Assembly (NCBI GenBank): GCA_028716845.1
Contig: JAQUPF010000001.1
Coordinates: 216,167-280,166, forward strand
Length of the DNA: 64,000 nt
Origin: a bacterium
GTDB taxonomy: Bacteria > Auribacterota > Tritonobacteria > UBA1439
Direction: 5' to 3'
The position numbers were made by a program, and so were the translations under genes. Shown one piece after another: positions 1 to 64,000 of the stretch. Each line of letters begins with the position of its first letter. Position 1 is the stretch's first letter. The notes below the pieces were generated by a model. That model did no database searches, had not been told where the DNA came from, and saw only the letters and a program-made list of their open reading frames with translations.

Positions 1-1086
1 GTCGAAGAGGACGACGGCGTAGGGGGCCCCGTACCGGGCGAACCGCCTGTATTGGGCGTCGAGCTCCATGTCCGCGAACCGCCTGTTCCGCACGCCGGTG
101 AGCGCGTCGGTCACCGAGAGCCGCGCGAGCTCGCGCCGGGCCTGGACGATCTGCTGGTAGAGGATCGAGAAGAGGTAGATGCCCGTGCAGGAGAGGAAGC
201 CGATGATCGCGAGGAGGATGTCCTGCGCCCGCCGGTTGAAGCGGAGGCGGTCAAGGAGCGTCGAGGCGAGGCCCCAGGCCCGCGACTCCTCGAGCAGGTC
301 GATGTGGCGCTCGGCGCCGAAGCCGATGGCGACGGCCACGAGAATGGGCATGACGAGCGAGGCGATGAGGGCGACGGTGATCCGCTCGATCGAATCGCCG
401 GCGGCGGGGACGAGGTATTCGCGCGCCCCCTTCCACGCGGCGACCCGGCGGCCCGTCAAGCGGAGGACGGGGCCGACGATGACGATGAAGTAGAGGACGT
501 TGTTCAGGACCCACCCCTCCCAGAGGGGGAAGAACTCGCTCGCCTCGCCGCCGCCGCGGAGCGCCCAGAGGAATGCGGCCGACGAGGAGGCGGAGGCCCC
601 GAGGAGGACGCAGCCCGCGAAGACGCGCATGCTCCGGCCGTCGGAGAGGTCCGGCTCGATCCGGAAGGCCGACACGAGCGTGTGGATGACGAAGAGGCCG
701 ACGGGGTTGGCGAGCGCGAAGACGAGGGCGAGCGGGATCGACATGCCGGCGTCGTACGAGACGAGGAGGGTGCTCGCATAGGCGACCAGCACGCCCCACG
801 GGAGGCCGAGCCAGAAGGTGAGGATGCCGCTGATGATGATCGGGGGGTAGAAGGTGAAATAGATCGGCATCCCCCGCATCTCGAGGATCTTCACCGCGTC
901 GAGGCCGAGCCGCCGGGAGGCGACGCCGAGGAGGGAGGCGACGCAGACGGCGGCGAGCAGCGTCCAGCCCAGCACGCGCCGGTCGCGCGGAGGGACGCGC
1001 GGGGAGAAGAGGAGGCGGAGCGGGATGGGCCTGAGCCGGTCCGCCCAGGGCTCCTCCAAGACCGCCATCAGGTGCCGCGGCGTCAT
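1..1086 (-). CDS. Membrane-anchored diguanylate cyclase (GGDEF), C-terminus beyond window start
   Basis: Hand translation of minus strand from ATG at 1086: hydrophobic N-terminal segments, then RRELARLSVTDALTGVRNRRFADMELDAQYRRFARYGAPYAVVLFD at the window edge (typical start of a GGDEF domain). Absent from ORF track because no stop lies in the window. Confidence 0.6.
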   Translation of the reverse strand, partial: MTPRHLMAVLEEPWADRLRPIPLRLLFSPRVPPRDRRVLGWTLLAAVCVASLLGVASRRLGLDAVKILEMRGMPIYFTFYPPIIISGILTFWLGLPWGVLVAYASTLLVSYDAGMSIPLALVFALANPVGLFVIHTLVSAFRIEPDLSDGRSMRVFAGCVLLGASASSSAAFLWALRGGGEASEFFPLWEGWVLNNVLYFIVIVGPVLRLTGRRVAAWKGAREYLVPAAGDSIERITVALIASLVMPILVAVAIGFGAERHIDLLEESRAWGLASTLLDRLRFNRRAQDILLAIIGFLSCTGIYLFSILYQQIVQARRELARLSVTDALTGVRNRRFADMELDAQYRRFARYGAPYAVVLFD

Positions 1087-1223
1087 CTGCCTCTTTCCTT
1101 TGAATATAGTTTACACGATATATACCGCCGCTTCAAATCGGGCGCCCCGGAAACGGGTGAAAATCCGCAACGCGGGGCGCGCGTTAATTGTTATGATGAT
1201 TGCTCAAACATCGGGGGCCGGCG

Positions 1224-1763
1224 ATGGGGATCAACCTCGGGCGGCTCGTCCGCGGGGACAAGGCGGCGTGGGACGCGTTCGTCGAGCGCTTCTCGCCGGT
1301 CATCTACGCGGGGGTCAGCCGGACGCTCTTTGCCCGCTCCTCGCGCGCGACGGAGGAGGACGTGCGCGACCTCGCGCAGTCGGTCTTCATCCGCCTCCTG
1401 AAGGACGACTGCCGGCTGCTGCGGCGGTACGACCCGTCGAGGGCCTCGCTCGTGACGTGGCTCACCATCGTCTCGCGGAGCGCCGCCCTCGACTTCCTCC
1501 GCAGGAAGACCCTCTCCACGGTCCCGCTCGACGGCGAGGCGCTCCAGGTCAGCGACGGGAAGGCGGCCCGGCCGGTCCTCCCGCTCTCGATACCGGAGGG
1601 ACTCCTCTCGCCGCGCCAGGCCCTCGTCCTGCACCTCCTCTTCGATCGGGACATGGCGGTCGAGGAGGCCGCGGGGCTCCTGGGCGTGGAACCGCAGACC
1701 GTCCGGAGCATCAACCACAAGGCGCTCACGAAGCTCCGCGCCTTTTTCAGGGAGCCGACGTGA
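1224..1763 (+). CDS. ECF-type RNA polymerase sigma factor (sigma-70 regions 2 and 4)
   Basis: Track ORF 1200..1763; ATG at 1224 gives MGINLGRLVRGDKAAWDAFVERFSPVIYAG... with C-terminal helix-turn-helix (QTVRSINHKALTKLR); size about 180 aa. Confidence 0.8.
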   Translation: MGINLGRLVRGDKAAWDAFVERFSPVIYAGVSRTLFARSSRATEEDVRDLAQSVFIRLLKDDCRLLRRYDPSRASLVTWLTIVSRSAALDFLRRKTLSTVPLDGEALQVSDGKAARPVLPLSIPEGLLSPRQALVLHLLFDRDMAVEEAAGLLGVEPQTVRSINHKALTKLRAFFREPT

Positions 1764-1821
1764 CCGGTTTTTCCCGGGGATGCGGCGTCCCCCCGGCGCG
1801 TATAACGGAATGGAGGATCGC

Positions 1822-2328
1822 ATGATGTCGCCCGACCGTTCAGACGACAGGCGCCTGTGGGAGCGCGCCCGCGAAGCGGGTGCGCCGCCGGGAGGGTCCC
1901 CGTGCCCGGAGGCGATGGACCTCGCCGCCTGGGCGGACGGCCGGGCGGGCCGGGCGCTCGAGGAGGCCGTCGACGCCCACCTCGCCCGCTGCCCCGCCTG
2001 CCTGGAATCCCTCCGCGAGGTCCGGGCGCTCGCCCGGGAGGGCACGGCGGCGGCGCCGGCGGCGGTCAGGGCGAGGGCGAAGGCGCTCGTCCCGGAGCCG
2101 GCCGGAACCGTCTCCCCGTTCCGGATCCTGCTGGAGCGCCTCTCGGCGCGGACGGCGGCCGGGTGGGCTGCGGCGGCCGTGCTCGTCGCGACCGCCTGCG
2201 CGGCCGGGTACCGCATGGGGCAGGGTCCAGCCTCCCCGTCGCCGCCCGCCGTCTCGGCCTATTTCGCGCCGGCATTCGGCCTGAACGGCCCGGCGGCCGA
2301 CCCGCTCCTCATGGGAGGTGCGCTGTGA
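1822..2328 (+). CDS. Anti-sigma factor, zf-HC2 type with one transmembrane helix
   Basis: Track ORF 1780..2328; HLARCPACL (H-x3-C-x2-C) motif, hydrophobic segment WAAAAVLVATACAAGY; GGAGGA 5 nt upstream of ATG 1822; immediately downstream of the ECF sigma gene. Confidence 0.7.
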   Translation: MMSPDRSDDRRLWERAREAGAPPGGSPCPEAMDLAAWADGRAGRALEEAVDAHLARCPACLESLREVRALAREGTAAAPAAVRARAKALVPEPAGTVSPFRILLERLSARTAAGWAAAAVLVATACAAGYRMGQGPASPSPPAVSAYFAPAFGLNGPAADPLLMGGAL

Positions 2329-2777
2329 GCGCGCGTCTGAACAGGGTCATGGGCATCGCCCTCGCGGCGAGCGTCTGCTTCAACGCGTTCTTCGTCATCG
2401 GGTACTGGCGCGCGCGGACGACGATCGGTGAGCTCGCGACGGACGAGGGCCGCGTGCGGCTCATCGCGCGCCGGCTCGGCCTGTCGGAGGAGCAGGAGGA
2501 GCGGTTCCTCGCCCTCAGGAGGCGCTTCGAGGAGGAGCGGGCCCTGTACGACGCCGAGCACGCCGCCGAGGCCGACGCCTTCTGGGAGGAGATGAGCAGG
2601 GACGACCCCGACATGGAGCTGATCAGGGAGATGCTCGCCTACTCGGCGGAGATGCGCCGGGAACTGCGGGACCGGGGGACCGAGTACATGCGCGAGGCGT
2701 TCCACCTCCTCTCGAGGGAGCAGCGGCAGGCGCTCGCGAGGATGATCCGGGAGAGGAGTTACCTCAGGGGGCTGTGA
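2325..2777 (+). CDS. Periplasmic LTXXQ-motif (Spy/CpxP-like) stress protein
   Basis: C-terminal part of track ORF 1857..2777; GTG at 2325 overlaps the anti-sigma stop (GTGA); N-terminal hydrophobic anchor, then helical Glu/Arg-rich region with LSEEQEERFLALRRRFEEE. Confidence 0.5.
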   Translation: MSARLNRVMGIALAASVCFNAFFVIGYWRARTTIGELATDEGRVRLIARRLGLSEEQEERFLALRRRFEEERALYDAEHAAEADAFWEEMSRDDPDMELIREMLAYSAEMRRELRDRGTEYMREAFHLLSREQRQALARMIRERSYLRGL

Positions 2778-2825
2778 GCCGCGCCCGGCGGTGAAGCGCG
2801 CGGCCGGAAAGGGGGGAGGATCGGA

Positions 2826-3098
2826 ATGAGAAGGGCGATCGTGGCGGCGGGGCTGATTTCGGCGCTCGCGGCGGCGCCCGCCTTCTCATGGAGCGGGCGG
2901 GGGCACTGCCGGCCGGGGCCGCGGAGGCATTCCTACGGGCACTGGGAGCGGGGCGGGTGGCACCGCAGGCCGCGGCCGTACCGGTATGACAGGGCGTACT
3001 ACCGGTACCGGCGGCCGTATCCGGCGTACCCGGTGGTCTGGGCGCCGCGGCCGGTGTACGTCGTGCCCCAATACTACCCGCCGCCGGTCTGGTGGTAG
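2826..3098 (+). CDS. Small secreted Arg/Tyr/Pro-rich protein
   Basis: Track ORF; signal-peptide-like N-terminus (AAGLISALAAAPAFS), GGGAGGA RBS just upstream; product unknown. Confidence 0.4.
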   Translation: MRRAIVAAGLISALAAAPAFSWSGRGHCRPGPRRHSYGHWERGGWHRRPRPYRYDRAYYRYRRPYPAYPVVWAPRPVYVVPQYYPPPVWW

Positions 3099-3139
3099 AA
3101 ACGCCGGTCCCCGTTCCGTCGCGAGAGGCGCGCCTCCCC

Positions 3140-3601
3140 TCACCGCGTTCCGGCGCGCGTCCTGAAGTAGTCCGACAGGATGGCGCGGTGGTCGAAGGCG
3201 ATCTCGCTCGGCAGTTCGTCCTCGGCGAATATCCCCGCCTCCGCGGCGTCCGAGTCGGCCCGCGGCTCCCCCTCCCCCTCCGCCGTGTAGACGGCGGAGA
3301 CGGTGTGGACGCGGGGGTCGCGCGACGGGTCGGAATACACGCCGAGGAGGCCCGTGAGCGTCACCTCGATCCCCGTCTCCTCGAGGGCCTCGCGGACGGC
3401 GCAGTCCTCGGCCCGCTCGCCGTACTCGAGAAAGCCGCCGGGGATCGCCCAGCCGTGCGGCGGGTTCTTCCGCCGGACGAGGACGACCGCCTCGCGCCCC
3501 TCCTTCACCCGCCGGATGAGAATGTCCACGGTGGGGACCGGATGCTCCCGTGAGAGGAACTCCGTCCCGCACGACGGGCACCTGACGCGGCCTTTCATCA
3601 T
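3140..3601 (-). CDS. NUDIX hydrolase
   Basis: Track ORF; Nudix box GGFLEYGERAEDCAVREALEETGI; N-terminal CPSCG zinc-ribbon-like motif. Confidence 0.8.
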   Translation of the reverse strand: MMKGRVRCPSCGTEFLSREHPVPTVDILIRRVKEGREAVVLVRRKNPPHGWAIPGGFLEYGERAEDCAVREALEETGIEVTLTGLLGVYSDPSRDPRVHTVSAVYTAEGEGEPRADSDAAEAGIFAEDELPSEIAFDHRAILSDYFRTRAGTR

Positions 3602-3616
3602 CCCCTCCCGCGGCTC

Positions 3617-4945
3617 CTAGAACCGCATGATCCTCGCCCGCGGCGTCGGCGTCGGCGTCTCGGGCGTCGGCCCGGCGGGCGGCACCCCCCCCTCGTCCCC
3701 CCCGGCCGGTATCCGGGCGGCGGGGGCGGGGCCGAGGAGCCGGGACACCTCCGGCAGCGACCTTCCCTCCGGCCGGAGCGCGACGTACCGCTCGAACGCC
3801 TCGACCGCCTTCGGCCGATCCTTGAGGTAGTCGCCGTAGACGATCCCCATGTCGAGGTACGCCTCGGCGAAATCCGGCCTGATCTCGACCGCCCGCCGGT
3901 ACTCCTCGACGGCCCGCTCGTACTCGGCCCGCAGGGCGTAGATGGTGCCGAGGTTGTTGCGGAGCGCGGCGTCCTCCGGGAAGAGCGAGACCCCCCGCTC
4001 GCCCGCCGCGGCGGCGGCATCGAGCCGGCCCGAGCGCTGGAGGGCGACGGCGAGGGCGTTGAAGATGTCGGGGCCGACCGCGCCCGCCTCGGCCATCACC
4101 CCGTAGACGGCCGCGGCGGCGGCCGCGTCCCCCCGCTCCTCGTGGGCGCGGGCGAGGGCGAGTGCCGCCGCGGCGCACCGCTCCCGCGTCCCCTCGCTCC
4201 ACCCGGCCCTGATCGCGTCCGCCGCCTCCTCGAGCATGCCGCGCCCGATCCGGTACTCGGCGAGGGCGCAGTGCTCGTCGGGGGTGGCCCCGCCGGAGGC
4301 CGCGAGCGCCGCGAGCTGCCCGGCCGCCCGCTCCCCCTCCCCCGCCCGCGCGAAGAGGTCCATGGCGATCCGCCGCAGGGAGGCGTCGCCGCTCCGGGCG
4401 TCGGCGGCGCGGGCCGCGTAGGCGGCCGCCTTCGCGATGTCGCCCGCGGCGTAAAAGTGCCGCGCGAGCTCCTCCTGGAGGCCGGCGTTCTCCGGCTGGA
4501 GCGCCGCGGCCGCCTCGTATTCCCGCAGCGCCTCCCGGCCGAGGCCCATCTTCCGGTAGAGGGCGCCGAGCCGCTCGTGGAGCGCGCCGCTCGCGGGCAG
4601 GTGCGCCATCGCGTCCTGGTAGTGCGCCGCCGCCTCCTGGAGCTCCCCGCCGGAGAGGGCGACGTCGCCGAGCGAGAGGTGGGCGGAGGCCCGGTAGAGG
4701 CTCCAGTACTTCTCCCGGAGCTCCTCGTCGGGGAGGCAGTCGCCGTAGATATAGCCCAGGTTGAAGAGGGCGGTGCCGTTCATCGGGTCCAGCTCGAGGA
4801 CCTCCTTGAACAGGCGCGCCGCCTCCTCGCACCGCTGCTCCTGGAGGAGCGCCCTCCCCGCCGAGAGGCGCGCGGCGACCAACTCCTGTTCCCCGCCCTC
4901 TGCGAGAACGGCGAGGGCGACGATCAGCGCGACGGACGGCGTCAC
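3617..4945 (-). CDS. Secreted tetratricopeptide-repeat protein with Thr/Pro-rich C-terminal tail
   Basis: Track ORF; GTG start preceded by GGGGAGGAG; signal peptide, then multiple TPR-like units (AEAYLDMGIVYGD..., NNLGTIYALRAEYERAVEEYRRA...). Confidence 0.8.
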   Translation of the reverse strand: MTPSVALIVALAVLAEGGEQELVAARLSAGRALLQEQRCEEAARLFKEVLELDPMNGTALFNLGYIYGDCLPDEELREKYWSLYRASAHLSLGDVALSGGELQEAAAHYQDAMAHLPASGALHERLGALYRKMGLGREALREYEAAAALQPENAGLQEELARHFYAAGDIAKAAAYAARAADARSGDASLRRIAMDLFARAGEGERAAGQLAALAASGGATPDEHCALAEYRIGRGMLEEAADAIRAGWSEGTRERCAAAALALARAHEERGDAAAAAAVYGVMAEAGAVGPDIFNALAVALQRSGRLDAAAAAGERGVSLFPEDAALRNNLGTIYALRAEYERAVEEYRRAVEIRPDFAEAYLDMGIVYGDYLKDRPKAVEAFERYVALRPEGRSLPEVSRLLGPAPAARIPAGGDEGGVPPAGPTPETPTPTPRARIMRF

Positions 4946-5055
4946 CGTTTCTCCTCCCCTTGCCGACGCATGTTCAAGGGTACCACACGGCGGCGGCGGG
5001 TTGAAGCCGTACCGGGACGGCCCTTCCCGGACAAGGTCCCTCTCCCGCCGGCGGC

Positions 5056-5604
5056 ATGTGGCTGACGCCCGGAGGGCGAGGCGGCGATGCCTTCATCCCG
5101 AACCTCCTCTACGACACCTGGGGCTCGTGGGCGATCGGCCAGTACAACGACGCGCTCCAGAACCCCGCGAAGCTCTCCGGCTACGACCTCCTCATCACGA
5201 GCAACTGGGTCGATTTCTACGACCCGAACACGCAGCGTGCGAGGGCCGACCTGATGGCCGACGACGTCCACCCGAACGCGGACGGCTACGGCATCATGGC
5301 GGAGAACTGGTTCGAGGCGGTCTGCTCGTTCCCGTCGATGCGGGACACCGACGAGGACGGCATCTCGGACGCGGAGGAGACCGCGTGCGGCATGGACCCG
5401 GAGAGCGCCGACACGGACGGCGACGGCGTCGGGGACTACGTCGAGTACTCCTGCGCCGGGAGCGCCGCCGCGCAGGACCCGAATGCGACGCCGGCGGCGA
5501 TACGGGTGAACCTGCAGCCGCCCCTCACTGCTTCACTCTCCGGCCACGCCCCCGACCGCGGCCGCCCCTTCAACGCTCCCAAGGGCCTCGGCTGGATCGA
5601 ATAA
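5056..5604 (+). pseudogene. Probable N-terminally truncated SGNH/GDSL hydrolase remnant fused to thrombospondin-type-3-like Ca-binding repeats
   Basis: Track ORF; DDVHPNADGYGIMAENWF resembles SGNH block V (D-x-x-H), but no upstream block I (GDS) can exist because only about 110 nt separate it from the divergent TPR gene; DTDEDGISDAEE and DTDGDGVGDYVE acidic repeats. Confidence 0.4.
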
Positions 5605-5605
5605 T

Positions 5606-5622
5606 TGGGGTCGGACCACGAT
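5606..5622. repeat. 17-bp motif TGGGGTCGGACCACGAT, copy 1
   Basis: Exact match to the reverse complement of 16182..16198; lies in an AT-rich gap between convergent gene ends. Confidence 0.6.
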
Positions 5623-5741
5623 ATCTTGTTGCTTCTCAATAAATTACGCAGCTATTCAGCAGAAAAATAGGCCTTAGACGCGATTTTTCGCGCCGAAAAC
5701 CGCCCGTAAGCCCGCCTGTCGCTCGCACCGCCACGGGAAAG

Positions 5742-6683
5742 TTATAATTGTAAAGGGTTGACCCCGGGGGCCTTCCTGCTCCAGACCTCGGCGAGGACCG
5801 AGGCGGTGATCACGCACCAGGTCGCGAACAGGGCGCTCGGCAGCGCGGCTTCCGCCGAGAAGTGCTTGAGCGCGAGGACCGCCCCCAGGCCCGCGTTCTG
5901 CATCCCCACCTCCAGCGCGAGCGTGCGGCGCCGCTTCAGGTCGAAGCGGTAGAGCGCCCCCGCCGCGTAGCCGAGCAGGAGGCCGAGGGAGTTGTGGAGG
6001 ATGACCGCGGCGAAGATGAGCGCGCTCACGCGGGCGAGGTGGTCCCTGTTCAGGGCGACGACGAGGCCGCAGATGAAGGCGATGAAAAGCGCCGAGAGGG
6101 CCGGGAAGACCGCGGCGAACCCCCGTATCCGCTCGCGGAGGATCCCCTTGATCGCGAAGCCGGCGAGGAGCGGGACGATCACCATCTTGACGATGCTGAG
6201 GACCATCGGCCAAAACGGGATCTCAACGTAGGTCCGGCCGAAGACGGAGGTGCACAGCGGCGTGAGGACCGGCGCGAGGAGCGTCGAGACGCTCGTGAGG
6301 GCGATCGAGTACGCGACATCGGCCCGCGCGAGGTACGAGATCACGTTCGAGGCCATCGCGCCCGGCGCCGACCCGGTCAGGATGACGCCGAGGGCGAGGT
6401 CCGGCGGGAGGCGCAGCCCCCGCGCGACGAGGAACCCCGCCGCCGGCATGATGGCGAACTGGGCGAGCGTCCCCATGAGGACCGTGTGGGGCATCCTCGC
6501 CACGGGGGCGAAATCCGATGCGCGGAGGACCATGCCGATGCCGAGCATGGTGAGGGCGAACAGCCACTCGGTGTGGGGACGGAAGCCGGCGAGGAGGCCC
6601 GGCCGGAGGTACCCCGCGACGACCGCGAGGACCACCCAGAGGACGAGGAGCCGCGTGAACCGTCCGCACCACCTGTTGAACAT
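5742..6683 (-). CDS. Bile acid:sodium symporter (BASS) family transporter
   Basis: Track ORF, 313 aa polytopic membrane protein; EVGMQNAGLGAVLA motif typical of the BASS/ACR3-type fold. Confidence 0.7.
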   Translation of the reverse strand: MFNRWCGRFTRLLVLWVVLAVVAGYLRPGLLAGFRPHTEWLFALTMLGIGMVLRASDFAPVARMPHTVLMGTLAQFAIMPAAGFLVARGLRLPPDLALGVILTGSAPGAMASNVISYLARADVAYSIALTSVSTLLAPVLTPLCTSVFGRTYVEIPFWPMVLSIVKMVIVPLLAGFAIKGILRERIRGFAAVFPALSALFIAFICGLVVALNRDHLARVSALIFAAVILHNSLGLLLGYAAGALYRFDLKRRRTLALEVGMQNAGLGAVLALKHFSAEAALPSALFATWCVITASVLAEVWSRKAPGVNPLQL

Positions 6684-6778
6684 GGTTTCTCCCGAGGACC
6701 GCCGCCCGCGTCACGCCCCGAAACAAATGATTCCAAGGGGGTGACCGCGCGATGCGCGCCCGACCGGCGGCATGAACG

Positions 6779-8299
6779 TCATCGCAGGCGGTAGAGGGCG
6801 TACGTGTGGCGGATCTCCGGGGATTCGTACAGGGCGATGCGCTCATGCCCGGCCAGGAAATCCGAGACCACGGCGTCGTATTCCCCGCCGATATCGGTGA
6901 ACGCGACGTAGCGGAGCCCCTCCCTTTCCCTGAGCCGGCGCATCCTGTCCACGGCCGCCCTCCCCGCGGCGCCGTCTTTCCCCAGCCTCCCCTTCCACCA
7001 GCCGTAGCGGCGGGAGTAGTAGAGCACCTCCGGCCCCCAGCAGTCCGTGAAGAGCAGCTCTCCCTCGGGCACGCTCCTTCCGACCGTCCCCAGGAAATGC
7101 CACAGGTGCCAGTTCACGGGGTAGAAGCGCGCGAGCACCTCCCCGGCGGCGGCGCGGAGGGAGAGGCCGACGACGAGGGCGATCACCGCCCCCCTGCAGA
7201 GCGCGGATCCGCGGAAACGCGGGATCAGTGAGACGCAGGCGTCGAGGCCGCGGGCGAACATGAGGGCGAGCGGCGGGACGAAGGCGAGGAAGTAGTACTC
7301 GTGGAGGACGACGAAGAACGGGTACGAGTCCACCGCCGCGTAGAGAAACGCGGCGGCGAGCCACGCGAGGAACAGGCGGGCCCCCGATCCCTTTTCGCGC
7401 ATGAGGCAGGCGACGCCGGCCGCCGCGAAGAGCACGCCGAGGGGCGACAGCGAACAGCGGCCGAGGAAGACGGCGAGCGCCCCGAAGAACCGCCGGTCGA
7501 CCCACTGCACGTAATAGGCCGGCGACGACCAGTTCCTGAACGTGGCCACGCCGGGCGCGAATGTCTTCGGCAACTGGCCCGCGTTGAGCACGTGCATGTG
7601 GTAGAGGAACCATGCGGCGACCGCGACCGCCACGATGCCGCCGAGCGCCCAGAGCCGCGGCGCCAGGAACCCCCTGGGGCCCCGCCTCCCCGTAAGGTAG
7701 ACGGCCATCGGGATCACCAGGTACGCGTTCGGCGGATTGACCGCGAGGGCGAGCGCGCCGGCCGCCGCGGCCCACGCCATGCTCCGGCGGTCGCCCCTGT
7801 CGACGAACTCGGTGAACCAGTACAGCATCCCGACGGCGAGGAACATCGAGAAGCCCCCCTGCCGCATGAAGCACCGGCTGTAGAAGACGAAGAGCGGGCA
7901 GAGCGAGAAGAGGAGCGCCGAGAGGAGGCTCAGGCGGGCGGGGAAGAACTTCCTCGACAGTTGGAAAAAGAGGATGACCGCCCACAGGGCGAAGAGGATG
8001 CCCACGATCCTCCCCCATATCTCATTCACCCCCGTGAGGTGATAGAAGAGGGCGACGATGTAGGAGTAGAGGGGGAATTCCGGCAGGTTGGTCGTGCCCC
8101 CCCTCCCTGAGACGGTCTTCGGCAGGAGGAGGGAGTTCCGCTCCACGTAGTAGAGCCAGGACTGCATCGCCGTGAGGGTCTGGCGGTATGAATGGTTGTC
8201 AAGGAGCGGGGCGCGGAGGTGGTAGAGCCGTGGCAGGAGGCCGGCGACGAGGACGCCGCAGAGGAGCCACTTCTCGACCGAGCGGGGGACCGTCACCAC
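6779..8299 (-). CDS. GT-C superfamily membrane glycosyltransferase (ArnT/PMT-like), paralog 1
   Basis: Track ORF 506 aa; many TM segments, size and topology like ArnT/protein-mannosyltransferase-type enzymes; first 37 aa identical to paralog at 13107..14636. Confidence 0.7.
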   Translation of the reverse strand: MVTVPRSVEKWLLCGVLVAGLLPRLYHLRAPLLDNHSYRQTLTAMQSWLYYVERNSLLLPKTVSGRGGTTNLPEFPLYSYIVALFYHLTGVNEIWGRIVGILFALWAVILFFQLSRKFFPARLSLLSALLFSLCPLFVFYSRCFMRQGGFSMFLAVGMLYWFTEFVDRGDRRSMAWAAAAGALALAVNPPNAYLVIPMAVYLTGRRGPRGFLAPRLWALGGIVAVAVAAWFLYHMHVLNAGQLPKTFAPGVATFRNWSSPAYYVQWVDRRFFGALAVFLGRCSLSPLGVLFAAAGVACLMREKGSGARLFLAWLAAAFLYAAVDSYPFFVVLHEYYFLAFVPPLALMFARGLDACVSLIPRFRGSALCRGAVIALVVGLSLRAAAGEVLARFYPVNWHLWHFLGTVGRSVPEGELLFTDCWGPEVLYYSRRYGWWKGRLGKDGAAGRAAVDRMRRLREREGLRYVAFTDIGGEYDAVVSDFLAGHERIALYESPEIRHTYALYRLR

Positions 8300-8333
8300 G
8301 ATTCCTTCCTGCGGAGATTGTCCCGCGGGACCG

Positions 8334-9269
8334 CTATGAGAACAGGCCTATCCTCTCCTCGACGATATACGGGGGCCTGTTCTTCCCCTGGATGAACATC
8401 CGCCCGAGGTACTCGCCGATGATCCCCATGCAGAAGAGCTGGACGCCGCCGAGCAGCGTGATGAGGGCGGCGAGCGTCGCCCACCCCAGCACGGGCACCC
8501 CGCTGGTGACCTTCTGCACCATCACGACGGCGAAGTAGAGGATGCTCAGGGCCGCGACGACGAGGCCGGCGACCGAAATGAGCTTCAGGGGCTTCACGGA
8601 GAAGGAGAGGAGGGAGTCGAGGGCGAAGCCGAGCTGGCGCGCGAACGGGTATTTCGTGGTCCCGCGCCCCCTCCTGCCGGAGGCGACCGGGACCCTGGAG
8701 GTCGGGAAGTTGATGAGCCCAATGATGAACGTGATGCTGGGGTCGCGCTCGGAGAAACGGAGCAGCTCGTCGATCGTCCGCCTGCTGATGATCCTGAAGA
8801 GACTGGTCGTGAATTCGATCCTGTGGTCCGAGAGCGCGGCGATGAGCCGGACGAACGCGCGGGAGCACAGATTACGGAACCAGGTCTCGTTCTTCCGCTC
8901 CTTGACGCCGTAGACGACGTCGTACCCCTTCCGCATCTCGGCGTGGAGGGCGGCTATGTCCTCGGGGCGGTCCTGGAGGTCCCCGTCCATGATCACCGCG
9001 GCCCGGCCCGCCGCCTCCCGGAGCCCCGCCAGTATCGCGGCGTGATGCCCGAACCGGTTGGAGAGCTTGAGCGCCTTGAACCGCCGGTCCCGCGCGACGA
9101 GCTCACGGAGGCGGGGCACGGTCTCGTCGCTGTTGATGTCGGTGACGAAGATCACCTCCCATTCGCCCGCGAGACCCTCCAGGGCGCGGGTGAGCCGCGC
9201 GGAGAGCTCGGGGATGTTCTCCGCCTCGTCCCGGACCGGGATCACCACCGAGAGCTCCGCCATGGTCAT
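8334..9269 (-). CDS. Polyprenyl-phosphate sugar glycosyltransferase, GT2 family (ArnC/DPM1-like)
   Basis: C-terminal 311 aa of track ORF 8334..9860; start MTMAELSVVIPVRDEAENI; DGDLQD motif; two C-terminal TM helices; ATGA overlap with upstream acetyltransferase stop. Confidence 0.8.
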   Translation of the reverse strand: MTMAELSVVIPVRDEAENIPELSARLTRALEGLAGEWEVIFVTDINSDETVPRLRELVARDRRFKALKLSNRFGHHAAILAGLREAAGRAAVIMDGDLQDRPEDIAALHAEMRKGYDVVYGVKERKNETWFRNLCSRAFVRLIAALSDHRIEFTTSLFRIISRRTIDELLRFSERDPSITFIIGLINFPTSRVPVASGRRGRGTTKYPFARQLGFALDSLLSFSVKPLKLISVAGLVVAALSILYFAVVMVQKVTSGVPVLGWATLAALITLLGGVQLFCMGIIGEYLGRMFIQGKNRPPYIVEERIGLFS

Positions 9270-9910
9270 CGCCCCTCCCGTCCGGCCGGCGCGCCGGCGC
9301 GCATCTCGCGCGCCGGGACACCCGCCACGACGACGTTGTCGGGGACGTCGCGCGTCACGACGGCCCCCGCCCCCACCGTCGCCCCTTCCCCGACGGTCCT
9401 CCCCGGGAGGATCGTCGCGTTCGCGCCGACGTAGGCGCGGCGCCCGACCCTCGCTCCCCCGAGCAGCACGGCGCGCGGCGCGACGGTGGCGAAGTCCCCG
9501 ATCGACACGTCGTGCATCACGGTCGCGCCGACGTTGATGCGGACGAACTCCCCGATGGTGACGTTGCACGAGATGAAGGCGCCGCTCTGGAGGAGCACCC
9601 CCCTGCCGAGCGAACAGCGCGGCGAGAGCGTCGCGCCGGGCGAGACGAGCTCCGCGAACGCGAAGCCGTGCGCCTCGTAGGCGCGAGAGAGGTGCTCCCG
9701 CGCGGCGGGCGAGTCGGGGGAGATGAACACCGGGACGCCGGGGAGGCGCTCTCGGATCGCGGGGGCGTCGTCGTCGGAGCCGAGGACGGGGCAGCCGAGG
9801 TAGTCGCCCCGGAGCGCCCCGTCGATGATCCCGACCACGCGCCTGCCGCAGCGCGCGCACAGCTCGACGATCTCGTGGAACCCTCCAACAAGTATGAGGT
9901 CAGTTCCCAC
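9266..9910 (-). CDS. Hexapeptide-repeat sugar N-acetyltransferase (PglD/NeuD-like)
   Basis: Track ORF; N-terminal Rossmann-like region followed by left-handed beta-helix repeats (VGATVMHDVSIGDFATVAPRAVLLGGARVG...). Confidence 0.7.
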   Translation of the reverse strand: MGTDLILVGGFHEIVELCARCGRRVVGIIDGALRGDYLGCPVLGSDDDAPAIRERLPGVPVFISPDSPAAREHLSRAYEAHGFAFAELVSPGATLSPRCSLGRGVLLQSGAFISCNVTIGEFVRINVGATVMHDVSIGDFATVAPRAVLLGGARVGRRAYVGANATILPGRTVGEGATVGAGAVVTRDVPDNVVVAGVPAREMRAGAPAGREGR

Positions 9911-11036
9911 GGAGCGCCTCCTTGAATGATCGGATCACGTGCTCCTGCGCCTCCCCGCCGAGCCCGGCGTAGAGCGGCAGGGTGATCTCGCAGTCTGCCG
10001 CGTACTCGGTCAGGGGGAGCTCCGCGGGGAGGTGGCGGTAGATCGAGAAGCGGTGCACCGCCGGGTAGTGGACGCTCGTCGCGATCCCGCGCGCCTTGAG
10101 GGTCTCGCGCACGCGGTCGCGCCGCTCGCGCGTCGAACCATCGAGCACCACCGGGAAGATGTAGTTCGAGACGTATCCCCCGTGCTCCCGGAAGGGGATG
10201 ATGAGCCCCTCCGTGCCGCCGAGGCCGTCAAGGTAGCGGCGCCGCACCGCGGCCCGGTCCTCGATGTCCTCCCGGAGCCGCCCGAGCTGCACGAGACCCA
10301 GGGCGGCCCTGATGTCGTCGAGGCGGTAGTTGTAGCCGAGGTCGACCACGTCGTACGAGGTGCGGTGCCCCATCGCCCGCTCGTACGAGAGGCTGGTCAT
10401 CCCGTGCGATCGCAGGAGGCGCGCCCGCTCGCAATACTCCCGGTTGCCGGTGACGAGCATCCCCCCCTCCCCGGTGCTGATGTTCTTGTTGGAGAAGAAG
10501 CTGAAGCAGCCGATGTCGCCGATGGTCCCGAGCGCCCGGCCGCCGCAGTCGGAGAGGGGGGCGTGGGAGGCGTCCTCGATGACGCCGAGGCGGCGCCGCC
10601 GGGCGATCTCCATGATCCGGCCCATCGCGCAGGGGAAGCCGGCGTAGTGCATGACCACCACCGCCCTCGTCCGCTCCGTGACGAGCCGCTCGAGACGGAC
10701 GGGATCGAGCGTGAGGTCATCCGTTCCTGCGATGTCGCAGAAGACCGGGACGGCGCCCACGTACCGGATCGCGTTCACCGTGGCGACGAAGGTGAGGGAG
10801 GGGGTGATGACCTCGTCCCCCTCGCCGAGGCCGAGGAGCCGGCACGCCATGTGCAGGGCGGCCGTGCAGTTCGTCACGCCGACGGCGTGGGGCGCGCCGA
10901 CCATGGCGGCGAACCGGCGCTCCAGCTCCTCGGTGACGGGACCGGTGGAGATCCACCTCGACCGGAGGACGCGCACGACGGCCTCCTCCTCCTCCGGTCC
11001 GTAATTCAGGTCGAAGAGCGGGATCGTGTAGCCCAT
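9900..11036 (-). CDS. DegT/DnrJ/EryC1/StrS-family nucleotide-sugar aminotransferase
   Basis: Track ORF 378 aa; PLP-enzyme signature FSFFSNKNISTGEGGMLVT and overall DegT-like architecture. Confidence 0.85.
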   Translation of the reverse strand: MGYTIPLFDLNYGPEEEEAVVRVLRSRWISTGPVTEELERRFAAMVGAPHAVGVTNCTAALHMACRLLGLGEGDEVITPSLTFVATVNAIRYVGAVPVFCDIAGTDDLTLDPVRLERLVTERTRAVVVMHYAGFPCAMGRIMEIARRRRLGVIEDASHAPLSDCGGRALGTIGDIGCFSFFSNKNISTGEGGMLVTGNREYCERARLLRSHGMTSLSYERAMGHRTSYDVVDLGYNYRLDDIRAALGLVQLGRLREDIEDRAAVRRRYLDGLGGTEGLIIPFREHGGYVSNYIFPVVLDGSTRERRDRVRETLKARGIATSVHYPAVHRFSIYRHLPAELPLTEYAADCEITLPLYAGLGGEAQEHVIRSFKEALRGN

Positions 11037-11058
11037 GCCCCCCCACCGCCGCGGGAGA

Positions 11059-12042
11059 TCAAACCTCGTACCGGTCGGGACGGTACCGATGTCGGTTCTC
11101 CCTGATCCAGTCGATCGTCTCGCGGAGCCCGGCCTCGAGATCGTAGCGCGGCTCCCACCCGGTCGCCGCCTTCAGCCGGCGGTTGTCGGCCCTGAGCCGT
11201 TCCACCTCCCCCTCCTCCGGCCGCACCCGCGCCGGGGCGAGGACGATCCGCGCCTCCGCCCCCATGAGACGGGCGATCATGCGGGCGAGGTCCCCGACGG
11301 AGATCTCCTCGTCCATCCCGATGTGGACCGCCTCGCCGATAAAGCCGGGCGCGTCATGCGCCGCCAGGAAGCCGTCCACGGTGTCCCGCACGAACGTCAG
11401 GTCCCTCGTCGGCGCGAGGTTCCCCAGCCGGATCTCCCGCGCCCCCGCGAGGAGCTGGATGATGATCGAGGGGATCACGGCGCGCGCCGACTGCCGCGGC
11501 CCGTACGTGTTGAACGGCCGGACGATCTTCACCGGCAGGCCGAACGATCGGTGATAGCTCAGGGCGAGCTGGTCCGCGGCGACCTTGGTGGCGGCGTACG
11601 GCGAACGGGCGTCCGGCGGCTGCCCCTCTCCGATCGGGACCGTCCGGACGTTCCCGTACGTCTCGCTGGTCGAGGTCACGAGCACCTCCCCCGTCCCGCA
11701 CTCGAGGGCCGCCTGCAGGACGTTGTAGGTCCCCTCGACGTTCGTCCGCACGTAGGCCAGCGGCGAGACGTACGAGTACGGGATCCCGATGAGCGCGGCG
11801 AGGTGGAACACGGCGCCGCAGCCGCGCGCCGCCCGCAGCACGGCGTCGTAGTCGCGGATGTCGCCCGCGACCACCTCCAGTTCATTCCGGCAGGGGACGT
11901 CGTCGAGCCAGCCCCACGAGCCGCCGCCGACGTACCGCACGAAGGCGCGGACGCGCATCCCCATCGCCACGCACCGCTCCACGAGGTGCGAGCCGATGAA
12001 GCCCCCGGCCCCCGTGATGAGGACCATCCCGTCGGCGCTCAT
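11059..12042 (-). CDS. NAD-dependent nucleotide-sugar epimerase/dehydratase (SDR family)
   Basis: Track ORF; TGAGGFIGSHL Rossmann motif and Y-x3-K (SPYAATKVAADQL). Confidence 0.8.
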   Translation of the reverse strand: MSADGMVLITGAGGFIGSHLVERCVAMGMRVRAFVRYVGGGSWGWLDDVPCRNELEVVAGDIRDYDAVLRAARGCGAVFHLAALIGIPYSYVSPLAYVRTNVEGTYNVLQAALECGTGEVLVTSTSETYGNVRTVPIGEGQPPDARSPYAATKVAADQLALSYHRSFGLPVKIVRPFNTYGPRQSARAVIPSIIIQLLAGAREIRLGNLAPTRDLTFVRDTVDGFLAAHDAPGFIGEAVHIGMDEEISVGDLARMIARLMGAEARIVLAPARVRPEEGEVERLRADNRRLKAATGWEPRYDLEAGLRETIDWIRENRHRYRPDRYEV

Positions 12043-12737
12043 GGCTCCTCGAAGTGCGTCTTCACGATCTCGTGCGCCCTCTCGTAGTCGCTGACCCGTC
12101 CGATGTCAAGCCAGTACTCCGCGAGCTCGTACTTCATGACGGGCATCTCCCGCTCGAGCATGGTCCTGATCAGCGCGTCCATGCCGAAGTAGGTCCCGTC
12201 CGGGATGAGATCGAGTATGCCGGGCTTCATGACGTAGATGCCCGCGATGATCCAGGTGATGATCTCCGGCTTCTCCTGGATCCCCGTCACGCGGTCCCCG
12301 GAGAAGAAGATGTTGCCGAAGGCGAACGGGAGAATCTCCTTCTTGATGGCGATGGTGAGGAGCGAGTCCGCGGAGAGGCCGAACGCGTACAGCTTCCCGA
12401 AATCGGCCAGGGTGAGGATGTCGCCGTTCATCAGGATGAACGGCTCTGCGAGGCGGTCCCGGAGGAGCGAGAGAGGCCCCGCCGTCCCCAGCGGGACATC
12501 CTCCCTGCTCACGCTGAGCCTGACCCCGTACCGCGAGCCGTCCCCGAAGAACTTCTCGATGTAGTCGGACTTGTAGTTGGTGGTGAGGATGATCTCATCG
12601 AACCCGAATTTCCTGAGGCGATCGATCTGAATCTCGAGGACCGATTTCTCCCCCACCGGAAGGAGGGGCTTGGGGATGACCGAGGTGAACGGTTTGAGGC
12701 GCGTGCCGAGGCCCCCCGCGAGAATGATCGCCTTCAT
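12039..12737 (-). CDS. Sugar-phosphate nucleotidyltransferase
   Basis: C-terminal 232 aa of track ORF 12039..13049; start MKAIILAGGLGTRLKPFT (G-x-G-T-R-L motif); GGAGGGGAG RBS before ATG 12737; 4-bp overlap with epimerase start. Confidence 0.75.
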   Translation of the reverse strand: MKAIILAGGLGTRLKPFTSVIPKPLLPVGEKSVLEIQIDRLRKFGFDEIILTTNYKSDYIEKFFGDGSRYGVRLSVSREDVPLGTAGPLSLLRDRLAEPFILMNGDILTLADFGKLYAFGLSADSLLTIAIKKEILPFAFGNIFFSGDRVTGIQEKPEIITWIIAGIYVMKPGILDLIPDGTYFGMDALIRTMLEREMPVMKYELAEYWLDIGRVSDYERAHEIVKTHFEEP

Positions 12738-12750
12738 CTCCCCTCCGTGT

Positions 12751-12808
12751 CCGTGGCAGATTATATCGTGCCGGCTCCCGCGGAGGCGAGCGGAAATCCG
12801 CCCGCGGC
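12751..12808 (-). promoter_or_regulatory. Conserved promoter/operator-like element, copy 1 (imperfect palindrome + 15 nt + TATAAT)
   Basis: Blocks CCGTGGCAGATTATAT and GGAGGCGAGCGGAAATCCGCCCGCGGC shared with 14719..14776; on the coding (minus) strand a TATAAT hexamer lies about 20 nt upstream of the nucleotidyltransferase ATG. Confidence 0.35.
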
Positions 12809-12822
12809 ACGGGGCCGCCCGA

Positions 12823-13083
12823 TCACTTGAGGAGGAGGAGCCGGACATCCCTGACGCCGAGCTCGTCCCCGGAGCAGGGAAGTTTGCCGGCGAATCCCTC
12901 CGGCACCTTTCTCCTGGTGTCCCGAGTGGCGGAGATGTCCTTCTTCGGGAATGGCGAGGACTCGACCAGTTCCACGATCCCGCGTATGCCGAGACGGTTG
13001 ATGGCCGGGCTGTGGCAGATGGCGTCCACCTCCCGCCTCGCCACCTCATCCTCCGGGCCTTTGGACTTCAGCATGTCTTCCAT
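12823..13083 (-). CDS. 86-aa stand-alone paralog of the C-terminal domain of the methyltransferase at 17803..18978
   Basis: Track ORF; MEDMLKSKGPEDEV...NRLGIRGIVELVESSPFPKKDISATRDT...LLLLK aligns with the last about 86 aa of the 452-aa ORF (roughly 60% identical by eye). Confidence 0.4.
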   Translation of the reverse strand: MEDMLKSKGPEDEVARREVDAICHSPAINRLGIRGIVELVESSPFPKKDISATRDTRRKVPEGFAGKLPCSGDELGVRDVRLLLLK

Positions 13084-13106
13084 TTCCGCATCGGTGAGGA
13101 ACGGCG

Positions 13107-14636
13107 TCAGCGCTCCTTCAACCTGTACAGGGCGTAGTAGATTACGGGCTGCTCGTTCGTTTCCAGCCGGTGGAGCAGCTCGTGCGACGCGAGGTAGTCC
13201 GCTATCAGATTGTCGTAGGGGTAACCCGCGTGGGCCACCATGACGTACCCCAGCCCTTTCGCCGCGCGCAATTCCTCCATCTGCCGCACGACCTCCCCGC
13301 CCCTCGCGTCATCGAGATCGCCCCTGTACCGCCACCAGCCGTACCGGTAGGTGTAGTAGAGGGCCTCCGGCCCCGAGCAAGCCGTGTAGACGAGGGCGTC
13401 CTCGGGAATGCGATCTCTCGCTTCCATCACGAAGGCGTAGAGATTCCAATTGACGCGGTAGAAGACAGGGCGGGTGTCCCTCCAGGCGGGAAGGAAGAAC
13501 AGGCAGGAGAAGGCGCCCAGGACGGCGAGGCGAAACCACCGGACGCCCCGGAACCGCGGCGACAGCGAACAGCACCGATAGACGCCCAGGGCCGCGCAGA
13601 ACGCCAGCGGGGGGGCAAAAACAAGGTAGTAATACTCGTGGGGGCAGATGAAGAACGGATAGCTGTCCAGGACCGCGTCGATGCATGCCGCGGCGAGCCA
13701 TGCGAGGAACAGGCGCGAACCCGCGCTCCTGTCCCGCAGGAGAAACAGAAGCCCCCCGGCAGCGAAGAACACACCCCACGCCGAGAGCATGTAATCGGAG
13801 ATGTGCCGATGGAGGCTGCGGAAGAACGCCGGGTCGATCCACTGGGTGTAGTACGCGAGGGAGGACCAGTCCCGCATCTTCGAGTCCCGCATGAAAAAGG
13901 TGTGGGAGAGAACCCCGCCGCTCAGATAGTGCGCCTGGTAGCACATCCACGCCGCGCTCAGGCAGGCCACGATCGCTCCCAGCACCCAGAGTCGCCACTG
14001 CTTCAATGCGCTCCTCCCGTCCCGGCGGAACAGGTAGCATCCCATGGGGAGGAAGACATAGCCGCTGGGCGGGTGCACGGTGATGCCGAGCGTCGCGGCG
14101 GCGGCGGCCAGCAGCATGCTCTTCGTGGAACGCGTGTCCACGAACTCGACGAAGTAGTAGAGCATCGCGACCGTGAGGAAGGTCGACATCCCTCCCTGCC
14201 GGGTGAAGCTCCGGCTGTAGAAAATGAAAAGGGGGCACAGGGCGAACAGGAGGGAGGCGAAGAGGGAGAGGTCCTCGTCGAAGAACCTCCTCGTCAGACG
14301 GTAGAACCAGAACACGGCGGCAAGGGAGAAGACGATGCTGACGACCCTCCCCCAGATCTCGTCGAATCCGAAGGCCCGGTAGAGGAGGGCCACGAGGTAA
14401 CTGTAGATCGGGAACTCCGGCAGATCGGAGACGCCGCTTCTCCCGGCCATGGTCTTGGGATGGAAGAGGGACGTGCCCTCCCTATAGTAAATGGAGGACT
14501 GCATGGCGGTGAGCGTCTGCCGGAAGGAGTGGTTGTCGAGAAGCGGGGCGCGGAGGTGGTAGAGCCGTGGCAGGAGGCCGGCGACGAGGACGCCGCAGAG
14601 GAGCCACTTCTCGATCGAGCGGGGGAGCGTCACCAC
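13107..14636 (-). CDS. GT-C superfamily membrane glycosyltransferase (ArnT/PMT-like), paralog 2
   Basis: Track ORF 509 aa; same architecture as 6779..8299 with a near-identical 5' end. Confidence 0.7.
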   Translation of the reverse strand: MVTLPRSIEKWLLCGVLVAGLLPRLYHLRAPLLDNHSFRQTLTAMQSSIYYREGTSLFHPKTMAGRSGVSDLPEFPIYSYLVALLYRAFGFDEIWGRVVSIVFSLAAVFWFYRLTRRFFDEDLSLFASLLFALCPLFIFYSRSFTRQGGMSTFLTVAMLYYFVEFVDTRSTKSMLLAAAAATLGITVHPPSGYVFLPMGCYLFRRDGRSALKQWRLWVLGAIVACLSAAWMCYQAHYLSGGVLSHTFFMRDSKMRDWSSLAYYTQWIDPAFFRSLHRHISDYMLSAWGVFFAAGGLLFLLRDRSAGSRLFLAWLAAACIDAVLDSYPFFICPHEYYYLVFAPPLAFCAALGVYRCCSLSPRFRGVRWFRLAVLGAFSCLFFLPAWRDTRPVFYRVNWNLYAFVMEARDRIPEDALVYTACSGPEALYYTYRYGWWRYRGDLDDARGGEVVRQMEELRAAKGLGYVMVAHAGYPYDNLIADYLASHELLHRLETNEQPVIYYALYRLKER

Positions 14637-14703
14637 GATTCCTTCCCGCCCCGGCTTCCCCGCTGCTCGGTCATGAGAATCGGCCTCTCACCGTTGTGGG
14701 GGC

Positions 14704-16107
14704 TTAGTCCTCCCCGGCCCGTGGCAGATTATATATTGCAGGTTTCGAAGGAGGCGAGCGGAAATCCGCCCGCGGCGCCTTCCCGGGGGTTCCCGCGATC
14801 AGCATGAGGAAGCAGCACATCGGGAGCATCCAGACGACGCGCGCGCCGTATCGGTCATCCACGATGGAGAGCGAACTGCAGACGGCGTCGTTCGCCGCGA
14901 CGGCGCAGAGCGAGAAGAGAAGCAGGAAGACGAAGCGGCGGTCGCGGCGGATGCGGGGCAGCCGCATCCCCGCGCCGAGCGCCGCGAGCGAGGCGCACAG
15001 AGCCGCGGCGTGGACGGCGCCGAGGCGGCCGAGGCCGAGCGTTCCCCGCTGCTGCCTCGACCCGGCAAAGGCCTCGAAGCCGCGGGGGTATCTCCTGCGC
15101 AGCACCTTGTAGGCCCACTGGTCCGGCCGTATCGGCGACGTCGCGGCCAAGGCGTTGAACCGGCCGAACTGCCTGAAGGAATCCTTCGCGCAATCGGCCG
15201 CCCACGCGCGCGGGTAGGCCCGGATCGTCGCCCACGCCAGGCGCCTGTACTCGTCGTGGGACGCGTTCCACCCCCCGCCGAGCTGAAAGGGGCTGCGCGG
15301 GTCCCACAGGAAGTAGCCGGCGGGCCCGCGGATCTCTCCCCTTTCCCGGCATAGCTCGTACTCCTCCTCGCCGCAGTGCTCGTCGAGGAACCGCCGCAGC
15401 ATCCCCTTCTCCCAGAGGCGGGCGGTCATGAAGATATGCGAGGACCGCAGCGGTGAGAATCCCGCCCCGAGGCGCCAGTTGAGCGCGGAGAGGAAGACGC
15501 ACGAGGCGCCGACGAGGCACGCGGCGAGCGCGATGCGCCGCGCGGATGTCAGGGGGGCGACCCGCGACGCGAGACACGCGAGACACGCCGCCGCCACGAG
15601 GACCGCGCCGATGAGAAGGTGCGAGGCGTGCGCCGCCGCGGAGAAGACGAACAGCGCCGCGCATGCCGCGGTCGCCGCTCCGCGACGCCCGCCCGGCAGC
15701 AGGAGGAGGAGCAGGCAGAGCATGAAGACGGGAGTGAGCGCGTCTGCGAAGACGGTGCTCTGGACGAGTGGGGCGGTCGTCAGGAGGCCCAGGACCGCGC
15801 AGAGCGCGACCGTCATGGCGTCGTGGCGACGCGCCGTCAGCCGGCAGACGAGCGCGCGGAGCAGGCAGGCAAGGATGCACGCCTGCGCGAGCACCACGGG
15901 CCACAGCGACCGCCCGAGGCCCGCGGCCCTGATGAAGATGCTGTAGCCGATGGTGCGGTCAGGAGGAACGCGGAGCGTGAACGAGCTCTCGACGTAGGTG
16001 CCGGTGTCGGTATACACGAGAGGGTATCCGTTAAAAAATGCCGGCCACGAGAGCAGGAGCGTCCCGAGCAGCACCGAAAGAATGACCTGAACCCGGGGTC
16101 GGATCAC
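14704..16107 (-). CDS. Polytopic integral membrane protein, function unknown (possible glycosyltransferase)
   Basis: Track ORF 467 aa; GTG start preceded by AAGGAG; many hydrophobic segments; last about 25 codons are encoded by the conserved element at 14719..14776. Confidence 0.55.
   Translation of the reverse strand: MIRPRVQVILSVLLGTLLLSWPAFFNGYPLVYTDTGTYVESSFTLRVPPDRTIGYSIFIRAAGLGRSLWPVVLAQACILACLLRALVCRLTARRHDAMTVALCAVLGLLTTAPLVQSTVFADALTPVFMLCLLLLLLPGGRRGAATAACAALFVFSAAAHASHLLIGAVLVAAACLACLASRVAPLTSARRIALAACLVGASCVFLSALNWRLGAGFSPLRSSHIFMTARLWEKGMLRRFLDEHCGEEEYELCRERGEIRGPAGYFLWDPRSPFQLGGGWNASHDEYRRLAWATIRAYPRAWAADCAKDSFRQFGRFNALAATSPIRPDQWAYKVLRRRYPRGFEAFAGSRQQRGTLGLGRLGAVHAAALCASLAALGAGMRLPRIRRDRRFVFLLLFSLCAVAANDAVCSSLSIVDDRYGARVVWMLPMCCFLMLIAGTPGKAPRADFRSPPSKPAIYNLPRAGED
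14719..14776 (-). promoter_or_regulatory. Conserved promoter/operator-like element, copy 2
   Basis: Same two conserved blocks as 12751..12808 with a different 15-nt spacer; about 80 nt upstream of the PMT-like paralog 2 start, overlapping the 3' end of ORF 14704..16107. Confidence 0.35.
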
Positions 16108-16181
16108 GATATCTCCTTGCGGGACAATATATTACACCATTTCCCTTGAAGTATGCGCGTCTTATTGCGCCGTATAGAACA

Positions 16182-16198
16182 ATCGTGGTCCGACCCCA
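16182..16198. repeat. 17-bp motif TGGGGTCGGACCACGAT, copy 2 (inverted)
   Basis: Exact reverse complement of 5606..5622; lies in the AT-rich 107-nt gap upstream of ORF 14704..16107. Confidence 0.6.
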
Positions 16199-16214
16199 CC
16201 ATCCTGGTTGCACG

Positions 16215-17783
16215 CTATGGGGGGGACCCCGGACAATCACCGCGGAGTCGGAAGAGGCGGTACTCGCCGACGCGCTTCTCCCCATACCGCTCCGCGAGAT
16301 GGGCGAGCAGTTCATCGTCGGCGAGATCCCGGCCTGATGTCCCCGTCGCGTAGAGGACGATGCGCCGGCCCCCCGCTTCGGCGAGCGCACGGTCGAAATC
16401 CTCGCGCGTCCGGACGTTGCGGATCAAGTCCCGGTCGGCGTAGTACCTGAATTCCGGCCTCCCATAGAACGATATGACGGTTGTCTCGTCGGGGGCGGTC
16501 ATTGACCCGATGATCCCGCCGAGGCGGTGGCCGTCGTGGAACCGGAGCGCGGCGCGCTCCCGCTCCAGCCCGCGCAGCCCCGAGGCGCCGTGGAGGACGA
16601 GAACTGCCGCGATGAAGAGGGCGCCGAGCGGCCGTGAGAGCCGTGAGAGCGGTTCATACAGCCGCGCCGCCCCGACCGCGGCGAGCAGGGCGAATGACGG
16701 CGTCACGTTGAACAGGACGTACGTGTGGATGTAGGCGGCGTTCGTGAAGACGGCCGGGTGGAGCCAGCCGAGGACGAGGAGATTCAAGGCGACGACCCGC
16801 GCCTCCCGGCTGCCGCCCCGGCGGGCGAAGAGGACGGCGGCGCCGATCCCCGCGAGGATGATGGCCGGCCAGCCGAGGAGTGTCTCGAGGTACGACCGGA
16901 GGCGCAGGGCGTACTCCCGCATCGTGAACGCGTAGGCGGGGGGGGCGCCGATGTTCAAACGGAACAGGAGCGTCTTCATCCAGGCGCCGCCGAACACGCT
17001 CCCGGTCACGGACCTGACCGCCAGGAGAAAGAGGGCGATTCCCGCCGCCCCCGCCGCCAGGTAGTACCTGAGAACCGGGCGCTCTTTTCGATCAGGCCGT
17101 GGACGGGCGATCTCCTCCACCGCGATAAGAACGAGCGCGTAGTAGCCCGTCCATTCCGTCGCGATCGCGAGTACGAAGGCGATCACGCTCAGCGCCGGGA
17201 GGCGCCGCTGCGGCGCGGCCCGCCATGACCGGTAGGAGGCGTATGACATGAGGATGAAGAAGAGGACCATGGAGCCGAAGACCTCGACCTGGGGGCCGTA
17301 GAACAGGTCCATGGTCATGAACGCCGCGAAGCAGACGCCGAGGAGGGCGGCGCCGGGCCCGAGGACCGGCCGCAGGATGAGAAAGAGCAGCATGAGATTC
17401 CCGGCAGAAAAGAGGATGGGGATGGCCCTCGCGGCGGCCTCCGACTCCCCGAGGATTGCGAAGACGCCCGCCGTCACCACGGGGAGGAGCGGCGGATGGT
17501 GGAGGTAGAATGATCGTGGGGGGGCGTGGCCCCCGGCGTCACGAGCCATCACGAAGCGCGTCGCCCGGAAGCCGTAGCGGAGGTGGTTCCGGGCGACATG
17601 GCTGTAGACCGCGCCGTTCCAGCCGTGGTGGCCGCCCGCCCATCTGTCAGTGAGCCCCCAGCAGCGGAGGGCGATGCCCGCCGCGACGATGGCGAGGCAG
17701 AGCGCAACCGGTCCGGATACGGCCCGTTTCACGGCCTTACATCCTGCAGCGCGTGCTCCGCGCACACTGTCCCTCCCCGACAA
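16215..17783 (-). CDS. GT-C-like polytopic membrane glycosyltransferase (ArnT/PMT_2-type topology)
   Basis: Track ORF 522 aa; N-terminal multi-TM domain followed by a soluble C-terminal domain, the layout of GT-C enzymes; no close motif match verified. Confidence 0.55.
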   Translation of the reverse strand: MSGRDSVRGARAAGCKAVKRAVSGPVALCLAIVAAGIALRCWGLTDRWAGGHHGWNGAVYSHVARNHLRYGFRATRFVMARDAGGHAPPRSFYLHHPPLLPVVTAGVFAILGESEAAARAIPILFSAGNLMLLFLILRPVLGPGAALLGVCFAAFMTMDLFYGPQVEVFGSMVLFFILMSYASYRSWRAAPQRRLPALSVIAFVLAIATEWTGYYALVLIAVEEIARPRPDRKERPVLRYYLAAGAAGIALFLLAVRSVTGSVFGGAWMKTLLFRLNIGAPPAYAFTMREYALRLRSYLETLLGWPAIILAGIGAAVLFARRGGSREARVVALNLLVLGWLHPAVFTNAAYIHTYVLFNVTPSFALLAAVGAARLYEPLSRLSRPLGALFIAAVLVLHGASGLRGLERERAALRFHDGHRLGGIIGSMTAPDETTVISFYGRPEFRYYADRDLIRNVRTREDFDRALAEAGGRRIVLYATGTSGRDLADDELLAHLAERYGEKRVGEYRLFRLRGDCPGSPP

Positions 17784-17802
17784 CCCCGGCGCGTCCGGCC
17801 AA

Positions 17803-18978
17803 TCACTTCACGAGGAGCAACTCGACGTCCCTGATGCTGAGATCATCTTCCGAATAGGGGAGCTTCCCCCTGAATTCCTCCGGCACCTCTCTCTTGGTAT
17901 CGCGCGTAAAGGATATGTCCTTCCTCCTGAAGGGCGAGGCCTCGACAATCTGCACGATCTCGCGTATCCCGAGGCGGTTGATGATCGTGCTGCGGTAGAT
18001 GAATTCCACCGCCCGCCTCACCACTTCATCCTCAAGCCCCTTGGACCTCAGCAGGTTCTCCATCTCGGCCTCGGAGTAACGCAGGTGGCCGAAAGGCGGG
18101 ATGTGCGGTGTCGCGCCGTGCCGATCCGTCACGTGGTAATGGTGCCCCACGGCGCTGCTCCAGATGGGGCCGAACGAGGCGTAGAGCCGCCCGCCAGGCT
18201 TCAACACCCGGTGGATCTCGGAGAGGACCCGCCCGAGATCGAGGCAGTGCTCAAAGACGTTGAACGAATACGCCCCGTCGAAGGTATCGTCGTCGAACCC
18301 GAGCGACGAGGCGTCCATCATGACGTACGAATACCGCCGGTGCATGGAGAGGTAGCACTTCGAGAAGTAGTCAATGTCGATGCCGACGATCCTCCTCGGC
18401 CCCGCTCGCAGCAGCTGCCACGCGACGGCGCCGTTCCCGCTGCCGATCTCCAGGATCGTCCTCCCGCGAACCGTCATCCTCCCCGTCAGATCGCGGACGA
18501 ATCGCGCGTTGTACGGCTTGCCGATGAAGTCGTCGTACTCCCCGATGATGTCCGGGAACACCGGCGGGGAGAGCAATCCCCTCCCCGCGAGCCATGCCCT
18601 TGCCCTCTGGAACACACCCGGCGTGATCCGCACCCCCTTCGCGACAAGCGGCCGTGGATTCAATCTGTGCAGATCGGTCCTTCTGAACAGCGTCATTTCC
18701 ATGTCATAGACGCCGGGCGCGATCGTGAAGCTCTTGATGACCTCCACGGGCACGCCGGGCCTCCACGTGTCCGTCCGCGGCCGAATGACGAAGCCGATAT
18801 ACGCGTGCCGTTTCCCGGCAGGGCGGGCACCCGGCGGTTGACCGTTCGCGCGGACAAGCTTGATGCCGAGGGAATATTCACCATCGATCGGCCGCGACGG
18901 GAGAAATTTCAGGCGGATCAGCGCATGCCTTCCGAGGAAGGATACCCGCAGGCCGATGAGTTCGACCGGATCGCTCAT
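17803..18978 (-). CDS. Class I SAM-dependent methyltransferase with extra N- and C-terminal domains
   Basis: Track ORF 17803..19161; ATG at 18978 (MSDPVELIG); motif I LEIGSGNGAVA and LKPGGRLY; C-terminal 86 aa duplicated at 12823..13083. Confidence 0.7.
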   Translation of the reverse strand: MSDPVELIGLRVSFLGRHALIRLKFLPSRPIDGEYSLGIKLVRANGQPPGARPAGKRHAYIGFVIRPRTDTWRPGVPVEVIKSFTIAPGVYDMEMTLFRRTDLHRLNPRPLVAKGVRITPGVFQRARAWLAGRGLLSPPVFPDIIGEYDDFIGKPYNARFVRDLTGRMTVRGRTILEIGSGNGAVAWQLLRAGPRRIVGIDIDYFSKCYLSMHRRYSYVMMDASSLGFDDDTFDGAYSFNVFEHCLDLGRVLSEIHRVLKPGGRLYASFGPIWSSAVGHHYHVTDRHGATPHIPPFGHLRYSEAEMENLLRSKGLEDEVVRRAVEFIYRSTIINRLGIREIVQIVEASPFRRKDISFTRDTKREVPEEFRGKLPYSEDDLSIRDVELLLVK

Positions 18979-19180
18979 CGCCCTGTTCTTCCGCGCGGAA
19001 GTGGAAACGGTTCGATGGTTTGCATCGCTGCGATGGCAATCGCCCCTGCGACGGTGATGGACCTTTCCCCGCAGGAAGCCGGTGTATTCATGATCACGGG
19101 AGAGGCGGCGGCGGTTCCTGTTGGACAGGCGCGGGCTTGTATCTATTGAACCGCACTGCATACGCGATTCGACGCCAAAC

Positions 19181-21226
19181 TCATGGCTTCTTCTCCTGCG
19201 GGAGGAAATCGTGACGGGAGCCCAGCCGGAGGTTGACCAGTGGGTTGACCGCCTCCCAGCGGGGCCCCGGGCGGGGGCGGCGCGCGCCGCCGTAGAGGGA
19301 GGGGTGGTTGCGCTTCATGATCTCCATGAGCTCCGCGTGGCGCTCGATCGCGCGCGCGTCGCGCGTGACGCCGTGCCGGCGGTAGTGGAAGAGCGGCGCG
19401 GGGATGACCTCGCCCCTCCCCCCCGCCTCCGCGACGGAGAGCCAGAAATCCCAGTCCTCGTTGCCGCCCGCCATGTTCGGGTTGAAGCCGCCCACCCGCC
19501 GCCAGATCTCCTTCGTGAAGACCGCCGCCGTCGGGACGCAGTTCCGCCGCGTGAGCGTCCCGATCTCGAACGGCTCCGTCCCCCATTCGCGATCCTCGTC
19601 GCCGAATATCTTCACCCAGGAGTAGCTGATGTCGAGCCGCCGCGCCTCCATGGCGGCGACGCACTTCTTGAGGTAGGCCGGCATGATGCGGTCGTCGGCG
19701 TCGAGGCAGCAGATGTATTTTCCCCACGCCGCGGCGATCGCGTTGTTCCGCGCCCTGCTCACGCCCTGGTTCTCCTGCCGGCGGACCATCAGGTTCGGGA
19801 TGCCGCGGCGCTCGATCTCCGCGAGCTTCTCCACCGTGAACGGGTCGTCGGAGCCGTCGTCGACGATGATGATCTCGATGTTCCGCAGCGTCTGGCCGAG
19901 GGCGCTCTCGAGCGCCTCGTCCAGGAAACGGCCGTAGTTGTGGCAGGGGATGACGACGGTGACGAGCGGCGCCTCCCACGGCTCCAGCCGGAAGAGGCGC
20001 GGGAGGCCGGTGCCGAAGAGCCGCCGGGCCGCGTTCACAACCGGGATGGGGAGCCGCCGCTTCACACGGTCGGGGGCGAGCCGCGCCGCGAGGCGGTACG
20101 GGAACCGGTACAGACCCCGCCGCAGCAGATCCCCCTCCGGGACGAGGAGCAGCCGCCGGGCGACGCGCTTGAAGCGGCGCGGACAGAGGACGTCGATCAC
20201 GCGGAACGGGAGGAGGACGAGCCCCTTCAGCGAGTGGCGCGCGGCGCAGATTGCGCAGGCGAGCGGCCAGGGCCTCGACGACTTGATGCCGCGGAGCTCG
20301 TCCGAGGCGAGGTTGAGCCGGTGCTGCGCGTCGCCGAGCCGGCGCTCGAGCGTGGCGCGTTCCCTCTCGGCCTCCCGCGAGCGTGCCTCGAGGCCGGCGA
20401 CCCGCCGCTCGAGGTCCTCGATCCGGCGCTTCGCCGCCTCGTGGTGGCCGGTCAGCCGCCGCAGCGACTCCTCCCCCGTCTTCCAGTAGTGGCGATACCG
20501 CGCGATGAGGTCGTCCTTGGCGATGAGGACCTCCGGGAAGCGGCGCCGGTAGCTCTCGAGGTGCTTCTCGATGATCCTCCGCCGGAGCCGGCTCGACACC
20601 TCGGGCCTGTCCGCCCCGCGGACCATCGAGTCCTTCCGCACGCGGTACCGGAAGAGGAACTCCGGGATGAGGGCGACCCTGTAGCCCGCCTCGAGGACGC
20701 CGATCCAGAAGTCCCAGTCCTCGTACCCCGGCAGCGTCTCGTCGTAGCCCCCGGCCTTCTCCCACGCCTCCCGCCTGAACGGCGAGGAGCCGCACGCCCT
20801 GTTGGTGACGAGGAAGTCCGCCAGTTCCGTCCCCCGATCCCGCTCCTCCGCCTCCTTCTCGCCGAAGATCCGGTACCAGAACGTCGCCACGCCGACCTCG
20901 GGGCGGGAATCGAGGAGCGCCGCGCACCTCCCGAGGCAGTCCGGCTCGAGGATGTCGTCGGCGTCGAGGCAGCAGATGTACCCGCCGCCCGAGTTCCCGA
21001 TGCCGAGGTTCCGCGCGGCGGAGAGTCCCCGGTTGGGCGAGCGGATGACGCGCGTCTTCGGCCACGGGCAGGCCGAGAGGAGGCGCCCGGTGTCCCCGTC
21101 GGTCGAGCCGTCGTCCACGACGACGATCTCGAAGTCCCGCATCGTCTGCGCGAGGACGGAGTCCACCGCCTCGCCCAGGTACCGGCCGAGGTTGAAGCAG
21201 GGGATGATCACGCTGACTTTCGGCAT
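19181..21226 (-). CDS. Tandem two-domain GT2 glycosyltransferase with coiled-coil linker
   Basis: Track ORF 681 aa; two GT2 cores (VSVIIPCFNLGRYL...DADD and VTVVIPCHNYGRFL...DADD) separated by a Glu/Arg-rich heptad-like segment (EDLERRVAGLEARSREAERERATLERRL). Confidence 0.8.
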   Translation of the reverse strand: MPKVSVIIPCFNLGRYLGEAVDSVLAQTMRDFEIVVVDDGSTDGDTGRLLSACPWPKTRVIRSPNRGLSAARNLGIGNSGGGYICCLDADDILEPDCLGRCAALLDSRPEVGVATFWYRIFGEKEAEERDRGTELADFLVTNRACGSSPFRREAWEKAGGYDETLPGYEDWDFWIGVLEAGYRVALIPEFLFRYRVRKDSMVRGADRPEVSSRLRRRIIEKHLESYRRRFPEVLIAKDDLIARYRHYWKTGEESLRRLTGHHEAAKRRIEDLERRVAGLEARSREAERERATLERRLGDAQHRLNLASDELRGIKSSRPWPLACAICAARHSLKGLVLLPFRVIDVLCPRRFKRVARRLLLVPEGDLLRRGLYRFPYRLAARLAPDRVKRRLPIPVVNAARRLFGTGLPRLFRLEPWEAPLVTVVIPCHNYGRFLDEALESALGQTLRNIEIIIVDDGSDDPFTVEKLAEIERRGIPNLMVRRQENQGVSRARNNAIAAAWGKYICCLDADDRIMPAYLKKCVAAMEARRLDISYSWVKIFGDEDREWGTEPFEIGTLTRRNCVPTAAVFTKEIWRRVGGFNPNMAGGNEDWDFWLSVAEAGGRGEVIPAPLFHYRRHGVTRDARAIERHAELMEIMKRNHPSLYGGARRPRPGPRWEAVNPLVNLRLGSRHDFLPQEKKP

Positions 21227-21290
21227 CTCTCTTTCAGCTCGTCGTTCGTACTTCGTACATCGTACATCGCAAACAGAGGTTAATCCACAC
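21098..21290. repeat. About 190-bp duplicated segment spanning GT2 5' coding end, RBS and upstream hairpin, copy 1
   Basis: Near-identical to 22161..22353 (a few mismatches over about 190 bp, constant offset 1063). Confidence 0.7.
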
Positions 21291-21305
21291 AGTACGATGT
21301 ACGAA

Positions 21306-22289
21306 TCAGCGCCGGAACGGCAATGAAAAGACCGACTTCACCGCGCGCCACGCCCGCTGGACGGCGGAGCCGACCTTCCAGGCCTTGGAGGCGTACACCG
21401 ACCGGAGTTCGTGCTCGCGCTCATCGAGCAGGCGGCGGAGCTCGCCGGGCTCGCCCCTGTTCAGCGCGGTCTCCAGCTCCCGTATGTAGCGGTGCGCGTC
21501 GTCGTGGTGCCCCAGCAGCCAATCGAGCTCCTCCTCCCGGTGCCGCCAGTAGAGGCGGTACTCGCCGAGCAGCCGGTCCTTGCCGCGGATGACCTCGAGG
21601 GCGTGCTCCCGGAACGACGCGGCGTGCCTGGCGATGATCCGGTCCATGATCTCGCCCCGGTACTCGGGGCTGTTGCTCCGGTGGTGCTTCCCCCCCTCCC
21701 TGATCCTGTACCGGAAGAGGAACTCCTCCAGGACGTGCGCGCGGTACCCCCGCTCGAGGATGCCGATCCAGAAGTCCCAGTCCTCGTACCCCGGCAGCGT
21801 CTCGTCGTATCCCCCCACCTCCTCCCACGCCTTCCGCCTGAACAGCGAGGCGGTGCAGGCGCGGTTGTCGACGAGGAAATCGGCGAGCGTCGCGGAGTCC
21901 GGGTCGACCGTGCCGGGCTTGTCGCCGAAGAAGGTGTACCAGAACGTCACGATCCCCACGCCCGGGTCTCCGTTCATGACGGCGCCCGTCTTCTCGAGGC
22001 ACGCCGGCTCGAGGAGGTCGTCCGGGTCGAGGCAGCAGACGTACTCGCCGGAGGACAGCGAGATGCCGTGGTTCCTCGCCGCCCCCGCCCGCTTCCGCTC
22101 CGTGGCGACGACCCTCGTCTTCGGCCGCCGGTAGTCCGCGAGGAGGGCGTTGGTCTCCTCGTCGGTCGAGCCGGGATTCACGACGATGATCTCGAAGTCC
22201 CGCATCGTCTGCGCGAGGACGGAGCCCACCGCCTCGTCCAGGTACCGGCCGAGGTTGAAGCAGGGGATGATCACGCTGACTTTGGGCAT
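21306..22289 (-). CDS. GT2 family glycosyltransferase, paralog of the N-terminal domain of 19181..21226
   Basis: Track ORF 21306..22358; ATG at 22289 gives MPKVSVIIPCFNLGRYLDEAV..., nearly identical over the first about 60 aa to the downstream tandem GT2. Confidence 0.8.
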   Translation of the reverse strand: MPKVSVIIPCFNLGRYLDEAVGSVLAQTMRDFEIIVVNPGSTDEETNALLADYRRPKTRVVATERKRAGAARNHGISLSSGEYVCCLDPDDLLEPACLEKTGAVMNGDPGVGIVTFWYTFFGDKPGTVDPDSATLADFLVDNRACTASLFRRKAWEEVGGYDETLPGYEDWDFWIGILERGYRAHVLEEFLFRYRIREGGKHHRSNSPEYRGEIMDRIIARHAASFREHALEVIRGKDRLLGEYRLYWRHREEELDWLLGHHDDAHRYIRELETALNRGEPGELRRLLDEREHELRSVYASKAWKVGSAVQRAWRAVKSVFSLPFRR

Positions 22290-22353
22290 CTCTCTTTCAG
22301 CTCGTCGTTCGTACTTCGTACATCGTACATCGCAAACAGAGGTTAATCCACAC
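22161..22353. repeat. About 190-bp duplicated segment, copy 2
   Basis: See 21098..21290. Confidence 0.7.
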
Positions 22354-22403
22354 CGCACCCAGAACGAAGTACGAAGTACGATGTACGATGTACGAAGTAC
22401 GAA
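22308..22403 (-). promoter_or_regulatory. Perfect 25-bp inverted repeat (GTAC-rich) with 46-nt loop in the leader of the GT2 gene
   Basis: Arm TTCGTACTTCGTACATCGTACATCG (22308..22332) is the exact reverse complement of 22379..22403; a shorter 14-bp version precedes the next GT2 gene (about 21253..21305). Confidence 0.5.
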
Positions 22404-22409
22404 CCGTAT

Positions 22410-25091
22410 TCATCTGGATCGGGCCATCTCCATGAACCGGAAGAGCCGGAGGAGGTAGCCGGCGTCGTGGAGGAGGAGGCCCTTCTTCTCGAAGATTTCG
22501 GCGTCGTCCTCGCCGGCCCGCCTCGCCGCCCGGAAGGCCCGGAGGCTCCTTCCGAGCCGCCGCGGTCCGTGGCCGATGACGAAACCCAGGCCGAACATCT
22601 TCCGGTGCATGAGGGCGTCCGAGTACCCCCCCCAGAACGCCTTGCGCATGACGTACTTCCTGTTCAGCCGCTCCGGGTCCACGAAGTGGTAAATGACGGC
22701 GTCCGCGGTGTAGTAGATCCTGTAGCCGTTCCTCGAGAGGAAGAAGTTGAGGAGCGTCTCCTCCCCCTGGTAGAGGCGCTTCCCCGTCCGCCCCAGCCGG
22801 CCGTGGAAGCGGGCCCAGGGAAGGTTCAGGAGCTCCTTCCGGTAACAGGAATTCCCCCCGCCGAGGTAGTCGGGGTGCTGGATGCGGATGACCCGCTCCG
22901 GCCGCCCGCGCCGCTCGTAGTCGAGGCCGTAGAAGCCCCAGACGTACGGGGTGTCGAACCAGGGCGGGAGATCGAAGCCCTCGACGGGGACGGGCACCAC
23001 CTTCCCCCCGACGACGTCGGCATGGAATCGCCGGATCGTCTCGTCGAAGGCGGCGAGCCAGCGGCGGTCCGCCGCGGCGTCGTCGTCCAGGTAGGCGACG
23101 AGGTCGTACCTCGAGTGCCGGATGCCCGTGTTCCGCGCGTTCGAGAGGCCGAGGACCGGCTCGAAGCAGTACCGGAAGGGGACGGGGGACGCCTCCCGGA
23201 GGGCGGCGGCCGTCTCGCGGGTGGCGTCGGCGCTGCCGTTGTCCACGACGATGATCTCGTAGCGGTCCCGCGGGTAGTCCAGGGCGAAGAGCGACTCGAC
23301 CGCCTTCCTGAGGTAGTCCGCGCGGTTGTGCGTGCAGACGATGACGGAGAAGCCGCCCGGGCCCGTCGACGACGCCGGCATGGAGAACGGCTCCCGCAGT
23401 TCGAGCGGCCCGATCCCCACGGCGCCGTCGGACGACCCTTCGACGGCCTCCCGGCGCAGCGTGACCGGGTCCAGGAGACCCACGTGGGCGGTGTAGCTCG
23501 CGCGGGGGATGGTTTCGATGAACAGGTCGTCCCTGCAGGCGAGCCCCCGCTTCCATCGCCGGGTCCCGCCGATGGGGGCGTGGTCGAGGTTGAGGAACCC
23601 GACGGATCTCCTCTCTTCCGGCAGCGCGCCGGGATCGTCCGGGTAGAGGTGCGTGAAGACGAGGAAATTGTCGCGGGGCTTCCGGTGCGGGAGGAAGAAG
23701 AGCGTGAGGACGCGGTTCCGCTCCGTCCAGCCGAGGAGGGTGACGGGGCCGATCCGGGCGTTCACCGGGTGGGCGATTTCGGCCCACGCCTCCGCGGGCG
23801 GGAGGGCGCCCCGGCCGCGCGCCGCCTTCGCGCGCCCCTCCCTCCACTCGCGCAGGAACGCCCTCGGCCTCAGGAAGACGCCCCCCGAGCGCCGCAGGCA
23901 GCCGAGGAGCCTCGCGCCCTTGCGGGCGGCCGTGGAGAGGCCGTCCCGCGGGCGGACGAGAGCGCCGAGGAAGTCGCGCGCGAGGGCGCCGAGGTGCCGG
24001 AGCGCGGCCGGACGCCCCTCGCCATCGACCTTCGAGACCGCCTCCGCCATCCCCTCCTCGTATGAGCGCCGCAGGGAATGCCGCCTCGCCGCCCCGGGCG
24101 CCACCCCCTCCCCCGCGGCGAAGACGCGGAGGAGCCGCTCCGGGTCGGGATCCTTCATGGAAACCTGCCTGTTGAATATCAGATCGTGGAGGAACCGGTC
24201 CCGCAGATCGCGGTCGACCTCGAATCGCCGCGCCGCCGGCAGGTCGTAGTTGAATACCCCCTCCTTGCCGGAGCCGATCCCCCGCCCCAGGTAAGTGACC
24301 GGCTTGTCGAAGAGGAGGGCCTCGAGCAGGACGGTGGAGTTGATCCCCACCACGCACCCGCACCGGGCGAGGGAGTCCCTGAGGTCGCCCCCCTCCTCGA
24401 CCCGGACGCCGGGGATCTCCTCCCCGAGGCGGAGGAGGCGCTCCTTGTCGGGATCGAGCGGGTGGCACCTGCACACGATCTCCTCGCCGGGGAGGGCGGA
24501 GGCCATGTGCCGGACGAACGCCGCCATGTCCCTCCAGGGCGAGAACTGCACGATGTTCATGTCATCCGCGATCTGGAGGGGGCAGAAGACGAAGCCGTCG
24601 TCCCCGATGGCGCGCCCGCCGCGGTACCCGCTCCTGAACGCCTCGAGGGCCGGGCGGTCCAGCGGCAGACGCCGCACCTCGGCCGCGGTCATCTCCGCAA
24701 TGCTTGAATCGGCGTTGATCCCCCGCCCGTCGAAGTAGACGTGCTCCCGCTGGGGGAACCAGCCGGCCTCGGCGTAGACGACCCCGCACGCCGGGAGCTC
24801 CTCCCGGATGAACCGGAGCGGCCGCTCGTAGAGCGGATGGTGCTTGTTCCAGCAGAGGACCCTCGACGGCCGGATCCCGGCGAGGATGCGCTCGAGGGCC
24901 TCCCCGCCGAACTCCTCCTCGCCGAGCCGGCGGAAACGGTACGGGGCCAGGATCTCGAGGTCCCCCTCCGCGAACAGCCAGCAGTAGAAGCCGTGGATGC
25001 GGAAGGAACCGCCCAGGATCCGGAGACAGTTCGCCAGGAAGCGGGCGGAATGCTCCGTGCAGGTGTCGAGAACCACGAGATCCGGTTTCAT
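22410..25091 (-). CDS. Fusion protein: capsule-polysaccharide-biosynthesis-like N-terminal domain + C-terminal GT2 glycosyltransferase
   Basis: Track ORF 893 aa; N-terminal half resembles KpsC/LpsZ-type capsule synthesis proteins (FVFCPLQIADDMNIVQFSPW...GINSTVLLEALLFDKPVTYLG); C-terminal GT2 core FSVIVCTHNRADYL...DNGSAD...DDDA. Confidence 0.65.
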   Translation of the reverse strand: MKPDLVVLDTCTEHSARFLANCLRILGGSFRIHGFYCWLFAEGDLEILAPYRFRRLGEEEFGGEALERILAGIRPSRVLCWNKHHPLYERPLRFIREELPACGVVYAEAGWFPQREHVYFDGRGINADSSIAEMTAAEVRRLPLDRPALEAFRSGYRGGRAIGDDGFVFCPLQIADDMNIVQFSPWRDMAAFVRHMASALPGEEIVCRCHPLDPDKERLLRLGEEIPGVRVEEGGDLRDSLARCGCVVGINSTVLLEALLFDKPVTYLGRGIGSGKEGVFNYDLPAARRFEVDRDLRDRFLHDLIFNRQVSMKDPDPERLLRVFAAGEGVAPGAARRHSLRRSYEEGMAEAVSKVDGEGRPAALRHLGALARDFLGALVRPRDGLSTAARKGARLLGCLRRSGGVFLRPRAFLREWREGRAKAARGRGALPPAEAWAEIAHPVNARIGPVTLLGWTERNRVLTLFFLPHRKPRDNFLVFTHLYPDDPGALPEERRSVGFLNLDHAPIGGTRRWKRGLACRDDLFIETIPRASYTAHVGLLDPVTLRREAVEGSSDGAVGIGPLELREPFSMPASSTGPGGFSVIVCTHNRADYLRKAVESLFALDYPRDRYEIIVVDNGSADATRETAAALREASPVPFRYCFEPVLGLSNARNTGIRHSRYDLVAYLDDDAAADRRWLAAFDETIRRFHADVVGGKVVPVPVEGFDLPPWFDTPYVWGFYGLDYERRGRPERVIRIQHPDYLGGGNSCYRKELLNLPWARFHGRLGRTGKRLYQGEETLLNFFLSRNGYRIYYTADAVIYHFVDPERLNRKYVMRKAFWGGYSDALMHRKMFGLGFVIGHGPRRLGRSLRAFRAARRAGEDDAEIFEKKGLLLHDAGYLLRLFRFMEMARSR

Positions 25092-26299
25092 CGGCTCCGG
25101 CCCTCATCCCGCCCCCGGGGCGGGCCGTTCCAGCCCTGAGTGTACCAATTGGAGGTGGATCGATAAAGGGAGGGATGTGCGCCCCCGGCGGCCGCCCCGG
25201 CAAGCCGGCGGAGCAGGTCGTGCAACCGCTCCGCCGCCGCCTCGGGCGAAAAGCCCTCCGCCGCCTTCCGCCGGCCGTACTCGCCCATCCTCGCCCGCGC
25301 GGCGGGGTTCCGGCGCAGAAAATCGAGGCGCTCCTCCCACTCCGCGGGCGTGGCCGCGATGAATCCGTTCAGGCCGTCCTCGACATACTCGGCATACGCC
25401 GGCACGGGGCTCGCGACGACCGGCAGCCGCATGGAGTTGCAGATGACCGCCTTGTGCGGCGGCTTCGCCAGGGCGAAGGGGCAGTCCGTGAAGAGGGGGG
25501 CGATCCCCGCATGGGCGCGCGACATGAGGCCCGCGATCGAGTCCATCCCCCAGACGTGGAACTCCGCGATCTCCCCCAGGATCATCTCCGCGAGTTTCCT
25601 GTTGCTCTTCGTGCCCATGAACTCGTTCCGCCGCTCCTCCGTCGTGGCGACGAGCACCCTGACCGGGGCCCGGCGGGCGATCCTCCGTATCGCCTCCGCG
25701 CAGACGAGCAGGTAGGGCAGGTTGTCGCTGCACCCCTCCCAGACCAGCGTCATGCCCCGATCGGCGCTCTCCGCGGCGGCCGGCGGCGGATGGTACACGT
25801 CCGTGTCGATCGAATCGTGGATCACCTCCACGGGAAGCGAGGGGGCGAGGCGCGCGATCGCCTCCGCCTGCAGCCGCGAGCCCGCGACCACGTGCGGCCG
25901 GCACTGTTCGAGGAACGCGATGAGGCGGCGCCAGTGATCGGGCGGGAACGGCCGCGCGGTCCCGGTGTAGGCGGCGTAGTGGTGCGCGCGGGAGGGGGCT
26001 TCGTATCCCAGGAGGTCGGAGAACGAGAACACCAGCGCTGCCCCGTGCCTCCCGAGACGCGCGGCGTTGCGGAGCCAGAAGCCGTAGTCGCGGTCCTGCG
26101 AGAAGATGACGTCGGCCGGCGTGCCGAGCGCCTCCTCTTTCCCCGAGAAGACGCACTCGACGCCGCGCCTGCGGAGGCAGCGCGCCGGGAGGACCATCCG
26201 CCGGCGGTCCGACGGGTTCCCGAACGGGTCGTCGCTCAGGGGGACGAAGAGAACGCGCAGGGGCCGCGCCCCCCCCGCGGGGCCCGCGCGTTCCGTCAC
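25088..26299 (-). CDS. GT1/GT4-like glycosyltransferase
   Basis: Part of track ORF 25088..26923; GTG at 26299 overlaps the upstream stop (GTGA); C-terminal region resembles glycosyl transferase group 1 (PLFTDCPFALAKPPHKAVICNSMRLPVVASPVPAYAEYVEDGLNGF). Confidence 0.55.
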   Translation of the reverse strand: MTERAGPAGGARPLRVLFVPLSDDPFGNPSDRRRMVLPARCLRRRGVECVFSGKEEALGTPADVIFSQDRDYGFWLRNAARLGRHGAALVFSFSDLLGYEAPSRAHHYAAYTGTARPFPPDHWRRLIAFLEQCRPHVVAGSRLQAEAIARLAPSLPVEVIHDSIDTDVYHPPPAAAESADRGMTLVWEGCSDNLPYLLVCAEAIRRIARRAPVRVLVATTEERRNEFMGTKSNRKLAEMILGEIAEFHVWGMDSIAGLMSRAHAGIAPLFTDCPFALAKPPHKAVICNSMRLPVVASPVPAYAEYVEDGLNGFIAATPAEWEERLDFLRRNPAARARMGEYGRRKAAEGFSPEAAAERLHDLLRRLAGAAAGGAHPSLYRSTSNWYTQGWNGPPRGRDEGRSR

Positions 26300-27561
26300 C
26301 GGAGCGCCTCCGCCAGCGCCGCGTCCAGGTCGCGGTACACGGTCCCGGCCGACATCCTGCGGGCCATGAGCGCGCGCGCCCTCGCGGCGACCTCGGCCCG
26401 CAGCGCCGGCGAATCGAGGAATCGGAGCACCTCGCGCGCGAATTCTTCGTCGTCCCGCGCGACCGCGCAGTGCACGCCCGCCTCGCACTCGATCCCCTCC
26501 GCGCCGACGGGCGTCGTGACGACCGGAACGCCGTGCGCCATCGCCTCGAGCACCTTCATCTTCACCCCGCCCCCGGCGGCGACGGGCGCGATGAAGATCC
26601 TGCCGGAGGCGATGAACGCCGCTGACGACGGGACATATCCCTCGAGGCGCACGCCCGTATCCTTGAAGGCGTTCCCGATCTCGGGCGACTGCGCGACCCG
26701 GCCCGCGACGGCCACGGTGAGCGAGGGGCGCGCCGCGACCAGGCGCGGGAGTATCCGTTCCCGGAACAGGAGCAGGGCGAGGCGGTTCGCCTCGTTGTCC
26801 GCCCCCAGGAAGACGAGGTCGTGGCGCGGCTCCCCGCTCCCCGCCCGCGGGAGGGGGACCTCGACCGGCACGGCGCACAGCCGCGCCCCCGGCAGCTCCC
26901 GCCGGAGTACCGCCTCGTCCCACCGGCTGATTGCGAGCACGAGGTCGTATCGCCGCATGACCGACAGCTCGAGCGCCTTCTCCCCCGCGATATCGGACGG
27001 CGCGCCGGCCCGGAAGGGATCCAGGCGCGATTCCCGCACGTACTGGATGTCGTGCGTGTCGAGGATCATCAGGGGGCGGCGCCGGCGGCCCGGGACCCCC
27101 TCCACGCAGGGGCTCATCCAGACGTAGGAGACGAGCACAACGTCGTACGCGCGGTCACGGAGGAGCGCCCGCACGTGACGGGCGAGCGCGCTTCCGGCGT
27201 ACCGCTCCATCCGGGCGCTCACGAGGCTCGGATGCGGCTTCGGCGCGGCGGCGCCGGGCGCGTCCATCCGCCGGAAGCGGCCCCGGACGCGCTTCGCCAG
27301 GGCGCCGGCCGCCGTCCGCGCGCGCCCGAGAACGGAGGCGCCGGCCGGACCGGGGGCGGCTTCGGGGATGTGGACCGCCGAGAGGAGCCTCGCGTCCTCC
27401 CCCCAGAACCGGGCGTCGCGCGAGCCGGCCGGACAGGCGAACTCGACCTCCCAGCCGAGATCCCCGGCGAAATGCCGCAGGAGGCGGCTCGCGCGCACCT
27501 GCGCGCCGTTCGTGACCGGATGAGTCGTCGACGGGAACAGGTAGAGCAGTCTGGTAGCCAC
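26296..27561 (-). CDS. GT4 family glycosyltransferase (group 1)
   Basis: Track ORF 421 aa; C-terminal GT-B signature GGGVKMKVLEAMAHGVPVVTTPVGAEGI. Confidence 0.75.
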   Translation of the reverse strand: MATRLLYLFPSTTHPVTNGAQVRASRLLRHFAGDLGWEVEFACPAGSRDARFWGEDARLLSAVHIPEAAPGPAGASVLGRARTAAGALAKRVRGRFRRMDAPGAAAPKPHPSLVSARMERYAGSALARHVRALLRDRAYDVVLVSYVWMSPCVEGVPGRRRRPLMILDTHDIQYVRESRLDPFRAGAPSDIAGEKALELSVMRRYDLVLAISRWDEAVLRRELPGARLCAVPVEVPLPRAGSGEPRHDLVFLGADNEANRLALLLFRERILPRLVAARPSLTVAVAGRVAQSPEIGNAFKDTGVRLEGYVPSSAAFIASGRIFIAPVAAGGGVKMKVLEAMAHGVPVVTTPVGAEGIECEAGVHCAVARDDEEFAREVLRFLDSPALRAEVAARARALMARRMSAGTVYRDLDAALAEALR

Positions 27562-27850
27562 GGGGCCTCTCTCCGGCGGCGTGTCCGTGCAGGAGTGTAT
27601 TATCCATGGATCGGGCGGATCCGCACGGACTATTCCCCGCCGCCTGGAATCCGCCTTTGCCCCGCATCGTCCCGGATGCTATATTGATTGCGGGATAGGG
27701 GAACCGTGGGGCGGACCTTCACCGATTCCACTCCCGCCGCCCCCCATGCCGAGAGCCGCGGACCGCCGACCGAGATTCGCGCCGCGAGAGGACGAGGCGC
27801 CGCACGTCCCCGGGCGCGGGCAGCAATTTCTCACCCGTCGAGAGATCGCC

Positions 27851-28834
27851 ATGGACCTGAAGGGCATGCGCCGGAGGCGCGGCATCATCGCCGGCCTCGT
27901 CCTCCTCGTGTTCGCTGTGCCGGCGGTCGCGAGTCCAGAGGACGCCTCCCCCATCGTGGTGGGAGGACCGCCCACCGGGACGCCCGTCATCGAAGGGGCG
28001 CCCCCTCCCCCCGCCCCGCCCGCGACGCCGCTGCGCGTCCATTTCATCGACGTGGGACACGGCGACGCATGCCTCATCAAGTGCCCGGACGGGGAGACGA
28101 TCCTCATCGACGGCGGGGCCGGGTGGGATTTTCGGAGCTCGACGGCGGTCTCCACCGTGAACCGCTACCTGCGGGAGCGGGGGGTCGTGAGGCTCGATCT
28201 CGTGATCGCGAGCCATCCCCACGCCGACCATATCGGCGGCCTCGTCCCCGTGCTGCGGGAATTCCCCGTCTCGATGCTGCTCGAGCCGGGCATGCCGTAC
28301 CATTCCGCCACCTACCGCAGTTTCATGGATGCGATCAGGGCGAAGCCGGAGATGGAGCACCGGATCGCGCGGGCGGGCCAGCAGTACTCGTTCGGTGAAG
28401 TGGCGCTCCAGATCCTCCATCCGGGCCAGTCCCTCCACGAGAGCGCGAACGAATCCTCCATCGTGTGCAGGCTCGAGTACGGGGGGGTCAGCTTCCTCTT
28501 CACGGGAGACGCCGGCATACCCGCCGAGAAGGAGATCCTGCAGCGGCGGCGGCCGGTCAGGAGCACGGTCCTCAAGGTGGGGCACCACGGGAGCACCGGC
28601 TCGTCGGGTGCCCCCTTCCTCGGCGCGGTGTCGCCACGGATCGCCGTGATCAGCTGCGCCCCCCGCAAGACGCAGCAGGCGGAGGTCGTGCGCCGCCTCC
28701 AGGCGCGCCGCGCCTCCGTCTACAAGACCGACGAGCACGGGACGGTGATCGTCGAGACCGACGGGAGGGAACTGCGCGTCATCCTCCCGGACAGGCGGAA
28801 GGACGGCCGGCAGGCATCCCTCCCCTCCTCCTGA
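27851..28834 (+). CDS. Secreted metallo-beta-lactamase-fold protein, ComEC/Rec2 C-terminal-domain-like
   Basis: Part of track ORF 27581..28834; ATG 27851; signal/anchor segment, FIDVGHGDACLI and ASHPHADHIGGL metal-binding motifs, LKVGHHGS. Confidence 0.7.
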   Translation: MDLKGMRRRRGIIAGLVLLVFAVPAVASPEDASPIVVGGPPTGTPVIEGAPPPPAPPATPLRVHFIDVGHGDACLIKCPDGETILIDGGAGWDFRSSTAVSTVNRYLRERGVVRLDLVIASHPHADHIGGLVPVLREFPVSMLLEPGMPYHSATYRSFMDAIRAKPEMEHRIARAGQQYSFGEVALQILHPGQSLHESANESSIVCRLEYGGVSFLFTGDAGIPAEKEILQRRRPVRSTVLKVGHHGSTGSSGAPFLGAVSPRIAVISCAPRKTQQAEVVRRLQARRASVYKTDEHGTVIVETDGRELRVILPDRRKDGRQASLPSS

Positions 28835-28868
28835 TCGGCCCGGGATGGTGTATAATGCCCGTGCCGAC

Positions 28869-29939
28869 ATGAAGCCCGACCTCAAGGGGATGACGCGGGA
28901 GGAGATCGCCGACCTGCTCGTCGGGATGGGCGAGCCGTCCTACCGGGGCGGTCAGATCGCCGCCTGGCTCTACGACCGCGGGGCCGTCTCCTTCGAAGAG
29001 ATGACGAACCTCCCGCGGGGGCTCCGGGGGCGGCTCGACGGGGAGGCGCGCATCGGCAACCTGGAGCTCGCGGCGGAGGCCGCGACCGCGGCGCTCGACG
29101 CGCGGAAGTACCTGTTCCGCCTCGAGGACGGCGAGACGATCGAGACCGTGCTCCTGCGGCTCGCGACGAGCCGCACGGTCTGCCTCTCCAGCCAGGTCGG
29201 GTGCCCCGTCGGCTGCCCGTTCTGCGCCACCGGCATGATCGGCCTCCGCCGCAACCTCTCGACCGGCGAGATCGTGGACCAGTTCCTGCGGGTCCGCGCC
29301 CGCCTCGACGAGGGGGAGCAGCCCACGAACGTCGTCTTCATGGGGATGGGGGAGCCGCTCCTCAACTTCGAGAACGTGCTCAGGACCGTCCGCATCCTCA
29401 CCTCGCGCGAGGGGCCGAGCATGAGCCCGCGCCGCATCACGATCTCCACCTGCGGCATCGTTCCCGGCATCCGGCGGCTCGTGAAGGAGCGCTGCACGAC
29501 CGAGCTCGCCGTCTCGATCGCCGCGGCGGACGAGCGGAAGCGCGCCGAGCTCTTCCCGCTCGCCCGCGAGCACCCGCTGAAGAAGGTCGTCGCCGCCGCG
29601 CGCGACTACGCGCGATGGACGAGGCGGCCGGTGACCTTCGAGTACGTGCTCTTCCGCGGCATCAACGACTCGCGGAGAGACGCGGAGACGCTCGGCCGCC
29701 TCGTGGAGGGCGTCCCGTGCAAGGTCAACATCATCCGCTACAACACCGCGCGTCCGTTCCGGTTCGAGGCGAGCGGCCCCCGGCGCGAGGAGGAGTTCCG
29801 CGAGTGGATCCGGCCCCACTGCGCCGCCGTCACGCTCCGGCGGAGCAAGGGGTCGGAGATCGGGGCGGCGTGCGGCCAGCTCCGCGCGGGATACGCGGGC
29901 GCCGAACCGCCCGCGCGGGCGGAACGGGAGGGGAAATGA
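28869..29939 (+). CDS. rlmN: 23S rRNA (adenine2503-C2)-methyltransferase, radical SAM
   Basis: Track ORF 28845..29939; CPVGCPFCATG radical-SAM cluster motif and RlmN/Cfr-like overall sequence. Confidence 0.85.
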   Translation: MKPDLKGMTREEIADLLVGMGEPSYRGGQIAAWLYDRGAVSFEEMTNLPRGLRGRLDGEARIGNLELAAEAATAALDARKYLFRLEDGETIETVLLRLATSRTVCLSSQVGCPVGCPFCATGMIGLRRNLSTGEIVDQFLRVRARLDEGEQPTNVVFMGMGEPLLNFENVLRTVRILTSREGPSMSPRRITISTCGIVPGIRRLVKERCTTELAVSIAAADERKRAELFPLAREHPLKKVVAAARDYARWTRRPVTFEYVLFRGINDSRRDAETLGRLVEGVPCKVNIIRYNTARPFRFEASGPRREEEFREWIRPHCAAVTLRRSKGSEIGAACGQLRAGYAGAEPPARAEREGK

Positions 29940-30913
29940 TCTCATCGTGGGCGCACCTGGACGACGGCACGTACCTCCAGCACCCCGGGCGGGAGCGGTA
30001 CGGGGAGATCCTCGCCGGGGAGGGCAACCTCCTCTGGATCGACCTCGAGGACCCGAAACCCGACGAGATCGCCATCCTCAGGGACGAGTTCCGCTTCCAC
30101 CCGCTCCTCATCGACGACTGCATCGCCTCCCACAGCCAGCCGAAGATCGACGAGTTCGACGACTACTTCTTCCTCGTCATCCACTCCGTCTTCTTCTACG
30201 CGGAGAAGCGGATGGAGGAGGCGCTGAGCATCCGCGAGCTCGACATCTTCGTCGGCCGCAACTACGTCATCACCCACCACCAGGGGCACATCCGGAGCGT
30301 GAGCACCAACCGGAAGCGCTGCGAGCAGGGGAGCCACATCATGGGCCGGGGCGCCGACTACCTCTTCTACAACATGCTCGACGCCCTCGTGGACAACTAC
30401 TTCCCGATCCTCGACATCCTGGGGGAGCGGCTCGAGGGGATCGAGGAGGAGATCCTCAAGGAGCCGAAGCCGGACGTCCTCGCGAAGATCTTCGCCGCGA
30501 AGCGCAACCTGCTCACGATGCGGAAGATCGTCGGGCCGCAGCGGGAGATCATCGGGCGGTTCATGCGGCCGGGCTTCCCGTTCATCCGCGCCGAGATGCG
30601 GCCCTACTTCAAGGACGTCTACGACCACATCCTCCGGATCTACGACATCTCGGAGAGCTCGAGGGACCTCATCTCCGCCGACATGGAGGCCTACCTCTCC
30701 TCCATCTCCTTCAAGCTCAATGAGATCATGAAGACCCTCACCATCATCGCCACGTTCGTCATGCCGCTCACCCTCATCACGGGCTTCTACGGCATGAACG
30801 TGGAGATCCCGGAGTTCCGGTGGGGGGTCTGGGGCTACCTCACCGCCTGGGTATTCATCATCCTCTCGTCGGTGGGGATGTTCCTCTACTTCAAGCGGAA
30901 GAAGCTCATCTGA
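29936..30913 (+). CDS. corA: Magnesium/cobalt transporter CorA
   Basis: C-terminal 325 aa of track ORF 29201..30913; ATG overlaps rlmN stop (ATGA); YGMN motif and two C-terminal TM helices. Confidence 0.85.
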   Translation: MISSWAHLDDGTYLQHPGRERYGEILAGEGNLLWIDLEDPKPDEIAILRDEFRFHPLLIDDCIASHSQPKIDEFDDYFFLVIHSVFFYAEKRMEEALSIRELDIFVGRNYVITHHQGHIRSVSTNRKRCEQGSHIMGRGADYLFYNMLDALVDNYFPILDILGERLEGIEEEILKEPKPDVLAKIFAAKRNLLTMRKIVGPQREIIGRFMRPGFPFIRAEMRPYFKDVYDHILRIYDISESSRDLISADMEAYLSSISFKLNEIMKTLTIIATFVMPLTLITGFYGMNVEIPEFRWGVWGYLTAWVFIILSSVGMFLYFKRKKLI

Positions 30914-31379
30914 GGGGGGCGCCCCACGCGCGGATCGCGAGCACCCGGAAGCGCCTCGTGCCTCCCGGCGTCTCCACCGCGAACTCCTCCCCCCGCCGCT
31001 TCGTGATCATCCCCCGCGCAAGCGGGCTCAGGTGCGAGATGACGTGCCGGTCCGCGTCCGCGTCCGCCGGCCCGAGGATGACGTACTCGACCTCCTCCCC
31101 GCCGTCCAGGTCGAGGAGGCGGACGGCCGTGGCGATGGAGACGATGTCGCCGGGGACGCGGAGGTCCTCGATGAAGTGGACGCCGGCGAGCTGCTCGGAG
31201 ATCTGCGCGAGACGGGCCTGGAGGAGGTGGAGCCGGTCCCGCGCCGCCTCGTAGCCGGCGTTCTCGCGGAGGTCCCCCTGCGAGGCCGCCTCGAGCTTCT
31301 CCCTCCCGAGGCGCGGTATCTCCACCTCCTTCAGGCGCCTCGCCTCTTCGCTCAAACGCTCGTACGACGCCCTCGTCAT
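30906..31379 (-). CDS. greA: Transcription elongation factor GreA
   Basis: Track ORF 30906..31394; MTRASYERLSEE...GDLRENAGYEAAR coiled-coil N-domain. Confidence 0.8.
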   Translation of the reverse strand: MTRASYERLSEEARRLKEVEIPRLGREKLEAASQGDLRENAGYEAARDRLHLLQARLAQISEQLAGVHFIEDLRVPGDIVSIATAVRLLDLDGGEEVEYVILGPADADADRHVISHLSPLARGMITKRRGEEFAVETPGGTRRFRVLAIRAWGAPLR

Positions 31380-31489
31380 GTAGTTCGCCTGCATGGATGG
31401 ATCCTCCCGGCGCGTCTTTCCCGATTATAGCATCCGAGGGGATCGGCAGCTCGTCGTCCGCATCCCGCGGAGCCGCCGCGCACAATGCA

Positions 31490-31800
31490 CCCCGAACCGC
31501 GGATCTCCACGGATCATTGACGGATTGTCACGGATTGGATTGCAGTAGATACAGGGTTCCGGCCGCGGATTGACGCAGATACAACCGGCCACAGAGGACA
31601 CAGAGAACGCAGAGGATAGTGCCGCTTTCGGCTTTGAACGTTCAACTTTGAACTGTAGTTGTCCTCTGTGCTCTCTGTGGCTGACACATTGTTCCTTCCA
31701 CTCCACGCTCCCGCTTCCGACTCCGGACTGAAGTCGGATCCGCGATAATCCGCGTCGATCCGCGGCAAGAACATTATCCATTCGCGCTGATCTGCGCGGA
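31490..31800. repeat. Mosaic intergenic repeat element, copy a
   Basis: Contains module X (about 31563..31662, forward) and module Y (about 31496..31560, reverse) shared with other copies; lower GC than flanking genes. Confidence 0.7.
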
Positions 31801-31808
31801 AAGCAAAC

Positions 31809-31832
31809 GGGGCCTCTCTCTCGAGAGGCCCC
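31809..31832 (-). terminator. Hairpin terminator downstream of hsp20
   Basis: Perfect 10-bp stem GGGGCCTCTC / GAGAGGCCCC with 4-nt loop, followed on the minus strand by GTTTGCTTTCC. Confidence 0.55.
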
Positions 31833-31855
31833 GTGCCGGACCAGGACCGGGCGGG

Positions 31856-32308
31856 TTACTCCTTCACCTCGATCCTGATCTTCTTCTCCTTCGCCTCCTC
31901 CGCCTTCGGGAGCCGCACCTCGAGGACGCCGCCCTTGTACGAGGCCTTCACCTTGCCCTGGTCGACGGGGAAGGGGAGCTCGAGGCAGCGCTGGAACGAG
32001 CCGTAGTAGCGCTCGCAGCGGTAGAAGTCCTTCTCCTTCACCTCGGACTCCTGCTTCCTCTCCCCCCGGAGCGTGAGCGTGTTGCCCTGGATGGAGATGT
32101 CGACATCCTCCTCCTTCATCCCGGGGAGATCGGCCTTCACCACGATCGACTCCTTGTCCTCGTAGATGTCGAGGGCCGGACTCCACACGACGGCGCCCGG
32201 ATCGCCGAACAGTCGCCCGACCGAGGTGTCGAATACCCTGCTCAAGTCACCGGGGAGGTCGGCGAACGGACTCCACACATCGCGCGGTCTCCAACGTATC
32301 AGCGCCAT
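31856..32308 (-). CDS. Small heat-shock protein, Hsp20/alpha-crystallin family
   Basis: Track ORF 31856..32410; ATG 32308 with AAGGAGG RBS; alpha-crystallin domain (VKADLPGMKEEDVDISIQGNTLTLRGER...GVLEVRLPK). Confidence 0.85.
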   Translation of the reverse strand: MALIRWRPRDVWSPFADLPGDLSRVFDTSVGRLFGDPGAVVWSPALDIYEDKESIVVKADLPGMKEEDVDISIQGNTLTLRGERKQESEVKEKDFYRCERYYGSFQRCLELPFPVDQGKVKASYKGGVLEVRLPKAEEAKEKKIRIEVKE

Positions 32309-32350
32309 GATCCGCACCTCCTTTCTTCCATTTGTCCACATCATAATTAA

Positions 32351-32365
32351 GCATTTCCCGTGCCA
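32351..32365 (-). promoter_or_regulatory. Candidate sigma-54 (-24/-12) promoter for hsp20
   Basis: Minus-strand TGGCACGGGAAATGC (GG and GC separated by 10 nt, as in consensus TGGCACG-N4-TTGC); GC element about 45 nt upstream of the ATG. Confidence 0.45.
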
Positions 32366-32588
32366 GCGGGAGCGCGCGGGCGAAGGCACTCGGCGCAATC
32401 CGCAATACATTGCGGGAGAAGATAATACAAGTTAGACATCGCCATCCGGATTTCCTCACTTCTCCCCCATCCGGGCGCGTGAGCCATATTGACACGGGCC
32501 CGCATCAGACGCGCCGGGCCAGTTTGTCACGCGGGCGGCGCGGCACGGCATCCTTTCAAATGGGAGGAGATTGCGCGGCGGCGCTCCC

Positions 32589-33773
32589 ATGGGATACCAT
32601 ACCGCCATGCCCCCGAGGAATGTCACCCTCAGGCCGAAGGGCCTCCAGTGGTACATGACCGGCCACGCCTGGATCTACCGGGAGGACGTGGCGAACACGG
32701 GCGGCGCCCGCTCGGGCGACATCGTCTCCGTCTCGGACGCCCGCGGCCGCCGCCTCGGCTCGGCGTTCTACGGCGGCGCCTCGAAGATCGCCCTGCGCCT
32801 CCTGACGAGGGGCGAGGCGGTCGCGGACGACCGGCTCCTCGCGGACCGGCTCGCCGAGGCGATCGAGCGCCGGCGGCCGTCGATGGAGGAGGGCGGCGCC
32901 GCCCGGCTCGTCTACTCCGAGGGGGATTTCCTCCCGGGCCTCGTCGCGGACATCTACGACGGGTACGTCGTCCTGCAGGCGCTCATCCCCGCGGTGGACG
33001 CGCGGCTCGGCCTCTTCGCGAACGCGTGCGCCGACATCCTCCGGCCGCGCGGCATCGTCTGCAGGAACGACGCGAGCTCCCGCGCGCTGGAGGGCCTCCC
33101 GCTCGAGAAGAAGATGCTCGCGGGGGAGCAGCCGGGCCCGGTCGAGGTCGCGGAGGGCCCCGTGCGCTACCTCGCCGACCTCTGGAACGGCCACAAGACG
33201 GGGGCCTACCTCGATCAGCGCGACAACCGGCCGGCGGCGGCGCGGTACGCGCGGGGGCGCGTCCTCGACTGCTTCGCCTACCAGGGGCATTTCGCCCTCC
33301 ACTGCGCCCGGCGGGCGGAGACGGTCACGGCGGTCGAGTCGTCCGCGGAGGCGGTCGCGGTCATCGGGAGGAACTGCGCCCTCAACGAGCTCGCGAACGT
33401 GGAGGCCGTCGAGGGGAACGCCTTCGATCTCCTCCGCCGCGCGCACCGGGAGCGCCGGCGCTTCGACATGATCGTCCTCGACCCGCCGCCGCTCGCCCGG
33501 AAGCGGGCCCACGCGGCCGACGCGCTGCGCGGCTACAAGGAGATCAACCTGCGGGCGATGCACATCCTCGCCGAGGGGGGCGTCCTCGCCACCTTCTGCT
33601 GCTCGCACGGCATCCCGCGGGACCTCTTCCTGGAGGTCCTGCGCCGGGCGGCGGCGGACGCCCGCTGCGGATTCCGGGTCATGGAGGAGCTGCGGCAGGC
33701 CGCCGACCACCCGGTCCTCCTCCACGTCCCCGAGACGGCCTACCTCAAGGGCTTCGTCCTCCGGAAGACCTGA
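32589..33773 (+). CDS. Class I SAM-dependent rRNA methyltransferase, RlmI-like (PUA + MTase)
   Basis: Track ORF 32571..33773; LDCFAYQGHFALHCA and DPPPLARKRAH...EGGVLATFCCSH motifs. Confidence 0.7.
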   Translation: MGYHTAMPPRNVTLRPKGLQWYMTGHAWIYREDVANTGGARSGDIVSVSDARGRRLGSAFYGGASKIALRLLTRGEAVADDRLLADRLAEAIERRRPSMEEGGAARLVYSEGDFLPGLVADIYDGYVVLQALIPAVDARLGLFANACADILRPRGIVCRNDASSRALEGLPLEKKMLAGEQPGPVEVAEGPVRYLADLWNGHKTGAYLDQRDNRPAAARYARGRVLDCFAYQGHFALHCARRAETVTAVESSAEAVAVIGRNCALNELANVEAVEGNAFDLLRRAHRERRRFDMIVLDPPPLARKRAHAADALRGYKEINLRAMHILAEGGVLATFCCSHGIPRDLFLEVLRRAAADARCGFRVMEELRQAADHPVLLHVPETAYLKGFVLRKT

Positions 33774-33797
33774 GCGCCCCCGCCGGACCGCGCCCCC

Positions 33798-34316
33798 CTA
33801 CGGGGTGAGGAGCCGCCGGAGCTCCATCGAGAGGAAGAGGCGCGAGATCCCCCAGAAGAGGACGTACCAGGCGATGAGGAGCGGCAGGATGACCGGGTTC
33901 GAAAGGATGAGCACCGCCACGAGGATGTTGACGATGCCGAGGAACGCGAGGAAGAAGTTGCCTCCGAACACCCGGAACGAGCCGACGATCTCCCCCACGC
34001 CCGAGAGGACGAGGAAGAGGGCGACGATGAAGTAGACGAACCCGACGTTGAGGAGCCAGAGGAGGAGCGTGGCGAGGAGGCCGAGGAGGATCGAGAGAAT
34101 GCCCTGCCCGGCGCGGCCGGACCTGATGTAGTGCGCCCCCTCGCTGAACGAGTAGAAGACGATGAAGAGGGAGAGGATGAACTGGAACACCCGGAACGCG
34201 GAGGCCATCAGCAGCATCGTGCCCCCGGGATAGAACAGCATGAGGACGCCGAGGACGATGCCGAGCAGGGCGCCCGCCGTCATGGAGCCGAGCGCCGTCC
34301 TGACCGATCCGTTCAT
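33798..34316 (-). CDS. DUF308/HdeD-family small membrane protein
   Basis: Track ORF 172 aa, almost entirely hydrophobic helices with internal repeat pattern; family assignment tentative. Confidence 0.5.
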   Translation of the reverse strand: MNGSVRTALGSMTAGALLGIVLGVLMLFYPGGTMLLMASAFRVFQFILSLFIVFYSFSEGAHYIRSGRAGQGILSILLGLLATLLLWLLNVGFVYFIVALFLVLSGVGEIVGSFRVFGGNFFLAFLGIVNILVAVLILSNPVILPLLIAWYVLFWGISRLFLSMELRRLLTP

Positions 34317-34509
34317 CTCCCCTCCTTCCGCCCGTCGGGGCGTTTGGCCGGCATCCTACCATCCGCGGGGAGGCGGCGGCAAGGACGCATGAGGACGACG
34401 GGACCGGATCCCCGAACACTGGATTCGCGCGAACATTGACCGCGTGATGGTCAGGTGATAATATTTATTAAAATTTTATCCAGCGCCGCGTCTCGAAGGG
34501 AGGGGTCCC

Positions 34510-37101
34510 ATGCCGCGCCATCTTCGCTCCAGGACGCGTCTCCTTCTTTCCGCACTCGCCATCGCCTTTCTCATCCCGGCCGTCCCGCTCCGCGCCCAGC
34601 CCGCGGCGTCGGCGTGGCCGATGTTCCGCGGGAACCCCGCCCGGACGGGGCTGAGCGCCCACGAGGGGCCGAAGACGGGCAAGCGGCTCTGGCGCGTGAG
34701 CGCCGGGGACGCGATCGACACCTCCCCCGCCATCGGGACCGACGGCACGATCCACGTCGGCTCGTGGGACAGGCGCCTCTACGCCTTCCTTCCCGACCGG
34801 ACGCTCGCCTGGAGCTACGAAACCGGCGACCGGATACTCTCCTCGCCGGCGATCGACGCCGGCGACAGGGTCTATTACGGCTCCTCCGATATGCGCCTCT
34901 ACTGCCTCACGTCGGCGGGCTCGCTGGTGTGGAGCTACGAGGCGGCCGGCGACATCGTCAGCTCGCCGGCGATCGGGCCTGACTCCGAGATCTACTTCGG
35001 CTCCTGGGACAATGCCCTCTACGCCCTCGACTCGGGCGGATCCCTCGCGTGGAGCTACATGACGTCGGGGGGGATCGGCTATTCCTCTCCGGCGCTCGAC
35101 GGCGACGGCGGCGTCTACATAGGATCCTGGGACAGGATCCTGTACGCCCTCTCATCCGAAGGCGCGCTCCGGTGGAGTTACCATGCCGGGGGCTCGGGCA
35201 TCGACACCACCGCCGCCGTCGGTCCCGGGGGGAACATCTATTTCGGGAGTGTCGACACCGGCACGCTCTTCGCCGCCGATTCGACCGGCTCGTTCCTGTG
35301 GAGCTACGAGGCCGGCTGGGGGAGTATCTCCTCCCCCGCCATCGGCGCCGCCGGACGGGTCTACTTCGGCTCATCCGACCACAACGTCTACGCCCTCACG
35401 CACGACGGCGCGCTCGCCTGGAGCTACGAGCTCGCGTACGATCCGCAGTGGTCGGCGCCCGCCGTCGATGCCGAGGAGGGGATATACGCCGCCGGCGGCT
35501 GGCCGGCGAGGGTCTTCTCGTTCGACTCCGCGGGGACGTTCCTCTGGAGCTACAGCACGGGAGGCAACATCAATTCCTCCCCCGCGATCGGGGCTGACGG
35601 GACGCTCTTCATCGGCTCCGGCGACCGGCGGCTCCTCGCGCTCTACGATCCGACACCCACGCCGACGCCGACCGCCCCGACTCCCACGCCGACGGAGACG
35701 CCCACCGCCGGCCCGCCGGAGCCGGTCTTCGCCGTCGGGCGCACCTACGATCCGGCGCTCAGCGTATCCCATCCGGTCATCCTCCAGCGGCACGGCGCGC
35801 GGTGGCTGGACGTCGCCCCCGCCATGGAGGCGTCGCTCTGGCAGGTGGACGTAACCTCATGGAGCGACGCGTGGGCGGCGGGAGACGTCTGGGACCCGGT
35901 CGCCGAGGTGGCGAACATCGTCATCCTCCGGTGGGACGGATCGTCGTGGACGGACGTCTCGCCGCCGGGGATGGAGGGGTACTTCAGCGACATGCACATG
36001 CGCTCCGCCACGGAGGGGCTCGCCGTGGGGTCCTACTGGGACGAGGTCCAGGAGAAGTCCTTCGTCAAGACATGGAGCTGGGACGGGTCTTCATGGACCG
36101 ACGTCTCCCCGGTCATCGAGGGATGGCTCAACGGTGTCGGGATGGTGTCGGCCACTGAGGCGTACGCCGTCGGCAGTTGGTGGGATCCCGTGGATTCCAA
36201 ACAGTACATCAGGATACTCTCCTGGGACGGCTCCTCCTGGACCGCCATCGCCACGCCCGACGCCGAGGGGTATCTCGAGTCGCTGACCATGACCGGGCCG
36301 GGCGAGGGATACGCCGTCGGCAGCCGGTGGGATCCCGTGGCGGGGCAGTCACGCATCGTTATCTTCCGCTGCTCGGGAGGCGCATGGTCGGACGTGTCGC
36401 CCGGCGATGAAGGGTATCTGAATGACATCAGCATGTCCTCATCCGGGGAAGGGTACGCCGTCAGCAGTTTCTGGGACGATGACGAGGAGCTCTCCTACGC
36501 CCTCATCCACCGGTGGGACGGGACGGCCCTCACCGACGTGACGCCCCCGGGCATGCGGGGCTGGCTCGGCAGCGTGGACGTCAGGCCGGGCACGGGGCAT
36601 GCCGTCGGCTCGTGGTACGATCCCGAGACAGAGACGACGTGGTGCCGCATCGCCGATTTCGACGGCTCCTCGTGGACGGAGGCGTCCCCCGATTTCGCGG
36701 TCGATCTCAACGACGTCTCGATCGGGCCGCTGGGACCCTCGCCGACGCCGACGGAGACCCCGTCCCCGACGCCGACCGAGACGCCCTCGCCGACCCCGAC
36801 GCCGACGCCGGAGACGTACTGCTACGGGCCGCTCGGGATCTGCTACCTCCTCCCGCACGGGAATCCGCCGGTGCCGGAGAGCTACCCGGTGAACGACTGC
36901 GACGAGTGCGATACCTACACGCCGACGCCGACCGAGACGCCGGGGGAGACCCCCACGCCGACGCCCACGCCGACGGGCACGCCCGCGCCGGACGGCCCGT
37001 GGGTCAACTTCCAGCCCGATTCCGTCGACGTCCCCTTCGGCTACGTCCTGATGGACGAATCGGCGTACGGCGTCCGCGGCGAGCGGGGCTGGGTGTACTG
37101 A
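34510..37101 (+). CDS. Secreted multi-repeat protein: PQQ-like beta-propeller repeats, Thr/Pro linkers, second propeller-like W-D-G-S-S-W-T repeat domain, Cys-rich C-terminus
   Basis: Track ORF 863 aa; GGGAGGGG RBS; signal peptide; repeated Y-x-x-S-x-D-x-x-L-Y-A-L units; TPTPTPT linkers; at least 6 units of about 47 aa with WDGSSWTDVSP...GYAVGS. Confidence 0.75.
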   Translation: MPRHLRSRTRLLLSALAIAFLIPAVPLRAQPAASAWPMFRGNPARTGLSAHEGPKTGKRLWRVSAGDAIDTSPAIGTDGTIHVGSWDRRLYAFLPDRTLAWSYETGDRILSSPAIDAGDRVYYGSSDMRLYCLTSAGSLVWSYEAAGDIVSSPAIGPDSEIYFGSWDNALYALDSGGSLAWSYMTSGGIGYSSPALDGDGGVYIGSWDRILYALSSEGALRWSYHAGGSGIDTTAAVGPGGNIYFGSVDTGTLFAADSTGSFLWSYEAGWGSISSPAIGAAGRVYFGSSDHNVYALTHDGALAWSYELAYDPQWSAPAVDAEEGIYAAGGWPARVFSFDSAGTFLWSYSTGGNINSSPAIGADGTLFIGSGDRRLLALYDPTPTPTPTAPTPTPTETPTAGPPEPVFAVGRTYDPALSVSHPVILQRHGARWLDVAPAMEASLWQVDVTSWSDAWAAGDVWDPVAEVANIVILRWDGSSWTDVSPPGMEGYFSDMHMRSATEGLAVGSYWDEVQEKSFVKTWSWDGSSWTDVSPVIEGWLNGVGMVSATEAYAVGSWWDPVDSKQYIRILSWDGSSWTAIATPDAEGYLESLTMTGPGEGYAVGSRWDPVAGQSRIVIFRCSGGAWSDVSPGDEGYLNDISMSSSGEGYAVSSFWDDDEELSYALIHRWDGTALTDVTPPGMRGWLGSVDVRPGTGHAVGSWYDPETETTWCRIADFDGSSWTEASPDFAVDLNDVSIGPLGPSPTPTETPSPTPTETPSPTPTPTPETYCYGPLGICYLLPHGNPPVPESYPVNDCDECDTYTPTPTETPGETPTPTPTPTGTPAPDGPWVNFQPDSVDVPFGYVLMDESAYGVRGERGWVY

Positions 37102-37116
37102 GCGGGGGCCGGCCGG

Positions 37117-37572
37117 TCAGCCCCTCGCCCGCGCCGCGCGCGCCATCTCCCGCGCCGCCTCGCGCCGCCGGACGGCCTCGCGCTTGTCGTAGGCCTTCTT
37201 GCCGCGGGCGAGGGCGATCTCGACCTTCGCCACCCCCCCCTTGAAGTAGATCCGAAGGGGGACGCAGGTGAGCCCCTTCCGGGAGACCTGCCCCTCGATG
37301 TGGGCGATCTCGCGGCGGTGGAGGAGGAGCTTGCGCTTCCGGAGCGGGTCGGGGTTCGCCCGGTTGCCGAACTCGTACGGACTCACGTGGGCGTTGCAGA
37401 GGAACGCCTCGCCCCCCTCGACGACGCAGAAGGCGTCGCCGATGTTCGCCCGCCCCCGCCGGAGCGACTTCACCTCGGTCCCCGTGAGGGCGATCCCCGC
37501 CTCGAGCGTCTCGAGGAAGTGGTACTCGTGGCGGGCCTTCCGGTTGGTCGCGACGCTCCGGGGCCGTTCCAT
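37117..37572 (-). CDS. smpB: SsrA-binding protein SmpB
   Basis: Track ORF; ATNRKARHEYHFLETLEAGIALTGTEVKSLR is the canonical SmpB N-terminus. Confidence 0.85.
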   Translation of the reverse strand: MERPRSVATNRKARHEYHFLETLEAGIALTGTEVKSLRRGRANIGDAFCVVEGGEAFLCNAHVSPYEFGNRANPDPLRKRKLLLHRREIAHIEGQVSRKGLTCVPLRIYFKGGVAKVEIALARGKKAYDKREAVRRREAAREMARAARARG

Positions 37573-37587
37573 GGGGCGCGGGGGCGG

Positions 37588-38328
37588 CTAGTCGAGGCCG
37601 CCGATCGTCCCGGGGAAGGAGTCGTGCTCGATCTCGGCCTCCCGCCCCGCCGGGCTCAGCTCGATGTGCGGCTCGGGCGGGGTCAGGTCCTCGATGGGCG
37701 CGTCCTCGGGGACCGGCTCCAGGATGGCGGTGACGGTGAGGTCGTTGTCGGCGAGGACGCCGACGACCTTCGTGTACGGAGCGAAGCCGGGCTTCCGGAC
37801 CTTCAGGATGTAGTTCCCCTCGGGGAGCTTCAGGAGCGAGGTCCTGCCGTTCCCGATGAGGTTGTCGTTCAGGTAGATCTCGGCGTCGGGCTCCTCGGGG
37901 ACGGCCGCGATCAGGATGTTGCCGTGCTTCCGCTCGACGGCCCGCTCCTTCTGGTCGAGGTAGAGGGTGATCTGCCCCCGGTAGCCCTTGACCTGGTCGG
38001 TGACCCCCACCTGCTCGATGTTGAGCTTCCGGTAGCAGTTGGCGACCGTGATGACCTCGACCTCGTCGTCGTACCCCTGCTTCCGGGCCACGATCTCGGA
38101 GAGGCCCCTCGCCACGAAGTGGGCCGAGGAGTCGCCGTCGTTGACGGCGGTGAACTTGTACGGCGTCCGCCCGACGTAGTGCCCGTTGAGGAAGAGGCGC
38201 GCGCCGTGCGGCATGGAGTAGATCCTCACCTCGCAGACCGTCTTCGCCGTTCCGCCGGTGTATCTCCCCGTGCATCCCGCGACCGCGACCGCGGCCAGCA
38301 GCCCCGCCGCCCACACGTTCCGGCTCAT
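37588..38328 (-). CDS. PEGA-domain lipoprotein
   Basis: Track ORF 37588..38475; ATG 38328 with GGAGGGAAC RBS; lipobox AVAGC; LKLPEGNYILKVRKPGFAPY PEGA motif. Confidence 0.65.
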   Translation of the reverse strand: MSRNVWAAGLLAAVAVAGCTGRYTGGTAKTVCEVRIYSMPHGARLFLNGHYVGRTPYKFTAVNDGDSSAHFVARGLSEIVARKQGYDDEVEVITVANCYRKLNIEQVGVTDQVKGYRGQITLYLDQKERAVERKHGNILIAAVPEEPDAEIYLNDNLIGNGRTSLLKLPEGNYILKVRKPGFAPYTKVVGVLADNDLTVTAILEPVPEDAPIEDLTPPEPHIELSPAGREAEIEHDSFPGTIGGLD

Positions 38329-38484
38329 TCCGTTCCCTCCGCGCGACCGGGCCGACGGGGAGGATTCCCCGCCCCCGCAATATGGTACGCCCGGCGGCCG
38401 CTTTTGTTCGGTCCGGCACGGAGTGTAGCACAGGGCGGATGGCGGGGGAACCGTTTTGCCGCGACGGGGGCACAATGAACGACG

Positions 38485-38652
38485 CTACAGTTGAAAGTGG
38501 AAAGTTGAAAGTTCAAATCCGCGGCAGGAACGCCGTTTCTTCGGCTGGAGTCAAATCCGCGGCAAGAGCTCTGATACTTTCAACTTTGAACTTTTAACTT
38601 TGAACAGTTGGATCCGTGGCAATCCGTGGTGGATTCGTTCTTGATACTTACG
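38485..38652. repeat. Mosaic intergenic repeat element, copy b
   Basis: GTGGAAAGTTGAAAGTTCAAA / TTTCAACTTTGAAC internal inverted repeats and terminal CCACGGATTGCCACGGATCC module shared with other copies. Confidence 0.6.
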
Positions 38653-38665
38653 GCTGCGGTTGCGG

Positions 38666-38932
38666 TCAGTGGGCGCGGCGGCCGGGAGGCATGTACAGGT
38701 AGCAGTGCTTGTGGCGGGCGAGGATCGGCTTGAGCTGGTCGGTATCGGGCGGGCTCAGGACCGTGGCGTCGAAATTCCCCCCCACCGACGCGAAGACCAT
38801 CTCCTTGAGACGGTCGACGGCCTCCTCCGCGAACCGGCCCTTCGCCGAGAGGGAGAGCTCCGGGCAGTGCGCCTCGAAGATCCCGTCCTCCCGCTCGTCC
38901 ACCTCAACCGTCAGATGCAGCCGCCGACCCAT
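38666..38932 (-). CDS. Hypothetical small protein at the 3' end of the por operon
   Basis: Track ORF 88 aa; no strong RBS; no recognisable motif. Confidence 0.3.
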   Translation of the reverse strand: MGRRLHLTVEVDEREDGIFEAHCPELSLSAKGRFAEEAVDRLKEMVFASVGGNFDATVLSPPDTDQLKPILARHKHCYLYMPPGRRAH

Positions 38933-38965
38933 GTCGCTCGCGGGGCGCGGGCGTTCGCGACGCCC

Positions 38966-39898
38966 TCACCCGCCCTCCTCTCCGCAGAGGTGCAGGAGCT
39001 CGCTCCATCGCCGGTCCACGCCCGCCTGGATCTCCTCGACGACCTTCGCGTTCTCCGGCTTCGTCAGGTGCGCGAAGCGCTTCTGCGTCCCGAACCACTC
39101 GGTGATCGGGGCCTTCCGCTTCGGCTTGTAGTTGAGGCGCCAGGCCCCGTCCTCGACCTCGAAGAGCGGCCAGTGGCACGTCTCGACGGCCGTCTTGCAG
39201 ACGTCGAGCGAGGTGTGCATCGGGACGCGCCATCCGCGGTGGCAGGAGGAGATGACGTTGATGAACTTCGGCCCCCGGATCCGGAGCGCCTTCCGCACCT
39301 TCTCCATGAGGTCCATCCAGCGGTGCGGCGAGGCCTGGGCCGCGTAGGGGATGCCGTGGGCGACCATGATCTTCGTCAGGTCCTTCGCGTACTGCCGCTT
39401 GCCGATCGACTCCTTCCCCACGGGCGAGGTGGAGGTGGCGGCGCACATCGGCGTGGAGCCCGACCGCTGGATCCCCGTGTTCATGTACGCCTCGTTGTTG
39501 TAGCAGACGTAGAGAAAGTCGTGGCCGCGCTCCATCGCCCCGGAGAGCGCCTGGAGGCCGATGTCGTACGTGCCGCCGTCCCCGCCGAAGGCGATGAACC
39601 TGATCTCCCGGTCGATCCTCCCCTGCTTCCGGAGGGCGCGGTAGGCGGTCTCGATCCCGCTCATCGTCGCGGCGGAGTTCTCGAAGGCATTGTGCATGAA
39701 GGGGACGCGCCAGGCCGTGTACGGGTAGATGGTCGTGACGACCTCCATGCAGCCCGTGGCGCAGGTGCACACCACCGGCTCCTCGGCGGCCATCAGGACG
39801 AGCTTGATGGCGATGATGCTGCCGCAGCCGGCGCAGGCCCGGTGGCCCGGGCTCAGCGGCACCGGCTTCTTCGAGAGCTCCTTCAGATTGATCGCCAT
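38966..39898 (-). CDS. porB: Pyruvate/2-oxoacid:ferredoxin oxidoreductase, beta subunit (TPP-binding)
   Basis: Part of track ORF 38966..40051; ATG 39898 (MAINLKELSK); CAGCGS and GGDGG TPP-binding motifs. Confidence 0.85.
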   Translation of the reverse strand: MAINLKELSKKPVPLSPGHRACAGCGSIIAIKLVLMAAEEPVVCTCATGCMEVVTTIYPYTAWRVPFMHNAFENSAATMSGIETAYRALRKQGRIDREIRFIAFGGDGGTYDIGLQALSGAMERGHDFLYVCYNNEAYMNTGIQRSGSTPMCAATSTSPVGKESIGKRQYAKDLTKIMVAHGIPYAAQASPHRWMDLMEKVRKALRIRGPKFINVISSCHRGWRVPMHTSLDVCKTAVETCHWPLFEVEDGAWRLNYKPKRKAPITEWFGTQKRFAHLTKPENAKVVEEIQAGVDRRWSELLHLCGEEGG

Positions 39899-39920
39899 GT
39901 CCGTCGCCTCGTCCCGGCGG

Positions 39921-41090
39921 TCACGACCGGACGCCGAGATGGATCGCCTCCCGCGGATCCGCCCGCCCCGCCTCGAGATCGTCGAAGACCGACCGGATGA
40001 GGTCGGGCCCGAGGTCCCTCCCGCCGAGGCCGTAGACGTAATTGAAGACATCCGCGCCGCCCGCCTTGTAGAGCGCCGCCTTCACCTCGGGGCAGACCGG
40101 CCCGCCGACGCCGTTGAATCCCTCCGCGCGGTCGAGCACGGCGATCGAGCGGGCGTGGCCGATCGCCCGCGCCAGTTCCTCGGCGGGGAACGGGCGGAAC
40201 ATCCTGAGCTTGAGCACGCCGACCTTCCGGCCCCCGTCGCGGAGCTCGTCGGCGACGGCCTTCGCCGTCCCCGCCGCCGATCCCAGGCAGAGGATGATCT
40301 GTTCGGCGTCCTCGGTGCGGTAGGCGTCGAAGAAGCCGTACGCCCTGCCCGTGCGCGCCCCGTACTCCTCGCCGACCTCCCGGACGACCTCCTTCGCCCT
40401 TTTCATCGCCTCCGCCTGCTGCTTCTTGTGCTCGAAGTAGTAGTCCTGGAGGTCGAGCGGGCCGTAGGTGACGGGGCGATCGATGTCGAGGAGGGAGAAG
40501 CGGGGCTTCGGCTCCCCGACGAACGCCGACGCCTCGTCGTCGCCGATGACGTCCACGCGCTCGAGGGTGTGGCTGATGATGAAGCCGTCGTAGGTCGGCA
40601 TGACCGGGAGGAGGACGTCCGGGTGCTCGGCGATCCGGACCGCCTGGAGCATGTTGTCGTAGACCTCCTGCGGGTTCTCGCCGTAGAGCTGGATCCAGCC
40701 GCTGTCGCGGCAGCCCATGGAGTCGCTGTGGTCGCAGTGGATGTTGATCGGGCCGCTCAGGGCGCGGTTGACGACCGCCATGACGAGGGGGAGCCGGAGG
40801 GAGGCGGCGATGTAGACGATCTCCCACATGAGGGCGAGGCCGTTCGCGCTCGTGGCGGTCATGACGCGCACGCCCGCCGCGGCCGCCCCCACGCAGGCGC
40901 TCATGGCGCTGTGCTCGGACTCGACGAGGATCATCTCCGTCTTCACGGCGCCGTCGGCGACGAGCTGCGTGAAGGCGTGCATGAGCTCCGTCTGGGGCGT
41001 GATCGGGTAGGCGGCGACGACGTCGGGGTTGATCTGCCGCATCGCCTCGGCGGCCGACTCGTTCCCCGTGAGCGCGAGCGTCCGCTTCAT
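39921..41090 (-). CDS. porA: Pyruvate/2-oxoacid:ferredoxin oxidoreductase, alpha subunit
   Basis: Part of track ORF 39921..41321; ATG 41090 (MKRTLALTGNESAAEAM...); typical PorA sequence. Confidence 0.85.
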   Translation of the reverse strand: MKRTLALTGNESAAEAMRQINPDVVAAYPITPQTELMHAFTQLVADGAVKTEMILVESEHSAMSACVGAAAAGVRVMTATSANGLALMWEIVYIAASLRLPLVMAVVNRALSGPINIHCDHSDSMGCRDSGWIQLYGENPQEVYDNMLQAVRIAEHPDVLLPVMPTYDGFIISHTLERVDVIGDDEASAFVGEPKPRFSLLDIDRPVTYGPLDLQDYYFEHKKQQAEAMKRAKEVVREVGEEYGARTGRAYGFFDAYRTEDAEQIILCLGSAAGTAKAVADELRDGGRKVGVLKLRMFRPFPAEELARAIGHARSIAVLDRAEGFNGVGGPVCPEVKAALYKAGGADVFNYVYGLGGRDLGPDLIRSVFDDLEAGRADPREAIHLGVRS

Positions 41091-41461
41091 GCGGTCCGGC
41101 CTCCCCCCCCCGCGCCCTTCTTCGGGGCCCGCTTCTTCCCCGACCGCCAGCATCCGCCCTCGTCCGCCCCGCCGGGCGCCTCGCTCTCGAGGATCATCCG
41201 GATGGCGTGCACGGGGCATATCCGCTCGCAGATGCCGCACCCCTTGCAGTGCGCGTAATCGTACCCGGTCATCCTCCCGTCCTCGACGTTGATGCACATG
41301 TCCGGGCAGAGGAGCCAGCACTGGAGGCAGTCGATGCAGACGTCCTTGTCGACCTGGGGCCGGTACGTCCGCCAGCCCCCCGTGACGTACCGCTCCGCGT
41401 TCCCCGCCTCGAGGATGAGTCCCCCGATGGGGATCTCCCGCCAGCCGCGCTCTTCAGCCAT
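41087..41461 (-). CDS. porD: Pyruvate:ferredoxin oxidoreductase, delta subunit (2x[4Fe-4S] ferredoxin)
   Basis: Track ORF; two Cys clusters CIDCLQCWLLCP and CKGCGICERICP. Confidence 0.8.
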   Translation of the reverse strand: MAEERGWREIPIGGLILEAGNAERYVTGGWRTYRPQVDKDVCIDCLQCWLLCPDMCINVEDGRMTGYDYAHCKGCGICERICPVHAIRMILESEAPGGADEGGCWRSGKKRAPKKGAGGGGRTA

Positions 41462-42020
41462 CCCGCTTCACCTCGTCGTGCGCGCGCCGGAGCGCCCGGA
41501 GATTGCCGTCGAGCGTCTTCCGGCCGAACTTGGCTGCGAAGTCCCTCTCCACGTTCCTGCCGATGGTCTCGATGTCGAGGAGGCCCGTCACTCTCGCGAG
41601 GGCGCCGATCATGGGCATGTTCGGGATCGGCCGGCCGATTTCCTCGAGCGCGATCTTCGTCGCGTCCACCGTCCAGACCGCCCCCGCGCACCGCCCCGCG
41701 AACGCCGACGGCGGCCGGGCGGTGTTGATGATGGCCGTCCCGTCCCGCCCCAGGCCGTCGCAGACGTCCTCCGACACGACGAGGGACTCGTCCAGCACCA
41801 CCACGACGTCCGGATGGTGCACGCCGCAATGCTCCCTGATCGCCTCCCCGCTGATCCTCGTGAAGCCCTTCATCGGGGCCCCCGACCGCTCGGGGCCGTA
41901 CTCGGGGAAGCCCTGGCCGTATTTGCCCTCGCGGATCGCCACGGCGGCGAAGAACTCGCAGGCGGTTTTCACCCCCTGGCCGCCGCGGCCGTGCCACCGG
42001 ATCTCCGTCATATTCTTCAT
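41454..42020 (-). CDS. porG: Pyruvate:ferredoxin oxidoreductase, gamma subunit
   Basis: Track ORF 41454..42047; IRWHGRGGQGVKTA motif; gene order G-D-A-B. Confidence 0.8.
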   Translation of the reverse strand: MKNMTEIRWHGRGGQGVKTACEFFAAVAIREGKYGQGFPEYGPERSGAPMKGFTRISGEAIREHCGVHHPDVVVVLDESLVVSEDVCDGLGRDGTAIINTARPPSAFAGRCAGAVWTVDATKIALEEIGRPIPNMPMIGALARVTGLLDIETIGRNVERDFAAKFGRKTLDGNLRALRRAHDEVKRDG

Positions 42021-42099
42021 CGCCGCCCCGCCCCGGCACGCGCGCACAATGCACAGGGCCTTGCATTATACCACAGCCGCCGCGGGACCCCAAAGCCGA

Positions 42100-42490
42100 A
42101 TCATCCGAATCAGCCCGGCAACAAGAACAAATCCACCACGGATTGGCGCGGATCCAACTACAGTTCAAAGTTAAAAGTTCAAAGCCGAAAGCAGCACTAT
42201 CCTCTGCGTTCTCTGTGTCCTCTGTGGCCGGTTGTATCTGCGTTAATCGGCGGCCGGAACCCTGTATCTACTGCAATCCAATCCGTGACAATCCGTCAAT
42301 GATCCGTGGAGATCCGCGGCTCGTGGTTCATCGTTCCGCTGCGTCTCGCGCGATGGACGAAGGACGAACGACGAACTGCGTGTACAGAATCCGCGCGAAT
42401 TTGCGGCAAACAAGGTCCTCCGTGTTCTCTGTGTGCTCTGCGGCGAACCAGAACCGTGAAGATCCGCGGTTGATTGTGGCTTGATATATG
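42100..42490. repeat. Mosaic intergenic repeat element, copy c
   Basis: Module X reverse (about 42155..42250), module Y forward (about 42279..42378), terminal module ending about 15 nt from the recR stop. Confidence 0.7.
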
Positions 42491-42502
42491 CGGCGGGGGC
42501 GG

Positions 42503-43099
42503 TCAGACGGGGGTGCGGCCCTCGATCGCCCTGCTGATGGTGACCTCGTCGCTGAAGTCGAGGCTGCTCCCCATCGGGATGCCGTGGGCGATGCGTGTCG
42601 CGCGGACGGGGGTCTCTTTCAGCAGGCCGGCGAGGTAGATGGCGGTCGCCTCCCCCTCGACGTCGGAGCCGGTGGCGATGATGACCTCGGCGATGCCGCC
42701 CTTCCGCACGCGCTCGACGAGCTCCCGGACGCGGAGCGCCTCGGGACCGACGCCGTCGAGGGGGGAGAGCCGGCCCGCGAGGACATGGTAGACGCCGCGG
42801 TACGTCCCCGCCTTCTCGACCGCAACCACGTCGGCGGGGCGTTCGACGACGCAGACGAGGCGGGCGTCGCGCCGCCCGTCCGCGCAGATCGGGCACGGGT
42901 CCGTTTCCGCCAGGTTGTAGCAGACCGAGCAGTGGTGGATCGTCGTCCGGAGGTCGGCGACCGCCGCGGCGAGCGCGGCGGCGTCCGCCTCGGGCGCCTT
43001 GAGGAGGTGGAAGACGATCCGCTCGGCGCTCCGCGGTCCGATGCCGGGGAGCTTCGTGAGCTCCGCAATCAGCCGTGCGATGGGACGGGGGTAGCGCAT
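42503..43099 (-). CDS. recR: Recombination protein RecR
   Basis: Track ORF; helix-hairpin-helix N-terminus, C4 zinc finger CSVCYNLAETDPCPIC, Toprim domain. Confidence 0.9.
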   Translation of the reverse strand: MRYPRPIARLIAELTKLPGIGPRSAERIVFHLLKAPEADAAALAAAVADLRTTIHHCSVCYNLAETDPCPICADGRRDARLVCVVERPADVVAVEKAGTYRGVYHVLAGRLSPLDGVGPEALRVRELVERVRKGGIAEVIIATGSDVEGEATAIYLAGLLKETPVRATRIAHGIPMGSSLDFSDEVTISRAIEGRTPV

Positions 43100-43124
43100 G
43101 ACGCGATGACCGGCCGCGCGGCCG

Positions 43125-43430
43125 TCAGGAGGGTCCCGGGAGGCCGCCGGCGAGCGCCCGCATCTTCTCCGCCGCGAGGCGCTGCGCCTTCTCGCGGGCG
43201 TCGTTCGAGGCCTCGAGCACCATCCGCTCGATCGCGTGCGCGTCGCCGCGGGCGAGGAGCTCGGGGGCGATCGAAACGGCGGTGATCCTCATCCGGCCGT
43301 CCATGCCTATCCTGACGGCCCCGCCGCCGGCGATCCCCTCGGCGGAGATCGCCGCGAGGCCGGCGTCGATCCTCCCCATCTCCTTCCGCAGGCTGTGCGC
43401 CTGCTTGAGCATCTCGAACGGATTCCGCAC
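43125..43430 (-). CDS. ybaB: Nucleoid-associated protein YbaB/EbfC
   Basis: Track ORF 101 aa; conserved dnaX-ybaB-recR gene order. Confidence 0.85.
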   Translation of the reverse strand: MRNPFEMLKQAHSLRKEMGRIDAGLAAISAEGIAGGGAVRIGMDGRMRITAVSIAPELLARGDAHAIERMVLEASNDAREKAQRLAAEKMRALAGGLPGPS

Positions 43431-43445
43431 CTCGTTCCCTCCCCG

Positions 43446-45239
43446 CTATTTCTTCACCTCCACCACCTGCGCCTGGAACATCTCGATCGCCTCCTGGATG
43501 ACCGGGTTCCGCTTCAGCGTCTGGACCTCGCGGCGGGCGACCGGCTCGCGTGCCGCCCCCCCCGCCGGCGGCCCGGCGGCGGGCGCCTTCGCGGCGAGAT
43601 CGAACCGGACGCCGACGCCCCTGCCCGCGCACTCCGAGACGATCTTCCTGACGAGCGCCTTCCTGCGGGGCTGCTCGAGGAAGTCGCGGTGATGGATCCC
43701 CTCCGCGGGGAAGGCGATGGTGAGCGTGCCGCCCTCGAGGCCGCCGGGGACGCCCTCGATGAGGTAGGGGCGGAGGATCGGGCTCGCCGCCGAGACGCGC
43801 TCCACGATCTCCCCCCATCCCGCGCGGATCCGCCCGAGGATCTCCTCCTCCTCCTCGCGGGTCGGCGGCGGTCGGTCGTCGCCGGCCGGGTCGGCGGCGG
43901 AGAGCCGCTCCCGGGGGGCGTCCGTCGGCCGCCCGCCGCGGTGCCGCGCCTCGAGGAGATCCGCCGGCCGCTCCCCGCCCCCCCACGGTTTCCCGCGCGG
44001 CGGCTCGGCGCGTCGGCCTCCCGGCCCCCGCGGGGGCGCCGGCGGCGGCTCCTCCCCTCCCCGCGCCTCCCCCTCGCCCCCGCCGAGCCGCGCCTCGAGG
44101 GCGCGGATCTTCTCGAGGATCTCCGCCACCGAGGCGGCGTCCCGCATGGCGACGGCCTTCAGGAACGCCGTCTCGATCGCCACCCTCGGGGAGAGCGACC
44201 GCCGCATCTGCCCCTCCGCCTGCATGAGCGTCTCGATGACGGCGCGTACCTGCTCGAGCGTCAGGGCCTTCGCCGCCGCGGCGGCGTCCTCCCACGCCTG
44301 CGCGGAGACGCCGGCGCTGTTCTCCCCTTCGCCGAGGACGAGGGCGAGCATGACGGAGCGGAGGGAGCCGATCCAGTCCGAGAGGAAGAGCGAGAGATCC
44401 TTCCCCTCCCCCGCGACGGCCGCGATCGTCTCGAGCCCCTTCCGGCAGTCGCCGGCGATGAGGGCGCCGGTCATGTCCCGGAGCGCCGATTCCCGCACGA
44501 GGCCGAGCATGCTGACGACCTCCTCCTCGCCGATGTCTCCCTCGCAGAACGAGGAGAGCTGGTCGAGGATGCTCTCGGCGTCGCGCATGCTCCCCTGGGC
44601 GTACCGCGCGATGGCGTACAGGGCGTCGTCCTCGACGGCGATCTTCTCCGCCTTGGCGATCCGCCCCAGCCGCCCGACGATCTCCCGCGGCGAGATGGCG
44701 CGGAGGTCGAAGCGCTGGCAGCGGGAGAGGATCGTCGCGGGGACCCGGTGCGGCTCGGTCGTGGCGAACAGGAACTTGACGTGCGGGGGGGGCTCCTCGA
44801 GCGTCTTGAGGAGGGCGTTGAAGGCGTCCGCCGTGATCTGGTGCACCTCGTCGATGATGTACACCTTGTACCTCCCGGCGGAGGCGGCGAACTTGACGTT
44901 CTCCCTGAGCGTGCGGATCTCCTCGATGCCGCGGTTGGAGGCGCCGTCGATCTCGATCACGTCCATGCTGCCGCCGCACAGGATCCCCTCGCAGGAGGGG
45001 CAGCGGTCGCACGGCCGCGGCGAGGGGCCCTTCTCGCAGTTGAGCGCCTTGGCGAATATGCGCGCGGTGCTCGTCTTCCCGATGCCGCGGGGGCCGGTGA
45101 AGAGGTAGGCGTGGGCGACGCGCCCCCGCTCGATGGCGTTGGCGATCGTCGTGGTGACGTGCTCCTGCCCCACGACGTCGGCGAACTGCTGGGGGCGCCA
45201 TTTCCGGGCGAGAACCTGGTACTCCACGGCCTTCCTCAC
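43446..45239 (-). CDS. dnaX: DNA polymerase III subunits gamma/tau
   Basis: Part of track ORF 43446..45467; probable GTG start at 45239 (VRKAVEYQVLARKWRPQQF); Walker A GPRGIGKTSTARI; zinc module CDRCPSCEGI. Confidence 0.85.
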   Translation of the reverse strand: MRKAVEYQVLARKWRPQQFADVVGQEHVTTTIANAIERGRVAHAYLFTGPRGIGKTSTARIFAKALNCEKGPSPRPCDRCPSCEGILCGGSMDVIEIDGASNRGIEEIRTLRENVKFAASAGRYKVYIIDEVHQITADAFNALLKTLEEPPPHVKFLFATTEPHRVPATILSRCQRFDLRAISPREIVGRLGRIAKAEKIAVEDDALYAIARYAQGSMRDAESILDQLSSFCEGDIGEEEVVSMLGLVRESALRDMTGALIAGDCRKGLETIAAVAGEGKDLSLFLSDWIGSLRSVMLALVLGEGENSAGVSAQAWEDAAAAAKALTLEQVRAVIETLMQAEGQMRRSLSPRVAIETAFLKAVAMRDAASVAEILEKIRALEARLGGGEGEARGGEEPPPAPPRGPGGRRAEPPRGKPWGGGERPADLLEARHRGGRPTDAPRERLSAADPAGDDRPPPTREEEEEILGRIRAGWGEIVERVSAASPILRPYLIEGVPGGLEGGTLTIAFPAEGIHHRDFLEQPRRKALVRKIVSECAGRGVGVRFDLAAKAPAAGPPAGGAAREPVARREVQTLKRNPVIQEAIEMFQAQVVEVKK

Positions 45240-45787
45240 GGCGTTCCCGGCGACCCGCCCGACCCGGCGGCGCCGATCCTGAAACTCTCGACCGCCCGCT
45301 CGAAATCGCCCAGGTGCCGCATGAAGGACGCGGGCGTCGCGGTGTAGGTGAGCGTGTAGAAGATCCCGTCCCTGATGAACATCACCTGCCTGTTCTGCAG
45401 CTCCAGGCCCGCCTGCGCGTACCGCGCGGAGAGGCAGAAGGCCCGCGCCCCGGCGACCTCCCGCCACTCATCGGCGGTGATCCGGTAGCCCGGATAGGAA
45501 CTGCGGAACGTCTCCTGCATCTCGCGCACCGCCTCCTCCGAGAGCTCCGCCTCGCCCGGCGCCGGGACCCGCGTCACGGTGAAGTTCACGCCCTGGTCGG
45601 CGTCGCAGAAGAAGGCCGCCTCCACGGCCGGGGCGCCGGTCTCGCGGACGGTCCAGCCGTCCGGGCAGTCGAGGCGGTAGGAGCCGTCGGGTCCCGTGAA
45701 CCCGCCGCCTGCCGCCGGGACGGCCGCGGAGGAGAGGAGGCAGGCGCCGAGGGCGGCGCGGACGACTTCCCGAACGGTCATGGGCAT
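45236..45787 (-). CDS. Hypothetical exported protein
   Basis: Part of track ORF 45236..45862; ATG 45787 gives a signal peptide (MPMTVREVVRAALGACLLSSAAVPAAG). Confidence 0.5.
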   Translation of the reverse strand: MPMTVREVVRAALGACLLSSAAVPAAGGGFTGPDGSYRLDCPDGWTVRETGAPAVEAAFFCDADQGVNFTVTRVPAPGEAELSEEAVREMQETFRSSYPGYRITADEWREVAGARAFCLSARYAQAGLELQNRQVMFIRDGIFYTLTYTATPASFMRHLGDFERAVESFRIGAAGSGGSPGTP

Positions 45788-45890
45788 GGCGGCGAGGATC
45801 CCGGGGCGGGGGGGACGCCCCCGACCGCGGGTACTGTAGCACGACCCGGCGCGGGGCGGCAACGGTTTGTTCCCCCGGCGGACGATGTCC

Positions 45891-46487
45891 CTACTCGAAC
45901 ATGCCCTTGATCCGCTCCATCCTGCCGGGCGTGGGCGTGTGGGCCTCGCCGATGAACTTCGCGACGCTCTCCGCCGCCTTCTCCATGAGCGTCGCCTCGT
46001 CCCCCCTGAACATCGTCACGAGGCGCCCCCGGGCGATGGCGCGGCCGATCTCCTCGCCGGTCCCCTTGTCCCGGACGGAGACGTTCACCGAGAAGAGGGA
46101 ATCCTTGCTGATGAGCCGCTTCGCGCCCTCGACGGGCTTCTTGTAATCCGTCACCGCGCCGCCGACGAGGAGCGTCGGCTCCGCCGCCTTCCCCGCCGTC
46201 GCCGGCCCGACGCTCGGGAACAGCCCCCCCTCCCTGATCTTCGCGATGGCCATGCCCCGCAGGCCGTCCACGAGCGCCTCGGGGACGAGGCCGCCGATGC
46301 CGCTCGTGAACTGCTCGACCTCGACGCGCCGGTAGGCCTTGAGGTCGGCCGAGATCGGCCGTATGACCTCCACGTCGGTCTTCTGCCCCGTCGCCTCCTC
46401 GAGGCCCATCTTGATGGCGCTCGTGCAGGAGATCAGCGAGACGGCGAGCGCGGTCGCGCCGATTGCAAGCCGGATCCCTCTCATGCG
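45891..46487 (-). CDS. Hypothetical lipoprotein
   Basis: Part of track ORF 45891..46595; ATG 46487; lipobox LISC. Confidence 0.5.
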   Translation of the reverse strand, partial: RMRGIRLAIGATALAVSLISCTSAIKMGLEEATGQKTDVEVIRPISADLKAYRRVEVEQFTSGIGGLVPEALVDGLRGMAIAKIREGGLFPSVGPATAGKAAEPTLLVGGAVTDYKKPVEGAKRLISKDSLFSVNVSVRDKGTGEEIGRAIARGRLVTMFRGDEATLMEKAAESVAKFIGEAHTPTPGRMERIKGMFE

Positions 46488-46519
46488 GTTCCCCTCCCTT
46501 TTGTGTGACGCGGTCGGAT

Positions 46520-47017
46520 CTACCGTTCGTCGACGGTGATCCTGTCGATGAAATCGAGGCTCCCGAGCGACCGCTGGCACGCCTCCACCATCCACGGATC
46601 GTCGGTGCCGGCGAGAGACCGGAGGAGCGGTTTGATCGCGGCCGGGTCGCCGATCCTGCCGAGGGCCCGGGCGGCGCTCCGCCGCGTGCCGCCGTTCGGA
46701 TCGTTGAGCGCCCTGACGAGGGGCTCGACGGCGCGCCGGTCGCCGATCGCGCCGAGCGCCTCCGCCGCCCGCTCCCGCACGCCGCCGCTCGAATCGCCGC
46801 GGAGGGCGTCGATGAGCGGCGGGACCGCCGCCTCTCCCATGCCGCCCAGCATCTTCGCCGCGTTCTTGCGGTCGGCATCCCTGCCGGTCCTGAGGAACGA
46901 GACGAGCGAATCGAAGGTGACGGCGGCGGCCCCGTCATCCGCCGGCGACGCGACGGGCCGCGCCGCGGAGGCGGCGACGAGGATCGCCGCGAAGACCGCG
47001 CGTCTTCCGATTCCCAT
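46520..47017 (-). CDS. Secreted HEAT-repeat (PBS-lyase-like) protein
   Basis: Track ORF; signal peptide; repeated VRERAAEALGAIGDRRAVEPL / TRRSAARALGRIGDPAAIKPL units; GGAGGGAG RBS and TATAAT box just upstream. Confidence 0.6.
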   Translation of the reverse strand: MGIGRRAVFAAILVAASAARPVASPADDGAAAVTFDSLVSFLRTGRDADRKNAAKMLGGMGEAAVPPLIDALRGDSSGGVRERAAEALGAIGDRRAVEPLVRALNDPNGGTRRSAARALGRIGDPAAIKPLLRSLAGTDDPWMVEACQRSLGSLDFIDRITVDER

Positions 47018-47080
47018 GTGGATCTCCCTCCGGGAGGAATTATAGCACGCCGGCCCGCGCCCGTCACACGATGTCCCCGG

Positions 47081-47400
47081 CCCGCGACCGACCGCCCTTC
47101 CCTGAAGACACGACGCGCCAAGCCACCGCCGCCTATATCAAGCACCAATCAACCACGGATTGGCACGGATCCAAACGACAGTGGAAAGTTGAAGGCATAA
47201 CGCCGAACGTAAAGTCGTTTCCGCCGCGGATGAACGTGAACAGCAGCTCGCTCTTTTCGCCACGGAGATCACAGAGAACAACTCCAGTGCGAAGTTGAAC
47301 GTTCAAAGTCGAAAGCAGCACTATCCTCTGCGTTCTCTGTGTCCTCTGTGGCCGGTTGTATCTGCGTCAATCCGCGGCAAGGCAGTTCATTTCATCGACG
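47081..47400. repeat. Mosaic intergenic repeat element, copy d (begins with 90-bp direct repeat DR1)
   Basis: DR1 47081..47170 is about 91% identical to 47918..48007; module X reverse at about 47291..47380. Confidence 0.7.
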
Positions 47401-47487
47401 GCAATGGTGGATTGGTGCGTGTCGAGTTCGTGCTTTGTGGCGGCGGGCGGAATCGGCTATAGTGTCGTCCGGTCGGGGGAGAGCGCC

Positions 47488-47928
47488 ATGCCGGATCTCG
47501 TCACGCACCTCTGCGCCGCCCAGGTCATCCGGCGCCTCCTCCGGCTCCGCCTCTTCCCCCTCTTCGCCCTCGGCGCCGTCCTCCCGGACCTCCTCTCGCG
47601 GCCGGCGCACATCCTCTTCCCCGGCACCGCCCCGTTCGTCGTCGCGTTCCACTCGCCCGTCGTGCTCCTCCTCTGCTGCCTCCTCGCGAGCCTCCTGTTC
47701 GCGCGGCCGATACGGCGCGCCTGCCTCGGGTACCTCGCGGCCGGCTCGGCGCTCCACCTCGCCCTCGACGTCATGCAGAAGCAGATCTGCCCGGTCTACT
47801 ACTACTGGCTCTTCCCCTTCTCGCGCTGGACGTGGGACGCCGACCTGTTCTGGCCGGAGCAGGCCCTCCTCCTCCTCCCGGTCACCATCGCCGTCACCGC
47901 GCTCGTGACGGTCCTCACCCGCGACTGA
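47488..47928 (+). CDS. Inner-membrane protein, YdjM/DUF457-like putative metal-dependent hydrolase
   Basis: Part of track ORF 47356..47928; ATG 47488 with GGGGGAGAG RBS; MPDLVTHL start and four hydrophobic helices; family assignment tentative. Confidence 0.55.
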   Translation: MPDLVTHLCAAQVIRRLLRLRLFPLFALGAVLPDLLSRPAHILFPGTAPFVVAFHSPVVLLLCCLLASLLFARPIRRACLGYLAAGSALHLALDVMQKQICPVYYYWLFPFSRWTWDADLFWPEQALLLLPVTIAVTALVTVLTRD

Positions 47929-48175
47929 CCGCCCTTCCCTGAAGACGCGACGCACCAATCCACCGCCGCATATATCAAGCACCAATCGACCACGGATCGG
48001 CACGGATTACGACGGATGAGCACGGATCCATACCACAGCCGGGAGCGGCGGTGTTCTTGCCGCGGATTGACGCAGATACAACCGGCCACAGAGGACACAG
48101 AGAACGCAGAGGATAGTGCTGCTTTCGACTTTGAACGTTTAACTGTAGTTGGGATCCGTGATCATCCGCGGCGGC
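47918..48175. repeat. Mosaic intergenic repeat element, copy e (begins with DR2 overlapping the stop codon of the preceding gene)
   Basis: DR2 47918..48007; module X forward at about 48059..48150. Confidence 0.7.
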
Positions 48176-48218
48176 TTTGTCCTTCCGGGTCCGTTCCCTT
48201 CGCGCGCGGCGGGCGGGG

Positions 48219-49493
48219 CTACAGGCCGCGGAGGGACTCGCGGGCGGCGTCTATCGTCCGGTCGATGTCACGGTCGCCGTGGGCCGCCGACAGGAACCAC
48301 GCCTCGAACGGCGACGGGGGGAGGAGGACGCCCCGTTCGAGCATCCCGCGGAAGAAGCGGGCGAAGCGGCCGCGGTCCGCGGCCCGTGCCGACTCGAGGT
48401 CCGTGATCGGCCCTTCGCCGAAGAACAGGGTGAGCATCGAGCCCTCGCGCTGGACCGCGTGCGGCACGCCCGCCTCGCGGCACGCCTCCCCCAGTCCGGC
48501 GGCGAGCCGCCTCCCCTTCTCCTCGAGGACCGGGTAGAGCCGGCGCGTCGAGAGGATCGAGAGCGTCGCGATCCCCGCGGCGGTGGCGAGGGGGTTCCCG
48601 GAGAGCGTCCCCGCCTGGTAGACCGGCCCGGCGGGGGCGAGGAGGTCCATGATCTCCGCCCGGCCGCCGAAGGCGCCGAGCGGCAGGCCGCCGCCGAGGA
48701 TCTTGCCGAGGACGGTGAGGTCCGCCGCCACGCCGAACCGCTCCTGCGCGCCGCCGTAGGCGACCCTGAAACCGGTGATGACCTCGTCGAGGACGAGGAG
48801 CGCGCCGCACTCCCGCGTGCGGTCGCGCAGCGCCTCGAGGAACCCCGGCAGCGGCGGGACGACGCCCATGTTCCCCGCCACCGGCTCGACGATGACGCAG
48901 GCGATCTCGCCGCCGCGCTCGCGAAGGAGCGCCCCGGCGGCGCCGGCGTCGTTGTACGGGAGGGAGACGGTGGCGCGGGCGAAGGACGGCGGCACGCCGG
49001 CGCTCGACGGGACCGAGAAGGTCTCCGCGCCCGAGCCGGCCTCGACGAGCATCCCGTCCGCATGGCCGTGGTAGCAGCCGGAGAACTTGACGACCGTCTC
49101 CCGCCGCGTGAAGGCGCGCGCGAGGCGCACCGCCGCCATCGCCGCCTCGGTGCCGGTGCCCGTCATGCGGAGCCGCTCGACGGAGGGGAAGGCCCCCTGC
49201 ACCAGCTCGGCGAGCGCCACCTCGCCCGGCGACGGCATCCCGAACGTCGTCCCCTTCCGGAGCGCCTCCTCGACGGCCGCGAGAACGACCGGGTGGGCGT
49301 GGCCGAGGATGAGCGGGCCCCACGAGCAGACGTAATCGACGAGCTCGCGGCCGCCGGCGGTCCGGAGCCTGTCTCCCCGCGCGGATACGGCGAAGAACGG
49401 CTCGCCGCCGACGGCGCCGAAGGCGCGCACCGGCGAATTCACGCCGCCGGGGATCGCCGCGAGCGCCCGCCGCCACAGTTCACGCTCGTTCAT
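48219..49493 (-). CDS. hemL: Glutamate-1-semialdehyde 2,1-aminomutase
   Basis: Part of track ORF 48219..49703; ATG 49493 (MNERELWRRALAAIPGGVNSPVRAF); PLP-enzyme motifs of HemL. Confidence 0.85.
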   Translation of the reverse strand: MNERELWRRALAAIPGGVNSPVRAFGAVGGEPFFAVSARGDRLRTAGGRELVDYVCSWGPLILGHAHPVVLAAVEEALRKGTTFGMPSPGEVALAELVQGAFPSVERLRMTGTGTEAAMAAVRLARAFTRRETVVKFSGCYHGHADGMLVEAGSGAETFSVPSSAGVPPSFARATVSLPYNDAGAAGALLRERGGEIACVIVEPVAGNMGVVPPLPGFLEALRDRTRECGALLVLDEVITGFRVAYGGAQERFGVAADLTVLGKILGGGLPLGAFGGRAEIMDLLAPAGPVYQAGTLSGNPLATAAGIATLSILSTRRLYPVLEEKGRRLAAGLGEACREAGVPHAVQREGSMLTLFFGEGPITDLESARAADRGRFARFFRGMLERGVLLPPSPFEAWFLSAAHGDRDIDRTIDAARESLRGL

Positions 49494-49519
49494 GGGGAGG
49501 GGCCATCTTACCCCATCCG

Positions 49520-49810
49520 TCCGCGGCCACAAAGCGCAAACTCGACAACGCACACTCGACACGCACCGATCCGCCACGGACCGGCGCGGATCCAAACGAC
49601 AGCGGAAATTTGAACGCATAAAGCCGAACGTGAGGCCGTTTCCCACGTTGAACTTTTCGCTTTGAACGTTCAACTGTGGTTGGGATCCGTGACAATCCGT
49701 CAATGATCCGCGGAGATCCGCGGCTCGTGGTTCATCGTTCCGCTGCGGCTCGCGCGATGGACGAAGGACGAACGACGAACTTCGTTGACAGAATCCGTGG
49801 CAGGGAGTTC
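49520..49810. repeat. Mosaic intergenic repeat element, copy f
   Basis: Module Y forward (about 49689..49788, about 100 bp with 2 mismatches to copy c) plus AACGTTCAA-type inverted repeats. Confidence 0.7.
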
Positions 49811-49821
49811 ATTGTCATCCC

Positions 49822-51162
49822 TTGGCTGCGGCCGCGGTGGATCGGGAATATGGTACACTTTGCGCCGTGGACAAGGCGAAGGTGGCGATTCTCAGGACGT
49901 CTCCCGCGACGGTGCTCCGGGATTATCACCGGCTGATGAACCTCGCCGGCTACCGCGAGGTCCTGCCGGCGGACGCGGAGACCGCCCTCAAGGTCAACAT
50001 CTCCTGGCACTTCTTCTTCCCCGGCTCCTCCACCCCCCCCTGGCAGCTCGACGGCGTCATCCGCGCGCTGAGGCGTGACGGCTACGACCTCCGCCGCGTC
50101 CACGCCTGCCACAACCGCACCGTGGTCATCGACGCCCGCCTCGGCGAGCGGGAGAACAAGCAGCTCCCGGTGGTCGAGGCGCACGGGATCCGCAACGTTC
50201 ACCTCTACGAGGGCGCCGAGTGGGTCAACGTCCGGGAGGCGGTCGGCCCGCTCGCCGATCGGTTCCTCGCCCTGAACGGCGTCTACCCGCGGGGCTTCAT
50301 GATCCCGCGCCGATTCATCGGGGAGAACATCATCCACCTGCCCACCGTGAAGACCCACGTCTTCACGACGACCACCGGGGCGATGAAGAACGCCTTCGGC
50401 GGCCTCCTCAACGAGAAGCGGCACTGGACGCACCCGGTCATCCACGAGACGCTCGTGGACCTCCTCATGATCCAGAAGGCCATCCACCGGGGCGTCTTCG
50501 CCGTGATGGACGGCACCTTCGCCGGCGACGGCCCCGGCCCCCGCTGCATGACGCCGCACGTGAAGAACGTCATCCTCGCCTCGGCCGACCAGGTCGCCAT
50601 CGACGCCGTCGCCGCCCGCATCATGGGCTTCGACCCGCTCTCCATCCGGTACATCCGGCTCGCCCACGACCTCGGCCTCGGCTGCGGCGATCCGCGCCTG
50701 ATCGAGATCGCCGGCGACGAGGCCGCGGCGGACGAGAACTGGCGGTTCACGGGGCCGCTGGAGCGGCTGACCTTCGCCGGCAGGATGCAGCACCGGATCT
50801 ACTGGGGGGGCCTCCGGCGGCCGGTGGAGTGGACGCTCAAGACCGTCCTCGCCCCCTGGGCCTACGCCGCGAGCGTCCTCTACCACGACGCCTTCTGGTA
50901 CCCGTCACACCAGCGGATCGTCCGCGAGTCGCTCGGGAGCCCCTGGGGGCGACTCTTCAACAACTGGGAGCGGCTCGCCATCCCGCCGGACGACCTCGAT
51001 CGGCCCGGCTGGGAGGACGTCGGGGGAGCGCCGGCGGAGGTGCGGCGGCAGTCGGCGCGGCTCCTCGCGAAATCGGCGCGGATCCTCTGGACCTGCCTCC
51101 GGGAGGCGCCGGAGCTCGGCGCCCGCAGGCGGTGGCGGCGCGCGGCCGGGGGTCCCCGTTAG
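49822..51162 (+). CDS. DUF362-like uncharacterised protein
   Basis: Track ORF 446 aa (TTG at 49822; true start uncertain); family assignment from overall similarity only. Confidence 0.45.
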   Translation: MAAAAVDREYGTLCAVDKAKVAILRTSPATVLRDYHRLMNLAGYREVLPADAETALKVNISWHFFFPGSSTPPWQLDGVIRALRRDGYDLRRVHACHNRTVVIDARLGERENKQLPVVEAHGIRNVHLYEGAEWVNVREAVGPLADRFLALNGVYPRGFMIPRRFIGENIIHLPTVKTHVFTTTTGAMKNAFGGLLNEKRHWTHPVIHETLVDLLMIQKAIHRGVFAVMDGTFAGDGPGPRCMTPHVKNVILASADQVAIDAVAARIMGFDPLSIRYIRLAHDLGLGCGDPRLIEIAGDEAAADENWRFTGPLERLTFAGRMQHRIYWGGLRRPVEWTLKTVLAPWAYAASVLYHDAFWYPSHQRIVRESLGSPWGRLFNNWERLAIPPDDLDRPGWEDVGGAPAEVRRQSARLLAKSARILWTCLREAPELGARRRWRRAAGGPR

Positions 51163-52442
51163 CCGAGGGCGCGGTCGAGATCGGCGATGATGTCGTCGAT
51201 GTGCTCGATGCCGACCGAGAGCCGGACGAGCTCGGGCGTCAGGCCGCTCGCCCGCTGCTGCTCCTCGCTCAATTGCGCGTGCGACGTGCTCGCCGGGTGG
51301 AGGGCGAGGCTCTTGGCGTCGCCGACGTTGGCGAGGTGAGAGAAGAGCCGGAGGCGGTCGATGAACCGCTCGCCCCCCGCGCGACCCTCCCGCGCGCCGA
51401 AGACGACCATCCCCCCGAAGCCGTTCTTCAGGTAGCGGCGCGCCACCGGGTGGGCGGGGTCGTCCTCGAGTCCCGGGTAGCGCACCCAGGCGACCTTCGG
51501 GTGGCGGCGGAGGTGCCGGGCGACGGCCATCGCGTTGTCGCAGTGCCGCTGCATCCGGAGGGGGAGGGTCTCGATCCCCTGGAGGAAGATCCAGGCGTTG
51601 TCGGGGGAGATGCAGGCGCCCAGGTTCCGGAGCGGCACGAGCCGCATCCGCATGATGAACGCGACCGGGTTCAGGTCGCCGAGGTCGCGGGCGTAGCGGA
51701 TGCCGTGGTAGCCCGCGTCGGGCTCGTTGTAGAGTTTGAACTTCGGATCGGTCCAGTCGAAGACCCCCGCGTCCACGACGACGCCGCCGATGCCGGTGCC
51801 GTGACCCCCGAGCCACTTCGTGAGCGAGTGGCAGACGATGTCGGCGCCGTGCTCGACCGGCCGGAGGAGCCAGGGGGTCGTGAAGGTCGAGTCCACGATG
51901 AGCGGCAGGCGGTGCCGCCGCGCGATCTCCGCGACCGCATCGAGGTCGGTGACCTCGAGGACGGGGTTCCCGATCGTCTCCACGTAGAGGGCGCGGGTCC
52001 GCTCGTTGATCGCCGCCTCGAACGCCTCCGGCCGCCGCGGGTCGACGAAGGCGGCCCTGATGCCGAACTGCGGCAGGATGCAATCGAACATCGTGTAGGT
52101 GCCGCCGTAGAGGTTGTTCGCGGAGACGAACTCCTCGCCGGCGGAGCAGATGTTGATGATCGTGTTGAAGATCGCGGCCGTCCCCGAGGCGTGGGCGAGG
52201 GCCGCCTTCCCCCCCTCGAGGGCGGCGACGCGGCGCTCGAGGACGTCCTGCGTCGGGTTCATGAGCCGCGAGTAGATGTTGCCGAACTCCTTCAGGCCGA
52301 ACAGGTCGGCGGCGTGCCGGACGCTCCTGAAGACGTAGGAGCTCGTCCGGTGGACGGGCACGGCGCGCGAGAGCGTCGCCGGGTCCGGCTCCTGCCCCGC
52401 GTGGAGCGCCAGCGTCTCGAACCGGTAGGGTTTCTCGTTCAT
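51159..52442 (-). CDS. metY: O-acetylhomoserine/O-acetylserine sulfhydrylase (PLP-dependent)
   Basis: Track ORF 427 aa; typical Cys/Met-metabolism PLP-enzyme sequence with CHSLTKWLGGHG lysine region. Confidence 0.8.
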   Translation of the reverse strand: MNEKPYRFETLALHAGQEPDPATLSRAVPVHRTSSYVFRSVRHAADLFGLKEFGNIYSRLMNPTQDVLERRVAALEGGKAALAHASGTAAIFNTIINICSAGEEFVSANNLYGGTYTMFDCILPQFGIRAAFVDPRRPEAFEAAINERTRALYVETIGNPVLEVTDLDAVAEIARRHRLPLIVDSTFTTPWLLRPVEHGADIVCHSLTKWLGGHGTGIGGVVVDAGVFDWTDPKFKLYNEPDAGYHGIRYARDLGDLNPVAFIMRMRLVPLRNLGACISPDNAWIFLQGIETLPLRMQRHCDNAMAVARHLRRHPKVAWVRYPGLEDDPAHPVARRYLKNGFGGMVVFGAREGRAGGERFIDRLRLFSHLANVGDAKSLALHPASTSHAQLSEEQQRASGLTPELVRLSVGIEHIDDIIADLDRALG

Positions 52443-52446
52443 GGCG

Positions 52447-53376
52447 TCAGGCCTCTTCGAAGAGCGGCGTGCTCAGGTAGCGCTCGCCCGTGTCGCAGAT
52501 CACGGTCACGATGACCTTCCCCTCGTTCTCGGGGCGGCGGGCGACCGCCGCGGCCGCCCAGACGTTGGCGCCCGCCGATATCCCGGCGAGGATCCCCTCC
52601 TCCCGGGCGAGGCGGCGGGCGGTGCGGAAGGCGTCCTCCCGCGTGACCGTGATGACCTCGTCGATGATCTCCCGCCTGAGGATCTCCGGGACGAACCCCG
52701 CGCCGATCCCCTGGATGGCGTGGGGGCCGGGTGCCCCGCCGGAGAGGACGGGCGAGTCCGCGGGCTCGACGGCGATCACCCGGAAGCCCGGCCGGCGCTC
52801 CTTCATGACCCCGCCGACGCCGCTGATCGTCCCGCCGGTCCCCACCCCGGCCACGAGGATGTCCACCTCGCCGCCGGTGTCCCGCCAGATCTCCTCCGCG
52901 GTGGTCCGCCGGTGGACCTCGACGTTGGCGGGGTTCCGGAACTGCTGCGGCATGAACGCCCCCGGCGTCGCCGCCAGGATCTCCTCGGCGCGCGCGATGG
53001 CGCCCTTCATGCCGAGCGGGCCCGGCGTGAGGACGACCGTCGCGCCGAACGCCTCCACGAGCCGCACCCGCTCCCGGCTCATGGTCTCGGGCATGGTGAC
53101 GACGAGCCGGTAGCCGCGCGCCGCGCAGACGAAGGCGAGGGCGATGCCGGTGTTGCCGCTCGTCGGCTCGACGATCGTGCTCCCCCGCCGGATGAGGCCG
53201 CGCCGCTCGGCGTCGGCGAGCATGCTCACGCCGATCCGGTCCTTGACGCTCGAGCAGGGGTTGCAGGATTCCATCTTGGCGAGGACGGTCGCCCCCGCCC
53301 CGTCCGTGATCCCGCCGAGACGGACGAGCGGCGTGCCGCCGACCGCCTCCGTCACGTCCATCCTGATCCGCTTCAT
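52447..53376 (-). CDS. cysK: Cysteine synthase A
   Basis: Track ORF 309 aa; PLP-lysine motif [16 protein letters not shown] glycine loop. Confidence 0.85.
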
Positions 53377-53435
53377 GGCGCCTCCTCCGGATGCCGCCGC
53401 AGACGGCGTCCGTATGATACACTACCGGCTGCACG

Positions 53436-54980
53436 GTGCGGAAGATGAAACAGGCCAGGCTGCTCCTCGTCCTCCTCGCGGCGGCGCTCGTCGCGCTGTC
53501 GGGCTGCGCGACCCGCGGGCCGGCGCTCTGCGTCCTCCACACGAACGACCTCCACGGCCACATCGCCCCCGCCCGCGTCCCCGGCTGGCGGGAGCGGCGG
53601 GGCGGGGCGGCGGTCCTCGCCGGGTGCGCGCGGGAGATCCGCGCCGAGAACGAGCGCGCGGGCGTTCCGACGCTCCTCCTCGACGCGGGCGACATCTTCA
53701 TGGGGGCCCCCGAGGGGACCATGTCGCGCGGCAGGGCGGTCGTCGAGACGATGAACGCCGCGGGCTACGACGCCATGGCCGTCGGCAACCACGAGTTCGA
53801 CCACGGCGTCGGCGTCCTCGAGGATCTCGCCGCGGCGGCGGCCTTCCCGATCCTCGGCGCGAACGTCCGCGGCCCGGACGGGGGCGTCCCGCCGTTCCTC
53901 GCGCCGCACGTCGTCGTGCGCTTCGACGATATCTCCGTCGGCCTCGCCGGCGTCATCACGGCGCAGACGCCCGCCATCGTGATGCCGGGGAGGGTCGGGG
54001 CGATCGAGTTCGGGGACCCCGCGGAGGCCGCGCGGCGCGCCGTGGCCGAGCTCGAGCGGGAGGGGGTCTCGTTCATCATCCTCATCAGCCACTGCGGCGT
54101 CTCCGAGGACGTCCGGATCGCCCGGGAGGTCGACGGGATCGGCCTCATCGTCGGCGGCCACAGTCACGATCTCCTCGAGCGGCCGCTCAGGGCGGGCCGC
54201 GCGGGAACGCTCATCGTCCAGGCGGGGGATTCCGGCCGCCACCTCGGCCGGCTCGACCTCAGGATCGATCCGCGGCGCCGGCGCGCCCGCCGGCACCGGT
54301 ACGGCCTCATCCCGATCACGGAGGACCGCTGCCCGCCCGACCCGGAGGCGGCGGCGGTCGTCGAGAAGTGGCGCGCGCGCGCGCGGGAGGAGTTCGGCGA
54401 GGCGGTCGGCGTCTCGCTCGACGATTTCGAGGGCGGCGGCGAGACCGAATCGGAACTCGGCAACATGATCGCCGACGGGATGCGCGAGACCGCCCGCGCC
54501 GAGATCGCCTTCCACAACGCATACGGCATCCGGAACCCCCTCCTCGCGGGCCCCGTCACGGTCGCCGACATCTACGCCATCATGCCGTTCGACAACACGA
54601 TCCACACGATGCGGCTTCAGGGGCGGCAGGTCCGGCGGGTCCTCGAGCAGAGCCTCGGCCTCCGGGACGGCCTCCTCCAGGTCTCCGGCCTCACGGTCGT
54701 CTACGATCCGGGGGCGCCCGCCGGGGGGAGGGTGCGCTCGGCGGAGTGCGGCGGCGGGCCGCTCGACGACAACCGGCTCTACACGGTGGCGACGAACTCC
54801 TACCTCGCCGCCGGGGGGGACAACTTCACCGTCTTCGCGGAGGGGCTCGATCCCGTCGACACCGGGATCCTCGACCGGGACTCCTTCGCCGCGTACATCC
54901 GCTCCCGGTCCCCGGTCGGGCCCTCCGCCGGGGGACCGGCGCGGCTCATTCCGCGTCCGGGCCCGTCAGCCGCTCCCTGA
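53436..54980 (+). CDS. Bifunctional metallophosphatase/5'-nucleotidase (UshA-like) lipoprotein
   Basis: Track ORF; lipobox LSGC; LHTNDLHGH and GNHEFD metallophosphatase motifs. Confidence 0.8.
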   Translation: MRKMKQARLLLVLLAAALVALSGCATRGPALCVLHTNDLHGHIAPARVPGWRERRGGAAVLAGCAREIRAENERAGVPTLLLDAGDIFMGAPEGTMSRGRAVVETMNAAGYDAMAVGNHEFDHGVGVLEDLAAAAAFPILGANVRGPDGGVPPFLAPHVVVRFDDISVGLAGVITAQTPAIVMPGRVGAIEFGDPAEAARRAVAELEREGVSFIILISHCGVSEDVRIAREVDGIGLIVGGHSHDLLERPLRAGRAGTLIVQAGDSGRHLGRLDLRIDPRRRRARRHRYGLIPITEDRCPPDPEAAAVVEKWRARAREEFGEAVGVSLDDFEGGGETESELGNMIADGMRETARAEIAFHNAYGIRNPLLAGPVTVADIYAIMPFDNTIHTMRLQGRQVRRVLEQSLGLRDGLLQVSGLTVVYDPGAPAGGRVRSAECGGGPLDDNRLYTVATNSYLAAGGDNFTVFAEGLDPVDTGILDRDSFAAYIRSRSPVGPSAGGPARLIPRPGPSAAP

Positions 54981-56691
54981 ACGGCCTCCGCCGCCCGGGG
55001 GGAACAGTCCGCGTCGGCGCGGGAGGCGAGGGCTCCAGGGCCGTGGCGGGGCTTTCCGTCGGGGCCGGCTCGGGCGTCTCCGTCGGGGCCGGCTCGGGCG
55101 TCTCCGTCGGGGCGGGCGTCGGCGTTCCCGTCGGGGTCGGCGGAGGCGGCGTGCGCCGGAGCTCCGGCTCGCCGATCGCCGCCATGAGATCGGAGCCGCG
55201 GATGAAGGGCGGGAGCGGCCCCGCGTTTCCCATGGCGATGCCGAGCGTCTGTCCGGCCGCGGCGCTGCCGTGCGTCCCCTTCAGGTCGATCGCCCCCGTG
55301 AAGAACGCGCTCCCCGAACAGTAGCCGTCGAGGAGGCTCACGAAGACGTCCGGCACGTTGACGACGTGATTGTGCACCGCCTCGTGGAGCCGCCGCAGGA
55401 CGTCCGGGTAGACGTGCCCCTCCAGCGCCTCGAACCAGGAGGCGTCGTCCGCGAACCCCTCGTCGTCCATCTCCCCGCGCCCCCGCATCGCCTCGATGAT
55501 CGGACCGAGGGCGAGCGGGTCCCCCTCCTCGATGGCGCAGGCATACCGGTCCCCGCGGGCGGAGATCCTCGCACTGCCGCGGGCGCCGATGACGACCGCC
55601 TCGCCTCCCTCCTCGAAGACGGCGAAGTCCGCCCCCTCGAGCGTCGCGAGCGCCTCCGCGAGCGGCCGCCTGTTCCGCGGATCGGCGTAGAGGACGGCGG
55701 CGCCGACGAGGCCGAATCGGGGCGCGACGGCGTCCCGCCCGTCGCGGATGGAGCCGGCGAGAATGAAGCCGTGCCGCGCGAGGTGGCCGTCGAGATCGAC
55801 CAGGCGGCCGCTCGGGACGAAGTTGTTGCCGTGGTCGGAGAAGAGGCTCACACGGATGTCCCCCTCCGTCGCGTGGAGGATCTCGTTCAGCATCTCCTCG
55901 AGCCGGAGGAGCTGGCGGCGCATCCCCTCCCGCCCCTCCCGGTGGCCGATCGCGTCGGTCGAGCCGATGTAGAGGAAGATCGGCTCGTCCGCGGGCCGCT
56001 CACGGTGGAGGCGCCAGAATGTCCTCCGCGCCGCCCGGAGATCGCGGTCGGCGACCATGTACGGGGCGACGTAGATGAGGGCGCCGAAGCGGGGGTGCTG
56101 CTCGTAGTCGAAGGCCGAGTGGAAGGTCCGGTCCGTCCGGGGGTTCGGCCGCACCAGGTGGTCCCGCGCCCCGCCGGTGACCCTGTTGCGGCGCCGGTCG
56201 AAGTAGCGGTTCTCGATGCCCGGCGTCTTCGCCGTCCCGAGGATCTCGGCGAAGGCGGGGTTGGTGTCGGAGGGGAAGGTGGAGATGAGGCGCGACGGGG
56301 GGTTGAAATCCCTGAAGCGGCCCTCCCGCCAGAGCTCCTCCATGAGGGCATGCGGCACCGAGTCGACGCAGATGATGAGGTGCCGCGCGGCGGCGCGCGC
56401 CCGTTCCGCGCGGGAGATGCGCGCGTCGAAGGAGCCGTCGGAATCCCTGTCGACGTGGTAGACGTCGACGACCCCGTCGCCGTCCGTGTCCAGCTTCCGC
56501 CAGTCGGCCCTCCCGTCGCCGTTCGTGTCGTAATCCCATCCCTCGACGGCGACGCCGTGGAATCCCTCCCCCCTGAACCTCGCCGGCTGCGGGAAGACCC
56601 ACCGCGCCCCCGCGGCGGAGGGAAGCGCCGCGAGGAAGAGGAGGGCGGCGGCCGTCCGCCGCGTCCCCGTGCCGATGAAACCGCGCATCAT
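54946..56691 (-). CDS. Secreted alkaline-phosphatase-superfamily protein (phosphodiesterase/sulfatase-like) with Thr/Pro-rich C-terminal tail
   Basis: Track ORF 581 aa; signal peptide; Ca-binding-like DTNGDGRAD / DTDGDGVVD loops; SDHGNNF motif; C-terminal TPTPAPTETPEPAPTETPEPAPT. Confidence 0.5.
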   Translation of the reverse strand: MMRGFIGTGTRRTAAALLFLAALPSAAGARWVFPQPARFRGEGFHGVAVEGWDYDTNGDGRADWRKLDTDGDGVVDVYHVDRDSDGSFDARISRAERARAAARHLIICVDSVPHALMEELWREGRFRDFNPPSRLISTFPSDTNPAFAEILGTAKTPGIENRYFDRRRNRVTGGARDHLVRPNPRTDRTFHSAFDYEQHPRFGALIYVAPYMVADRDLRAARRTFWRLHRERPADEPIFLYIGSTDAIGHREGREGMRRQLLRLEEMLNEILHATEGDIRVSLFSDHGNNFVPSGRLVDLDGHLARHGFILAGSIRDGRDAVAPRFGLVGAAVLYADPRNRRPLAEALATLEGADFAVFEEGGEAVVIGARGSARISARGDRYACAIEEGDPLALGPIIEAMRGRGEMDDEGFADDASWFEALEGHVYPDVLRRLHEAVHNHVVNVPDVFVSLLDGYCSGSAFFTGAIDLKGTHGSAAAGQTLGIAMGNAGPLPPFIRGSDLMAAIGEPELRRTPPPPTPTGTPTPAPTETPEPAPTETPEPAPTESPATALEPSPPAPTRTVPPGRRRPFRERLTGPDAE

Positions 56692-56703
56692 GCCGCCTCT
56701 CCC

Positions 56704-58212
56704 CTACCGGAGCCCGAGGTCCCGCATCATCCGCGAGAGGTACGGCTGCGTGAGCGCGAGCTTCCGCGCCGCGCGCGACTGGTTCCCGCCGCACTCGCGG
56801 AGGGCCCGGGCGACGATCTCCCGCTTGAAATCCTTCACCAGCTCCCTGTACGGCTTCGTGAGCGCGATCTCCGCCGCCGGCGCGGGGGCGAGGTCGAGGA
56901 GGAGGTTGTCCCTGTCGATCGTCTCCTTCGCGCCGAGGACGATCGCCCGCTCGAGCACGTTCTCGAGCTCCCGCACGTTCCCCGGCCAGTTGTAGCCGAG
57001 GATCGCCTTCTGCGCCGCGGGGGTGAGGGCCGGCGCCGGCCGCCCCTCCTCGAGGCAGTAGCGCTCGATGAACTTGTTCGCGATGTAGAGGATGTCCTCC
57101 TCCCGCTCCCTGAGCGGCGGGATGGTCAGGGAGATGACGTTGATCCTGAAGTAGAGATCCTCCCTGAAGGCGCCGCCCGCGACCTCCTCCTTGAGGTCCC
57201 TGTTCGTCGCGGCGATGACGCGGATGTCGGCCGTGATCGTCCCCGTCCCCCCCACCCGCTCGAACTGGCGCTCCTGGAGGACGCGGAGGAACTTCGTCTG
57301 GACGTCGGGCTCCATCTCCCCGATCTCGTCGAGGAAGAGGGTGCCGCCGTCGGCGAGCTCCACTTTCCCCTCCCTCCTGCGGACCGCCCCCGTGAAGGCG
57401 CCCTTCTCGTGGCCGAACAGCTCGCTCTCGAGGAGCTGCTCGGGCAGGGCCGCGCAGTTGATCGCGACGAACGGCCGCTTGCTCCGGTCGCTCCACGTGT
57501 GGATCGACCGGGCGACGATCTCCTTCCCCGTCCCGCTCTCGCCGAGCAGGAGGACCGTGGCGTCGCTCTCCGCCGCCCGCCGCGCCATTTCGATGACCGC
57601 CTTCATCTTCGGGGAATAGCTGGTGAGGAGGCGCGGGGCGGCGTCGAGCTGCTCCCGGAGGAGCTTGTTCTCCCTCGACATCGCGTCGTAGAGGTTCGCA
57701 TTGTCGATGGCGATCGCCACCTGGTCGGCGAACGCGCGGGCGAGGTGCAGGTCGTCGTCGGTGAAACGGCCCCCCTCCGGCTTGTTGATGATGTTGAGGA
57801 CGCCGAGCACCTTCCCGCCCGAGGCGAGCGGGAGACAGAGGATCGACTCGAGCGGCGTGTCGATGATGTGGTTGTAGCGGTCCGAGTACCGCGGATCGCT
57901 CCGGACATTGTTCGAGAGGACCGGCTCACCGTGCTTCGCCACCCATCCGGCGATCCCCTCCCCGATCTTGAACTTCACCTCCCGCATCTTGTCCTTGTTC
58001 GGTCCCACCACGATGCAGGCGACGAGTTCCTTCGTCTCCGGGTGGAGGAGCATGAGGCACGAATCCTTGCAGTCCACGACCTTCGCGGCCGAGCAGACGA
58101 TCGATTCCAGCAGCTTCTCCTTGTCCCGCGTCGAGGAGACCTCCTGCGACGCCTGGAGGAGCGAGAACAACCTGCCGATGATATACTCCCTTTTCCCCGT
58201 CTCCACTGCCAT
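56704..58212 (-). CDS. Sigma-54-dependent transcriptional activator with N-terminal GAF domain (no receiver domain)
   Basis: Track ORF 502 aa; Walker [15 protein letters not shown] motif, C-terminal HTH ([20 protein letters not shown]). Confidence 0.85.
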
Positions 58213-58514
58213 GGCTGGTCTTCGCCTTTCTCCGCGTGGACGCCGTGATGTGCGTCCTTCTTTTTACCTTTCGATCCTTAAAAAGCCGTCATGTTATCCG
58301 AATGATATCCTCAAGTCAATATGCATAATAGATATAATCATGGCATCGTTCGACTATTAACAAAACATATATCTCATTGGTTATATCATATCATCACAAA
58401 GTTATAGACACATTTTCATTTAAGAGGTATACATCGCAGGAAGTTCTATCCGCACTAAGTCACAATACACACTACAAGAGGATATTATGACATTATAATG
58501 GATATATTTCATAG

Positions 58515-58529
58515 TGGCACATAATATGC
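58515..58529 (+). promoter_or_regulatory. Candidate sigma-54 (-24/-12) promoter inside the AT-rich divergent region
   Basis: TGGCACATAATATGC, same GG-N10-GC spacing as consensus; about 55 nt upstream of ATG 58584. Confidence 0.5.
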
Positions 58530-58583
58530 TTATATAAACGAACAGGCACACAAAATGTGCATGCAGAGGAAAGGAGATTGAAA

Positions 58584-58883
58584 ATGATGGCAACAAGATT
58601 CCTCAGGACACTCGCGGCCGTCGTCGCGGCCGCCGCGGTGCTGGCTTCGACGGTCGACGCCGCCGGGAAGGTGAACATCAACACCGCCTCCCGGTGGAGG
58701 CTCGAGAAGCTGCCGGGGGTCGGTCCGGACATCGCGCAGCTGATCATCGCCTACAGGAGGGATTCAGGCGGGTTCAGGAGTGTCTCCGAGCTCGGCCAGA
58801 TACCCGGCATCGGCGGAAAGAAGCTTGAGGGTCTCAAGCGCGTCGCCACCGTCGGCCGGCTCGCGGAGCGCGACCGTCTCTGA
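58584..58883 (+). CDS. ComEA-like secreted helix-hairpin-helix DNA-binding protein
   Basis: Part of track ORF 58557..58883; ATG 58584 with AGGAGA RBS; signal peptide; INTASRWRLEKLPGVGPDIAQLIIAYRRDSGGFRSVSELGQIPGIGGKKLEGL. Confidence 0.7.
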   Translation: MMATRFLRTLAAVVAAAAVLASTVDAAGKVNINTASRWRLEKLPGVGPDIAQLIIAYRRDSGGFRSVSELGQIPGIGGKKLEGLKRVATVGRLAERDRL

Positions 58884-58902
58884 CGGGCGCTGGAGCGGAA
58901 CG

Positions 58903-58936
58903 GGCGGTTCGCCGACGGCGAGCCGCCATTTTTTTT
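58903..58936 (+). terminator. Rho-independent terminator after the ComEA-like gene
   Basis: GGCGGTTCGCC-GACG-GCGAGCCGCC hairpin followed by A and eight T residues. Confidence 0.75.
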
Positions 58937-59115
58937 GCGCGGGCCGGTCCGCGAAAAGCGGCCACCTGTCCACGGCGCCGATGATGTTGCCGTCGACCTT
59001 CAGGACGGCCGGCCCCGACCGCCCTTTCGCGTTGGGCGCGTCGATGATCGGCCGCGAGGGAAAGCCGCGGCGTTCATCGGCGCCCGGCGACGTGTTTCAT
59101 GTTATATTGATTCTC

Positions 59116-62106
59116 GTGAACGTGCGCGCGTGGCATCCCAGCTTGAAGACGATCGTCGCCGCGGCCGCCTCCCTCGCCGCGCTGCAGCCCCTGCCGGGCG
59201 CCGCCGGTCCCGACGAGGGGCCGGACGCCGGTTCCGAGCTCGCGCTCCATTCCCGGGTCATCCGGCCGGGTCCGGCCGACCTCGAGGGGCTCCGCGCCGC
59301 CGCCGCGCGCGCGCACGGGAGATCGCGGATCCACGCCCTCATCCGACTCGACGGGATCCCTTCGCCGGCACGCCGGGCGGCGCTCAGCCGGGAAGGGCTC
59401 TTCCTCCTCTCCTACGTGCCCGACCGCGCCTGGCTCGCCTCGCTCCCCTCGGACGACATCGGCCGTATCGTCGCCCTGCCCGGCGTTCGATGGGCGGGGC
59501 CGCTCGATCCGGCCGACAAGATCAGCCCGATCCTCCGGCGGGGCGGGTTCGGCGGATGGGCGCACGACGGGTCGTCGGGCCGCTGCGTCGTCCTCGTCAC
59601 GCTGTTCCGGGACGTCGGCCTCGAGGAGGGGGAGGAGGCCGTCCGCTCGCTCGGGGGGAGGGTCACGGGGGAGGCGGGTCTCGTCCACACGCTCGTTGCG
59701 GAGATCCCCGTCGCGGCGGTCGAGGCCCTCGCCGCCCATGACATCGTCGAGTGGATCGAGCAGCCGCTCCCGCCGCTCGAGCCGGTCAACGCCGGGAACA
59801 GGGCGGTCGTCGGCGCGGACACGCTCCAGGCCGCGCCGTACAACCTCGCGGGGAGCGGCGTGAACGTCCTCGTCTACGACGCCGGACGGGTGTACGGCCA
59901 CAGCGACCTGGTCGCTCGGATGACGGAGGGCGACTCCTCGCCGTTCCATGAGCACGCCACGCACGTCGCCTGCACGGTCTGCGGCGACGGCACGGTGACG
60001 TTTAACAACCGCGGGATGGCGCCGGCCGCCAATCTCCTCTCGATGGGGTTCGAGTACGACGGGAGCGGCGTCTTCCTCTACACGAACCCGGGCGACATCG
60101 AGGACGATTTCACCTACGCGAAGAACGCCTGGCCCCCCTCCGCCGACCTCCTCAACGCCTCCATCGGGACGAACACGGCCTGGAACGGTTTCCCGTGCTC
60201 CTACGAGGGGAACTACGGCGTCACCGACATCCTCCTCGACTCGATCGTGCGCGGATCGCTCGGGGAGCCGTTCATCATGGCGTGGGCCGCGGGGAACGAG
60301 CGGGGAGACGGCAGGTGCGGCTCATCGTACCGCACAACCGCGCCGCCGGCGTGCGCGAAGAACCCGATCCAGTCCGGGGCGACGAACGAATCCGACGGGA
60401 TGTCCTCCTTCTCGTCATGGGGGCCGACGGACGACGGGCGGATCAAGCCGGTCGTCTGCGCGCCGGGCGTGAACGTCCTCTCGTGCAATCAATCCAACGG
60501 CTACAGGACAATGAGCGGGACATCGATGGCCTCGCCGACGACCGCCGGCGTCATCGCCCTCATGCTCGAGCAGTACCGGATCACGTACGGGACCGCCGTC
60601 GCCTTCCTCCCCTCGTCGGCGAAGGCGCTCCTCATCCACACGGCGGCGGACCTCGGCCCGGCGGGGCCCGATTTCCGCTTCGGCTACGGCCGGATCGACG
60701 CCGTGGCGGCGGCGGACCGGATCATCGCGCGCGACCTCCGCGAGGAGCCGGCCACCGTCCACGACGAGACCCGTGACTACGCGGTGACGGTCGCGCCCGG
60801 GACGCCCGAACTCAGGGCGAGCCTCGCCTGGGACGACCCGCCGGGGACGCTCATGGCGGTGCGGAAGCTCGTCAACGACCTCGACCTCGAGCTGGTTGCC
60901 CCGGGCGGCGCCGTCCACCGCCCCTGGGTCCTCGATCCCGCGAATCCGTCGGACACCGCGACGACGGGCGCGGACAATCTCAACAACCAGGAGCAGGTCG
61001 TCGTGAGCGGCCCCGCCGCCGGCGTCTGGACGGTCCGCGTCCGCGCCTCAGCCCTCCCGGAGCCGCCGCAGGCGTACTCGATCGTCTTCCCCGGGGCGGC
61101 CGACATCGCTCCCGCCGTGACGCCCGGGGCCACGCCCACGCCGACGCCGACGCCGAAGGTGTGCTACGAGGCCGTGACGAACGGCGGCTTCGAGTCGGGC
61201 TCGGATCCCTGGGTCCTGACCGGCTCGGCGGTCCGGAGCGCCCAGCAGGCGCGGTCGGGCTCGTACTCGATGCGGCTCGGGGGCCCGGGCAACGGCAGGA
61301 TGCATCTCGAGGTCGGCGTCCCGCCGTCGGCCGCAGGCGCCACGCTCTCCTACTGGGTCCGGATGCAGACGGCGGAGACCGACCCCGATCCGGACGACTT
61401 CCTGGATGTGGAGATCCACGACGGCGCCGGGAGGACGCTCACGACGCTCCAGTCGCTCTCCGACCGCGATCCGTCCTACAAGGACGCGTGGCGGCAGGAG
61501 TCGTTCACCCTCGGGTCGGACCTCGCGGGAAGAACGATCCGGCTGCATTTCCAGGCGCTGGTGAACAACACCATGGCCACCTATTTCTTCATCGATGACG
61601 TGGGCCTCGAGATCTGCGGATCCGAGCTGCCGCCGACGCCCGCGCCGACGCCGACGCCCGCGCCCAACTACATCAACCTGTCGCTCTCCCCGGTACAGCT
61701 CCGGCCGGGCGGGGCGGTGGAACTCTCCTGGCGCTGCGACTTCAGCCGCTGGGACTACGCGGGCCGGCCGGTGGACGTGTACCTCGCGGCGATCAGGGAC
61801 CCGAAGGCGGCGGGGGCCTCGTCGAGCATCGGGGACGCGCTCGCGGGCGGCGAGGTCCGGCTCTTCGAGGACGGGATGCGGACGTCGTACCGTTTCACCG
61901 GCGCGGTGCGGGCGCCGTGCTGGCGGGGCGTGGTATTCCCGCCGACACCGCTCGCGGGGACGCTCCGGTTCACGGTGCCGCCCGACCCGTCGTTCCACGG
62001 CGACTGGGTGTTCGCGACGGCGTTCTTCCTGAAGGATCCGCCGGGGCCGGTCCGCGACGACGGCCTCCCCGTGGAGAACTCCGACATCGCGACGGTCGCC
62101 CCGTAG
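59116..62106 (+). CDS. Secreted subtilisin-like serine protease (peptidase S8) with propeptide and large C-terminal extension
   Basis: Part of track ORF 58780..62106; start uncertain (candidates between 59044 and 59143); catalytic triad contexts VLVYDAG, HATHVACT, SGTSMASP; Thr/Pro linkers; C-terminal beta-rich domains. Confidence 0.8.
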   Translation: MNVRAWHPSLKTIVAAAASLAALQPLPGAAGPDEGPDAGSELALHSRVIRPGPADLEGLRAAAARAHGRSRIHALIRLDGIPSPARRAALSREGLFLLSYVPDRAWLASLPSDDIGRIVALPGVRWAGPLDPADKISPILRRGGFGGWAHDGSSGRCVVLVTLFRDVGLEEGEEAVRSLGGRVTGEAGLVHTLVAEIPVAAVEALAAHDIVEWIEQPLPPLEPVNAGNRAVVGADTLQAAPYNLAGSGVNVLVYDAGRVYGHSDLVARMTEGDSSPFHEHATHVACTVCGDGTVTFNNRGMAPAANLLSMGFEYDGSGVFLYTNPGDIEDDFTYAKNAWPPSADLLNASIGTNTAWNGFPCSYEGNYGVTDILLDSIVRGSLGEPFIMAWAAGNERGDGRCGSSYRTTAPPACAKNPIQSGATNESDGMSSFSSWGPTDDGRIKPVVCAPGVNVLSCNQSNGYRTMSGTSMASPTTAGVIALMLEQYRITYGTAVAFLPSSAKALLIHTAADLGPAGPDFRFGYGRIDAVAAADRIIARDLREEPATVHDETRDYAVTVAPGTPELRASLAWDDPPGTLMAVRKLVNDLDLELVAPGGAVHRPWVLDPANPSDTATTGADNLNNQEQVVVSGPAAGVWTVRVRASALPEPPQAYSIVFPGAADIAPAVTPGATPTPTPTPKVCYEAVTNGGFESGSDPWVLTGSAVRSAQQARSGSYSMRLGGPGNGRMHLEVGVPPSAAGATLSYWVRMQTAETDPDPDDFLDVEIHDGAGRTLTTLQSLSDRDPSYKDAWRQESFTLGSDLAGRTIRLHFQALVNNTMATYFFIDDVGLEICGSELPPTPAPTPTPAPNYINLSLSPVQLRPGGAVELSWRCDFSRWDYAGRPVDVYLAAIRDPKAAGASSSIGDALAGGEVRLFEDGMRTSYRFTGAVRAPCWRGVVFPPTPLAGTLRFTVPPDPSFHGDWVFATAFFLKDPPGPVRDDGLPVENSDIATVAP

Positions 62107-62164
62107 CCGGCCGCGTCTTCCGCGCCGTCAGCGGCGGGCCGCGTCCCGGGCGATGGCGGCGGCG

Positions 62165-62497
62165 CTACTCCTCCTCCTTGTACTCCTCCCACATCTGCTC
62201 GTAGTCGATCTCCTCGATGGCGGCCTGGCCCCTGGAGACGTCGGGGATCCTGGCCCTGAGATCGGCGATGGGCGGCTCGATCGCCTCGGAGGGGATCACC
62301 TCGAACGATTGGCCGTCGTCCGTCTTGTAGTTGATCTTCCGCTCGAGGCAGAAGTTCATGATCTTCTTCAGGACCCGCCGGTCGCACCGCTCGCGGACGA
62401 ACCGCCTCCGCTTCCGGCTCCACTTCATCTTCAGGTTCTTGAGGATCTCGTCCTTGTACCGCTCGGCGGCGTCACCCCACAGTTGAATGCTCGTCAT
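62165..62497 (-). CDS. Hypothetical small Lys/Arg/Glu-rich protein
   Basis: Part of track ORF 62165..62605; ATG 62497 (MTSIQLWGDAAERYKDEILKNLK...); no recognisable domain. Confidence 0.4.
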   Translation of the reverse strand: MTSIQLWGDAAERYKDEILKNLKMKWSRKRRRFVRERCDRRVLKKIMNFCLERKINYKTDDGQSFEVIPSEAIEPPIADLRARIPDVSRGQAAIEEIDYEQMWEEYKEEE

Positions 62498-62599
62498 GGC
62501 CGTCCTCCCGCGCGCGCCGCGCTGCTTCCGAAAGGCGCGGCACAATAGCCCAACGGCGAAAATGGTGTCAAGCGGAAAGTACGGCGCCGGCCCGGGAGG

Positions 62600-62930
62600 G
62601 AACAATAATGCACTCCACCCTGCGGATCGGCGCGGATCCCGACAACAGTTGAACGTTCAAGGCGAAACGTTCAAAGCGGGAAACGGCGGAAACCCTGTTC
62701 CTTTCGGCCGCCTTCTCATCCGCGTGGATCCGCGTGCATCCAAGGTTGAAAGTGGAAAGCAGGCAAATGCCTTGCCGCCACAGAGATCACAGAGACCACA
62801 GAGGAATCGGAGAGTCCATCTTGTTCAATCCGCGATAATCCGCGTGGATCCGCGGCGAACACCATCCTCCGTGTTCTCTGAGTGCTCTGTGGCGGACTGC
62901 AACCGTGCCGATCCGTGGTGGATTGATGCT
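62600..62930. repeat. Mosaic intergenic repeat element, copy g
   Basis: Shares ATCCGCGATAATCCGCGT-GGATCCGCGGC, AACGTTCAA and CACAGAG-type modules and the terminal CCACGGATCGGCACGG module with other copies. Confidence 0.65.
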
Positions 62931-64000
62931 CCGTTTCCGGCGGGGCGGGGACGATCTCGATCGACTCGATCCGGAGGTCGGCGGCGCCGAGGTGGAGGAC
63001 GGCCACCTCGGCCGCGCTCCTCGCGTGCAGCGCGAAGGGGAGGGTCACGGTCCCGTACCGGCCGGCCCGGAGGGGGTCGCCCGCCTCCACCTCCCCCCGG
63101 ACGACCGCCGCTCCGCCGGCGCGCACCTCGACCGCCGCGACCGCGCCGGCCGCCGCGCGGTCATACCGCATCCTGACCCGCGCCGCGTACGCGCCGCCCT
63201 CGAGCGGGTGGGGAGGCGTCGCCGCGACGGCGCCCGGCGGGTCGTCCTCGCGGCCGGCGAACCGCGCGGGCCCTCCCGTCTCGTCCGCCGGCCGCTGCGT
63301 GCCGGTCTCGAACGCGAGGAGGTGCGCGTCATACTTCCTGCGCCTCGTGAGGGCGACGCGGCAGAGGACCGCCGCGGACCCGTCCGGGAGCGGGCCTGAA
63401 CCGGCGGTGGAGAGGAGCGCCCACGGCCGCCCCCACGCCTCGAGTGCCGCACGGTCGGCATCATCCGACACGCGCGCGAAGACGAGGCGCGCCTCCTCGG
63501 GGGGCGCGAAGACCGCACGCATCCCCCCGCGCTCTATCCGGTACAGGAACGTCTCCCCGCCGGCGCGGCCCGGGTCGACGCGGAAGAGCGAGATGGCGAC
63601 CGGCGCGCCGTCGCCGCCCCGGGCGGGCACCTCGCGCGCGAGTAGAATGCCGAGGGCGTCGGCGAGCGCCGCCTCCTCCGCGGGCGGTTCGCCGCCGCGG
63701 GGAGCCAGCGCCGTCCACGCCATCGCCGCGGCGGCGACCGCGCACGCCGCGCCGAGCCGGAGCCGCCGCGCCGTCCCGCCGCCGACGAGCGACAGCCCGC
63801 CTCCGGCCAGGACCGCGGCCGCCGGGAGGGCGGGGACGAGACGGTCCGCCGACGCGACGCCGGCGAGCGGGAGGCCGGCGAGCGGGACGGCGATCCAGAG
63901 GAGGAGGGCGGGATGGGCCCTCCGCCGCGCCGCCGCGACCGCGAGGCCGGCGGCGGCCAGGATGAGCATCGGCAGCGCCGCGGCGTCCGGGCGCCACGGG
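62716..64000 (-). CDS. Membrane-anchored hypothetical protein, N-terminus beyond window end; 3' end runs into repeat copy g
   Basis: Track ORF 62716..63969 continues in frame to the window edge; hydrophobic N-terminal region; last about 70 codons are translation of the repeat element. Confidence 0.4.
   Translation of the reverse strand, partial: PWRPDAAALPMLILAAAGLAVAAARRRAHPALLLWIAVPLAGLPLAGVASADRLVPALPAAAVLAGGGLSLVGGGTARRLRLGAACAVAAAAMAWTALAPRGGEPPAEEAALADALGILLAREVPARGGDGAPVAISLFRVDPGRAGGETFLYRIERGGMRAVFAPPEEARLVFARVSDDADRAALEAWGRPWALLSTAGSGPLPDGSAAVLCRVALTRRRKYDAHLLAFETGTQRPADETGGPARFAGREDDPPGAVAATPPHPLEGGAYAARVRMRYDRAAAGAVAAVEVRAGGAAVVRGEVEAGDPLRAGRYGTVTLPFALHARSAAEVAVLHLGAADLRIESIEIVPAPPETEHQSTTDRHGCSPPQSTQRTRRMVFAADPRGLSRIEQDGLSDSSVVSVISVAARHLPAFHFQPWMHADPRG

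Follow-up and report, generated by a model that had tools for sequence, protein, structure and literature searches.

In the present study, a gene encoding a YdjM-like inner-membrane protein was found to lie between two copies, in the same orientation, of a 90-nt sequence, and the downstream copy (DR2) includes the last bases of the gene itself. We propose that the upstream copy (DR1) is a local copy of the 3' end of this gene, its flank and the adjoining repeat module (module A), made from DR2, and we give this reading a probability of roughly 0.55. The preliminary description did not recognise that more than half of the repeat, together with the nearby module X, belongs to a dispersed family found in seven spacers of the window, by which we mean the whole 64-kb stretch of DNA that was analysed.

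The 90-nt repeat and the gene it brackets

The features of the locus, followed by the family copy used for reference, are listed here.

46520..47017, minus strand: gene for a HEAT-repeat protein, divergent from ydjM (Pfam HEAT_2, E 1.5e-37)
47081..47121, plus strand: 5' part of DR1, the last 11 nt of the ydjM-like gene (stop as CGA) and 30 nt of 3' flank, containing a truncated A-like start, GCGCCAAGCCACC
47122..47181, plus strand: A module of DR1, an outer extension, CCACCGCCGCCTATAT, and then the core, CAAGCACCAATCAACCACGGATTGGCACGGATCCAAACGACAG; left arm of the spacer upstream of ydjM
47182..47222, plus strand: module B, contiguous with A, as it also is in the copy upstream of hemL (49603-49643)
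47259..47381, plus strand: forward copy of module X, a CACAGAG-array hairpin and then a GGAT arm
47405..47451, minus strand: partial A-like right arm of the upstream spacer, with rc CGACACGCACCAATCCACCA, and a leader motif
47488..47928, plus strand: gene for the YdjM-like inner-membrane protein, 146 aa, intact, C-terminal tail ..LTRD*
47918..47958, plus strand: 5' part of DR2, the last 11 nt of the gene (CC CGC GAC TGA) and 30 nt of 3' flank
47959..48038, plus strand: A module of DR2, four 10-bp-phased (C)ACGGAT units, two more than in DR1
48053..48184, minus strand: composite of X and A', right arm of the ydjM-hemL spacer, ending 34 nt from the hemL stop
48219..49493, minus strand: class-III aminotransferase gene, convergent with ydjM (Pfam Aminotran_3, E 5e-65)
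42113..42502, no strand assigned: reference family copy, a complete foldback spacer of the arrangement A'-> X Y ... <-A

The two copies of the repeat, 47081-47170 and 47918-48007, align without gaps and are identical at 83 of 90 positions (92%; BLAST E ~1e-31). This similarity is far above chance expectation, and an 18-mer of the 5' part occurs exactly twice in the 64-kb window, against 0.11 occurrences expected by chance. At base resolution DR1 aligns with the 3' end of the gene, the point on which the preliminary description had staked its interpretation. DR2 starts at 47918, one base into the third-last codon (A|CC CGC GAC TGA), and therefore holds the last 11 nt of the gene, much as had been described; the altered stop in DR1 was likewise confirmed, with C at 47089 in place of the T at 47926 of DR2, which gives CGA instead of TGA. 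The left edge of the repeat is sharp, and the columns upstream of it are identical at 17 of 41 positions, which is background at this GC content. On the right side, DR2 holds 20 additional nt, corresponding to two units of a 10-nt CACGGAT array (period 10, 3.8 copies at 47991-48028 according to TRF). Past this insert the match resumes for 11 nt (CCAAACGACAG in DR1, CCATACCACAG in DR2) and ends at 47181 and 48038, respectively, beyond which the two sides diverge. The differences between DR1 and DR2 are thus 7 substitutions in 90 nt, including the TGA/CGA change, and a two-unit change in the 10-nt array. A divergence of 8% suggests that the event is old and that its traces have possibly been erased. 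The opposed orientation of module X on the two sides of the gene also held, with 88 of 89 positions complementary between 47293-47381 and the inverted copy at 48056-48144.

The name YdjM-like, which had been given from the sequence, is reasonable, chiefly through the homologues of the protein. The protein itself scores 24.1 bits against Pfam PF04307, under the 29-bit gathering cutoff, and precomputed PF04307 hits exist for 17 of 22 other homologues; the conserved His/Asp/Pro columns are intact, and the invariant residues H7, D34, H55, H90 and D94 are kept. The protein is 100% identical to an NCBI hypothetical protein from a metagenome-assembled genome (MAG), PHN82_01285, and the records of the homologues are labelled Candidatus Aureabacteria/Auribacterota or Chlamydiota. 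Its C-terminal tail is the shortest of 19 aligned homologues, tied with one other (P0004). The convergent aminotransferase gene at 48219-49493 fits hemL (glutamate-1-semialdehyde aminomutase) by position and size.

In relatives, the order ydjM (plus), aminotransferase (minus), DUF362 (plus), Cys/Met enzyme, PALP and metallophosphatase is conserved, and in the window a single, intact copy of the ydjM-like gene keeps its ancestral placement with respect to hemL. Since ydjM is convergent with hemL in all relatives too, we discarded the idea that the segment between the X arms had been inverted or misassembled. The comparison with orthologous regions that had been called for revealed no relative with two copies of the gene, a single ydjM being present at all fetched loci. 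Upstream of the gene the picture is different: MoeA and/or ApbE are encoded there in all longer loci of relatives, and both are absent from the window. The recR-dnaX-DcrB-lipoprotein block of the window is syntenic with two loci of relatives (L142 and L143), from which the HEAT gene is absent, and none of the relatives' loci retrieved for RecR, the lipoprotein or ydjM contained a counterpart of the HEAT gene. The absence of MoeA/ApbE from the window, together with the absence of the HEAT gene from relatives, indicates that the spacer holding DR1 is the junction of two synteny blocks. The ydjM-hemL junction was compared in the following loci, in which the YdjM proteins of the relatives are only 63-73% identical to that of the window.

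L029: 3' ends overlap by 20 nt, no spacer
L030: 3' ends overlap by 14 nt, no spacer
L025: 92-nt spacer with a GGAT-type module
L140: long GGAT-array spacers flanking ydjM on both sides
Window: 290-nt spacer filled with repeats

The modules behind ydjM in L025 and L140 show that the presence of a repeat module at this place predates the species of the window. No alignment of the spacers of relatives with the direct repeat extended beyond short motif arrays, and the CACGGAT arrays that edge the repeat-filled spacers are found again in spacers of relatives with only 68-77% protein identity.

A dispersed modular family in the spacers

The 3' 50-60 nt of the direct repeat are the A module of a dispersed, modular intergenic repeat family with a GC content (~55-60%) lower than that of the genome. 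With an nhmmer profile of A, 9 full copies were found in the 64-kb window, all of them in spacers, on the plus strand at the left edge of a spacer and on the minus strand at the right edge. Besides the matches in DR1 (47140-47181, E 8e-12) and DR2 (47976-48007 and 48012-48038), A-type matches lie at 38608-38660 (minus), 42451-42500 (minus), 42122-42189 (plus), 49560-49643 (plus), 62898-62930 (minus) and 48143-48184 (minus; 48184-48143, E 1e-8). Pairs of A modules facing inward edge the spacers 42048-42502, 47929-48218 and 62498-62935, partial pairs of this kind occur in the spacers 47018-47487 and 49494-49836, and nested inverted repeats are present within every repeat-bearing spacer. The repeat-filled spacers are foldback mosaics, with A pointing inward from each edge and modules B, X and Y inside. 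Seven spacers (at 31.4, 38.3, 42.0, 47.0, 47.9, 49.5 and 62.5 kb) have 37-199 12-mers in common with one another, whereas all remaining spacers of the window have at most 11 in common with other spacers. The repeat-bearing spacers are 290-470 nt long, and their GC content of 56-61% is some 12-15 points below the ~72% of the genome.

The modules themselves are arrays of 9-10-nt phased motifs (CACGGAT, CACAGAG and GTTGAAAG), module A consisting of 10-bp-phased CACGGAT-type units with CAAGCACCAATC ahead of them. Module X, four copies of which are present in the window, forms a strong predicted RNA hairpin (-47.7 kcal/mol, z -4.2) with arms at 47259-47279 and 47332-47352; its other copies are at 31562-31681 (93%), 42155-42254 (92%) and 48056-48144 (99%, inverted). 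The folds of DR1 and DR2 on both strands were no better than those of shuffled sequences (z -0.12, 0.72, -1.34 and -0.33). An open reading frame at 62716-63969 reads through family modules as coding sequence. In the reference spacer, the right arm begins directly after the stop codon of recR, and TCA was seen by eye at both ends of 42113-42502, the borders elsewhere being blurred by mosaic extensions; a 3-bp TCA/TGA target duplication was considered and dropped, as it is present at one spacer only.

The two spacers around ydjM are built in the same manner. In the upstream spacer, the A module of DR1 has inverted partners at 47405-47421 and 47353-47377, the partial right arm at 47405..47451 forms an 88% inverted repeat with 47139-47155, and its leader motif recurs in the region upstream of hemL (47415-47451 against the reverse complement of 49516-49553, 87%). 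The A and B modules of the same spacer match the copy upstream of hemL at 83% over 84 nt (47139-47222 against 49560-49643). In the downstream spacer, the A module of DR2 is the left arm of the foldback between ydjM and hemL, with inverted partners at 48154-48184 and 48143-48168, and the composite of X and A' in the right arm matches the reverse complement of 42123-42260 at 84% over 139 nt. DR1 and DR2 are therefore the left arms of two foldback spacers that flank the gene, and this arrangement accounts for both the direct repeat and the opposed orientation of X.

No Rfam match was obtained locally (E-value threshold) or across the whole window (gathering scores), and no tRNAs were found in the window. 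A six-frame repeat chimera, searched against a protein database for spurious open reading frames over other copies, returned nothing at E <= 10. A scan of the contigs of species-representative genomes for CCGCCCTTCCCTGAAGAC gave 24 matches, all attributable to chance and none extending further, and a scan of metagenome contigs for the A core CCGCCGCMTATATCAAGC gave 106 matches, none longer than 24 nt. The family, which has no Rfam match and no mention in the sparse literature naming the phylum, appears to be undescribed so far.

The origin of DR1

The remaining part of the repeat, its 5' 40 nt (CCCGCGACYGACCGCCCTTCCCTGAAGACRCGACGCRCCAAK), most likely represents native sequence from the end of ydjM and its 3' flank and not a module of the family, although this assignment is tentative. 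Even at low stringency no third copy of these 40 nt was found in the 64-kb window; no significant inverted partner was found in either flanking spacer, and the 5' part lies outside the foldback arms. At recR (42503-43099, minus strand), the A extension follows directly after TGA. The 16 RecR orthologues that were read are without exception 198 aa long, mostly with TPM or TPV at the C-terminus; the window RecR ends in EGRTPV, and a native length and end imply that the family adds no codons at recR. The restriction of the 40 nt to this pair, the lack of an inverted partner and the position of the family after the native recR stop together argue for a native ydjM flank. The direct repeat holds 28 nt that the A copies following recR and the 88-codon ORF 38666-38932 lack; these bases lie between 'TGA CCGCCC' and 'CCGCCGCATATATCAAG' and include the truncated A-like start GCACCAATCCACC, for which a weak nhmmer match was obtained in the 5' part of DR2 (47950-47966).

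A stop codon followed by CCG(C) is common in the window, including at a gene without an A module (37588: TAG CCGCCCCCGC); for this reason, and given the native end of RecR, TGACCGC was rejected as the element's own tip. In the closest relative (L140, 73% aa identity), ydjM ends with ACC CGG AAG TGC TGA CCG ACC C, and the window gene ends with ACC CGC GAC TGA CCG CCC. The stop context TGA CCG is common to both, and a CACGGAT array lies downstream of ydjM in both. The alignment of end plus flank is marginal, with 4% of shuffles scoring as well, and alignments to L140 of the gene tail only or of the post-stop sequence only were not significant. The recR end (ACCCCCGTCTGACCGCCC) and the ydjM end are identical at 16 of 18 positions, and an in-frame match of 7/9 upstream of the stop is reached at 0.7% of in-frame positions; a family tip carrying such sequence could account for this likeness.

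Herein, we propose that the resident arrangement would be that of DR2, in which the left arm of the downstream foldback follows the native gene end and its flank, and that the 5' 40 nt and the adjacent A module would have been copied from DR2 to the upstream spacer by a local, homology-driven event. Two routes may be envisaged. Unequal crossing-over between the same-orientation A modules flanking the gene might have generated a tandem duplication, the first copy of which would later have been cut away in the rearrangement that placed the HEAT gene next to it; this is essentially the route of the preliminary description. Alternatively, repair at the rearrangement junction might have introduced a short patch templated by the sequence 837 bp downstream. 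After copying, the 7 substitutions per 90 nt and the two-unit array change would have accumulated. No function of the duplication itself is implied.

Several observations bear on these routes. By eye count, the A core of DR1 is identical to that of DR2 at 30 of 32 positions and to that of the 49560 copy, which shares the A+B arrangement, at 25 of 32; the greater closeness to DR2 fits a recombinant within A. The passage from A to B in DR1 is also found in the independent copy 49560-49643, and the A/B joint is thus not a novel duplication joint. Left of 47081, neither a first gene copy nor any donor sequence has left a remnant, and no microhomology was seen at the left junction of DR1. The 63 nt upstream of DR1 hold the start of the HEAT gene and, between this start and DR1, a promoter-like site (47067-47039, promoter scan); a BLAST comparison of 47018-47080 with the ydjM-like gene at word size 7 gave no match. 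As no remnant of the first gene copy exists, the two routes are inseparable.

Unequal crossing-over between direct IS, REP or rrn repeats is a classical source of tandem duplications in Salmonella and E. coli. The present locus resembles such cases, in that same-orientation repeats flank the gene and DR1 resembles a hybrid repeat. It differs from them in that only a junction-like hybrid is present and no duplicated gene body, the duplication being inferred. A recognisable second copy of the gene is missing, with 11 nt only in DR1, and the two copies do not continue in parallel to a single novel joint; the continuation from A to B after DR1 is the standard arrangement of the family, which fits a crossover inside A and not a unique joint.

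The proposal of a tandem duplication followed by loss of most of the first gene copy was therefore retained in part. DR1 is most likely a copy of the 3' end of the gene and the sequence downstream of it, on the basis of the 40 nt confined to the pair, their position outside the foldback arms, the start of the family at recR and the synteny junction. However, nothing like the gene lies upstream of DR1, the sequences downstream of the two copies differ, and duplication of the whole gene, of which no first-copy trace is left, is only a possibility. The data are accounted for equally well by whole-gene duplication with decay, by a short templated copy and by a gene end that the element brought in. 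As an account in its own right, a tandem duplication of the 837 bp of gene and repeat, with the first copy lost save 11 nt, is unlikely in our judgement. The same-orientation A modules flanking the gene do provide a substrate for unequal crossing-over, the expected hybrid A, bounded by the ydjM end on the left side and by module B, the former upstream continuation, on the right, resembles DR1, a breakpoint 11 nt inside the gene would be tolerable only given a second copy, and the left edge of DR1 falls within the spacer where synteny breaks. This account nevertheless requires two events, the second with a breakpoint at most 11 nt from the gene end; nothing of the gene body survives to the left of DR1 (17/41 identity, no BLAST match), and no relative on record has two copies. 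An artefact of assembly is considerably less probable still. The source is a metagenome-assembled genome, the window contains further copies of the spacer modules with 92-99% identity, the DR1 spacer is where synteny is lost with all relatives, and in relatives contigs tend to stop in repeats of this type (that of L140 has 2 kb), so that the upstream spacer might be chimeric through its repeated modules and the 837 bp distance between DR1 and the gene not real. On the other side, a repeat that had been collapsed, or duplicated as an identical copy, would not show 7 differences in 90 nt and a 20-nt indel, reads must span the left edge of DR1, since the sequence it adjoins is unique, and the orientation of ydjM relative to hemL is ancestral. 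Even if the spacer were misjoined, DR1 with its gene-end fragment would be present somewhere in the genome.

The main rival explanation, which we consider conceivable but rather doubtful, is that the gene end was brought by the element, DR1 and DR2 being insertions of one foldback-element subfamily with the tip CCCGCGACYGACCGCC. Insertion at the tight ydjM/hemL junction would have replaced a variable basic tail and would supply the last codons and the stop, and in DR1 this tip would lie in non-coding sequence, in which the stop was not kept. The overlap of ydjM and hemL by 14-20 nt in the more distant relatives L029 and L030, against 290 nt of repeats in the window, is consistent with this, since any insertion into overlapping ends had to remodel one gene end. 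The short tail of the window YdjM (tied shortest among 19 homologues), the truncated A-like start in the 5' part, the likeness of the recR and ydjM ends, the modules read as coding in ORF 62716-63969 and the enterobacterial repeat units fused in frame to annotated genes (PMC2759123) point in the same direction. However, among the 9 A copies of the window there is no third 5' part, neither spacer contains an inverted partner of the 5' part, and a local event explains better why a rare subfamily should occur twice, in adjacent spacers and in one orientation. Moreover, the C-terminus of RecR is native in length and sequence, the family bringing no codons there, 'stop + CCGCCC' also occurs at the gene without an A module, and L025 and L140 already carry a GGAT-type module after ydjM, with different tails. 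It is also conceivable, at long odds, that the CACGGAT arrays are the multi-site ends of an undescribed class of mobile or protein-bound elements of this candidate phylum, and that DR1 records how an element of this kind, when copied, might carry along ('transduce') the last bases of the preceding gene. If true, this would be a bacterial way to scatter gene-end fragments and stop contexts.

Relation to known repeats and meaning for the lineage

The window family is a set of interspersed modular intergenic repeats, a known kind of sequence. BOX elements of Streptococcus pneumoniae may be regarded as its closest counterpart in architecture: they are small, non-coding, multi-copy modular sequences (boxA-boxB(n)-boxC) that fold back, occur clustered or nested, are AT-richer than their host and are at times read as ORFs or alter their neighbours (PMC3049150). 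Similarly, modules A, B, X and Y of the window combine differently in seven spacers, and their GC content is below that of the genome. The family has no sequence relationship with BOX, its host belongs to a different phylum, and its modules are themselves arrays of 9-10-nt phased motifs, which sets it apart from BOX.

With bacterial MITEs (RU-1/ERIC, RU-2 and RU-3, the Correia elements of Neisseria and the pneumococcal RUP), the family shares inverted termini, small size, multiple copies and intergenic location; the MITE-like or foldback traits found here are terminal inverted repeats and small, non-coding, multiple dispersed copies. Enterobacterial repeats of the MITE type that are read in frame within annotated genes have been documented (PMC2759123). 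ORF 62716-63969 of the window resembles these gene fusions, and so would the ydjM end if it were element-borne; unlike in such fusions, the repeat at recR begins after the native stop and adds no codons. REP and BIME sequences of enterobacteria and pseudomonads (REP overview, PMC3733652) are extragenic mosaics of short motifs alternating in orientation, often placed after a stop codon or between convergent genes. The window family is likewise extragenic and placed after stop codons, whereas module A is not an imperfect palindrome of 20-40 nt such as the REP unit (folds with z -0.1 to -1.3).

The DR1/DR2 pair is, in our interpretation, a fairly ordinary combination of a by-product of this family and a small local duplication. 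As the family yields direct and inverted repeats at any gene that lies between two such spacers, these repeats should not individually be taken as gene duplications or cassettes; repeats around genes of this lineage are an expected by-product of a modular foldback spacer family. In practice, repeat pairs flanking a gene should be checked against the spacer repeat family first. The consequence for the ydjM-like gene itself is small. The family is tied to a synteny break, to an open reading frame that reads through repeats and to the fragmentation of the contigs of relatives, and it therefore bears on the assembly quality of metagenome-assembled genomes. It is also relevant to the evolution of spacers and gene ends in a high-GC uncultured bacterium.

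Junction and inverted arms around ydjM

When the window is compared with the loci of relatives, a break in synteny is located at 46520-47487. Relatives keep two gene blocks, recR-dnaX-DcrB-lipoprotein and ydjM-hemL-DUF362, and these are neighbours only in the window, where a gene for a HEAT-repeat protein sits between them; no counterpart of this gene was observed in the relatives' loci compared (L142 and L143, which carry the recR-side block, and L025-L033, which carry a YdjM homologue).

The gene ydjM, encoding a YdjM-like membrane protein, is flanked by two inverted copies of the repeat module X (47293-47381 and 48056-48144), which are complementary at 88 of 89 positions. Identity of X to its other copies is far lower, at 92-95%, and so is that between the direct repeats on either side of ydjM, DR1 and DR2 (92%). 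The closeness of the two arms implies, as judged from the sequence, that they would either represent a recent copy or have been homogenised recently. The 674-bp segment that they enclose, containing ydjM and DR2, could in principle undergo inversion. In addition, a 38-nt motif (GTGCGTGTCGAGTTYGYGCTTTGTGGC...) with 87% identity is common to the 5' regions of ydjM and the convergent hemL-like aminotransferase gene, lying 40-70 nt upstream of both start codons and oriented alike with respect to the two genes:

47415-47451, copy upstream of ydjM
49516-49553, copy upstream of the hemL-like gene, reverse complement of the former

Gene ends and repeat modules

The sequence CCGCCC immediately follows the stop codon at 3 of the 46 crude gene calls in the window (ends at 37588, 42503 and 47928; two TGA and one TAG). 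One of these three genes has no repeat module behind it, and CCGCCC may be a preferred post-stop context of this genome. Two relatives have an overlap between the 3' ends of the convergent ydjM-like and aminotransferase genes, and the YdjM tail is there encoded antisense to the last codons of the aminotransferase:

L029, 2930-2949, overlap of 20 nt
L030, 6458-6471, overlap of 14 nt

Repeat modules were also observed within an open reading frame:

62716-63969, minus strand, repeat modules in the 3' portion, especially 62716-62940

The protein-like body ends at about 62940 with no stop codon there, and the frame continues for about 73 further codons across repeat modules, up to a TGA at 62716; the A module, a family member built of 10-bp-phased CACGGAT-type units, is translated as HQSTTDRHG. 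Either the gene end has been replaced or lengthened by repeats, or the real end has been mis-called.

Other repeated and low-GC sequences in the window

Diverged paralogous genes (61-89% identity) lie in tandem at 19379-23262, as three to four units at intervals of about 1060-1260 nt, and two further paralogous pairs are 5-6.3 kb apart (7798-8342 and 14135-14679; 12810-13094 and 17790-18074). Internal repeats of about 120 nt occur in the gene at 34720-35626, behind which, at 36.7-37.0 kb, lie Pro/Thr-rich 12-nt repeats. The window minimum of GC content (47%) is found at 58213-58779, a 567-nt stretch with no called gene, in which no 12-mers of the repeat family and no Rfam matches were detected.

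Phased arrays across the clade

Arrays of CACGGAT / CCGCGGAT phased at 10-11 bp also occupy the spacers of relatives, at differing loci:

L140, 1116-1400 and 1895-2064
L142, 1536-1570
L025, 6595-6686

Protein identity with these relatives is only 68-77%. The motif type is clade-wide, in spacers that are not otherwise alignable, which suggests either a long-lived element family or a conserved binding motif.

Follow-up and report, generated by a model that had tools for sequence, protein, structure and literature searches.

The sequence evidence assembled here makes it quite probable that a 64-kb stretch of bacterial DNA (hereafter the window) carries a conserved divergent sigma-54 regulatory module of an Auribacterota-like lineage. 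The gene of a GAF-type sigma-54 activator and a small ComEA-like gene point away from each other across a single AT-rich gap (58213-58583), in which we find a sigma-54 promoter and candidate binding sites for the activator. The layout is that of the textbooks and belongs to a common, well-understood class of bacterial switches, here occurring in a little-known lineage.

The base composition of the gap sets it apart from its surroundings. While the window as a whole has 69.6% GC, the gap has about 36.9%, and its sub-stretch 58260-58580, which a first-pass annotation of the same DNA had judged by eye to be AT-rich (about 30% GC), measures 33.3%. The lowest 200-nt window of the gap reaches 30% GC, which is 7 SD under the mean of the 200-nt windows elsewhere (0.697 ± 0.055; minimum 48%). 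It also ranks lowest among the 28 intergenic regions of at least 60 nt, followed by one of 45.6% and with a median of about 64%. Low GC of this kind is thus not a general property of intergenic DNA in this genome, which answers an objection that the annotation itself had raised. In all seven orthologous loci measured, the gap is likewise the spot with the lowest GC (minimum of 29-36% against a background of 53-70%). The overall identity among the aligned orthologous gaps is 49%, and the columns that are invariant across the seven aligned loci fall mainly on a dyad, the two promoter boxes (-24 and -12) and the ribosome-binding site.

Such a deviating composition might also be expected of a tract that is not primarily regulatory, i.e., a relic of foreign or mobile DNA, or a stretch encoding a small RNA or a small protein. 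A 58-aa open reading frame is indeed present at 58420-58596 (minus strand), and in the orthologous locus L176 a 56-aa gene is called inside the gap. Nevertheless, we regard this explanation as highly improbable. All orthologous loci measured have the tract at the corresponding position, flanked by the same gene pair, which argues against recent acquisition, and repeats typical of mobile elements were not found. Searches against Rfam gave no match in 58258-58583 even at E values up to 10, nor any across the whole window at gathering scores. Besides, the restriction of conservation mainly to short blocks on the promoter and operator elements, at the low overall gap identity, indicates that no reading frame is conserved.

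The activator gene (56704-58212, minus strand) encodes a protein of 502 aa composed of a GAF domain, an AAA+ domain with the GAFTGA motif, an AAA lid and a Fis-type helix-turn-helix (HTH), in agreement with its first identification as a GAF-type sigma-54 activator reading away from the gap. The Pfam matches are Sigma54_activat (PF00158; 245 bits, E = 3e-73), GAF (78 bits), AAA_lid_14 (76 bits) and HTH_8 (residues 461-487), the last of which is borderline with 22.0 bits, right at the cut-off of 22. The translation contains the Walker motifs GESGTGKE and DEIGEM, and its GAFTGA, at about 57402, is the only one in the window. An intact GAFTGA loop contacting sigma-54 is a criterion for enhancer-binding proteins (PMC3162934). 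Judged by its predicted sequence, the activator is a complete enhancer-binding protein (GAFTGA, AAA+ and HTH), and it is not NifA. The NifA model TIGR01817 is its best NCBIfam match, yet the score of 422.2 bits falls under the cut-off of 528.85, and NorR, the third-best model, likewise scores below its cut-off (360 vs 476). NifA was rejected on the TIGR01817 score and on the absence of the NifA site TGT-N10-ACA from all nine orthologous gaps; nif genes were not found among the window proteins scanned. Orthologues of the activator (n = 20) are 67-79% identical to it, and identity falls sharply to at most 47% in the next relatives.

A promoter scan places a sigma-70-type promoter of the activator gene at 58291-58319 on the minus strand, with TTGACT (58319-58314) and TAACAT (58296-58291) separated by 17 nt. 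With transcription predicted to begin near 58284, the leader would be about 70 nt long. On the activator strand, TTGAC followed by T, A or G, a spacer of 16-18 nt and TAnnnT recur in seven of the nine orthologous gaps, the -10 element being mostly TATAAT or TAATAT. The earlier view that the activator is transcribed divergently from the same gap is thus upheld and refined by a conserved promoter of its own. A terminator-like scan also detected a GC-rich hairpin, GGACGC...GCGTCC, with a 6-pair stem in the predicted leader (58238-58257, minus strand). GC-rich hairpins were seen by eye in the gaps of loci L005, L172 and L179, the one of L172 lying upstream of the -35 box.

On the opposite strand, the sigma-54 promoter TGGCACATAATATGCT (58515-58530, plus strand) shows the exact spacing that had been reported for it. 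In TGGCACATAATATGC (58515-58529), GG at 58516-58517 is the -24 element and GC at 58528-58529 the -12 element, forming GG-N10-GC, with ATGC rather than TTGC in the -12 region. The element is situated 69 nt upstream of the ATG of the ComEA-like gene and on the correct strand. The pattern TGGCACN5WTGC has two matches in the window, both strands included, compared to 0.05 expected from shuffled sequences. Promoter scoring, which the first-pass annotation had proposed as a check, was done with a matrix derived from the other eight loci only, and it places this site first in the window with 23.2 bits vs 15.7 for the next. A -24/-12 element recurs upstream of the ATG in each of the nine orthologous loci, at a distance of 60-83 nt, and its GG and GC are invariant although the flanking sequence diverges; since the nine loci share ancestry, this positional conservation partly reflects descent. 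The transcript of the ComEA-like gene is predicted to start near 58541, and the gene would depend on sigma-54. A second sigma-54-type promoter occurs at 32351-32365, upstream of an Hsp20 gene, which suggests that the organism uses sigma-54; the RpoN box was not found in the 64-kb window, and rpoN is not encoded there, so that the occurrence of sigma-54 in the organism is an assumption of this reading.

That the TGGCAC-N5-ATGC element is fortuitous or vestigial, with the ComEA-like gene being transcribed by the sigma-70 holoenzyme from the AT-rich tract, is in our view very unlikely. Seven sigma-70-like sites are present in 58000-59200, several of them on the plus strand just upstream of the sigma-54 element (e.g., ATGACA-17-CATAGT at 58487-58515, or TATAAT at 58491-58496), and sites of this type arise easily in AT-rich DNA. 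Nevertheless, the interval from the dyads to the -24 box contains no sigma-70-like motif on the plus strand whose position is conserved. The sigma-54 element persists in every locus amid diverging sequence and is hardly expected by chance in a window of this size.

Downstream of the sigma-54 promoter, the first-pass annotation had pointed to an inverted repeat followed by a ribosome-binding site and the ATG. The latter two were found as described, the ribosome-binding site AAAGGAGA at 58570-58577 (plus strand) and the start codons ATGATG at 58584-58589. The sequence AAGGAG is invariant in the seven aligned gaps (columns A359-G364), and the nine-locus leader alignment shows an AAAGGAG-type site in all loci, L179 reading AGGAGG there. 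The inverted repeat GCACA-CAAAA-TGTGC is also present, in the 5' untranslated region at 58546-58560 (plus strand), but its hairpin is weak (-6.2 kcal/mol, z = -0.63, with 59 of 200 shuffled sequences folding equally well or better) and not conserved, since no consensus pair emerged when the nine 5' untranslated regions were compared with RNAalifold. It is probably without consequence. An intrinsic terminator follows the coding region at 58903-58936 (plus strand), with an 11-pair stem of which 9 pairs are G-C and a subsequent run of eight T, and the ComEA-like gene is therefore monocistronic.

The gene product was correctly recognized at the outset as ComEA-like. It is a helix-hairpin-helix (HhH) protein of 99 aa (58584-58883, plus strand; 98 aa with a start at 58587 in the NCBI call) with one domain, Pfam HHH_3 (PF12836; 65.6 bits vs a cut-off of 27). 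The protein passes TIGR00426 (54.8 vs a cut-off of 53.1) and stays under the cut-off of the comE model TIGR01259 (65.2 vs 152.35), which matches only its C-terminal HhH part. Its matches in the PDB are the HhH repeats of EEPD1 and ComEA (8dss/8dfk). The nine orthologues are 45-60% identical and share the invariant core NINTAS..L..LPG.G. By eye, the N-terminus resembles a signal peptide, being basic, then hydrophobic (AAVVAAAAVLA), followed by VDA-AG, and all nine orthologues have a hydrophobic equivalent. Based on these features, the product would be exported and would bind DNA. A full-text literature search found no report of a sigma-54-dependent comEA.

A search for activator sites 80-200 nt upstream of the promoter, also proposed beforehand, yielded two candidate AT-rich dyads between 58368 and 58406, with TATAWC-N5-7-GWTATA as their consensus. 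The distal dyad, TATATC-TCATTG-GTTATA (58368-58385), matches TATAWC-N6-GWTATA exactly and is a putative upstream activating sequence. The proximal one, TATCAT-CACAAA-GTTATA (58389-58406), departs from the pattern at two positions and would be a second activator site. Their distance to the -24 box downstream is about 120-147 nt, their spacing is 21 bp, i.e., two helical turns, and the center of the distal dyad is about 165 nt upstream of the predicted start of the ComEA-like transcript. Alignment columns A157/T158, A171/T172 and A178/T179 of the distal dyad are invariant in the seven aligned loci. Dyads of the distal class, 134-147 nt upstream of the -24 TGG, occur in seven of the nine loci. 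An unsupervised Gibbs search recovered the 18-mer TATnCnnAnnnGnTATAA 116-127 nt upstream of the -24 box in eight of the nine, the copy in the window being at 126 nt. Six loci have both position classes; L001, L175 and L177 show one.

The dyad pattern was hit seven times as against 0.64 in local shuffles, a comparison that is partly circular as the pattern was defined on the same sequences, and the information content of the Gibbs motif exceeds that of the shuffles only slightly (14.55 vs 13.85 ± 0.29, maximum 14.49), TATA-rich near-palindromes being easy to find in DNA of 33% GC. We conclude that the two dyads are probably the binding sites of the activator. A further dyad-like site at 1105-1122, with two mismatches, was taken as a chance match, as no sigma-54 element is nearby. 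An IHF site WATCAANNNNTTR with at most one mismatch was not seen in a consistent place in any locus. The search for conserved motifs between the dyads and the -24 box returned no robust one, the information being within or slightly above the shuffle range and the positions scattered. Only L005, L169 and L172 have a sequence in common in this interval, TAACAyGyTGGTGG.

The idea of a self-contained divergent sigma-54 unit, as put forward in the first-pass annotation, is supported by the conservation of the gene pair. The divergent arrangement of the ComEA-like gene and the orthologue of this activator recurs in nine distinct orthologous loci, including one labelled Candidatus Aureabacteria (phylum Auribacterota), at background GC contents ranging from 51 to 70%. 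The pairing is specific to this orthologue group and was found in 0 of 160 paralogue loci fetched, a control set taken from scans of genome and metagenome contigs with the activator or its GAF alignment, which returned only paralogues. The genome matches were partial, beginning at about residue 127 and covering mainly the AAA+ and C-terminal regions, with identities of at most 58%; the metagenome matches were to the GAF domain and at most 41% identical. The genes beyond the ComEA-like gene differ among the loci; the activator and the ComEA-like gene stay together.

These observations also bear on the alternative that the sigma-54 promoter is real but served by an enhancer-binding protein encoded elsewhere, the adjacent GAF activator controlling other genes. 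No activator gene is found near the Hsp20 promoter, and activators acting at a distance must therefore exist in this genome; besides, the link between the activator and the dyads is drawn from sequence. On the other hand, the divergent pairing, kept across the wide range of GC content and confined to one orthologue group, and its constancy next to variable far-side genes speak against a remote regulator, and the conserved dyads are at the distance expected of a local upstream activating sequence. We thus consider control by a distant activator unlikely.

For the divergent module in which the adjacent activator governs the ComEA-like gene, the following mechanism can be proposed. The activator gene would be transcribed from its own sigma-70-type promoter, probably together with the gene of an NPP-like enzyme located downstream of it, and activator dimers would bind through the Fis-type HTH to the two dyads, which face the same side of the helix. 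Sigma-54 RNA polymerase would meanwhile wait as a closed complex on the -24/-12 element. A signal perceived by the GAF domain would let the AAA+ domains assemble into an active ring, and the very AT-rich and presumably flexible stretch of roughly 110 bp that separates the dyads from the promoter would loop so that the ring touches sigma-54 via GAFTGA and the promoter is opened by ATP hydrolysis. For this looping we assume that no bending protein is required. A short monocistronic mRNA, running from about 58541 to the terminator, would then give an exported ComEA-type HhH protein that binds DNA outside the cytoplasm. Occupancy of the dyads by the activator, looping and both start sites are predictions from the DNA sequence.

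The signal sensed by the GAF domain, left blank in the first-pass annotation, can now be narrowed to a lead. In a phmmer search of the PDB, the best matches of this domain were the GAF domains of PDE5 (3.7e-19) and Lcd1 (2.8e-18), followed by PDE2A, PDE10A and CyaB2, whereas the GAF domains of solved activators matched far less well (Nlh1 6e-9, NifA 7e-4). The top fold found by Foldseek was 5W10 (E = 2.2e-13; TM 0.83 normalized by target length), described as the GAF domain of Leptospira Lcd1 with cAMP (PMC11800159), although many GAF domains of similar fold bind other ligands. Binding of cAMP by the Lcd1 GAF domain has been reported (PMC8846402), and the NKFDE motif has been described as distinguishing cyclic-nucleotide GAF domains (PMC11977230). 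In the activator, the N, K, F and D of this motif correspond to N143, K144, F150 and D154, and its final E is replaced by L155. The combination of N, K, F and D is found in 20/20 activator orthologues and in 2/100 paralogues. From sequence and fold, which both point the same way, we infer a cyclic-nucleotide type of GAF domain; a cyclic nucleotide (cAMP or cGMP, for example) as the signal remains a tentative proposal. Cys48 and Cys52 of the GAF domain were considered as a metal or redox site, an idea that was dropped: they are specific to the orthologue group, but the A/V and S/A found in paralogues fit buried small residues.

The gene downstream of the activator gene, separated from it by 12 nt (54946-56691, minus strand), encodes an exported enzyme of the nucleotide pyrophosphatase/phosphodiesterase (NPP) type, a branch of the alkaline-phosphatase superfamily (Pfam Phosphodiest, 25.7 bits vs a cut-off of 23). 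Across 41 homologues no substitution is seen at D110, D286, H287 or H474, substitutions at D246 and H250 are rare, and the residue at 143, within an FPSxT motif, is always T or S. We take these positions to be the two-metal ligands and the Thr/Ser nucleophile known from the NPP family. The structural model has a pLDDT of 87, with ENPP6, ENPP1/3/5, the Xanthomonas NPP and phosphonoacetate hydrolase as the best PDB folds. Orthologues at the same position are 46-59% identical, and the gene is absent in L173 and L174. We treat it as context of the module and not as an established sigma-54 target. Convergent with it, and overlapping by 35 nt, lies the gene of a UshA-like 5'-nucleotidase with a lipoprotein-type signal (LSGC; 53436-54980, plus strand). 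It matches the NCBIfam UshA and 5'-nucleotidase families, in all cases under the equivalog cut-offs, and its orthologues (Metallophos and 5_nucleotid_C; 52-58% identical) form a conserved neighbour of the module. Genes for PALP and Cys/Met-metabolism proteins also belong to the conserved block.

Given these neighbours, the ComEA-like protein might serve not competence but the extracellular or periplasmic capture of DNA for nutrients, together with the 5'-nucleotidase lipoprotein and the NPP-like phosphodiesterase. The N-terminus resembles a signal peptide in each of the three proteins, the two-metal site of the NPP-like enzyme appears intact in sequence and model, and ComEC, PilQ and pilus or pilin families are absent among the 48 of 51 provisional gene calls of the window that were scanned with Pfam. 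Competence genes may, however, sit outside the window, and the conserved block includes the PALP and Cys/Met-metabolism genes, unrelated to DNA, so that the synteny may be inherited gene order. The absence of the NPP-like gene from two loci and the choline phosphodiesterase and phosphonoacetate hydrolase among its best folds also speak against this reading. We hold nutritional DNA capture to be possible but less likely than not.

Compared with known systems, the proposed sigma-54 module resembles the GAF-AAA+-HTH units of NifA, NorR-norVW, FhlA and Aquifex Nlh1/Nlh2 in domain order and GAFTGA, in the divergent orientation of the activator with respect to its presumed target, and in dyads more than 100 bp upstream of GG-N10-GC. 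The dyads themselves are AT-rich (TATAWC/GWTATA), unlike the TGT-N10-ACA used in NifA systems, and the NifA, NorR and FhlA units target nif, nor and hyc genes, whereas the present target is a single small exported HhH protein. The GAF domain is nearer in sequence and fold to cyclic-nucleotide GAF domains (Lcd1 5W10, PDE5/PDE2A/PDE10A, CyaB2), with which it has N, K, F and D in common, than to those of solved activators. The output of the cyclic-nucleotide GAF proteins is a cyclase, a phosphodiesterase or GGDEF, and here it is a sigma-54 AAA+ activator lacking the last residue of the motif.

ComEA and ComE are periplasmic DNA receptors of Gram-negative competence (e.g., Vibrio cholerae ComEA and Neisseria ComE), with genes under cAMP-CRP/Sxy-TfoX control. 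Like the present protein, they are about 100 aa long, with an N-terminal signal-like segment and one DNA-binding HhH domain. Their control via CRP-S sites differs from the predicted control of the present gene by sigma-54 and an enhancer-binding protein, and other competence genes were not found among the scanned gene calls of the window. In Pseudomonas, Myxococcus and Geobacter, PilR/PilS and sigma-54 control type IV pilin genes. There, as proposed for the present unit, one abundant exported protein connected with DNA uptake or the cell surface is expressed from a sigma-54 promoter that has an upstream activating sequence, but the sensor is a two-component receiver and the target a pilin, as opposed to a cytoplasmic GAF domain and a predicted DNA-binding HhH protein. 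Control of the cell exterior has been proposed as a general role of sigma-54 (PMC3162934).

Taken furthest, the data would describe a cyclic-nucleotide-sensing GAF enhancer-binding protein that switches on a periplasmic DNA receptor in an Auribacterota-like lineage, a sigma-54 analogue of the gammaproteobacterial cAMP-CRP/Sxy control of comEA, perhaps coupled to the NPP-type phosphodiesterase and the 5'-nucleotidase so that extracellular DNA is captured and degraded. We put this forward as a speculation and hold it to be doubtful as a whole. To our knowledge, a cyclic-nucleotide GAF domain has not been described in combination with a sigma-54 activator. If the GAF domain binds cAMP or cGMP, a cyclic-nucleotide input would be added to the sigma-54 activators and linked to the handling of extracellular DNA. 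The gap, which holds about 30-35% GC whether the genome has 53% or 70%, is a clean case of a regulatory region kept against compositional drift. Overall, a dissected and experimentally tractable regulatory unit is now available for an uncultured lineage with affinity to Candidatus Auribacterota, a phylum of the PVC group. Its sigma-54 promoter is defined, the dyads are candidate operators, and a cognate activator and one output gene complete it.

The gap between the divergently transcribed activator and ComEA-like genes (58213-58583) contains 36.9% GC, compared with 69.6% for the whole window; the GC content was 33.3% at 58260-58580, where the first-pass annotation had estimated roughly 30% by eye, and 30% in the lowest 200-nt window. 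In the rest of the window, 200-nt windows had a mean of 0.697 (SD 0.055) and a minimum of 48% GC. Among the 28 intergenic regions (≥60 nt) derived from a GC3-based gene call, the gap has the lowest GC content (next 45.6%, median ~64%). AT-richness is thus not a generic intergenic feature, an explanation that the first-pass annotation had itself raised. The orthologous gap was also the lowest-GC spot in all seven loci measured, with 200-nt minima of 29-36% in surroundings of 53% to 70% GC, which argues for selection on composition or on AT-rich motifs and against a recent foreign origin. We consider a non-regulatory origin of the tract very improbable; Rfam gave no match in the gap or elsewhere in the window, and an alignment of seven gaps revealed no apparent conserved reading frame. 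Several metagenome contigs bearing the activator end in or near the gap, which suggests that assemblies often break at this tract: two (L173, 1-166; L174, 1-111) retain just 166 and 111 nt of sequence upstream of the activator gene, and another (L171, 1-4) starts within that gene.

On the plus strand, the gap carries a predicted sigma-54 promoter (TGGCACATAATATGC, 58515-58529) with the exact GG-N10-GC spacing originally described. Across both strands of the window, TGGCACN5WTGC has two matches, whereas dinucleotide shuffles predict 0.05. Nine distinct loci, the window included, were obtained by exact-sequence look-ups, and all nine gaps hold [TC]GGCA[CT]-N5-nTGC 60-83 nt upstream of the ATG, several of these boxes being nearer the consensus than that of the window (e.g., TGGCACGGTGGTTGCT and TGGCACGGTTGTTGCG). 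The promoter scoring that had been proposed as a check placed the window's site above every other position on either strand of the window (23.2 bits, next 15.7), using a weight matrix built solely from the other eight loci. Seven aligned gaps are 49% identical overall, and their invariant columns fall mainly in the -24 GGCA, the -12 TG, the ribosome-binding site and a block ~140 nt further upstream. That the box is fortuitous and the ComEA-like gene is transcribed by sigma-70 has to be weighed against this conservation, and we judge it highly unlikely. The third-ranked matrix match is the other occurrence of the pattern, TGGCACGGGAAATGCT (32351-32365, minus strand), located ~45 nt upstream of an Hsp20/alpha-crystallin gene (31856-32305, minus strand) with its own AAAGGAGG ribosome-binding site and no activator gene nearby; judging from this second box, sigma-54 seems to serve more than one promoter in the organism. 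The rpoN gene is not in the 64-kb window.

Downstream of the box, the AGGAGA-type ribosome-binding site and start codon noted previously were recovered as AAAGGAGA (58570-58577) and ATGATG (58584-58589); AAGGAG precedes the ATG in eight of the nine gaps, and AGGAGG does so in locus L179. The inverted repeat GCACA-CAAAA-TGTGC is likewise present (58546-58560), but as an RNA hairpin it folds weakly (-6.2 kcal/mol, z = -0.63), and RNAalifold found no pairing common to the nine 5' untranslated regions.

The ComEA-like gene (58584-58883, plus strand) encodes 99 aa with a signal-peptide-like N-terminus and one HHH_3 domain; the NCBI start is at 58587 (98 aa). The protein, which would be exported and bind DNA, passes the model of the ComEA helix-hairpin-helix region (TIGR00426), fails the full-length comE model (TIGR01259), and matches the HhH parts of ComEA (8dss, 8dfk) and of EEPD1 in the PDB. 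Behind the gene stands a strong intrinsic terminator (58903-58927, then a T8 run; plus strand), which makes the gene monocistronic. A scan of 48 of the 51 provisional gene calls of the window revealed no other competence gene, and a full-text literature search returned no report of a sigma-54-dependent comEA. In locus L001 (6022-6504), the protein has a C-terminal extension of ~60 aa absent in the other eight orthologues. Past the terminator, ~59116-62106 (plus strand) encodes a large S8 subtilase (~1000 aa) that includes a choice-of-anchor J domain; the ComEA-like gene has this neighbor in the window and in none of the other loci.

The divergent gene on the minus strand (56704-58212, 502 aa) encodes GAF, Sigma54_activat (245 bits), AAA_lid_14 and a borderline HTH_8 (22.0 against a cut-off of 22), in agreement with its earlier assignment as a GAF-type sigma-54 activator. 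Its translation contains the Walker motifs GESGTGKE and DEIGEM as well as GAFTGA, a loop by which functional sigma-54 activators are recognized (PMC3162934), and it is the sole GAFTGA protein in the window. Its orthologue group is sharply bounded (20 proteins 67-79% identical, next best ≤47%), and one member is labeled Candidatus Aureabacteria, i.e., the phylum Candidatus Auribacterota of the PVC group. All nine loci pair the activator with a divergent ComEA-like gene (45-60% identical), and ~300-400 nt separate the two. By tblastn against all fetched loci, the ComEA-like protein matched the orthologous loci and none of the 160 loci of more distant activators (paralogues), so the pairing is specific to this orthologue group. 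That a different activator serves the sigma-54 promoter is, in our view, unlikely.

For the activator itself, a promoter scan predicted a sigma-70-type promoter on the minus strand (TTGACT, 58319-58314; 17-nt spacer; TAACAT, 58296-58291). The form TTGAC[TAG]-16..18-TAnnnT occurs on the activator strand in 7/9 loci, mostly with a better -10 box than in the window. The gap thus contains two back-to-back promoters ~257 bp apart, and between them lie candidate activator sites, the search for which had also been proposed. Applied to the sequence upstream of the -24 box with no positional information, a Gibbs sampler retrieved an 18-mer, TATnCnnAnnnGnTATAA, 116-127 nt upstream of the -24 TGG in 8/9 loci. 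The motif information (14.55) is only slightly above that of shuffles (13.85 ± 0.29, maximum 14.49), and more weight therefore falls on the agreement in position. The 18-mer reads as a dyad, TATAWC-N5-7-GWTATA, which in most loci falls into two position classes, ~121-126 and ~134-147 nt upstream of the -24 box. In the window, an exact distal copy (58368-58385) and a proximal copy with two mismatches (58389-58406) start 21 bp apart and hence lie on the same helix face. At ≤1 mismatch, seven dyads were observed against 0.64 in dinucleotide shuffles, a partly circular comparison as the pattern was defined from these sequences. The dyad centers lie at ~-165 and ~-144 relative to the predicted transcription start near 58541, the usual distance range for enhancer-binding protein sites. 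Based on their sequence and position, these dyads are probable sites of the activator. They are unlike the NifA site, TGT-N10-ACA, which is absent from all nine gaps. No IHF site with at most one mismatch lies at a consistent place in the gaps, and no robust position-conserved motif was found from the dyads to the -24 box; we assume that the AT-rich DNA itself would supply flexibility for looping. A dyad-like sequence with two mismatches (TATAGTTTACACGATATA, 1105-1122), in a short divergent gap upstream of an ECF-type sigma factor gene (1200-1763, plus strand), is probably due to chance since no sigma-54 element is nearby.

The GAF domain offers a lead for the signal. By sequence, residues 1-200 matched PDE5 (3.7e-19) and Lcd1 (2.8e-18, whole domain) best in the PDB, then PDE2A, PDE10A and CyaB2, whereas the GAFs of solved sigma-54 activators matched far more weakly (Nlh1 6e-9, NifA 7e-4). 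A structure model built from 78 sequences (pLDDT 87) had as top fold match 5W10 (E 2.2e-13), the GAF of Lcd1 (PMC11800159), which binds cAMP (PMC8846402), followed by an HD-GYP GAF, PDE5, PDE2, PDE10, PDE6 and CyaB2, with Nlh2 at rank 28. In the alignment to PDE5, N143, K144, F150 and D154 correspond to the N, K, F and D of the NKFDE motif, said to set apart cyclic-nucleotide GAFs (PMC11977230). All four occur in 20/20 orthologues and 2/100 paralogues; the final E is leucine here. These comparisons point to a GAF of the cyclic-nucleotide type, as a lead and not a demonstration; no cyclase gene was found among the window proteins scanned. C48 and C52 of the GAF, in a CxxxC arrangement, are invariant in the orthologues covering the position (A/V and S/A in paralogues); they are probably buried small residues, although they could have a redox or metal role.

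Wherever contigs extend, the activator-side gene order is kept: activator, exported ~600-aa protein, convergent 5'-nucleotidase, PALP and Cys/Met-metabolism enzyme. The last two occur in the window, L166, L169, L171 and L173; the L001 contig is cut within PALP, L175 has DUF362 in that place, and the ~600-aa gene is absent in L173 and L174. On the ComEA side, neighbors vary. The ~600-aa protein of the window (54946-56691, minus strand, 12 nt downstream of the activator gene) is an exported, NPP-like member of the alkaline-phosphatase superfamily. Across 41 homologues, four residues never vary (D110, D286, H287, H474), two hardly do (D246, H250), and T or S always occupies position 143, a pattern that we take to mark a complete NPP-type metal site. 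The best fold matches of its model (pLDDT 87) were ENPP6, ENPP1/3/5, Xanthomonas NPP and phosphonoacetate hydrolase. Near its N-terminus, it carries thrombospondin-type Asp-rich repeats (DTNGDGRADW..DTDGDGVVD), and its tail (residues 520-581) is disordered and Pro/Thr/Glu-rich (pLDDT below 50). The convergent gene encodes a UshA-like 5'-nucleotidase bearing a lipoprotein signal and overlaps the NPP-like gene by 35 nt at their 3' ends (54946-54980). Three exported proteins, one predicted to bind DNA, one to cleave phosphodiesters and one to dephosphorylate nucleotides, hint at a system that captures extracellular DNA and degrades it. We hold this reading as tentative and rather doubtful, because unrelated Cys/Met genes share the conserved block and the best fold matches of the NPP-like protein include a choline phosphodiesterase and a phosphonoacetate hydrolase.

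Elsewhere in the window, a large envelope-glycosylation cluster (6779-27561, minus strand) encodes three PMT_2 glycosyltransferases, three GT2, a GT1, a DegT aminotransferase, an epimerase/dehydratase, a nucleotidyl transferase, a hexapeptide acyltransferase and a methyltransferase; PMT_2 genes adjoin the ComEA-like gene in L001, L169, L172 and L177. Two stretches of ~68% GC, 38933-39728 (796 nt) and 46596-47355 (760 nt), had no gene in the GC3-based call and no Rfam match, and may hold overlooked genes.

Overall, the gene pair and the -24/-12 box in all nine loci, with candidate dyads in most, favor the self-contained divergent sigma-54 unit initially proposed, and a local sigma-54 switch is the best-supported and, on sequence evidence, a likely reading, more so than its rivals. 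The activator would be made from its own sigma-70 promoter and bind the two dyads; upon a signal sensed by the GAF domain, it would remodel the sigma-54 holoenzyme at 58515-58529, and the output would be a short mRNA encoding an exported protein of the ComEA type. The layout is of the textbook kind for sigma-54 switches. What is unusual is the target gene, the putative cyclic-nucleotide-type GAF on a sigma-54 activator, and a regulatory gap that stays at ~30-35% GC even where the genome reaches 70%.
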